DNA of 53,337 nucleotides, the filler included, from Sluysia triapertura (taxonomy: Eukaryota), in NCBI GenBank assembly GCA_046118255.1. It is 4 parts of 4 records of this genome, joined end to end, with 100 filler letters (N's around TTAATTAATTAA, not from the genome) between each part and the next. Parts side by side here need not be neighbours in the genome. Positions count along the whole stretch, not along the records: positions 14,621 to 29,827 come from JBJNIA010234673.1; 3 more parts are not named here. The stretch is one strand, 5' to 3'. The position numbers and the translations under genes were made by a program. Numbering within the stretch: position 1 is the first letter of the stretch; the number at the start of each line of letters is the position of its first letter. Below, piece by piece: positions 1 through 53,337 of the stretch. The notes under the pieces are model-generated. The model saw only the letters and a program-made list of their open reading frames with translations, was not told the origin of the DNA and did not search any database.

Positions 1-7
1 TACTTTA

Positions 8-8
<1 letters not shown>

Positions 9-70
<62 letters not shown>
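9..70. repeat. (ATT)n microsatellite
   Basis: About 20 perfect TAT/ATT units, inside the intron downstream of the RTCA exon. Confidence 0.95.
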
Positions 71-71
<1 letters not shown>

Positions 72-102
72 AATTTATATATTGCATAACTTATAAACTC
101 AC

Positions 103-233
103 AAACAACCAGAACCATTGCCAAATGCATGATTTGTTGTTTCCTTATATGCATTTATTGATATATTCAATTTAGAAAATTTCGTATTACTTCTAATAAT
201 TTCTATTATTGCATTTTTCATTTCGTCAGCCAT
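103..233 (-). CDS. RTCA: RNA 3'-terminal phosphate cyclase, internal exon
   Basis: Minus strand tatttag|ATG...GGT TGT TT|gtgagt; translates MADEMKNAIIEIIRSNTKFSKLNISINAYKETTNHAFGNGSGC, aligning to the RTCA segment [38 protein letters not shown]. Other exons not found in the window. Confidence 0.75.
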
Positions 234-2542
234 CTAAATAATATAAGAATTTTAATAATTAAATAAATTGCAATAAACATAAAATTACGGATAACAAAAT
301 TAATAATCAACAGATTTCGTGTAATCTTTAGACACAGAAAAAATTGGTAAAGGTCATTTTTAAAAATTATCAATAATATGTTGTCACCACCTAATCCTTC
401 ATCTCAAAACCTTCATTATATTAATTTTAAAATAATATTTAATAACAAAGAAATCAAAAAAAATAATTAATAATATCGCCTGAGGAAAGAAGTGAGTAGA
501 ACACCGATTATAATTAGTATAAATATACTAGTTTGAAAATTCTGTTATCAGTTAGTCCACAAATAAATTGACAGTGAACTTGAAAAATATTTATAGCGGT
601 GAATTTTACTTTTAACAATTTAAAAACCATATAAACATTTTTGACAAGAGAGAAATCTCTAAAACAGATTTTACTCACAATAATTTTAATTTGGAATTAA
701 ATTTGTATAGATAATAATTGGTTGATTTTTATTTTTATTTTCAACACGAATTTAATAAGGTGACTAATATTCTTCTAAAATACAAATTATAAATTTTTTT
801 AATTTTAAAATTTAATCGCATTATTAGAATCTTTATCAGGCTTTATATCATCAAAACAAATTATTAGTTTTCAAGTAGTAATGATTGTTAACCAATAAGC
901 AGCCAATAAAAGTTATGTAGACATAATAATTTTGACATTAATTAGAAATGTTTCAAGGTTTATAATAAGGTTTGAAACATTAACCAAAAAATTAATTCAT
1001 AGTTAACCGAAAATTCATATTAGAGATATCAACATAAATACACCAAGTTCTGTTTCCAAATTCTACGATCTCGATCTAAATATTCTTACCTAATTGTCAT
1101 GCAAGATATTATATATGCAAGACTTGTTTCCACTGAAAATTACAGTTTCAATTAAAATCAAACATCTTCAATTATCTTTATCTCCTTCATGCAATCGTTT
1201 CTACGACACTCATTACTCATTAATAAAAATTATAGCAATAATAGTAAAAATAATTTCAATTGGGTGTAATAGCCTAGATTTTACTTAAAGATATGAGTAC
1301 TTATTTCATTATTTTGACCTTATAAGGTCACAACAAAAATTAATTATAAATAGCACTTAAGCGCAGTAGATATTCAGTTTATATTATTATTACATTATTT
1401 TCAAAACCAACGATTTGGCTGATATTTTACCACACATTATTTGACCTAGATACAAATTTTCAATCTAAAGGTTAGTGTTACCACAACTTCCAATTAAACG
1501 AGAATTCTATTAAGATCATGAAAATTCTTTTCGTTAGTTTATTTTCATAGGTTTGTACTTATATTTAATACGTTCAATAAAATACATTTAAAATCAATTA
1601 TTTCATTTTACGCTTGTTTCAAAAAAGCTAGTAAATTAATATTAAAATCCCGAACGTTAAAGAATTTTTATAAAGTTATTTAAATTGATATATTTAATAT
1701 ATTGTGCCCTTTAAAATAATTTATCTATTGAAATAATAATATTCGTGTCTTTTTTGAACGAATTATTATCTACCACTCCCGAGAATTTTAATCTTCGATT
1801 CTCTTTTAATCAAGAATTTAAATTGAAAGCTATTAACTTTTATATTTTAATTTCCTGAAATCCATTCATATTTATCTTTTTTTGACACCGGTTTAAATGC
1901 AGTGATAAAATCATCCTTTTGAATCCCATTTAATATAAAATCACGATATAATTAAACCTCTTTAATATGAGGACATACAGTTGTTTCGAATTCTATTAAA
2001 CTGAAATTAAATCGAAATTTCCAACCGAATTCTAAGCCAAAGTTATTTGTTAGGATTTAAGTGTTTGGTAGCATTGGTCACTAATAAAGCAAGTTTCTGC
2101 ACAGTGAAAAATTTGTTGAACTTTGAGTTAGTGTATTGTGTTATTAGTATTTCGATTGTTGTGTATAATTGAGTTTGTAATACATGTGTTAGGTTGAGTT
2201 GAAGTTTGTTTATGATTATACTGGGGTTCAATATTTTTGACATTAATTTTGGCAATTTTTTGCAATTAATTTTTGAAATAATAAATAAGTTATAATTATA
2301 TTTTGATCAATAATACTGTTGAATACTGTTGTATTTAATAAAATTTCATTGTAATTTATTTATTATTTCAGTTAAGATCCATAAGATATATTTAATTATC
2401 GCATAAACTAAATTAAGTTTTCGAAAGGTTTCAAAAGTTAAGTAAAGATTATTAAAATTTTTCTTTAAAATAAGTGACCCTCTTTTCGTAGCATCTTGAC
2501 ATCTACCGGTAACCGTGTCTTCCTAGGGATATTAATCACTGT

Positions 2543-4110
2543 TAGGGTTTCCATTACCGGACCAAAAATTCAATACCGGTATATTCGGTATTTCTAAAAT
2601 TCAATACATGGATACCGGTTTTAATATCGATATTAGATTATAAAAAAATCCAAGCCTTACTGGGTTTTGTTTAATTTGCTATTTTTAATGAAAAATAAAA
2701 TGTTACAAACAATTTTTACATATTTTAAATAATAACAATAAAAAGAAAAATATTGAACTGCAACTGATCTTTTTATTTCTTTAAATTACGAAAAGTTGTT
2801 GTACATTCAGTGCAATTATTGCACATTTTTAAAATGTGATCTTAGAAAACACAACGCATCAACTGTATTTTCATTAAGCCTGGAGCGTAGTTTAGTGCAA
2901 AAATTACCAGCAGTCGAAACTAGTTGGAATAATGGTTAACAATGCAGTATATAACTTTTCTAAATATTTACCTCTAAATCTATCATGTAAAAACAAGTCT
3001 ACTTCTCTCTGGATGGTTGTTGATACATCTGATCTAGGAATTGTAGTTGTAATTCTAATCTTTCTTTAAGCGTAAGTTTCTTTTCATCATCTTCGCTGTC
3101 ATTCTCGTTCTCTATACTTTATCGATTTCTTCTGAATGACTACAAATATCCGGATAAAATTGTTCAATGAAATTTACTAAAAAATTGATTAAATTTGAGG
3201 TTTTAAATATTTTCCTATCTTTTTCATTTTTGTAATTATTATAATTGTGTAGATACAGTAAAATATCTTCTATTTCAGTGTGCCTTTCTTCTATCCGATT
3301 CTTTAAAGCAATATATAATTCATACGATAGTTGTGTATGTTGTTCCCTTAGTGATTGTAACATAAAATTAATTGTCGCATTTGCTGTCAATAGATTGGCA
3401 TCTCTACGGCATAATACCTCCACAGCTAGTTTCGCTGGAAGTAAAGCAGAAACAGTCCCAGATATTAAGTCAAATTCACCTTCGGAAAAATCAATAGGCA
3501 AGTTCAAATCAATAATTGCTTTTTTTAATTGGATTTTTTCGTTTCAAAAACAGTTCCATCATTATAAGCAAGCTATTCCAACGTGTTTTAGAATCTAATG
3601 ACAGCATATACTCTGTTCTATTTTCTGTAAGTACGTATTTATGTTGCAGTACATTTTTAGAGGGGGAACTTTTAAATGTTTTGACGATTTTTCGAATTTT
3701 ATCAATTACGTTTGCAAATCTTGATTACATGACAATTCTTCTCAAGAGGAAAACTAACATGATCAAAATCGTATTCACTTTCTTCAAAGTCAGAATTCGA
3801 GAGTTCTATGTCCAGAATATTTACTTTATTATTTTTCGTGTTTTTTCGATATAATACATCTAACACTGCCAGTTGGATCCCGTGAGCATAACACAATTGT
3901 TGATTTGCTCCAATAAACTTTCCAACCTTTTTCAATACCGTTGCTCCATCTGTAGTTATGGAAACAATATCTTCATTCAAAGATAATCCATGGTGTGCTA
4001 GTTTTGACATGAGAACTTCAATACAGCTTTCGGCTGGTATATTTCCTGAAATATGTGTAAGTCCAATATTCCAAAATTTCGTTTCTGCATGAATATTTAT
4101 ATTTAAATAC
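2543..4110 (-). mobile_element. Decayed hAT DNA transposon (5'-truncated transposase plus one TAGGG-type end)
   Basis: Frameshifted minus-strand pieces: SITTDGATVLKKVGK, CYAHGIQLAVLDVLY, LDSKTRWNSL, and dimerisation domain LLTIIPTS/FSTAGNFCTKLRSRLNENTVDALCFLRSHF* (stop 2816-2818). Terminus TAGGGTTTCCATTACCGG with repeated ATACCGGT subterminal motifs at 2543-2620. Confidence 0.85.
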
Positions 4111-4479
4111 AGACTGTTTATACATTATTATTTATAAACATTATTATTATATAAAGTGTATACAACATAAGACTTATCTTATTATCATTGTGCGTTCAGC
4201 ATAGATTGTTATATCTTGAAGACATTGTTTATTATTTTTTCCCAGAGATATTCAAATTTATATAAGCATTTAAAAATTACTGCCACCATTTCATTGTTAA
4301 CTTACATAATTCTTTAAGATAAGTGTTATATGAGATCTCATTTCAACTTTAAAATTAGTATTGCTGATTGGATCAATAATAATTGCAATTTTCTGTACGA
4401 AATTATTAAAATCTATATTAATATTTTTGTTTCTAATATTTGATATTGTCTTTAATTCGTATTATATTGTTTAACAATG

Positions 4480-4720
4480 CAATTAATATTTTCTTCAATG
4501 TTCATTTTGAATCTGTATATCATCACATTTTCTACCTCATTTAACTTCGTTTCATGTATTTTAGCTGTTATATTACTGAAAATTGAACATTTTTCTTCAT
4601 TGATTTTCAAACCGTATCCTCAATTCAGTTGTTAATTTTGTTCTTCGAATAGTATTTTCTACATACGTGTTTACTATTTTTCAACGACGCACCCTGATAT
4701 AAATTTTCGAAAATATATTA
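4480..4720 (-). mobile_element. Highly degraded non-LTR reverse transcriptase fragment
   Basis: Minus-strand traces QGASL (QG motif) and GYGLKINEEKCSIF (RT domain 6-like); no continuous ORF. Confidence 0.35.
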
Positions 4721-5382
4721 CTCGCTTAATTGATTCATTTAAAAAATGCGATAATTAACCATATTTAATTCAAATATTAAGAATAATGAAGTAAATTATT
4801 CATTAAAGAAAAATGAATATCTATAAAAAGGTGTGATAGAAAATAAAGTGAAGTAAAGAGTACAGAAAAAATTGGATACAGTAAAAGTTGGATTTTAGAT
4901 GGATTTTGTGCATGGAAAGATTTACTTTAGTTAATTTCAGATGCATATAAATGAACTTTTTTCTCCCTTGAATCGATAGAATCAACGTGGCGTGATTATC
5001 TTTGTACAAGATTACTTAGAAATGCTCAAATATAATGTTATCAGATGCACAAAACATCATTTTTGTACAAGATAAATGCAGAATCCATAATACAGTACTG
5101 ATAATAAAATGTTTTCTATATCGTCAGAAAACACAAAACTTTAAACATGTTTGAAATCATGTTAAATAAATATTAAAGTATTTAAATAACAATTATAATT
5201 AATTATAATCAGTTTAATTTATTTTTAATTAACAATTATTATTAAAGATTATTAAATAATTAATCGATATTTAAAAAATATTCTACACATTGTAAAATAT
5301 ATTTTTTAAATTTATAAAGTACAGTTTTATATTACAAAAATATTAATTTATAAATTATATTGGTTTAAAATATTACTATTAA

Positions 5383-5518
5383 CTCATAACTGGCTGCTAA
5401 AAATTCTTAATCGACTGTTTGATGGCAACACAAACAAAGTTATTATGTCAAAAAACGTCAGCGGCTACTGGATTTCGGACAAAATATGACGTATTATTAC
5501 GTCAGCGGCCAGTATGAG
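5383..5518. mobile_element. 136-bp MITE with TTAA target duplication (piggyBac-type)
   Basis: ttaa|CTCATAACTGGCTGCT ... AGCGGCCAGTATGAG|ttaa; imperfect ~15-bp TIR; internal repeat ACGTCAGCGGC. Confidence 0.75.
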
Positions 5519-5643
5519 TTAATATTGGTACAAATGTTCACTCTTATTTATAATTAATGTATGATAATAATAATTTTAATCTCAACTCATACATTAAAGT
5601 ATTCGTTTTTAAAAGTGCATTATTTTATTGTTATATTTTACAG

Positions 5644-5792
5644 AAATTATTGAAACTAAAAAAAGGTATGAATGAAATGTTCTACGTGATAACCGGTAAA
5701 TATCGTGGTACTATTAAAATCGCATGTAAGGTGTACTTTTGGAATTGGAAGGACAAAATTGTGATTTCTGATATTGATGGAACTATTACCAA
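5644..5792 (+). CDS. LPIN: Lipin / phosphatidate phosphatase, C-LIP (LNS2) exon with catalytic DIDGT
   Basis: cag|AAA...ACC AA|gtaata; KLLKLKKGMNEMFYVITGKYRGTIKIACKVYFWNWKDKIVISDIDGTIT; HAD motif I DxDxT. Confidence 0.93.
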
Positions 5793-5843
5793 GTAATAAT
5801 TATTGAAATGTCTGAATTTTATGATAAATGTTTATTAATTTAG

Positions 5844-6083
5844 ATCAGATGTTTGGGGACATATTAGACCTATCATTGGTTTAGATTGGACTCAAGAAGG
5901 TGTTGTAAAATTATATAATGCCATTGATCGTCATGGCTACAAGATTGTGTACTTAACAGCTCGTGCCATTGGTTATGCTGATGGTACACGCAAATATCTA
6001 ACTACGATTTTACAGGACGAAGCCAATTTACCAATTGGTCCAGTTTTGTTGGCTCCTGGTTCATTTTTTGCAGCTTTTAAAAA
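5844..6083 (+). CDS. LPIN: Lipin C-LIP exon
   Basis: Follows a 51-nt GT-AG intron; SDVWGHIRPIIGLDWTQEGVVKLYNAIDRHGYKIVYLTARAIGYADGTRKYL...LPIGPVLLAPGSFFAAFK; phase 2 at both ends. Missed by the ORF track. Confidence 0.93.
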
Positions 6084-6647
6084 GTAGAGTATTTTAGCTG
6101 TTTTTTAAACTTATATTTGATTAAATTTATGAAAATCTTAAATATTTTGTTTGTCATTTTTATATTATTAAGATTTTAGACAATAAATGAGATTATTATT
6201 ATTGTTGGATTAATAAATTCAAGCTTAATAAAATTCAATATGGTTAATTATTATTCTTTACAAAACTTCAAATGTCTCTGGATACTTTTTGTCAATAAAT
6301 TAATATATACTCACGTACTTTATATCTACTTATAATACTTTCAATACAAATTCATCAATATCTTTAAGTCACTTTACAGTAGATTCTCAACTTTAATCAA
6401 TATACACTATAATCTTCAATAGTAGTTTAAATATCCTCATGTATATAAATTATTGTTTGTCAGCAAGTAATCTATCGTTTACTATCTAAGTAATGTCTAC
6501 GCTTTAACTTTATTTAATCTAAAAGTATGAGTTCGGGTACTCGTTCCGCTGACGTGGAATGGAAACGCAATTAAATTCTACCTTAGTATTAAATTTCGTG
6601 TTGTTTAATAAATGGCAAACAAGTTAGTTATACCCAATAACTTTATA

Positions 6648-6650
<3 letters not shown>

Positions 6651-6700
<50 letters not shown>
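6651..6700. repeat. (TTA)n microsatellite
   Basis: Perfect trinucleotide run in a lipin intron; source of the poly-N ORF 6605..6802. Confidence 0.95.
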
Positions 6701-8766
6701 GTTCACTCTAAATAAAATGACTCCTTTTGAGACACTGCTATCGAATTTAATTAAGTGCAAATAAGAAACTAATATTACGAGAAATTTAATATTCAGATAC
6801 AAATAAACATTCTAACAAAATTATCAGCATTTAAATTATACAATAAAAATTATACAAATGCTTAATTATTTCAATGTTAATAAAAATATTAAAATTATCA
6901 ATAACTTTTATGTTTTAGATGGATGAAATAAAATAATAATAATAAAATAATTGTTTCGAATCTATACTGCTTGGTGTGTTTAATTTGATTAACGATAATA
7001 AATTGTTAATAACTGATTCACAATAGCTCCAACTAGCAGAAAATTCAAAAAAATCGATTAATTCTGTAATATTTTCTTGTATGTTTTTTGAATTTTGTTC
7101 TACTACTTATAATATTTTTCTAATGTCACTGATAATAATAGCACTAATAATAATTTCCAAAATAGTATACTTAATTAATAGTTTTCATAACAACGAAATG
7201 ACATTAATAATTTTTATAATAATGATGATAGTATGTTTAATAACACTAATAATTTTCATAATATCAAAAATAGTAGGAAATTAATAATATAACATCAAAT
7301 AAACAGTAATTTTCATAATATCAAAATAATAATAATAATAGAATTTCAATATGTTTTATAATAAATAATGACAATAATAATAATTATGAATAACAAATAT
7401 TATTTTCCATCTAAATAATGTTACTAAATTTTAATTACATATATATTGTATTTATTCTTATTTTAATATGCTTTTTCTTGATTATAATGCTTTTAAATTT
7501 GATATAACATTATTATCTCAATCTTTAATTTGAGTTAATTTTGATCGAGAATAATGTTATTAATTTTTAATTGTATACTAGTTTTAATCTCAATTTAATT
7601 TTAATTCTCGTATTAGAATAATCTTCATGTTCTTAAAATTTGATGTTATATTGTTTTTATAGAGTCTTATTTTAAAGTGATTATTTTAGTCTAAAACTAA
7701 TTGTTATTTGTTATTAAATTTTAAATGTATACTAACTCTATTAAATATCATTTTAAATTGATATAAAGCATTATAATCTTAATGATAATGATTTTAATTT
7801 TACTTTAAAATAATTTTTATTTTAAATAAATTTAAATTAAATCAATTTTAGGTTTTAAAAATTAATGAATATTATGTTACATTATTATTATTTATAAATT
7901 GTAAAAATTAAAATGTATTTTAAAATGAATATAATAAAATGAAAATCTGTTGTTTTTGGTATTTTCTTTTCTGTAATTGTTTTCATCGTATTTGGGTACT
8001 CTGTTGATCTTCTATTTTCATTAAACTGATAATATTTTCAATCGGGTTGAGAAAAGGGTAACAATGTTGAAGTATGTCTAAAATTACCAATTAAAAATGG
8101 TATAATTATTGTATTTGGCTGATACTCAGTCATCAAAATTTTAATAATTTATCGAGAAATATAAAGTAAGTTATTATTAGGTATTAAGTAAAATGAACAA
8201 TAAAGCGACAGTTGAATTTAGGAGCATACTTGTCATTGATTCTTATTATAAATTATAATGTCAAATATAGTATGTCCTGTAAAAAGGTCTGTTTTATTAA
8301 ACATCACAGAATATTTACACAAAGTATAAAGATTATAAAATTAGTCACCTCAACAATATTCTACCAAATCTGTATTCATTTCAGTCAGAGATCGAATTTA
8401 ATTGGTTAGATGATCGCAAATTATGTTCAATTATTTTTCGAGTTATATCCACTCTTTCAGACTACACATAATGGGCATGAATCACTTTTACTAACACTAG
8501 TGATTGTTTTATTGTCGTTACGAATCACTGTTCGAATTAACTCGACAGTTTCTTCACAATGATTAGTTTCCGACAACTTGATTCTTCTTTTCGTATTATT
8601 TTGGTCTTAGTATTTTCATTATTTTTTTTCTTATGGATTTATACAACCGAATCATTGTTTTTTGTCAATAGACGTAAAGTCCTCATTTTGTCGTTTACAT
8701 AAATCAAGTGTATACTAAATTTAAAATTAAACTTTTTATTTCTATCAATATTCTATACATTTTTAG

Positions 8767-9142
8767 AGAAATAATCGAATGTCATCCAGAAGAAATAAAA
8801 ATCAATTGTCTAAATGATCTGCGATCAATATTTCCTGCTGAATCAACAGTAAATGCTTTATATGCCGGTTTCGGAAATCGACCATCAGATGTGACAACTT
8901 ATCGCACTATTGGTATCAATGATGAGCTTATTTTCACAGTCAATAAATACGGTCAAGTTACTTCTTGTGCAAATGAACCTGAATCTCCAACCACCGCTTC
9001 GCCGACAGCCAGTCCATCCAAGATGATTAACACTACTTATTCGAAATTGGCTGACTTAATTGATTCCATATTTCCAAACTTGGGAAACGAAGATGAAAAT
9101 AAAAAGTTGGACTTGTCTGAAGTGCTGCCACTTAATAATTAA
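8767..9142 (+). CDS. LPIN: Lipin terminal exon
   Basis: ttttag|A GAA ATA...; EIIECHPEEIKINCLNDL...LYAGFGNRPSDVTTYRTIGI..IFTVN (HAD motifs III/IV), SKLADLIDSIFP; stop TAA at 9140-9142; follows a 2683-nt intron. Confidence 0.92.
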
Positions 9143-9399
9143 ATATTTTAATTTCATTTGCTGATTAAATGTGCTACAATTAATATTTAAACGTATCCAT
9201 CAAGAAACGAAATATTAAGTTCGTAATGCGTCAAGCGTTAATAATTTCGGTATTTTTTGAATCTCAGTATTTTCAAGACTATTATATGTTATATTAAACT
9301 GAATTATTTAATATTTTTGTAATATTTCAATGATTTTAATATTGTTGTATGGAATGGGAAGCCAGCAAGTATAATAACTATAGTCAGACATATTCGATT

Positions 9400-9960
9400 T
9401 TAATTTAGCCATAAATTTTAATGAGTCATCTGCAATGATGCAAAAGAAAGTTGTACTTCAATCAATATTTGCTAAAAAAACCCGTTTCACCTGAATCAAA
9501 GATATCGATTTCAGCGCCATAGAAAATTTTTCGAAGAATTCAAAAAATATTTTTAAAATAAAACTTTTAATTAATAAATTTTAAAACAAAGCCAAATTAA
9601 ATACAAATTAATCTTTGAATGGGGTCTTTAGTTGAAAATTTCTTCAATTTCTTTACTGTAACCACAAGAAATAGTTTCTCATTAATAATATTCAATAAAA
9701 TAATTGATTTTATTGCGATTTGATTGGTTTGATTGTGACCCGGTTATGAATGCAACGAAATTAGCGAATAATAGAGCATAAGATATTGATTGGCCACTGT
9801 TTATTTAAAATTCCTCCCTTTGTAAGTGACCTGTATCGATTTGTACTTTGATCTCTATCCGAAACTCTTGTAATGTTTGTTTGTAAAAAAATTATTAATA
9901 TCTTTGTTTCTAGTTGGATATTACTGAATATATTTTCCATTTTTTGTAATATATTTTTCA
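9400..9960 (-). mobile_element. Degraded pogo/Tigger-like transposase remnant
   Basis: Minus-strand DIFDSGETGFF*QIL (about 9460-9505) resembles the DIFNADETGLF motif; the remainder is too decayed to read. Confidence 0.4.
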
Positions 9961-12661
9961 AAAAATCGAAATAATTGATAATTCTAAGACTTTTAAACTA
10001 CATTCATTGATCGCATTTAAATGAAGCAATTTCAATGATTACGTTTTTCAAAATAAAACTTACTTCGTAAGAAAGTATCATTTTATGTATTAAGTTAAGA
10101 ATATTAATTTTATCTTTTTTAGTGAATGAAAAAATATATGCAAATTTAATTATTCCTTTTTAGTGAGAGAAATTACAAAAAAAACAAAACCGTGAAATAA
10201 TTGTTTTAGATGCAACAATAAGTAGATATGAGCGCAGTATAAATTAATATATTATTATTATTTATTTATTTTGAAATGTGCAAAAGTGTATAACGACGAT
10301 CATATTTTATTAAATATATATCATATCAGAATGTGTTATTGCAACAGATATGTTTATGGCATAAATTAATAATTTATTTTGACCTTTAATGAAAAATAAT
10401 TAGTATTCGTTTCGTTGTCTAATTCAATTTAAAAATTAAATTAATTGTGTAATAATTAGCACATTTAATAAAATTCCGATCATGTCTAATGATTTATTTT
10501 GTTTTATAAATTTATAATAAATAGATGAGTTTTAATTATTTATTATATAAGTGAAAACAGAGTACATCTGGTAAATTATGTATGGTAAACCAATACAATG
10601 ATATTTCCTAAAAAAATATCTTTTATCTTATAAAACAGTAAAAATTTATCTTTATATTCTTTGTGTTTAGTTTTTTTGCAGAATAAAATATGCGCGCCCA
10701 TATTAGTCATAAGAATCCTTTCGTTTGAATAGTACAAAAACACCTTAATATGTGCGTTATTATTTAAAAGTCCTATTTAATTTGATTCACGTCAGTATAA
10801 ATAAGACGATAAAATCATATTTTTTGTCCTAGTTTAGAAAAGGACTCAAATCTAATATTTAAAATTAAACTAGCTGAAGCTAGAAAATTGTAGGGAATTC
10901 TTCACACAAAAGCACTTCACATATACACAGACTATTAAACAAACTACTAATCTCATTCAAAAACAAACATGACCATCATTATTGTCATAATTATAGTCAT
11001 TATTATATAATATAAATACCAAATAATAACTTTTATAATAAAATTTCATAATAAATTTCAACATAAATATTTCTGCATTAATAAACATAATATCCACATA
11101 ATTGTTATCACTATTATTACTTCCTTATTCCTACTATTTTTTGTTATTTTTACTATCAATCTATCTTTCTATTTTTTGTTTTTCTTCAATGCTCCTTTTA
11201 ATATAATATATCTGATCAGAGCTAAACACCACTCAAGTTCAAATTCTAACAATAAATTCGATGTAATCAATTTCGACGAAAGTTCAGAATTTGCCAAAGA
11301 TTATCACAATTATAAATCGAGAATAATGTGCCTTGTATGAATCAAATACTTCATGCCATTTGGAAATAATCGAAATGATCCAGAGTTTATTTCCTCTCAT
11401 TATTGACATTTACCGCGAAGCTACCAGCATGTCTGTGAAATATATAGAAACTTATTGCTCCACACATGAAATAAATTATTGAAAACGAGACATCTGTAGT
11501 CATAGATCTAAGAGTTTTGTATCCTTGCTACTTGAATGCTTGGTTTACTTAATTTAATAAATTATAGAATAAAACATATTTAAGAAATGAATTTAACAAA
11601 TGTTCAAAATAAAATTTTTAATAAGAAGATTAATGTTTTCGATTTTCTTTTGAAACCAAAAAGTTACTCAGTTCATTATCATCATATAATATGAAACATT
11701 TGATTTACCGCATTTTTTATAGTTTATGTTCTATTATATTGGTAAGTATGATTACAACTAACTGGTTTTTGGCTAAGCACAGCTGATATTTTTTTTATAT
11801 ATCGGCTAGAATTTGCTCATTTATTTTATCAAACAATACAAATTCAACATAGCAATTTTAACTTTCGGTTTTACGTTTTGTCTCCTTTTTAAAACTATTT
11901 CAGTTATATTACATATTTCGTATTTCAGTTATATTTCGTATACCTTAACTATGATTCAAACATTTTTACTATAAAGAAATGATAAGTTTTAGCATTCTAA
12001 TTGTTGTTTTTGTAATAATATCTTCATGTATCATTTTACATATTAGAATTATTATTAAAGATATTAGTCAAAGATAAATAACAGAAATAACGTATGAAAA
12101 ATTTTAAAGTATGTTTAATTTATATTAAATATTTAAGCTATCGATAAGATACTTTTCGTTAAAAAATAATTAAAAAAATACCTAAAAAATAAATAAAAAT
12201 TAAATTAAAAAATTAAACAAAACTATTTCGCCGTTTAAACTAGTTGTCACCATCACCAACGATGACAGCCTATTTACATTCTCATCACGCTGTCACCGTT
12301 GATGATGGTTGTTAACCAGTCATCAACATTTTGTTTGCTATTAATTTTGCCAATACTCCACCCAATCAAAGTCGTCATTAATTTAATTCATTATTTATTA
12401 ATATGATTGGGTGGAGCTAAAAATAGTAACAGAGACAGTACAATCAAAAATTAAAAATTAAAATTTGTGGAAGAAGCATTTTTTTAACAATAATTAGTCG
12501 TAAATCCAAAAACGAGCTGGTAAAAATTTTAAGATTCAATTATAGTATTTTCAATTATTAGTATTTATTCAGACTCAATTTTAGTCACAGTGGCTACTCA
12601 ACAATTATTAGCAATAAATCCAAAAATGATGAAAATTACAAAGTTTAACGATCTCATAATG

Positions 12662-13247
12662 TTATTAGATGTTTATAAAATAATTAAAAACCAATTTCGT
12701 ATACATAAAGATGATGTTTTCAGTATGATATTATTAGATGTTTCTGAAATAATGAAAAGACAGTTTAGTACACGTAGAGATGATACATTTAGCGTAATGT
12801 TATTAAATGTTCACGAAATTATCGAAAGACAATTTTATACATGTAAAGATAATACATTTAGTTTTACGTTATTAGATGTTTCTCAAATAATAAAAAGACA
12901 ACTTTGTACATATAAAAATGATACTTTTAGTGTGATGTCATTAGATGTTTATGAAATAACGAAAAGACAACTTCGTGCACGTAAAGATGATATTAGATGT
13001 TTATGAAATAATTAAAAGACAACTTTCCACCCGTAAAGATGATGCTTTTAGTGTGATGTCATTAGATATTTGTAGAATGATTAAAGGACAACATTGTATA
13101 CATAAAGATGATGCATTTAGTGCGACATTATTGGGCGTTTCTCGAATAATGAAAAGACAACTTTTTACACGTAAAGATGATACATTTAGTATGATATTAT
13201 TGCATAATTACGAAGTAACTACGAGACAACTTGATATACGTAAGGAG
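12662..13247 (+). repeat. Tandem array of nine diverged 69-bp units (23-aa repeat, one frameshifting deletion)
   Basis: Unit approx TTATTAGATGTTTATGAAATAATTAAAAGACAACTTCGTACACGTAAAGATGATACATTTAGTGTGATG; reads LLDVYEIIKRQLxTRKDDxFSVM in ORFs 12590..13006 and 12975..13814. Confidence 0.92.
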
Positions 13248-14520
13248 GTGAATGTATTGAATTTCACTAGCAGTGAGGAGTTATTCCAGTTAGTCACGTT
13301 GCTTGATTCAGTCGTGTACGGATGCGATCATTATAAGATTAGGCAAGGTAATATTTTCACATTAAATTTTTATTATTCCATTTACCATACCGTGTATTTA
13401 TATATTATTTATTATAGTTCTGACAATCTAGAAGTTAATGAAACTGGGATCTGGAACGAGGTAGAGTCTACAGAAAATTTTATAAAACTCGAAACATTTC
13501 TTAACATCATGTATTTATTTAGAATACTAATAAATAATTATCTTTGTTATTCTTATAAATCTGACTTTAATAATGTAAAATCCAAAAATGTTTATGATAA
13601 TTCATTAATTTTCCACATTTCTAGATTTAAGGTTACAGATAAAGTAACGAAGACTACAATTAATACTAATAAGATTTATAATGAACATAAATACAAAGTT
13701 TTCAACTTTAAAATAATATTTAATCTAATAATCATCCACTTCAGAATATTAAAAGCAATAAGTTCTTTATTATTCGTAAACAATAGAATTCTTCGTATAC
13801 AAATTACTGATTAAATAATAAATGGCAGATACGCCCTCGTCATATTTAAAGAAACTGACCCCAAGGCCATCTCTGATAAATTATGGTGTCTAACACATAA
13901 CAACAAAACATTTAAATTAACATTATACACCATATGCATGTTAGATAATAATACTAAACCTTTAAAAGAAGGTGATCGTGTTATACAAGATCAAACTGTA
14001 CCGTAAAATGTTCTAAAAGAAAAATGTTCAATGTTATGTCCAACATGTAGATAGTATAACAAAATTTCTATTAATTGAATTAAAATAACGAGATTCAAAT
14101 AATCTTGAATTAATTTTAAAATGCTAAGTTCACAATTAATTACAGATTTAATGGTTATATCTTTACATTTTAACATAAGAATTAGTAGACCATCTTTAAA
14201 ATTTGATGTCTATAATTCATTTTTGCCACTACCTTAACCATGGGGATGAGTCATTAGTCACTTTATTAAAATCAAAATTGTTAAATCTAATATTTAATTT
14301 ACATTTAACACGTTGATAATATAACAAAATTTCTATTAATACAAATACAGATACAATATTCAAATTATCTATTATTTTATTTATTTATTTATTCGACATT
14401 TATCAAATAATTCAAATACTGATATCTGAGTGTAGTGGTCAACATTCAAACCCAATCAAAATACCAAATCTAATATTCATAAATCAAATTTCACTAAAAT
14501 GCAATTTTCACAATAATCAT

Positions 14521-14620
14521 NNNNNNNNNNNNNNNNNNNNNNNNNNNNNNNNNNNNNNNNNNNNTTAATTAATTAANNNNNNNNNNNNNNNNNNNNNNNN
14601 NNNNNNNNNNNNNNNNNNNN
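14521..14620. other. Artificial contig linker
   Basis: N44-TTAATTAATTAA-N44, exactly 100 nt, stop codons in all six frames. Confidence 0.97.
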
Positions 14621-15141
14621 ATTATTTACATATGAAATTCCTATTGAAAAATATGTTTAAAAGTATTAAAATATTATTATTGCACTGATGACAAATAATT
14701 ATTTAAAAGATAACGTTTTTAATTTATTTATTTCGTTTTTTATTCTTGTTTTAATTTAATTAATTAATTTTTCTTTTAATTTTATTTTACTTAATAAAAT
14801 TCATATTTTACTGTTTTACAATTCTGAAGTATTGTGTAGTGTGTCTGTAATAAGTAAGAGCAAAATAAAATTAATTAATGATTAATTAATTATAATTAAT
14901 GATTAATAATGTATTAATTTGTATAGCGCTAATATTTACTGCAAAATACGCATTCAAAAACACTTCAAATAAATCATTTATAGTTGTTCTGAAACAGAAA
15001 GAAATATAAATTTTTCTTTGATGTCTGATTGTGCATAAATCCTATCTTAATAATATATTTTGTGTTACCGAATTTTTCATTGCTTCCAAAAGATATTCTT
15101 TTACTTTTTACAAAAAAATAGGAAAAGTTAGATATTTTATT

Positions 15142-15269
15142 NNNNNNNNNNNNNNNNNNNNNNNNNNNNNNNNNNNNNNNNNNNNNNNNNNNNNNNNNNN
15201 NNNNNNNNNNNNNNNNNNNNNNNNNNNNNNNNNNNNNNNNNNNNNNNNNNNNNNNNNNNNNNNNNNNNN
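15142..15269. other. Assembly gap (128 N)
   Basis: Plain N run without the linker motif. Confidence 0.97.
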
Positions 15270-15758
15270 GAATACAAAAATTTAACATAATTAAATTTTC
15301 GTTTTCATTGTTTTATTATTATTCTGTATAAACATTTTATATTGTTAATTGTCTTTTAAATATCTAATTGTCTTTTAAACAATAATCTAATAATATTATT
15401 TCTCTTTTATTATTAACATTATTTATTGACTGTGATTAAACAAAATTTTATTTTTTGCCTTATCGAAGATAAAAACGTCTCAGTAACATTAGTAAAATAT
15501 TTTAATTGCCACTTAAAATATAAAAGGGACTTTTTACATCAAGATTTTGTTATGAATTTCATTTTAATCAACTGAATTAACTAGAAACAATAAACATTCA
15601 ACTGTTTCTTATTTATTTTGCATTATATACATATATTTTACAAAATATTTAAATTTCAAAATAATAATAACAACAATAATTCCTTAAATGTATAATATAC
15701 AATGTGTAAAGCTAGTTTTTATAATATTATATAAATTTACCTTTAACTTCTAATAGTA

Positions 15759-15888
15759 CACCTATCCCCCGATTTACACGGTACTTGTTTTACACGTTTT
15801 CGTTTTACACGGTTTTCCAAATAAGTTTTTTTTTGTTTTTATCGTTTTTCTCAGGAGCGTATCTACCATATAAATCGGGGGATAGGTG
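15759..15888. mobile_element. 130-bp Tc1/pogo-type MITE with TA target duplication
   Basis: ta|CACCTATCCCCCGATTTA ... TAAATCGGGGGATAGGTG|ta; perfect 18-bp TIR. Confidence 0.85.
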
Positions 15889-15899
15889 TATATATCAAG

Positions 15900-16157
15900 C
15901 AACAATTACTGTTTATACGATTTCAAATTTATTTCGTAGCTCCAAACCCTCCCAACCCCTTTCATTTTAAAAGAAAAATAACACTTTGTTTCGCTAATTT
16001 TAGAGTTCGGTTTGTTCAGTTTTCTTTTTAAAAAGTAGTCTTTTCGTAACCATGGAACCTATCTTCGATCTTTACATGGTTTGCTATAGAAAATCTTAAT
16101 TCACTTTGCGTCATGTTTTTTTGGAACGTAAACCCGACGCAAAGTGAGGTATTGGTG
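15900..16157. mobile_element. Right end of a related pogo-type element
   Basis: Ends GGAACGTAAACCCGACGCAAAGTGAGGTATTGGTG|ta, a diverged version of the neighbouring MITE end. Confidence 0.6.
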
Positions 16158-17050
16158 TATATGTATATATAAATTATTTCTAGTCTAATTAATATTATAA
16201 AATGTAATTAATACTTCAAATAAAATCGATATCAATGAATTATATGTAGTCTAATTAACAAATGTATGTAATAAAATTAATATTATACCAATAAATAATA
16301 TATACTAACAAATAATAAATGTATGTGTTTATAAAGTTATTTTCCACCAATTAAATTATACCAATATTGATAAATGTATATATTAATTTATTTCTAGTCT
16401 AATTGTGCTATTAAATTTTTACTTTATCACAATTTAAGATGATTTTATTCGATTATAATGTTTTTAAATTTAATTGAATATAATTTCTACTTATTCTATC
16501 TCATCTTTAATTTAAGTTAATTTTGATCGAGTATAATGTTAAATTTTATTTATATGCTGATTCTATTTAATCCTAATTTAGTATGATTTTACTTTATTTA
16601 TGATAATATTCTAAATCATGTTTTAAAAATAATTTTGATTGGATATTGCGCACTTAACGTTTGATTTCATATTATTTTTATTTTAAAATGATTTTATTAA
16701 CTATAACAGTAAGGTTTGATTTTAATTTATTGAATCTCACTTCAATTTAAAATTGAATGTTATTTATAACTAAATTTTAAATTTATATTATCTTTATGTA
16801 ATCTCATTTTAGATGTCAACAATGTTGTATAATAATGATTTTAAAATTATTTCAGTTTTAAAATATATAAATAACATTATAAACTGAGAAATTAAACATA
16901 TTTCAACTTTGTTCAATGAAATTAACAATACAATGTAGAATTTATTGTTACGACATTTTGAAAAAGGAAAATATCGAGTTTAAATTCGTGATTATTTAAA
17001 CAAAACATCATCTTAATTTTATTAGAGATTTTAATTGCATTGATAATTGT

Positions 17051-17116
17051 ATTATTATTATTATTATTATTATTATTTATTATTATTAATTATTATTGTT
17101 ATTATTATTATTATTA
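17051..17116. repeat. Imperfect (ATT)n tract abutting a splice acceptor
   Basis: ATT units ending about 8 nt before the Cav2 exon at 17125. Confidence 0.9.
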
Positions 17117-17124
17117 AATTTCAG

Positions 17125-17221
17125 CGGGAAGATCCATTACCAGGACATGTACAAACTTGTTAGAAGATTAGATCCTCCGTTAGGTTTAGGAATGAATTGC
17201 CCATACCGAGCTGCTTATATG
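17125..17221 (+). CDS. Cav2: Voltage-gated calcium channel alpha-1 (Cav2 type), EF-hand exon
   Basis: ttcag|C GGG AAG...TAT ATG|gttgga; 97 nt; [32 protein letters not shown] matches the Cav EF-hand/PPLG-CP-R-AY segment. Upstream exons not seen on this piece. Confidence 0.9.
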
Positions 17222-19039
17222 GTTGGATAATTAATATTATTAAATAAAATTAAATGAGCATGAAAATTATGTGGAATATAACACAATATAACCACACAAA
17301 TATAAGCATAACCATACCCTACATACTAGCTTTAAATTTTTTACTTTATCATAATTTAAGATGATTTTATTCGATTATAATGTTTTTAAATTTAATTGAA
17401 TATAAATTTGTAATATTCTTTGTAATGTTTTTAATTTTTTTGACTTCTAACCTGGGAAAATCAATTTCAATACAAAAATTCAGAATCGGAATCATACCTC
17501 AATAAAGATTCTTTTTTATATGTGTTGATAGTTCATCTGATTAATCCATTATACATGATTCTTTTAGAATAATAATAATTTCTTGAGTTATCTTTGTTAA
17601 AATCATAAGACTCTAATTTTTCTACGAATATTGCAGAAACATTTTTCATTCAAAAATATCACTTTAATCCAACGTTATTTTACAAAATATTATAATGGAC
17701 CCAATTAATTTTATACTTTAAACTTATTGAAGGTTTTCACAAGCTTTTTAATATATTACATAAAAATATCTAAAAAACGACAATGTCTCATTACAAACTT
17801 TCTTGCCGGTAAACATCTATATTACCATTATTGTTATTATTAATATTTAATTTTCAATTATTAATTCTATTAATAATTTTTATTAATTTAATTTTTAGAT
17901 CCAGTCCTCACAAATGATTTCAACTATAAGTTATTTAATTTAACATCATAACCTGGATAAGTTTTTAAAAATATTTTATATAACCGAACTCTCAAGTACA
18001 CCCTAGAATAATGAATATTTAAATAATATTTCTGAAACTTGTTATTTTAAATATGAAGAAGAAATTTATGAAACGTCTTTCTAAAGGAAACCAAGAAAAT
18101 CTAAGCTTTTAAGAATGAATGCAAACAAAAGATGGTTGATTCGATAAAATTTTGGCAAAATAATAATAAAATACCAAACTAAAAATTGAGCTTAGACTTA
18201 CTTAGATAAAAAAATAAAAATTAGCTATAAAAAAACAAATAGTATAAAATGTCTACTATAAAGTTGAGTAAATTTTATTAAATTATCTAAGATGGAAGGA
18301 ACTGAATGATTATAGTAAACGGACTGTGATAAAATTGCTGAACCAGAAAAGATAAATGCATGAATGAGCTGTCTAATGTAAAGCTAAATGAGATAAAAGA
18401 TCAAGAATCAAAGCAGATAAATAACATGGACGAACCATATTACCCGCGCTAAATCACTACACACCTTCCCTAGGGACTGGGTAGGGACTACCTGATCTAA
18501 TTTTAAAATTCGTTCTAATTGGTTGAATGCTTTATTTGCGATTATATCATATTATTCGATCGTTCTGATTGGTTAAGTGTTTTATACTGACTAAAGTTAG
18601 TATTATTTATTGGATATAGATTTTAAGAGGGACGATGTATATTTGTAGATCTAGAACCCTAAATAAATAAAATAATTTGGAGTAGCACAAAATACCACCT
18701 AATATGCACCAAATCATTTAAATATGAACACAATCCATAAGATTCGTTATGGACTTTATTTGATGTTTACCTTCGATGTCGGATGGGTTTTCAACATTTT
18801 TATCACTTTCGAGTGTTAGTTTAATAATGCTATAAGATATGAGCAGATATTTGGAAAAAGAATTGAAGTCGGAATTCGTTATCATATTAATTTTGTATTG
18901 TATAATGTTACTTTAATGTATTGAACTGTTTAAATGCTTGTGATTAATGTTTAAAGTTTAATTTGTTCTAATAATTTTGTATAAATAGTTGAGCCACCAC
19001 ACAAAAATATATGTAAGATGAGTTTAAGTTGAGCCATCA

Positions 19040-19557
19040 GTTAGGTATACAAAGATCAAATGCAATTTATCTAATGTATCCAATGACAACTTAGATTTTA
19101 TAATGATCAAATTTTTGTTAAACAACGATTACCGAAATTTGTTTTGTAACATTTCAAACTACAGTTCGAATTAATGGAACTACTAAAAAGAATGCATTAA
19201 GTTTTGCACATAGTAATGTCGAATTAATTAGTCTTAGTCGAAATACAGACTTACGAGAAACTTATACACTGCATTTTGACATTATGCACACAGTGGTGAA
19301 ATCTTATGTAAAATCAATCATTAGAAACTTAGCATATCTTAATAAAAATATAAACGATCGAATAAGAATGGCTGATTTCAAATATATTATTATTTCTTTG
19401 CATTTGTACTTGAACGTGATGATGACAGCGATCAAAAAACATTTGCCACAACAAGGAATTTGAGATTGACTTTAAATTTGTTAAAGGATTAGATTTGATT
19501 CATGGTGTATACAGTACTGAAATACAAATAAATAATAACCATCTAATTATATTGTAA
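19040..19557 (+). pseudogene. Polinton/Maverick-like major capsid protein, C-terminal half (fossil)
   Basis: With frameshifts: NDQIFVKQRLPKFVL/VTFQTTVRINGTTKKNALSFAHSNVELISL (cf. DNLFxGQLPKRxxIxFVxxxAFNGxxxKNPFNFQHxN) and YFFAFVLERDDD..TTRNLRLTLNL / LIHGVYSTEIQINNNH* (cf. FAFDLTPD..GNLRLELxF..VYAEFxxxIEID). Confidence 0.65.
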
Positions 19558-19830
19558 ATGAAATAAGTTTTTTTTATTATAATTAATTTTTTTGGAAATT
19601 AACCAAATTAATCGAGTGAGTTTAAAAATACATACTGGATAAAGTCCCATCATATGTCGATGAAGATGGTTACATTGTAAATATAGATTTAAGTAATTTA
19701 GATGGTGAGCATTGACTTACAATTTATGTGAAACCTGAATGTGTTGACGTATTTGATCCCTTTGGTTTTTATTATCCAAATTTATTTGTTGATCGTCTTT
19801 TTATTGTATAAACAAAAACCTTGTCGGTGA
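19558..19830 (+). pseudogene. Polinton/adenain-like cysteine protease (fossil)
   Basis: 19638-19811 reads DKVPSYVDEDGYIVNIDLSNLDGEH*LTIYVKPECVDVFDPFGFYYP, i.e. the IVNxDxSxxxGxHW...FDSFG motif with catalytic His and Asp; the Trp is mutated to TGA. Confidence 0.8.
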
Positions 19831-19842
19831 AAAAAATTAATT

Positions 19843-20150
19843 ATGAATTTCGCCTTCATTGATATAGAAAGTTTTGTTAATAATGAAAACAAATTATTAA
19901 TTAAAGAATTATGCATTATGCATGATATACATACTTACAATATTTTAAATGAAATGAATTGAACGAAAAGCTAAAGCAGCAAACAAGTATTTAATGAAAT
20001 ATATACATCATTTAGTATAGCATGAATAAAAAAACATCTTACAGAGAGTGCGTACTATAAGAAATCAAATTCAAATTTGATATTTTGTGTAGAAAAGTAT
20101 GCATATATGAAAAGTTATTTCCAGAGTTGAAAATAGTTTTGTACAATAAT
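19843..20150 (+). pseudogene. DEDD-exonuclease-like ORF of Polinton-like viruses (fossil)
   Basis: MNFAFIDIESFVNNENKLLIKELCI, then after a frameshift KAANKYLMKYIHHLV*; matches the DxxxF..IKELxI..NxWLxxxxHGLxW pattern. Confidence 0.5.
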
Positions 20151-20486
20151 ATAATTTATCACAAATAGTTAGTTATTCTTAAAAATATTCAAAACTTAGT
20201 ATAGTAAATAAATGAAACATTCTCATAATTGAAAACAAAGAATCGAAAAGATGACAAGACTGCTCAAAAGCTTCAGAAATATACAATTATTCTGTAAGAC
20301 TAGATGGTCGATCTACTATGATGAGCGTTGGCTGAAATGCCCGTTTTGAGGAATGCTCTTGAGGATGATTTCAGAAAATATTTCATAGACATAATTCAAG
20401 AATACTGAAATAAATATTTAAGTGTTAAAAAATTTGTACAAGATTTACATAAAAATTGAATTTCATTATTATCATAAATATAATCT

Positions 20487-20650
20487 GTAGTGGACTTTAA
20501 ATTAACTAATCACAATCACAAACAATCACCTATACAAATCGACTCATCTTACAGAAACAAATTACTCAATTCATACAAACATAAATGCAGTCGTAATAAT
20601 TTATAATTACTAAAATTTTGCAATTATTATCACCATAATAATAACTATTG
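20487..20650 (+). repeat. Dispersed A/C-rich repeat beginning TGTAGTGGACT
   Basis: Aligns by eye with 47151-47305 and, inverted, with 47590-47735; weaker relative at about 10889-11010. Confidence 0.7.
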
Positions 20651-21499
20651 TCATAATAATGCTAAATTGTTATGATTTTGTGATTGCTGTTCTTCTGGTT
20701 ACTATTGTTGTTTTTACTCTGTTTCCTTTTTATATGTATGCATGTTTATTATTTACTATTATTATTTATTATTTTTATGTTTTTAATTTTTTTAAAACAA
20801 TTACCTACTTACAAATGAAAGTAGGATATTATTGTGATTATTATTTTATTTATATTATTGTTATTCTTATATCTATTGTTGTTTTAATCATTGTTATTAC
20901 TTATTATTACTATTACTGTTTATATTTATTATTATTATCATAGATATTTATAATTATTGCAAATATTATAATAAAAATAATTAATTAAAAAATCAATTGA
21001 AGAACTTTTATTTTGACTTATATGGAAAACACTAACAATGAAACTTTATTTCTTAGACACTCAATTTACTTGAGAAAAATGATGTGAGCAGTTATCAAAA
21101 ATATGAAGTTATTCATGAATTAATAGATAATCTAAAGAACTTTACAGACGATTTTTGTTTAATGTGCAAAATCTGATTGTTCACCAAAAACAACATTACC
21201 TATAAATGATTTAACACCAGTAGGTGTAAATATAACAGTAATCTTCGTAAAAATGATATAATTTTTGTTAAATGTCAAATATTGTTATTAATGCTTCAAC
21301 CTAATATAAAGTCCCTAAGTTTTGTTAAAGACCTTAAGCCTATTATAAAATGAGTAAATAAAAATTATCTTCATTTTAATCTTTTCTGTGTTCAAAAAAT
21401 ATAAAATTTAACTATGTAGATAAAATCTTTAAAAGCATTAAACCCACCCTTCACATCATCAATAAGCAAAATTATTTCCAAGTTATATTCGATGTTTAG

Positions 21500-21713
21500 A
21501 AGCTGATTCGCATGAATATTATTATGGATGAACAAATGCAAGTTCAATTCAATTCGACAATATTCGCGCTAATTCGAGAATCGCTGCAAATCAAAATGGG
21601 TCCTGCTCTTGAAATGGATGTTTTTGACCAAGAATTACGAGTAACTATGTTAACATTGTGGCCGAATCTTGAACGAAAATCGAGAATTGATTTATTCGTT
21701 CCACTGAATAAAC
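21500..21713 (+). CDS. Cav2: Cav2 alpha-1, pre-IQ exon
   Basis: tttag|AAG CTG ATT CGC ATG...AAA C|gttagt; KLIRMNIIMDEQMQVQFNSTIFALIRESLQIKMGPALEMDVFDQELR...WPNL...DLFVP. Confidence 0.93.
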
Positions 21714-21759
21714 GTTAGTCAATATTTCTAATATCTACAATGTTGTATATATATAACAG

Positions 21760-22128
21760 AATCGTGCCCACTGACAGTGGGTAAAATATTCGCCGGTTTA
21801 TTAGTACGTGACAATTGGAATACTTTTAAGAAGTGGCTTGCGAAACATCCTAAAGGTCGTGAAGAGCTATTGGCTAGTACAAATCAGCAACAACAATTGA
21901 TGAAGAAACGAAAAGATCGTCAACATGAAGGCGAAGGTGAAACTAGCAGTGTAGACAATGACCAAGATGATAACGAAGATACTAAGTTACGTAAACGACG
22001 ACAAAAGGCTAAACGGAAAAAGAAAATGATAGCTCAAGGACCACCTATAAATTATCGACCTCGTGCGGATTTGGAACTTCCAGAAGATGCACACAAAAGA
22101 CCTGCACCACCTGATTATTCAGAAAGAG
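21760..22128 (+). CDS. Cav2: Cav2 alpha-1, IQ-like exon and charged tail
   Basis: Follows a 46-nt intron; QSCPLTVGKIFAGLLVRDNWNTFKK is the invertebrate Cav2 IQ-like motif. The 3' boundary (weak gtgtgg donor at 22129) is tentative; unspliced read-through stops at 22157. Confidence 0.85.
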
Positions 22129-22362
22129 GTGTGGAATTGTCACATGAGGCTAGTTAAAAAATGTTTCTTTAAAAACCACTCAAATGTTAAAAATTATTGC
22201 ACTAAACAATACTCAATATGTAATTTAAGTTGAAAAGGTATCAGAGAAATTTTTATTATCGCAATAAGTTTTTTATATCATTATCTATTCATTATTATTA
22301 AGTAGGTAATTGTTTACTAAAAATTGTTATTTAATCTTAATTTGAAAACTTACGCATTTTAG

Positions 22363-22671
22363 ATGTTCATGTGTTACGATATATTTCATTGGTTTAATTT
22401 TTGACAAAACTTTCTGTATAATTTCAGTTATTTGGACGATTAGGTAATTATATTCGTGATCAACCAAAAAATACATCTTCTCGAGAAGGTTCCAGAAGAT
22501 CTATGAATAGTGGTACTGCTAAACGTAGAATCAGTAACGGATTACCTTTACCAGCTCGAGTACCTTCTCGAACACCAAGTGTTCAACGACTTTTAAATGA
22601 GCCACCAAATGATGTGGAAGCAGCTATTCCTGAAAATGGTACAGCTGAAGACAACACATCTCCTACAATGG
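22363..22671 (+). CDS. Cav2: Cav2 distal C-terminal exons (22363-22391 and 22428-22671)
   Basis: Phase-compatible GT-AG exons separated by a 36-nt intron: DVHVLRYISL / LFGRLGNYIRDQ...LPLPARVPSRTP...NTSPTM; GC content coding-like. Read-through would stop at 22676. Confidence 0.6.
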
Positions 22672-22894
22672 GTTAATTAAATTGCTATAATAATTATAGT
22701 TCTTATTGTTATTTTACTAACTCATTCAACTGAAAAAGGAGATCGTACAGCAAGGCAAATAAAAATGCTTCAAGGCTATATCTAAAAGGGTGACTTTCTT
22801 TGATAAACACATGTTTGTAAAAAAAATGTATGTACGCAGAAAATATATTTTTCTAGATTTATTATGATTGGATAATAAAAAATAAGAAATTAAA

Positions 22895-23620
22895 GTTGAT
22901 ATTTCGCAGCATTACAATTGGCACACCGATTTTCAATTGCAGTATCTCTGATAGATTGAGGAATTCAAAATTTCTGTTGGATAATTAACCTCAACTGCTT
23001 CCGCGACAGTGTTGAAGAACTTATGGAACTGCCTCACTTAGAATCCTAGACTGAATAGTATTGTTAAGTTCATAGATGTCTTTATTCTTAGCCACACGGA
23101 TAGCTCGTTCACTCAGGCAATAGTGATTCTTATAAATAGTATTGTAACCAATTCGAATTAACAAATTGGCACATTTCTCTTTCCACTTTCCACAGATTTA
23201 TGTGAGAATGTCTCAGCTGATCAGTCATTAATTTTATCGTCTTTACGTATTGTCGTCGGTGTCAATCGAAGAATTGCAAGTAATATTTGTCTGAAATCTC
23301 ATGGAATGATTTGGTGATTCCATGTAAAACTTGCAATGATCGATCAAGAGACCCAGGCAATTTTGTGTGCATCGTTGTGTATTCATCATAAACAATAAGT
23401 TTGTATTTCTTTAATACTTTGGGAATGTTTCGATGAACTGCATCTATTCAAAGCGGTATGAGCAGTTCTTACATCTGTTAGCAATGTTGCAACTAATCGG
23501 ATGATTCAAGAGCTAAGGAATCTTATTGCCACCATTATCAATCTAATTAGGAACGTCCTACCAGCTCATCCTGGTTCATCTTATTTTATCGTAAATAATT
23601 TTTTCACATACGATAAGCGA
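22895..23620 (-). mobile_element. Helitron PIF1-family helicase remnant
   Basis: Ordered decayed motifs on minus: DEPG*AGRTFLIRLI (Walker A), ATLLTDVRTAHTA, KLIVYDEYTTMH, LDRSLQ, DFRQIL, LSERAIRVAKNKDIYELN, VNYPTEILNS, LQLKIGVPIVMLRNIN. Confidence 0.88.
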
Positions 23621-24960
23621 TCAACCTTCACCCTCGAACGAAGGAGTAGTATCTAAGAGCCTGGAATCGTGATGGTAATATTATAAATTAAGTTTAAGGC
23701 GTGTCATTAAATGAGATAAAAATAGATCCTTAGACGAACAGAAATAATTATCAGCAAATCTTAAAGATCTGGTATAAATTTGCGAGGATTGTGATTTCCG
23801 GAATAAATTTCAGAACTTTGGCGATGTCAGATTGAATGATGAATATATCAACATATCTTTTGTAGATGTCGTTACTCGCATAGTTTGTGTCAAACATACG
23901 AATCTCGTACGTCGTAAATCGAAAATCAAGTCGAACTTAAAATCATATATGAGTTATTCATTTTCTTGTCTATCTTTAGATATAGTGACATAAATTCGTT
24001 GAAAAAATTAACATGATTAAGGTTTATTTCAATAAGACAGGAATTCATTTCAATTCCAGAATCTAACATCAATTTGAAAATGCTGGATCTTAATTTGAAT
24101 CTAAGAACTATCCTGGTTTTATTGTTGCAAATATAAAAACATCTAAATTCATATTTAGCGATTTACCCTTTCGAAAATAAAAGAAACATAAAACTCATTA
24201 AATCACATATGTTACTAAAAATCAAATATTTAAACAAAAATGATATAGTTCTGACTAAATTCGAATTTCCATCGAATGGAACAGACTATTATAATTTTCT
24301 AAGACGTTATGTAAATTATTTCCACATTAATTATGGTATTTATGAATATTGTGTTGGAAGATCTCCAAAAACAAAGTTTGATTTGTATTTAAGTAACTTC
24401 AGAAAGAATTTTAATTTGCATATGTCATAACTTGTTGATAATACTGGTCTATTAAGAAATATTTTTCAATTATTTTTTGCTACTGAAAACGAATACGACT
24501 GAACATTAGGTCGAAATTCACGAGCTTCAAATTCCTTGATATATGTCTTCATAAAGAGCGATTAATTTGTATCGTTTAATGAAGACATTTCGGAGTTATT
24601 TGACGAATGTTTGATTACAACAAGTCTTATTCAACATTCTTTGCATTGCTAAAGGTTGATCATTTGTTCCTTTCTGATGAACAGCACTCATAACGAGGAA
24701 AAGAGATTGTGAATATCATTTTGATGAGATTCACTATATTGATATTAAGATTTATGTGATTGAAAGTTGTACTAAGCTAGCTTGGATATAACATCAGAAA
24801 TAACATGTAAAGACTTTGTGTGAATAAATACTAACTTCTGATTTTTAACTACAACAAATATGGATTGAACTATTGATACGAAAGAAATGATATTTGATGT
24901 GTTTGAATTTTATAAGTGCACTAAAAAACTCTCTTTGAATAACAATGATTTCCAACATCG

Positions 24961-25620
24961 TCTTCTTCGGAATTACCGTTGGATTACAAAGTCTTGAATG
25001 ACGTTAACAATTTTTCAAGATTGGTTAAAAGATATGAACAGTATAATTAAAGCAGTGAGGTGGAAAATTTTATTACTGTTAGACAACGCACCCATTCACT
25101 TAAAAGACTTCGAATTGAGCAACATCGAATTATTCTTTTTCCCACCTAATACGTCATCTGTCATTCAACATCTTGACCAAGGTATTATAAGAAGCTTTTG
25201 AGTATGTCAATGAATTTTAATTTAGATAATAATGTTACACGAGAGATGGTATAAAAAGGTTTATTTGTATCAAGCAGTGGTTTGGATTTCGAAAGCATGG
25301 AATAGTGTAAAACCAACGACTATCTCTAATTGTTTTACCAAGTCTTCCGAAAATACGTGTTTTGAGATTAATCCAAAATTTGATGAGCATTTCTTATTTG
25401 ATCTATTAGATAAGTATGAAAAAGAAAGTTCTGAAAAAGAGGAAACAAATGATAATTTTGTTGAAGCAGTAGAAGGTGCAATAATGACAGAATACGAAGT
25501 CTATGAGTATGCAGAAAAACTTGAAAAATATTTTCAAGCTAATATTCCAGATAAGATGAACAAAATGTGAGATCTGATTGATGAAATTCAAGGAGAAAAT
25601 GTATCTAGGCAATTAAAAAT
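24961..25620 (+). mobile_element. pogo/Tigger DDE_1 transposase remnant
   Basis: LPLDYK..*MTLTIFQDWL...KILLLLDNAPIH...LSNIELFFFPPNTSSVIQHLDQGIIRSF, then AVVWISKAWNSVKPTTISNCF; frameshifted and 5'-truncated. Confidence 0.92.
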
Positions 25621-25785
25621 CAGACCTTATTAGGTGTCAAATAAATAATTGTAAAACAATTACAATTTTTCTGGAAATTTTTGTTATTATGTTAATGGAT
25701 GTTCGTATTGTTTTTTAATAAGAACATTTGAATATGTATTGTTTATTAAATACTAAACACGTTACATCATATTGAATATATTCAG

Positions 25786-25910
25786 ATCATTCTGGAGTCA
25801 GATTTGTTGATGTCATTGGTGACTTAATGAATAGAGTTCAAACATATATTCAAGAAAATAACCTTACTCATCAAATCAAAAAATCGTTTCCACAAAATAA
25901 TATTAATTAA
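25786..25910 (+). CDS. Cav2: Probable terminal exon of Cav2
   Basis: ttcag|AT CAT...TAA; phase 1, compatible with donor G|gttaat at 22671; DHSGVRFVDVIGDLMNRVQTYIQENNLTHQIKKSFPQNNIN*. FxDxxxDLxxxV resembles a short motif I recall from invertebrate Cav2 tails. Confidence 0.5.
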
Positions 25911-28900
25911 TAGTTTTTGTTTTCATATCTTGTCCATTTGTTATGCAATTTTATTGGTTATATTTGTAACTGAAATTTGATTGGTCAATCTTGTTAAATT
26001 TTAATTAATACTCATATTATAACATCAAAGAGCTATACTATTTCCTTGTTATTATGAAATAATTTAAATTAGTTTTCTTATAATTTTTGGTTGTTTTAAA
26101 TTTTATATTAAAAAAAGAAAAGTATTCGTTTTAGATTCAAAGGTATAATAATGAAAGAATAGCACAATTATAGTGTCAGACACTTTAATTATAATTACAT
26201 AATTATGTGGTTTAGCTATAAAAATTGGAATGCAAAGAATGTTTGACGATATTAAAATTTAATATTATGGTACAAATTAACACAGTGAGGGCAGATGAAG
26301 TGAATTCATGTTATTTGGAATTTCAAACAACATTACAAAGAAGAATTGTTATAAACAACAGTTGAATAAGAAATTATCACTTTTAATTGATACACTGTAT
26401 AACTTCTTTTATTTCCCTATCCCAATCCTTATGAAAAAGTTATAGAAAATTTAAGATGCAGAAAGGTTTTATCATCTTTCCTTGGTGCTTTCGAGGGACT
26501 AAACATTGGAAAAGACCCAAATTTTTAATTCTGGTTCAGAATGAAGCTATTCCTGTAGCTGTAATGAATCTGACATTGTCGAAAAATAAAAAATAAGTGA
26601 TACTTAGTTTATATCTTTATTGAAGGAAAATAACTTTAAAAAAATTTCTAGCATTTGCCCACTATCAAAAATTTATGAAGAAATAAAAGAAGTTTTACAA
26701 AATGTGCAGGAATTTATTAAATTAAGCAGAATTAAGCCTTAAAGTATTATAAAAATGATAAATTATTACTTTCAATTATAGTAATAATGATTTATGCGTA
26801 GATATTTTTGATATGTTTTATTTATATTTCTAATTAAACTAATATGTGAAATATTGTGCAAAATGAACATAAGGTATTAATCTTACAATTACTAATGTTC
26901 TTAATGGCGAAATATACAAACAAAAGTCAATAAAATACTATTTTTCCCATACTTTTATTAAGATTAATACTATTAAGATTAATTTTATTAATTTTTTATT
27001 TTTATTAAGATTAATTTTATTTGTTAATAATCGTAAGTCATTTTCAAAATAGTGTATGTAGTCAACTATAGACTAAAACACTAGGCTAATTATAAACACG
27101 GTCGCAGGCAAACATCATCACAATTTAACACGCATCTTATAAATAAAATTTTCAACAAACTTCAACACAATCTTACACAAAATATCAAATCATCAAACAA
27201 TATACATAAAATACAAACACAATTTTTATAAAATACGTTTGGCATTATTGTTGTTGGTATTCTTGTTGTTACGCTGATGTTGTTCTTTTGTTATTTCCTT
27301 TGCTTGTTGATATTCGTATGTAATTTTTCACAGGCTCCAAATGTTTTAAGAGTTCCAAATAGTATAAATCCAGTTTTAGAATATTCAGAAGAACAATGCA
27401 AGTCCCGTTATTTCTACACCAGACAAATAGTCTTTAAGAATTAATTGAGCAATTTACGAAATGAATTGAAACTGTTCGCAATAATGAATCTTTAACTGCG
27501 TGGGATAAAGTATTTCAAATTATTGTTAGTGATATTTCTATATTCATACTCGAACTGGCAACATATATCAAGCCAGGCGCAGTCAAAAAGCCAGAATCTC
27601 GTTACCTGGAACTGTCAGTAAGTTACTGTAACATGTTACTTCGGTCAGGACCTACGCATTGACGACTTATAACTATGGGGTTTTTGAAGGTTGTTATTAT
27701 TGAGTTGAATTGATTTGATATTATAAAAGGCTTTGAGGGCTTGATTTTATATAGAAAAGAACAGTATTGATGAAGTTTCAATTTATGAACATTATATCTA
27801 CTTATAGGATAATCAAAATACAAAAGTTTATGTAACCTAAAATTGGGCTGAACTAAAGCATTAACCTTTAAGATGTTATGAAATTCGATCATGTATGAAC
27901 TAAATGTATTCTCGTTGTAAAAAATCATATTGTTATACGAAAACTCGACTTCTATTTTATGTTTATCCTCTACAGGTTTAATTACGAAAATATTATACTT
28001 AATTTTATGAACGATGTCAATAAACTTCTGGTTGGTACACAATTTAAAGTCTTTCAGAGCTTTCTTACCGTTCAGCTCGAAACCTTTGTCACTTTTGATG
28101 TTTCTATGTTTAATAAAATCTTTTATATCTTTAGTGTCAAGACTAAAATTTTTAAATTACCCAGTTCAATCTTTTGGTTTCTTTGTCGGATTCCATGCAG
28201 TCTTAAGTTTCTTTGTGTAAATTGTTTCTTACGATCAACGTAGGGTTAATCTCTGACTTAAAATATTTTAATATTACAACCAAGAATAACTCCTGGCATA
28301 AAATCTTTCTCAAAAATAAGGTGTAATTAAGGAATTTAAAAATTGAATCAAATAAAATTGAATTATTATTTTTTTATTTTGTTTATTGAGTTTATTTGAT
28401 CACTAGTTGTTAATTTTTTTATTCTATTTTATTAATAAAGTTTTTCTGTTCATTTTGATTTATTAAATAAGAGGCGTGATTACTGATAAAAGCTAAAATA
28501 AAGGAAAGGTTAACAGGTACTATGGAGCACCATTATTGACATGCACAAAAAAGCATATTTACTTATTCGTAGACTCCATTTATTCATATCCTCTAGTTGT
28601 CTTCCACTGGATATAAATGACTGATTACCTGTGAACCCATAAGCGATTAAATTTATTTTTGCTATAATATTTAAAAAGAAATAAAAAACTCAGCACATAC
28701 ATTACGAAGTTTACCTGCATGAATTTAATAGCATTTATCATCAGTATGAAATGGATAACTTTTACCACTAACATGGATTGAACAGTTTCTTTCATCATCA
28801 TGAATTGAATTACAAGAATCGAAAAACTTTTATTATTATCTTATAATAGAGACTGGTCGTTACAATTGTTGTTAAAACATACACAATACATCAATGACTT

Positions 28901-29039
28901 ATTCATTTGAACTTATTCATTGATAATAATTAACTAATTCATTGACACATTATTAATAAAATGATATATGCATAAACCTAAAATGTTAAATATATTTGTA
29001 TATAATTTATTTATTTATTTATATTTGATTGGATTTTTA

Positions 29040-29108
29040 TTTGATTAAAACTTTTGTTTGATTAAAACTTTTATTTGATTAAAACTTTTATTTGATTAAA
29101 ACTTTTAT
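29040..29108. repeat. 17-bp minisatellite x4
   Basis: TTTGATTAAAACTTTT(A/G) in tandem. Confidence 0.9.
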
Positions 29109-29827
29109 TGGATTTTTGTAAAAATTGGATTGTTATAAAAAGTATGTTGTTAACTTTTATAATTTAAATATTATTTATAATTTTAAATATTATTTATGTA
29201 AAATTAAATATTATTTTTGTTAAATTTTATAATATTTTAACGTGACTGTAGAGAAATTATTTAATTTTTAAATTTTTTTAAAAATCTTTTCAATTTGTTT
29301 TAACCTGACCTCTCAAGGTCAGGCTAAAACAATATATAATAAACTGATTTTTTAAAGCTCACACAATTTATCACACTTTTATAATATAAATTTTTGTAAA
29401 TATTTGGTACACAATTTGGAAGAAGAAATTTGTCAAATTTATAATTTATTCTCCGATTCTATAAAAACTTTTTATACAGTCACCTTAGTTTAATTTATTT
29501 TAGGAGTCGATAAAGATTTTTATCATACGTAACTTTTTACTTAAACTCCTTAATTTTTTATTGAACCATATACGGGTTCAAAGTAAATTCATTATTTAAA
29601 ATTCCTATTTATAAATAACTAGTTACATCTAGTTACAAGCAAAATTTTGGTATTTTTATTATTAATAATTTTTTGTATAAATAAACCTTCAGTATATTGG
29701 ATTTATTTTTTACTTAATTAACATTTATTAAAATATTTTAAAAAGCTTTTATACTAGAATATAAGTTCTAGAAAGTAAAATCGTTTAGTCAATCCTATAT
29801 AACAGGATTTGGTAACATTGAATTTTA

Positions 29828-29927
29828 NNNNNNNNNNNNNNNNNNNNNNNNNNNNNNNNNNNNNNNNNNNNTTAATTAATTAANNNNNNNNNNNNNNNNN
29901 NNNNNNNNNNNNNNNNNNNNNNNNNNN
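29828..29927. other. Artificial contig linker
   Basis: N44-TTAATTAATTAA-N44. Confidence 0.97.
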
Positions 29928-29998
29928 TATCCTGGTATTGTTTGTAAATACACGGGCCGCATGATTTGCCTCCGCGGGCCGCCACTTTGACACCACTG
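29928..29998. mobile_element. Terminus of a Charlie/Buster/SPIN-type hAT element
   Basis: Reverse complement reads CAGTGGTGTCAAAGTGGCGGCCCGCGG...GCGGCCCGTG, the CAG-start TIR with GGCCCGCG subterminal motifs. Confidence 0.75.
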
Positions 29999-31410
29999 AT
30001 TTAGGGGTTCCTTTTGGTGAAATAAAAAAGCGCAACCTAACTGATCTCCTTCAGGAAAACTTAGCACTGGTCGAGAAAGTGAAAGATTTCACCCGAAGTT
30101 GTCGAAACAAATTCCTCATGTTTCTCAACTTTATCCATTCGCGCTTACCATCTCATGTGCGTAATCTTAATATAAACACCAAAACCCTTTTCAGTCCTCA
30201 TACCTGGAACCAGTACTCAAATCATGGAACCTTCCCCAATCTGTCGGGTATGATGAAAAGGTCAACCGTCTCTTCAAGGGCTTCTTAGGTTTAAAGAATT
30301 TCTCTCTTAACAATGCCTTCTTCTTTGCGCACAAAAATCGCGGAGATTTAGGCTTGACTTTATGTGTCAATAGTCAAGTTTTCAATAGTCTTACCGACCT
30401 TATTTGTAACCTTTCCTTTCATGAAATTGTCCGAGTTGCTACTAATAGACTGAGTAAAGTCGAAAATCTATCTGACGCTTTATCATGGTTGAATAAGGGT
30501 AAATTTGATAGGCACGCACGACTCCTAACTTGGTGGGTCAAAATTCGGCGGTGTATCTTCAATCTGCGATGTAAATATAGAATTTCTGTGTCCTTCCTTA
30601 ATTCTGAGGACCAAATTAAACTCTGTATTAAGTGCGTCATCCTTGGTGATAGTGAGATTATATTAAATCGGTTTCATGAAGAGAAAGTGGGGAAATTAAT
30701 TAATTAATTGAAATTTCCAATAGCAACACTTGGCAATTCCACAAAATCCAGGGTCGTTTTCTGGACCTCTTTATGAAAGTTCCTTATCTAGTCGTCCATT
30801 TTTCCTACAACTAAACAATCAGACTTGGATCTTTTCTATTAAAGCCAGAAACAATACCTAGAAACTCAATTTCTGCCCACAAAATATTAGGCTATATCTT
30901 CCTGTCAGTTATAGCTAGTGCGGGTTTGAACGTGAAACAATTGCTCATGTCTTATGTATGTGCTCTTACGCTGTCACTGGTCGTACAGTGTGACATAATA
31001 AGATACTAGAATGCCTTTCTATTAAACTTATATAAAGGGCTTTTCAGTTAAAAAAAGACGCACAAACCTCTCTTATTGATGAATACCGAGGTACCGACAT
31101 TCAGGCGCAGGGTACGAAGTCGACTCAACTCTTTCTGATTGATGTCAAGTCACCTATCGATAAATTTATGGCAGCCTGGTCTCTTAATATTACTATGTAA
31201 TCTGATCTTATGGAGAAACTCCAATCGGAACTTAAATGTCAGGTTTCCTCTGATACCTTTCTATTTATTGGATTCCGAAAATGACGTTCTCTTAAAAAAG
31301 TTAAGTTTCCGCAAAGCTGATATCACTGAGTTAGCGCGCCAGTGTTTCAAGCTGTCATTGAAGTCGTCCTTTAACATTTATAAGGACCATTCTCTCCAGA
31401 GTTCCACTTG
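29999..31410 (+). mobile_element. R2/R4/NeSL-like non-LTR retrotransposon, 3' part (RT thumb, CCHC knuckle, restriction-like endonuclease), inactivated
   Basis: LGVPFG (RT YLG), FFAHKNRGDLGL (GGLG motif), ETIAHVLCMC...*HNKILE (CCHC plus RHN), TDIQ...LFLIDVKSP (PD-D/ExK); several frameshifts. Confidence 0.85.
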
Positions 31411-31419
31411 AATATTTAT

Positions 31420-32340
31420 ATCTTAGTTCTATCAGAATTTCATTTAGGAGCGTGGTACTGTACACATTTTACTTTTTTCCATGTATGTACTTCTTGTAGT
31501 ATATATTGTCTTGAGTCTATCCTTTCATCATTTGGTATCTCCAATACCTTATTTTACTATACACATACCTGGGAGGTTTCATTTCCTTTTCCTTTAATTT
31601 ATTATCTTTCTTGGGCAATACTAACTCTTTCTTTGTTAATCCTATATTTTATGTAAATTCTTTTATCATTTGTGTTACGGGGAACTTCTGGTAAAGTTTT
31701 TTACCTTTCATTTTTGCATTCTAGTTTGACCTTTATTCTTCCCTATCTGTAAACATTGTGTCAATGTGTATAATAAATATGTGTAAAAATTGTTCCAAAA
31801 ATAAAATTGTTAAATAAGTATACATACGTAAAAATTGTTAAATATTAATTAATATATTCTAAAAATAGAAATAAAATTTTTTATTATAGTTTGATGGTAT
31901 TATTATTACTTATTTCCTTATAGGTCTGGATCGCCACTGCAGTTAAATAATTTTGAATTCGTTTTATTTTTTCGACTTCATTCCAGCCGTTTGCTTCTTC
32001 AATGCTTTCATGCTCAAATAAGAAATCACAGAGATCCTCCTCTGCTCCGTCAAATTTTTTCATTTCTGGTAATGCCATTATGGACGCATTTCTTTGGCTA
32101 GTTGAGCCATATATTCCTTAAAATCGTTAGGTAATGTCATATCGTTTGTTAATTTTGATCTATAGCCTTTTGCTGGTACTAATTGCTTATCTATTTTTTA
32201 TTTAAATCTTACTTAAAGTCTTAATAATTTAGGTAATATCAATAAATTTAGAATTTATACTTATACTTATAAAAGTTGTCTTATTTTCTTCTTAATACTG
32301 GTTGCTCCTCACTCTGGACACCAGTTTTTTAAATATGTAA
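31420..32340 (-). mobile_element. Ty3/gypsy LTR retrotransposon 5' remnant (PBS plus gag)
   Basis: ORF 31884..32078 KFDGAEEDLCDFL..ANGWNEVEK..YLTAVAIQTY is a retrotransposon gag signature; decayed knuckle near 31720-31760; PBS-like TGGTGTCCAGAGTGAGG at 32323-32307, shortly after a TTACA LTR-like end. Confidence 0.7.
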
Positions 32341-34902
32341 GAAAGTAGTAGTGAAAAAAGGCTTTTTAATTTATACTTATTCTTTACTGTGAGTTCCTTA
32401 AAATCTTAGACTTAAGGGCTAAGTTGTAAGCAGTATTTTAAAATAACTTATATGGAGGTATAGTAAGCTGAGATTAAGTCAATTATACTTTCCTAGGTAA
32501 TTATTAATTAATAAATTAACACAAAATCAATAATTAATAGAGTTAAATAATAAAATCAATAATCAATAACAAAAGTTAAATTTTCACAATAAAGTTATGA
32601 TTATTGTGTTTGTTGATGTGTGTCTGTTTCTACAGTGCATCTAACTTTGGTTATTTGTAAAAACTTTAATTTTTGGTATTTCGTTTTATTGTTTTGTCAT
32701 AAACTTTATAAATTTGTTTTATTGTGCAAATTATTGTATTGTTATTTTAAATATTTATATTAATTACTATAATAAACTTTTCATATGTAAATTAAATAAT
32801 TAATAAAATAAATTAATTTAAAAAACTAAAAATATAACATTTAAAAAACAAATAAAATTTTAACTAAATGAAATAGAATACAAATGAATATTTTGTTTTT
32901 GTAAATGAATTAAAAGAAAATTATAAAAACCAAAAATTTCAATATATAAATACTGAATTTTTGTAGCCATATTTGAACAAAAATATAAAGTTAATCATCA
33001 AAGGAAATTTAAAGTCAATTCCGTGAAAGTAAGGTTGTTTTTATTAAGTTTTCTGTTCTCATGTTAATTCAGAGAACGTAATATCCTATTTAAATTAATA
33101 ATAATAATCATTCTAGACCTTAACAGCTAGATTAATCTAAAGCTTTAGTACTAAAGAAATTAAGTACGATCAATTCATTATCATTATTATAATTTTTCCT
33201 CTTAATTGCTTGTATATAATCTTTTAAGTATATCATTTTGATTACAATATAATATAAGAATTTTAGTTCATTTTGTATTGTTATTTGAAGAATTTCCCAT
33301 ATAATTTTAAAAATATTTACCATTTGTAAAGATTGTGATTGTAATTGTTAAATCACACTAAAGATTCAAGTATAAGTGTTTTTAATTGGATTAAGTGAAT
33401 ATTGCAAAATATTACTGAATAAATAACTATGTGATTAATTTCAAAATCCTAATAGGACACCATCTTCATAAGACGTGCTTATTAGGTGAACTGACCTATA
33501 GATATTTTGCTAAGTTAGCTTATTTTCATAATAAAATACTCAGCAGAACCAATAAATGTTTGGGATTCAAAAAGTACCATTAATGAGATCAATTTGGTTA
33601 GAAAATACTAAATAGCATGAAACTCGCGATACAGTTACTGTAAATATAGAAAATCTAATTTACAGAGCCATCAACTATAAACAATATATAAATTAATATT
33701 CGTGATAACTTTGACCATTTATTTTTCATGTGGAAGTCAAACAAATTTACCGATTCCTATAAATATTGAAGCTTGCAATCATGCACAAGTGGATCGTGAG
33801 CTACCATTCTGTGGTGAGCCAAAATTACACTTCATCTCTTCAGAATCAAATAATGACGTACTAAAAGTTGCAGTTGACTCATATCAGAATACCTTCGAAT
33901 TATCAAAGGAACATACTTATTTTGGCATCAATATAAAACTTTGAAAAGATAACGACTCTGATTTATATAGTTATACGATAGAGTGACATTCTGCCTTTAA
34001 CGTTTTGAAGATTTTATGACGATACGAAAACAGATGTTTCGGTAATTTAAATCATTAAATATCCTGTCATGAATGCAAAATTGTGCAATAAAATCAGATT
34101 TTTCCCATTGTCCAATGAGGTAGTAAGATGTGATGTTTTTCATGCTTAACGTTTAATAGAACTAAATAATTACTAGAATGCATTTATATACATTTTCTCG
34201 ATAATTCATAATGTCCACCAGATAGATAAAATTATATGAATATTTAGCTTATCAACTCTGGCTAAATATTCATTAACTAAAAACAGATGAGACATTAGGA
34301 AATTTTAACGACTTTTACCACAAATTATGTGACCTGAAAAATATTCATTTTCATGTTTTTACAAATGAATATTAGAAGCTTCAAATCGTTTCAAGTTTTT
34401 AAACAATATCAATATTTGTTACTATTAAACAAAAGCAAAATTTATAAAAATGGATTCTATCAAAATGAAGCCTTGGTCTCAGTAAATGGAAGATGGAATT
34501 GATCGATGAACTTATATAATATGTAAAACCAATTTAAACGATTTTTCATAAATAGTTTAATTGCAATAAAATAATTTATATTGCGTTAACATCTACTATA
34601 AATACTCAACACGTTTAAAATAAATCATTCATTATAATATTTTTTGCCTTTTCTTAAATATATAATATTTAAGTAATTTAGTATTTACTGATAGCAGGTA
34701 GTGCAACTTTTTAATACATATTTCGTAATATTTACAAATTTCGTAATATTTACATAATAACATGATTAATACGATAAAAAATGCTATAAAATAATTTATT
34801 ATTATGAAACTATAAAATCATAAAAATTATTTTTAGTACAAAAGTACAAAATATAATTGCTTAAGTTAATTAGAAATGTTAATATATATAAAAATTTTGA
34901 GC

Positions 34903-34962
34903 TTATCTTCTTGGAGTAAGGCTTTTATCGAGAAATTTCCTTTTTGCAAAACACAACCACCA
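34903..34962 (-). CDS. ARPC3: ARP2/3 complex subunit 3, terminal exon
   Basis: tatttag|TGG TGG...AGA TAA; WWLCFAKRKFLDKSLTPRR*, the canonical ARPC3 C-terminus, reached through a 4185-nt intron (34963-39147). Confidence 0.93.
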   Translation of the reverse strand, partial: WWLCFAKRKFLDKSLTPRR

Positions 34963-34973
34963 CTAAATAAACA

Positions 34974-34977
<4 letters not shown>

Positions 34978-35027
<50 letters not shown>
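34978..35027. repeat. (AAT)n microsatellite just upstream (minus sense) of the ARPC3 last acceptor
   Basis: Perfect trinucleotide run. Confidence 0.95.
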
Positions 35028-35028
<1 letters not shown>

Positions 35029-35229
35029 TTCATTTTTTAAATTTAAATTTAGTACAGGATAATACAATTACGCCATTTAATAACTTTATAATGCAACATG
35101 TGCACGTTTTACAAAATGCTAATAAGTAGATATAAATGTCCGGGCGAATTTCGTATTATGTTGCGGTACAGGCCTAAAGTGCCACATATAATGATAGTAT
35201 AATTGACTAAAAACCGAAATTGTTAAACT

Positions 35230-35325
35230 GGGCTGATAGCTTAGTGGTCAGAACATTGCTGTAAAGCGAGAAGGTCATGGTTCGATTCCCGGCCAATCCA
35301 TTTTATGAAGTCTAACAATTATATT
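35230..35325 (+). mobile_element. tRNA-derived SINE head / tRNA pseudogene
   Basis: A box TAGCTTAGTGG, B box GGTTCGATTCC, CTGTAAA anticodon-like loop, but acceptor and anticodon stems are mismatched; second copy sharing the non-tRNA tail at 46757-46820. Confidence 0.75.
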
Positions 35326-35499
35326 AGATTTGGATTTTGTGATAATTAATTGGCTCGTTTTTTTATTATGGATTAGATTTGTTGTGTTAGAGCTTTCTGA
35401 ATGTCTATAATGAGTTTAGCTGGATATTTAGTTTACTGGATTAAAGTGATCATTAATTAGTATTTGGTGTTAATAAATTGTATATATATATTTTTAAGA

Positions 35500-36750
35500 T
35501 GGATAATAGTATTATATAATATATTCAATATTATCATTTTGAACTATAAACGCCATAGATTTCGTGTCTGCAATTGCACAAAATATTTGAATGAATTCAA
35601 TTATAAAGATTTTGAATTACACATGACTATATTTAATATATCTAAATTTGAACGATTAAATAACTTATAGATAAATTTTTTTTAAATATGATACTCATGA
35701 TAGGACATTATTTTTATAACTCCATCTATTGATATATTGTATAAAAATAAATAAATTAATGAATCAATTATTAATTTATTATTAGTGGAAGAAAATACTT
35801 CCCATTCGCAGCAAACAAAGACTTAAATGAATTTATTAATACAGACATGAAGAACTTTTAGGAATAAGGTGTCAGTGTTTAAGAGGTTTTAGGACAGATA
35901 TCATATTTAATTATGCAGTAAAAATCTTGAAGGAGATATTTTGTATGCAATTCCAATTGATAATAAATCTGAATTTACTGATCACAGTAAACCACCATCA
36001 TTTGTTAGGCGCAAATTTCGAATCTGTACTACTACCAGCCGAGCAATATCAGCTAAGACATGAACCATTAGCTGCAGGTTTATTATTAGTAGGCTCAATA
36101 CGGCGTACTACAGTTTTGCTGATAATCAATGTCCAGTATGTTTTTTAAATATGATTTAAGAACTTTTCCAAAATATAGTTGTCTTATTACCAAGATCAAA
36201 GAAATGAATTTAACTACTTACGAACACACAAAATCATGTTGTGTGTAAATGAAGAAACTAAACTAGTTAAAGATCATGACCATTTTAGTGGTAAGTATTT
36301 AAGTGCATGATGTTGTAATAAATGCAATTTAAAGTAGAAAAATTTGTCCGACTTTACGCGCAATTTACGTTATTTACATGAATTTATGACATTCGTCATA
36401 TGTTAATATATGCGTTAGGTGAATTATTAAATTGGGAAATAACGCGTATAACACAAAGATAAAAAAGTTTCAAACCTTATTTGCTTATACTAAATCATTA
36501 AAAAAATTTCAATTGAATTACCAAGTTGTTTAAATAGTAAAGTATTTTCAAATAGCGCAACAAAATCAAAAGGGTTTTTCAGTATCATATGCAACTTCAC
36601 TCTGTATATTACAAAATATTAAATCATTATCACCAAAGTTGTATAATGAATCAAGTGATCACGATATAATAAGGCATTAAAATGGGGCAAAAATTAAATG
36701 TACTAATGTAAGATTTTAACGTACTATTAAAAACGTAATTATGTACACAA
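35500..36750 (+). pseudogene. Polinton/Maverick-like protein-primed DNA polymerase B, N-terminal/exonuclease region (fossil)
   Basis: In order: HRFRV..KYLNEFNYKDFELHMTIFNISKFERLNNL*IN; INLLLVEENTSH; CQCLRGF; GANFESVLLP..YQLRHEP (cf. YADFESIL, Exo I); VKDHDHFSGKYLSA*CCNKCNLK (cf. VRDHCHxTGKYRGAAHxxCNL, EndoVII-like insert, 36266-36335); KGFF. Confidence 0.8.
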
Positions 36751-39147
36751 ATAAAGACAACTTTAAAAATTCAATTAAATTTACTGACGAATTGATTGCG
36801 CTTTTACTAAGAAAAGTGTGCTTACACCTGATTTAATCTTAGAAAACGGTTATAAATAATGATATCCGTTGTACGCAGTTTAGGATTAATTTTAGTCAGT
36901 TATTTCCTATTTTAAGTTGTAGTCGATTGTATAATACGTGCAAGTATAGTATAAAAGCGGTTAAATTCGTTAAAATTGTCGTCGGGAAGCAGGGATAAAA
37001 TACCCCAAATGAAGTAAAAGTGAAATTTTTGGGTCAATGACAAAATTACTAAAATCGTATTGGGATAGTGGAGGTAAATGTATCCCGATCATGGGCAAAT
37101 TGATTTTGATTTAAGTAAATTAAGAATGCATCACTTACAATATGAAGAATTAAAAAAATATCGTCAGCAATTTAATCGTAAGATGAAAAATGCATTAATG
37201 TTAATGATTCTTTCTTAAATGAAATGATCAAAGGTGAATTATTGGAAACGTCAAATCATGATACAAATTGTCCAATGTATATTTAATTTTAATGTAAGAT
37301 AATTAAGTTTAGAATTACTAAAATTGTACTTAATGATTAAAGAAACAGGGTTAACCATACTTCATAATTTTAATTAGAAAACTTAATTCTTATTCTTAAG
37401 ATTTAAATTGAAATTATGATAGCATTCAGTTTCAGAAACTACAAAATTTTATATCGCTTACAAGAAATGGATACAATATATTTTCCGAAAGATTTGATTC
37501 AATTAATTAATCACAATATAATTTTTTAAATCCTTTAGAAGTTTCTCCTTTAAATTTATCATTTTAGCATTTGTATAGTAGTTCTGCTCATTGAAGTTAT
37601 TTGTTTCTAAATAATAAGCACTTAGTTTAAACATTATCTTTTGAATTTGATAGTTTATCTAGACCAATTGAGTAGCATCATTTAAATATTTTTGAGACTA
37701 AATTCATATCATCCACAATTAGTAACCAAGACAAACCGATAAATCTTTTCGCTAAATACTTTATTAAATTATTAATTATTAAAAAATAATTAAAAATATA
37801 AATTTCTTTTAAATCTAATTTAAAAAGCTTGCTTTTATTAATACTATAAATATAAACATTTGATAAACAAACAATAAATAAACCTAACGTGAATGAAAAG
37901 AAATTAATGTAATATAAGAAATTAATAAATTAAATGAAAAAAAATTAATACACTAATATACTATATTAATATAGTTTAAATTTCAAAAGTTTTTGCATAA
38001 CGGAAATTTATTTTTGAAAATATTTATAATTTATTTTAAATATAATCATTTAAATCTATTATAAACACAAAACGGAAAACTGAAATTTATTTGAATTTTA
38101 AATAAATAATAATTCAAGGAAATCATTTAGTATATAAGTAAGTTATTTAGTAAAAAATTAACATACAAGTTGTTTTTGACATTATGTGATGCATCCCTAA
38201 GAGGAGTTACCTGTACGCCATTTATATTTCACATATATACATAGTTACATTATTTTACAAATCAAAATTTTTTACATTAAAGTTAAAAAACTGCTCAAAA
38301 AATTTTCTTGTCTTAAAACAGCATTACAATCTTTAGGACAAGCAGTTTTAATTTTCAGAAATAACTTGGCGATGTTTGCATTTTTTTACTCACGCGAGTG
38401 AAACGATTGATTAATACGAATATTTATACATGCATTTAACAGTTTAATACTCCACCAAATGAATCTAGTGACAGGGTAACAAACTAAGGATTGAAATAAA
38501 TTTAAAATAACACGTATTTAGAAAATAATTTGTTAAAACAAAAATACATAATCAACAGGTTAATTTTGAAATTTCAGGATTTATTTTTTTCCATAAAATA
38601 ATGTAAATTCAATATATTATTATATTCAATATTTATTTATTCTAATACATAAATAAATAAATGCTTAATACAAGTGAAAGCATTACGAAATTAAATTGAA
38701 TTAGAACAGTAAACACAAAATTTATACAGAATATTATGTACATTTTAATTTTTACTCTGCCCTTAAAGTTAATACCAATTTTTAGCTCAAAGCCCAAAAC
38801 GTTTCTCAGTAAAAAATTAATTTCATTTTGAGTAGCATAAAGTAAAAGCCTATTTAGTGTACGTAACTTCACATCTAAAACATTTTAAATTTGATTCATA
38901 CTTTTAATTTTACTAAATCAAAAGTAGTCAATTAGAAGTCCATGAGCCATTCAATAAGCTGTAACTTATCAGAAATTTAACTATTTTGTGATTCCGGAGT
39001 CATTGAATGTCAAGAGTTGAAAAAATTACTTTAATTGAAAAGTTTATCTAATATAGACAGTGTCAAGAAAATTTAAATTTTACATTTTTTACAGAAAAGA
39101 TTATCCATTTGGTAGTATACTTTCGCTTTAAACAAATTAAATCAAAC

Positions 39148-39737
39148 CTTTGTTGGTGGTGTATTAGGCCCGTCAACAAATACCTTGTCCAAAATTCTAG
39201 CACTCATTTCTTGACGCAATTGCTGAAAATACGATCGTAATTTTTCCACTTCGGCATTAGATTTCGGTTTAGAATAAATACTTGAGAGTTCATTAGGAAA
39301 ATTTGGTTCACCAGGTAAATCAAATTTAGCTAAACCAAGTGCAGTTAATTCTTTTTCACCTTGAATACTATTACTAGCTTTCTGAAGTACTTTAAGGCAT
39401 TCAATAATATAAAGCATCAAATACACTAAAACTCTATCTGCTTCAGACTAAATAGGAATTAATAAAAATGATTTTAAGATAAATACTTCTATTTGGAAAT
39501 TTTTAAAAAATACCAATGATTTAAAATAATATAATGCTTCATCAATTATATCTTCTTGATTGTTATCCACTAAAAATAATAAAAAATAATAACATCTCTC
39601 TACTCATTGTTGGAGCTGGTCCTTTAAATTTTGTTTTCAATGGAAGCAATGCAACATTGCCTATTTTTTGAGGAGCATCAGCAAACTTCGAATTATATGA
39701 CTAAAGAAAGTTAAACACAAAATTATAATCATACCAT
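39148..39737 (-). CDS. ARPC3: ARP2/3 complex subunit 3 (p21-Arc), exons 1-4
   Basis: Exons 39737-39735 (ATG), 39700-39604, 39569-39487, 39447-39148; introns 34, 34 and 39 nt, all GT-AG; MSYNSKF..IGNVALLPLKTKFKGPAP..DIIDEALYYFK..VFFKNFQIESEADRVLVYL..FDLPGEPNFP..YFQQLRQE; 180 aa with the last exon. Confidence 0.96.
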
Positions 39738-40313
39738 TGTATAATTAAATTTTTATTGTTTAATAAAAATTTAAACTGAAATTATTTCAAATCTGATAAA
39801 TATTATATTTAAATTAATGTTATTTATATATTTTAATAAAAATATTATAGCTATGAATACATTTATAGAACAATAATTACTATATATTTTAAGATACAAC
39901 AATTCGGAAGAAATAAAAATTAAATGTTAGCCGTGGTTTTAAGGAAATTTATATTTAACTGTTTAAATAATAATTATATTTAAATTTATCATATATTTAA
40001 TTCAATTAAGTGTTATATTTTTCTTTTTTAAAATATAAAATTAATTAAAAAAGTATTATACTTAAAACGATTATTGAAGTTTTTTAAATATTTGATGTTT
40101 AAATAAATACTGAATTTGGAATCAATAGCATCGAAAGTAGTGTTAAAGGAACAGAAGATCTAATAACTGCATGGATAAAATGGTTTGGAAATAAATATTT
40201 TAGAGTTAATAAAAATGTAGAATTAATAATTTTCAGTAATAAAAATAGTTAATGCCAAAATAAATGAAACAAAGGTAATTGTAGTAGTGTGAAATTAAAA
40301 GTACAGAACATGC

Positions 40314-40971
40314 CAGGCATGGCAAACTTACGGCCCTCGTAATTAATTTATGTGGTCTGCAAGCAAATTTTCAACATAAAATTCAACTTCCAGTTATTAA
40401 CTAAGTGAATTCACGATTAATTTTTATTATCCACAGTGATAATAAGCTAGGTGATAGGTTATATACCGTTTATGTTTCAAAAATATACAACCAGCTATCA
40501 GAAAATGTCAAATTACTGGAAGATTATAAAATATTTAAGAAAATGGCGTAGTTATTCTGTTTCAGAAATAATATAGCGTATGATTTATTTTAGGCGCATT
40601 TGAGTACTTACTTTGTGGTAGGTATGAGCGCAATATAAATTAATATAATAATCAGTTGTTATTTAATGCATTAAATTTGTTTAAACAGAATATTTAATTT
40701 GCAGTGTAGTGGTCTCCAAGTCTTTATTAAAATTTAACATTGCTTCACTTAGTTAAGATATTATTTACCTATTTTAATACTTTATTCTAAGAAACCTTTC
40801 CTCCCAAGGATGGCTTCCAAAAATCAAAAAGTAGTATCTAAATAAAAGTACAACACGATCAAGAATGAATGATTCTCATTTGAAGGCTGTGTTAACAATA
40901 GCCACTACAAGTATAGAACCAGATATTAAAAAATAATACGCGATGAAAACTTTCTCAATACTCCACATTAG
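40314..40971 (+). mobile_element. Internally deleted Buster/SPIN-type hAT element
   Basis: Left end CAGGCATGGCAAACTTACGGCCC; transposase C-terminus NKSTTRSRMNDSHLKAVLTIATTSIEPDIKK at about 40840-40935. Confidence 0.75.
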
Positions 40972-41158
40972 TTATGCTAAATTGATGTTTTGATATCTTA
41001 AAATTATTTACAGACAGGTTATAGTAAAAGTTTCTTAACACCTATGTTGTGTTTTTCGTTAAAATCAATAACCCTTTTTAAAAAAACTAAAATCAAATAA
41101 AACTAAATCTCTATATATTTTTATATATCAATTATACAAATCAAATATTATAACACAA

Positions 41159-41258
41159 NNNNNNNNNNNNNNNNNNNNNNNNNNNNNNNNNNNNNNNNNN
41201 NNTTAATTAATTAANNNNNNNNNNNNNNNNNNNNNNNNNNNNNNNNNNNNNNNNNNNN
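41159..41258. other. Artificial contig linker
   Basis: N44-TTAATTAATTAA-N44. Confidence 0.97.
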
Positions 41259-41465
41259 CTCCTTTGTTATCCAATAATTTCCTGATCCTTAAAGGCGTGC
41301 CACGGATGAGCTTGGGGCACAAGTCTTTGATCTCGTTATCATAATATCAGGGTTTCAATATGTTCCATCCTGATGGTTGGTTTATGGTTAGAAAATCTCC
41401 TTTTGACAATCTTCCACAGATTTTCTATGAGATTCATGTCTGGAGAGTTTTCAGGCCAGTGTAGC
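41259..41465 (-). mobile_element. Tc1-family transposase C-terminal fragment
   Basis: LHWPENSPDMNLIENLWKIVKRR...CPKLIRGTPLRIRKLLDNKG (SPDLNPIE motif). Confidence 0.9.
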
Positions 41466-42199
41466 AAATATTAAGAAAACTAAAGAAAAACATATCTTTC
41501 CTGTTTTAGTCTGATAATTTGGCAACCACAGTTTTAAGAGGAACAATAAAATATTAATTTCATCATATGCATCTTAATTCTACAAAAATAAAATTGATTT
41601 TATTGATTTTATAAAAGTTTGATCTGTATTGAAGAATTTTATAATTTAATCTTTTGAACCAATCATTTGAGTTTTAAATAACATTTCAAATTAGTAAAAG
41701 ATTGAACAAAGTAATCGAAATTATTAATTAAATATGTTGATTGATTTCATAATATTAACTGGAACATATTTCTGATATTTTACTCATATCATCATAAGTC
41801 ATAATATCTAAAATTAATTAATTAATTAAAATCTGACTGTAGCAAATAAATTAATTAGTTTGGCCGGATTTAAGAAATGAATTTTGCAATTTTCAGAGAC
41901 AGTTAAAAGTGCTTACGTATCATTTATATTTCGAATTTGTGAATTGCTCAGAATGACGTTATAAAGTTTAATTTGAGTAAAGAATTTTTGTTTGTAATTA
42001 TTAAAATATTAAAACATTTAAGATGAAACAAATTTTCCATGTTCCATTTCTAAAGTCAAAAGTTTTATTAGTAAACTATAAATTGTTCAAGTCTTTGCAT
42101 AATTAACCACAGAAATAACACAAATATTAAAAATATTTTCTCGGATCATTTCACAATTTGTGCTCAGTCATAATGAAACAAATATTAAGTTATAATTTC

Positions 42200-42430
42200 C
42201 AAAAACCTCATAATAATAATATTAATAATAATAAATATTATAAAGGTGTAAAATAAAATTGATACATAGGACGTCACATCCATCTTAAAGAAAAATAGTA
42301 TGTCAAGCATTGATTAACACAAAAGACAACATATATATGTTAGGATTAGTTAAGGATAAGGAGAAACATAAGGGTTATGAGTCATGATATAGAAGCGAAA
42401 TATACATCATTGAAGAATTAAGACGGAGTA
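42200..42430 (+). pseudogene. Polinton-type retroviral-like integrase, C-terminal remnant
   Basis: NNKYYKGVK...DVT, then YVRIS/KDKEKHKGYES*YRSEIYIIEE (cf. YNNxxHxxIxxxPxDV...VRISKxKxxFxKGYxxxWSxEIFxI). Confidence 0.6.
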
Positions 42431-45400
42431 TAATGATAAATCATAATAACAATGTAAGTGTATAAAATATTTGAATAAAAACAAAAGAATGAAAAATACG
42501 AAGAAATAACCTTTTACCAACACAAATTTTACTACTGAGAAGAATAATATAGATATTGATATAAAATTATATCCGATTTTATATTATTACGGATTTCGAA
42601 CAGCAATTTGTAAAGTTACACATTAATTTAAGTTAAACTTACCAACTTATATCAATAATTTATCTTGATACTCTATGACAGAAATAGATATTTCAAAGAA
42701 ATTATACAATCCAATGATATTCCTCTTTTTAAGGAGAATTGTAACACAAATTTGCAAGACTAATATCGACCACTTGCAGCTTTCAATCCGAATTTACTTG
42801 GAGTAAATGTGATTTAACGGTACAACCACAACTTTCATAAATCGAGTTCAAGTTAGTCAATCCAAGCTAATACATAAGCGATTTTCATAGAACCAGTTAG
42901 ACCTTCCGTAAAAAAATTCCAGCAAAATATAGACGGATTTGTCAGATAAATATTTCATTTTTTGCAACGAGTTTAATATTAAAGAAAAATATTTTGTATG
43001 ATATTAATATTACTATGGAACATTTTCTACAATGAACATAAATTAATTATAAAATAATTAAATTAATTAATTGATTATAAAATTTATAAAATTATAAATT
43101 AATTATAAAATTAATTATTATGAATAAAAATCAGATGTCCCAAATAAATGTATAGCCACTAATTGTTAAAGTGTAAATCAAATAATTAACAATCAAATTT
43201 TAATGAACACTAATAATTTAATAAACCAAAGGTTATACGATCCACCAGAATTTAATATATAAGAGAACAAGTTTTAGTCTTTTGCTAAAATTAGATAAAA
43301 TAAATTATTATAATAATAATAATATCATAATTATAATTATAATATCATTCAGGGTAAAACTCCAATTAAAAGGAAATTTAAAATATTGAAAAAGTATTTT
43401 ATTAAAATAGTAATAAAATATGAGAAATATTCAAAATGTTACTTTACAATGCAATAATGCGGTAAAAATCCAATTAATTATATTTAGAATATTACCATGG
43501 CTTTCTTAATTCTTAATCTACAGCAAAATAAATTTTAGCAGGGTTCATTTACAGTAAACGACTTATAACGTAAGGTGGGCGTCCCTGTTACAAAATAGAG
43601 AAATGTAACTTCAACGTATTATAATCAAAATCCAATAACTAAACAAATTCAGAATATCGATATATTCTTTGAATTATCAAAAAATTACAATTTAAAGATA
43701 TAAATTATTCTTTATAAAAATATTACAAACTACTCTCTAAAACAACACAAATTACGCTTTAAAAACAAATGGCAACCAGGGGTGACACAACTTCGCACCC
43801 GTATTAATGCAAAAGATACTCAATACAAAATAAATCACTAACCTTAGATCCTCTAACTCTAAATATTTATGTTAATCAATTACTAAAGAATAAGCCCGGT
43901 ATCACCCTTAACCACAGATGTATCAAGACAGCATCCCTCAGCTAGAAAGTTTTGGTATCGCAACTATAACTTTTGTCTCTGTCGTTTTTATTTCTAACTC
44001 TATGCAAAAATATAACTGCTTATATAACAGTTTTATGATGCTGTATGAAATTAAAATCAGAAATTGAACAAGACGGAAATTAAAGCTGTTTATTCTCTTT
44101 TAGTCGACTAATTTTTCCATCTATGTTCAAGTTCAATTTCATTTTAATTATTTAAAGTTAATAGGATTTGTGGGCAACAATCCCCTTATCTTCTTAATAT
44201 CACATTATCAAAATTTAAAATCTTTGTCATATTGCTATTATACCAATAACGTAATTTGTCAACTTAATTTAAAAATAAAATTTATATAATAATAAATCTA
44301 TTATTCAAGTATTTCACATACTTATCTTATTATTACAATTCATCATAATCCCCTATATCAATTCCTCAATAACGTTCACCTTATTCTGTTATCTTGAGTC
44401 TTGAACCTTTATATCTACCTTTACCCTTCACCAATCTCAACATAACTGTAGGGGAACCCTAAGTTAAAGCTAGAGTAAAATATAATGATTAGAGTAAAAT
44501 AAAATGATTATAGATGTTTTCATCTTCATCATTCTTATTCCAGGAATGTTTTATCATGTTTTACTATTTCTTAGGAACCATTTAAAAAGATTAGAATAGA
44601 AACAAATTCCATTATCACACATTCTAATTCTTATTAATTCTTTTATGCAATATTTTAAAAAGTTGCCAAAATCGAATTATGAAACATTTAAGAAAGAGAT
44701 AAAGTTCTTTCTGTTTCAGAAATGATACATTGCGTGATTTATTTTAAGTGATTTTGAGTATATTTCTGCAATATAAATTTATTTTATTCGATTTAAATAT
44801 TAATTTTGTTTTATTTCATTTGATTTTTTGGAATCGATAAAGAAAAATTTAAAGACAGAGATTTAAGAAAATATATTGAAGAATTGATATGAATAAATCT
44901 TTAGAACACATAAATAGATTTAGCAGATTAAATTTGAACCTTATTTAAGAATAAATATTTGCATAAAATCCTGCAGACAAGCTTATGATCAGTTATAAGA
45001 TTTGGATTTAGGTGAGCTCACCTAATTAAATAATAAATTCATTCTGTGATTAAGATTACAGTATACAATTTGTAGACATTGTTATATTCACCTTTGATAG
45101 TTTTTGTCCTAATTGTACTATAAATTGTGTATAAATTTTATAGAAGTATTAATTCCTTGTTCATTTAATCTTCGTTTATATTAATCTCTTAAATTATTAT
45201 GTACTTTTAAAATTCACATTTTAAATAGTGGAATAAAATCGTACTAGTAATAATTTTAAAATGCATTATCATCTTGAACTAATTCCACATTTTAAATAGT
45301 GGAATAAAATCCTAATAATAATAATAATTTTCAAATGCATTATCATCTTAAACTAATATTTTAATTAGTGAAGTAAAATCATTTATTACATTAGTTTAAA

Positions 45401-46756
45401 AGTGATATTTATTATTAATCAAAATAGTACACAAACACAATAACATTATTTACTCGCACATTTGAGAAATCACATTTAATCTTCAACTTCTTATCTCTTA
45501 AGTCCTGTTGACAAGCCATTTGTTGTCAATCTTAGATCAGAGGCGAACTCTACTAAGTAATTCCTTTCCATTTATGATAGGAATATTTTAATCAATAGAA
45601 ACCCACAATGATGATAAGTTAAATAGTTAGTTAAACCCATCACAACCTTTCAATTTAATGTAATTTCTAAAAAACATCTTTCAAAAAAGAAAATTCTATA
45701 ACTTTCTAGAAGACTTATTCAATTTTCATTGGTCACTGACTAGTATAAATATTAGTTTCAGTTGATAATTTGTCACAATTATACACTCGAGATACACTTT
45801 CGAATAGCTTTGAATTAAAACAAAGGATCGAAACGGGTTATGAAGCTCTGGAATTTCTTAAGAAATATATTTCTATTATGTTGACTTTAACTTTACTTAT
45901 GTTGAATTATCTTTGTATACATCTCTTTCATGTATGTCATGACAATCATGTTCAGCTTTTAAATGCAGAATTTCAATCGTGGTAAACTAAAATATAAGCG
46001 AGAACTTAAGTTTAAATCTTATTATGAAGCTTATCACTGAAACGATAAACGTTAATTCTTTTTTGTCAAAATCTAGGTAAAACAAAACATTTATTGGAAT
46101 CACAAAACGATACAATTCGAATTACCAACAATTTATTTAAATTCTTATAGCTATTTGAGCCTTAATTCTATTAAACCTATCAATATTAGAAACCTGTTCA
46201 TCATTTACATATATATTCCGTTAAGTATTGTGTAAATTTTATATTTCGTAATCTTTCTTCTGCAATATTTTAGTGTAAAATTTGAATAAAAATCTAAGGC
46301 GATATCATAAGCGAATCTTTTAAATAATAACAAAAATACACAAATACAAATAATGATAATATAACTGACTATAATAAAACAAAATTATTTGTAGTCTTCT
46401 TTTCTTTATTTTACTTCTTTCACCTGTTATTTTAATTTTAATTTTTGTCTCTCATTTAATTTTATCTCTCATTTTCATTGTTAATATTTGTTTGTGCTTT
46501 ATGTATTTATATTTTATCATTCTCCTCTAGCCATTCCATTCATTTAATTTGTGTGTTTATGTATGATGACATGACTGTAGTCCTAAAAGTCATTATCCGT
46601 TTCTTTTTATGCAGTAGCATTTCACCATGCATTAAGGAAACACTAATAATCATATAATTACTTGATCCCATTATATACATATATACATTTTGATTATTTA
46701 TATTATATGTGTAATACTTGTTATACTGTTAAAATAAATGTATTAAATTTATCGAA

Positions 46757-46820
46757 CTGTGAAGTGAAAGGTTTCGGGTTCGATTTCCGGTCAGTTCATT
46801 TATTGAAGCCTAACATTATA
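46757..46820 (+). mobile_element. Second, 5'-truncated copy of the tRNA-derived SINE
   Basis: CTGTGAAGTGAAAGGTTTCGGGTTCGATTTCCGGTCAGTTCATTTATTGAAGCCTAACATTATA aligns with 35259-35323. Confidence 0.75.
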
Positions 46821-47150
46821 AACTTTTCAGATAAAAGACATTTCAATAAAATTTTAAAATTGCCACAAAAACCCTAATAGAAATACAATATTGTTTTAGT
46901 AAATATGTGTGATGATAGGAACGAAACATTGTTCTACTAATGTGAGACTTGTATCTGCCAACAAAAGATCTGTCAAAAGCTTGAATATAAACTCTATTAT
47001 ATCTCTTAACAAAAACTGTAACTTCATAGTCACCAACTTTAAATAGATCGTTAAGATTTAAATTCATAGTCAGACATCATTTGACAAAATAACAGCTATA
47101 TCAGGTGCTTTTACAAAAAATATGTTTAATTTCATAATACGGATTATTCG

Positions 47151-47740
47151 TGTAGTGGACTCCAAATCATCTCATCACAATCATAATTACATTTCATCAC
47201 AAAACAGCACTTCTTACATAAACAAATTACTAAACAGACTATTCAATTCATACAAAACATAAACATAGCTATAATAATTTATAATCACTATAATTTTACA
47301 ATTAATATAAAATTCGCGTTTTATAAAGCAGAAATGATTTTTAATTGTACGAAGTATTTGTAAAATTACAATTCTACTACTACTCTTATTATTATTTATA
47401 TTTATTATTATTATTTAAAATTTTAGTTAGGTTTTAAAAATTTAAACAATTTTGAGTGAAGTAGAAGTAGCAGAAATAATAATAACAATAGGAGTAATAG
47501 AACAATAATAACAGTGATAATAGCAGTTATAACAGTAACAGTCGCAAAATTATTACAACAATATTTATAATTATTATGATACTAATTATGACAATAATAA
47601 TTGTAAAATTAAAATTATTATAAATTATTACTGCTATGTTTATGTTTTGTACGTAATTTGTTTAGTAATTTGTTTATTTAAGAATTGTTATTATGTGATG
47701 GAATGTGTTTATGATTGTAATGAGTTTGTTGTGGTTTTCT
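47151..47740. repeat. Foldback: two inverted copies of the TGTAGTGG A/C-rich repeat
   Basis: Shared blocks TAAACAAATTACTAAACA and TACAAAACATAAACATAGC..TAATAATTTATAAT occur forward at about 47220-47290 and reverse-complemented at about 47615-47680. Confidence 0.75.
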
Positions 47741-47770
47741 TAATGATAAACCTAAGGAAAAATAAAAAAA

Positions 47771-53337: not shown

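What the first reader, a model, noticed from the sequence alone, without database searches (positions are those of the whole stretch)
17900..20200. Fossil Polinton/Maverick-like virus gene block inside a calcium-channel intron
Seen: three co-oriented, abutting decayed ORFs invisible to the ORF track: capsid-like (stop 19555-19557), protease (ATG 19558; IVNID...GEH*...FDPFG) and DEDD-like (ATG 19843), within the 4.3-kb Cav2 intron 17222-21499. A weaker integrase-like trace (IFYITELSSTP...FKYEEEI) lies near 17970-18070. Established: a double jelly-roll capsid next to an adenain-like maturation protease is the morphogenetic module of Polintons/adintoviruses. Inference: an old endogenous virus integration, possibly an undescribed lineage in this host group.
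Basis: partly seen in the sequence, partly recalled or inferred. Interest (0 to 1): 0.7.

Follow-up and report, generated by a model that had tools for sequence, protein, structure and literature searches.

The report
Decayed Maverick virus fragment in intron
A broken 1.2-kb piece of a Maverick (Polinton) virus-like element, with half a capsid gene, part of a maturation-protease gene and a third small gene, lies in a calcium-channel intron, likely as an inert leftover of an old insertion; this is ordinary, except that intact relatives likely splice a tiny intron out of their protease gene.

Summary
The core observation holds. At 19001-20145 (+) lie three decayed, co-oriented genes: the C-terminal half of a Maverick-type major capsid protein (an intact relative folds as a double jelly-roll), the His-containing part of an adenain-like protease, and a homologue of the small ORF that follows the protease in intact relatives. 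All three beat shuffled controls. A near-complete 14.2-kb relative from a metagenome (integrase, ATPase, two penton-like genes, capsid, protease, the same third ORF, Beta-type PolB) has the same gene order. Many 80-95% similar contigs pile up over 18861-20173 only, so the family is multi-copy in this genome. The 'integrase trace' at 17970-18070 fails against a 71-sequence profile. The 'DEDD' label rests on a motif only. No terminal repeats, target-site duplication or other Maverick genes lie nearby. A separate PolB fossil lies at 35.5-37.2 kb. Polintons are already published for flatworms, the likely host group (untested lead), and most Maverick loci are fossils. One unexpected point: 6 of 8 related loci (3 element types) start the protease gene with a GT-donor 39-47-nt intron candidate, and the window keeps a trace of that junction. 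Verdict: real, ordinary fossil of a new family member.

The parts
17126..17221 (+). Host Cav2-type calcium channel exon (GPHH domain), upstream of the intron
   Evidence: Pfam PF16905 E 5.5e-12
17222..21499 (+). Host intron that holds the fossil (GT...AG)
   Evidence: sequence; flanking exons
17970..18070 (+).
   Evidence: 10.5 bits vs shuffle mean 11.0, 36 of 60 as high; contig depth 28-79 here, against 161-2857 over the block
18861..20173 (+). Extent of the multi-copy Maverick-derived stretch as seen from contig pile-up; 18861-19000 has no detectable protein homology
   Evidence: summed contig depth 161-2857 in these 13 bins, 15-121 in the 9 bins before and 3 bins after; no MCP homology at 18760-19000
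19001..19557 (+). Pseudogene: C-terminal half of a Maverick-type double jelly-roll major capsid protein; about 7 frameshifts, an in-frame stop and short deletions; stop codon 19555-19557
   Evidence: phmmer E 1.9e-12; tblastn; 161 bits; relative P0010 folds like iridovirus/PBCV-1 capsid, E 3e-13
19558..19625 (+). Protease start codon and T-rich stretch; probable remnant of the short intron that relatives carry right after the start codon, with splice signals no longer intact and part of the next exon missing
   Evidence: 10 of 11 letters match the relatives' junction directly after the capsid stop, chance about 6e-4; ATG-to-core distance 65 nt vs 96-104 nt (intron) or 63 nt (L007, intronless)
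19626..19800 (+). Pseudogene: adenain-like (clan CE) maturation protease core; catalytic His region present, in-frame stop at 19713, Gln/Cys part absent
   Evidence: 19 protease hits of 25; 16 of 19 hit Peptidase_C5 at E up to 0.1, 7 above the curated cut-off; profile hits adenain structure 1avp E 9e-7; 80.7 bits
19843..20145 (+). Pseudogene: homologue of the 154-aa ORF that follows the protease in relatives; N-terminal acidic motif resembles DEDD exonuclease motif I (label recalled, unproven); 2 frameshifts, 3 stops
   Evidence: 32.6 bits, 0 of 60 shuffles; hhalign 91.8%; same neighbour in L002, L003 and fused call P0022
21500..21715 (+). Host Cav2-type calcium channel exon (pre-IQ/IQ), downstream of the intron
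   Evidence: Pfam PF08763 E 1.2e-13; PDB Cav2.2 E 1.3e-8
35509..37188 (+). Separate fossil: fragments of a Beta-type Maverick PolB with an endonuclease-VII-like motif; not contiguous with the block
   Evidence: tblastn of L003 PolB E 6e-12, 1e-8, 7e-7; best reversed-window decoy 2.8 bits vs 43.6

Best explanation
This is a decayed 1.2-1.3-kb fragment of a Maverick/Polinton (adintovirus-type) element, with half a capsid gene, a truncated protease gene and a third small gene, and it is likely an inert remnant of an old germline insertion. Shown: homology, gene order, decay, location in a Cav2 intron, many diverged copies in the same sequencing run. Inferred from relatives and established knowledge: the parent element was a 14-20-kb self-synthesising element that copied itself with a protein-primed PolB and integrated with an rve integrase, and could package DNA into double jelly-roll capsids matured by the adenain protease. 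After insertion (or later rearrangement) both ends and most genes were deleted and the rest drifted neutrally; being inside an intron it is spliced out of the host transcript and likely does nothing.
For: Three genes beat shuffles: 161, 80.7 and 32.6 bits, maxima 19.6, 15.7, 15.8. One frame with X at stops found 25 relatives among 1.84 billion proteins, 6 capsid-type and 19 protease-type. P0010 folds like NCLDV/virophage capsids. L003 holds ATPase, rve+chromo integrase, two penton-like ORFs, capsid, protease, ORF3 and PolB; L002 repeats capsid-protease-ORF3. The int-minor capsid-PW-major capsid-protease order is the published one (PMC8097293, section read). Contigs identical to the window bridge low-copy DNA into the block (18141-19208, 3 differences; 20114-20606, none), so it is integrated and not a joined contaminant. 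96% of vertebrate Maverick loci are eroded (PMC8097293, passage). A PolB fossil in the same window shows the superfamily is resident.
Against: No terminal inverted repeat or target-site duplication was found in the intron; no integrase, penton, PW, PZ, ATPase or PolB homology flanks the block, so an insertion at this very site is not shown. The single run may be the source of the assembly and is not independent; summed contig depth is not a copy number. No intact copy in this host was seen. The host genome was not available.
Confidence: 0.8

Rival explanations
1. The fragment is Maverick-derived but reached this intron second-hand, as cargo of another mobile element (for example the gene-capturing, CCAAT/hairpin-headed cassette or Helitron-like element that earlier notes describe in this genome) or by a small segmental copy.
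For: Only 1.3 kb of a 14-kb-plus element is present, with no end features. A doubled 15-nt CCAAT-containing word lies 50 nt apart at 18510 and 18560, about 300-450 nt upstream; earlier notes describe paired CCAAT modules ahead of cargo (unchecked).
Against: No look-alike of 17900-19000 or 18440-18620 among earlier windows; 18440-18600 folds no better than shuffles (z +0.99); its best match in the window is a host tandem repeat near 7.5 kb (77 vs shuffled maximum 63 in 5 trials); the upstream stretch is low-copy while the block is high-copy, so the two do not travel together often.
Confidence: 0.15
2. The block has been domesticated or acts as a regulatory or piRNA source for the host.
For: It lies on the sense strand of a transcribed intron; planarian Polintons are piRNA targets (PMC8532177, passages).
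Against: All three genes carry several frameshifts or stops and the protease lacks its catalytic Cys region; no Rfam match in the intron.
Confidence: 0.03
3. The similarities are chance matches in AT-rich DNA, or an assembly artefact.
For: The window's own frames hit no Pfam family in 21 of 21 frame pieces; the integrase trace did prove to be chance.
Against: E-values to 1.9e-12 in a 1.84-billion-protein search; collinear three-gene order as in L002/L003; reversed-window decoys score at most 3.4 bits for the capsid profile against 64.7; bridging contigs.
Confidence: 0.01

Closest known systems
Mavericks/Polintons of animals (adintoviruses, Beta PolB class; now Eupolintoviridae) (PMC8502044, parts 1-2 of 6 read; PMC8097293, one section and passages)
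   Same: Double jelly-roll capsid gene followed directly by an adenain protease gene; relative L003 has ATPase, rve integrase, penton-like genes and a long PolB that misses Pfam PF03175, as described for the Beta class; degraded endogenous copies are the common state.
   Different: Only a fragment here, no ends. Relatives add a third ORF after the protease, a TBP-like gene (Pfam E 5e-18), a ubiquitin-conjugating gene and two penton-like paralogues. Core genes of vertebrate and nematode Mavericks are described as intronless (PMC8097293; bioRxiv 10.1101/2022.07.12.499685), whereas 6 of 8 related loci here show a GT donor right after the protease start codon.
Polintons of planarians and other flatworms (PMC8532177 passages; PMC10748475 section 8 and supplementary rows)
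   Same: Same superfamily, probably the same host phylum (lead from earlier notes, not tested here); multi-copy.
   Different: The published flatworm set (748 copies in 8 of 73 genomes) was found with the pPolB1 class; whether this family equals any named flatworm Polinton was not testable, as no such sequences were available to the tools.
Unnamed metagenomic elements L001-L006, L009 and proteins P0001, P0010
   Same: Closest relatives found: capsid stretch up to 44% identical, grouped with the window at 93/95 support (not starred); protease core up to 58% identical; same gene order in L002/L003.
   Different: They are intact or nearly so; hosts unknown; L005/L009 lack a detectable ORF3 homologue after the protease.

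Membership tests
Maverick/Polinton (adintovirus, Eupolintoviridae) | Double jelly-roll major capsid protein gene | tested here: met
   C-terminal half present, 161 bits; relative P0010 matches iridovirus and PBCV-1 capsids, Foldseek E 3e-13, model pLDDT 63.5. The fold was predicted for the relative, not for the window's broken copy.
Maverick/Polinton (adintovirus, Eupolintoviridae) | Adenain-like cysteine protease gene next to the capsid gene | tested here: met
   80.7 bits directly after the capsid stop; family profile hits adenain 1avp E 9e-7; Cys part missing in this copy.
Maverick/Polinton (adintovirus, Eupolintoviridae) | Protein-primed PolB in the same element | tested here: inconclusive
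   Not next to the block; present in relative L003 and as a separate fossil at 35.5-37.2 kb.
Maverick/Polinton (adintovirus, Eupolintoviridae) | rve integrase in the same element | tested here: inconclusive
   Absent from this fragment; present in relatives L001, L003, L005, L006. A truncated fossil cannot settle it.
Maverick/Polinton (adintovirus, Eupolintoviridae) | Packaging ATPase and minor capsid genes | tested here: inconclusive
   Not detectable at 17900-19000; present in relatives (penton label from position and motif, recalled).
Maverick/Polinton (adintovirus, Eupolintoviridae) | Terminal inverted repeats and 5-8-bp target-site duplication | tested here: inconclusive
   None in the intron, but the ends of the element are not preserved; L003 also shows no paired ends within its contig.
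Beta-class adintovirus (divergent PolB) | PolB not of the PF03175 type | tested here: inconclusive
   L003 PolB (1298 aa) has no PF03175 hit at E 0.05 and carries an endonuclease VII motif; the window's PolB fossil matches it, but its link to the capsid block is not shown and no named reference was compared.
DEDD/DnaQ exonuclease (third ORF) | RNase H-like fold with four acidic catalytic residues | tested here: inconclusive
   Only the first motif-like stretch (hydrophobic-D-x-E/Q) is visible; no Pfam, PHROG or PDB sequence hit; model of relative pLDDT 34, best Z 2.8.
Intronless core genes (described trait of vertebrate and nematode Mavericks) | No spliceosomal introns in core genes | tested here: inconclusive
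   Relatives show a conserved GT-AG intron candidate in the protease gene; no RNA evidence was available.

The most novel reading that the evidence does not exclude
The fossil belongs to an undescribed invertebrate Maverick lineage whose maturation-protease gene is split by a 39-47-nt spliceosomal intron two codons in; unspliced RNA reads Met-Lys-stop, so capsid maturation is gated by the host spliceosome, a possible switch between transposon-like and virion-forming life styles.
Probability: 0.25. Interest if true: 0.55.

Novelty: new member of a known kind. Interest (0 to 1): 0.27.

Why it matters
As a fossil it matters little: decayed Mavericks are common in animal genomes and known in flatworms. 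It records that a multi-copy, probably Beta-type Maverick family with capsid genes once spread in this host. The one feature worth a second look is in the relatives: a conserved tiny intron candidate at the start of the protease gene. If spliced, it contradicts the description of animal Maverick core genes as intronless, explains why ORF callers give these proteases false hydrophobic leaders or late starts, and offers a testable point of host control over virion maturation, in elements whose particles have not been seen.

Tried and rejected
Pfam scan of 21 single-frame pieces of the block, X at stops: no family. Word-based homologue search with the protease frame: nothing. Viral-contig scans with P0010, A1 and the L003 integrase: nothing; with A2: one tailed-phage-like contig at E 6e-5, L010, discarded as unrelated. 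Integrase trace rejected. N-terminal capsid half, penton, PW, PZ, ATPase and PolB C-terminus next to the block: none above shuffles. DEDD identity: Pfam, PHROGs, PDB sequences, phage tblastn, low-confidence fold and wide structure search all uninformative; the Atlas gave no answer. Terminal repeats: none. Rfam: none in the intron. No RNA holder listed. Protease tree (22 rows, 65 columns) does not place the window: 1 of 19 inner branches starred. Promoter-cassette idea: no look-alike, no stable hairpin; the doubled word is absent from 10 of 10 loci. The weak penton-profile hit at 33253-33678 (11.5 bits, best decoy 6.4) was not followed. Literature: 9 searches gave no paper describing a protease-gene intron in animal Mavericks in the passages seen; introner insertions in dinoflagellate polinton-like viruses are published (PMC12166617, passages). 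The original 2006-2007 Polinton papers, Repbase and bioRxiv supplements were not seen, and the one supplementary file of PMC8502044 held as text had no flatworm names.

Full report
1. Setting. The window is AT-rich eukaryotic DNA (GC 16-38% per kb). The stretch lies in a 4278-nt intron, GT at 17222 and AG at 21498-21499, between exons that hit Pfam GPHH and Ca_chan_IQ. The downstream exon is closest to human Cav2.2, 2.1 and 2.3 among solved structures (E about 1e-8, against 8e-4 for Cav1), so 'Cav2 intron' is fair. No whole genome was held. Earlier notes on this genome call the host a flatworm; I did not test this.

2. Are the genes there? The window's own frames hit no Pfam family (0 of 21 pieces) and a word-based search failed. 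A full HMMER search with one frame (18999-20219, X at stops) returned 25 proteins at E up to 0.001: 6 capsid-type and 19 protease-type. Sixteen of the 19 hit Peptidase_C5 at E up to 0.1 and 7 pass its cut-off; their profile hits adenovirus adenain (E 9e-7) and aligns its His and Cys regions. The full-length capsid-type relative P0010 gave a model of pLDDT 63.5 whose best matches are iridovirus, PBCV-1, virophage and other double jelly-roll capsids (E 3e-13), and in the viral library an uncharacterised Cotesia bracovirus protein (E 5e-21). Frameshift-aware scoring against dinucleotide-block shuffles gave: capsid profile 204-408 of 409 at 19001-19551, 161 bits, 0 of 25 shuffles above 19.6; protease 22-79 of 115 at 19629-19799, 80.7 bits, 0 of 60 above 15.7; third ORF 1-115 of 155 at 19843-20144, 32.6 bits, 0 of 60 above 15.8. 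The capsid part carries about seven frameshifts and a stop, the protease a stop right after the His motif, the third ORF two frameshifts and three stops. The N-terminal capsid half and the protease's Gln/Cys part are absent.

3. What failed. The integrase-like trace scores 10.5 bits against the C-terminal part of a profile of 71 Maverick integrases, with 36 of 60 shuffles as high; the whole profile finds nothing on either strand of 17500-18860. The third ORF is a real Maverick accessory gene (hhalign 91.8%; neighbour of the protease in L002 and L003; fused call P0022), but 'DEDD' rests on a motif resemblance recalled from memory: no Pfam, PHROG or PDB hit, and the model of a relative was too poor to use (pLDDT 34, best Z 2.8).

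4. Relatives. A capsid-profile scan of metagenome contigs gave 9 loci from 403 candidate stretches. L003 (14.2 kb) has, in order, a ubiquitin-conjugating gene, a TBP-like gene, an A32-type ATPase, an rve plus chromodomain integrase, two penton-like ORFs and a small PW-like ORF (these three labels from position and recalled motifs), capsid, protease, the third ORF, and a convergent 1298-aa PolB with an endonuclease VII motif and no PF03175 hit. The run integrase, minor capsid, PW, major capsid, protease is the published Maverick module (PMC8097293, section 7 read); a PolB outside PF03175 is the Beta class of PMC8502044 (parts 1-2 of 6 read). In a 10-row tree of an unbroken 85-residue capsid stretch the window groups with P0001, P0010, L001, L003 and L005 at 93/95, short of the starred threshold; the protease tree is unresolved.

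5. Copies and integration. One run holds the stretch (93% of words); it may be the source of the assembly. Laid at 80% likeness, 1998 contigs cover 17750-20750, most of them under 95% alike; summed depth is 161-2857 in the 13 bins from 18861 to 20173 and 15-121 in the 9 bins before and 3 after; up to 65 contigs differ from the window at one site. The tool warns that this is no copy number, but it shows a multi-copy family with ends near 18860 and 20175 in this copy. Contigs of depth 14-17 that match the window almost exactly run from low-copy DNA into the block (18141-19208; 20114-20606), so the fragment is integrated. No terminal repeats and no other Maverick gene flank it. L003's PolB also finds a separate fossil at 35.5-37.2 kb, 15 kb away beyond host exons.

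6. An intron in the protease gene. Of 8 related loci with DNA after the capsid stop (L004 ends earlier), 6 start the protease gene with ATG, two letters, then a GT donor. In 5 a T-rich stretch of 39-47 nt ends in AG and its removal opens the frame to the catalytic core; L001 is cut by the contig end. These 6 are 3 element types (L001; L002/L003; L005/L006/L009), not 6 independent cases. The start and donor are conserved while the interior differs; splicing puts the conserved G-V-x-P-L motif 19 codons from the start, as in intronless proteins such as P0019, P0023 and P0024; unspliced, the frame stops after two codons. L007 and L008 are intronless. Several called proteins (P0002, P0004, P0005, P0008, P0037, P0039) have hydrophobic leaders as expected from reading through such an intron. 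The window's ATG at 19558 follows the capsid stop and matches the 11-letter junction at 10 positions; such matches occur 5 times on both strands of the window, about 6e-4 for a 12-position target. Against this: the window's distance from ATG to the core (65 nt) is near that of intronless L007 (63) and far below the intron-bearing loci (96-104), so a deletion must be assumed; the protease tree does not place the window among intron carriers, although its five best pairwise scores are to L005, P0003, P0005, P0004 and P0002, none of which has an intronless start; and no RNA was available. I put the intron in relatives at about 0.85, in the window's ancestor at about 0.7, and a regulatory role at about 0.25. 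Vertebrate Mavericks are reported to have no introns in intact elements (PMC8097293, passage) and nematode core genes are called intronless (bioRxiv 10.1101/2022.07.12.499685, passage); introner insertions in dinoflagellate polinton-like viruses are published (PMC12166617, passages), and unchecked notes of this scan report intron-bearing Polintons in other animal genomes, so the trait is not unique.

7. Mechanism. Shown: a truncated, decayed, multi-copy Maverick morphogenesis module inside a host intron. Inferred: an autonomous element replicated by protein-primed PolB and inserted by its rve integrase entered the germline, multiplied, and this copy lost both ends and most genes; it is removed with the intron and is likely inert (0.8). 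Rival: second-hand transport by another element (0.15); a doubled CCAAT word lies upstream and earlier notes describe such cassettes, but no look-alike, no stable hairpin and different copy levels argue against it. Domestication (0.03) and chance (0.01) are unlikely.

8. Novelty. Polintons are reported in the planarian Schmidtea (PMC8532177, passages) and in 8 of 73 flatworm genomes, 748 copies (PMC10748475, supplementary table row; section 8 read); 96% of vertebrate Maverick loci are eroded. No named relative could be compared, so the family may be undescribed, but the kind is well known. Interest 0.27; new member of a known kind. The boldest reading, splicing-gated protease expression in this lineage, has probability about 0.25 and would deserve about 0.55.

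Noticed in passing
window 35509-37188 (+): Second Maverick fossil: fragments of a PolB like that of L003 (residues 373-703, 745-779, 1073-1099, 1111-1142), with an endonuclease-VII-like motif near 36270.
   Followed up: partly
L001 7173, L002 3340-3385, L003 9194-9237, L005 5262-5313, L006 5232-5283, L009 105-156: Protease gene starts with ATG, two more letters, then a GT donor and a T-rich 39-47-nt stretch ending in AG (L001: donor only, contig ends); removal restores the N-terminal length seen in intronless relatives. L007 and L008 have no such intron.
   Followed up: partly
L005 5651, L009 494, L001 1303 and 3389: Further strong donor-like sites followed by T-rich DNA, two of them at the 3' end of the protease gene: possible additional introns.
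   Followed up: no
L003 1-14198: Near-complete Maverick-like contig with a TBP-like gene (Pfam E 5e-18), a ubiquitin-conjugating gene (E 1.7e-12) and two penton-like paralogues; L001 also has a TBP-like and a RING-finger ORF.
   Followed up: partly
window 18510-18574: Two copies of a 15-nt CCAAT-containing word 50 nt apart; weakly like a host tandem repeat near 7.5 kb.
   Followed up: partly
window 20504-20660 and 47171-47726: High-copy non-coding repeat right after the block, similar in both orientations to an element with 71-nt inverted arms at 47171-47724 (MITE-like).
   Followed up: no
window 5554-9142 (+) and 39142-39447 (-): Host lipin (LNS2) and ARPC3 exons.
   Followed up: no
window 3112-4124 (-), 25226-25570 (+), 29965-30707 (+), 31884-32117 (-): Other decayed transposon-like frames: hAT-like and retroelement-like by eye (recalled, no clear Pfam hit) and a DDE_1 piece (E 8e-4).
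   Followed up: no
window 12589-13244: Tandem array with a 69-nt unit that keeps open frames of 157 and 284 codons; no Pfam hit.
   Followed up: no
window 33253-33678 (+): Weak hit to the penton-like profile (11.5 bits; best decoy 6.4), about 2 kb upstream of the PolB fossil.
   Followed up: no
window 35230-35295: GC-rich stretch that looks tRNA-derived by eye, just upstream of the PolB fossil; ARAGORN finds no tRNA gene in the window.
   Followed up: partly
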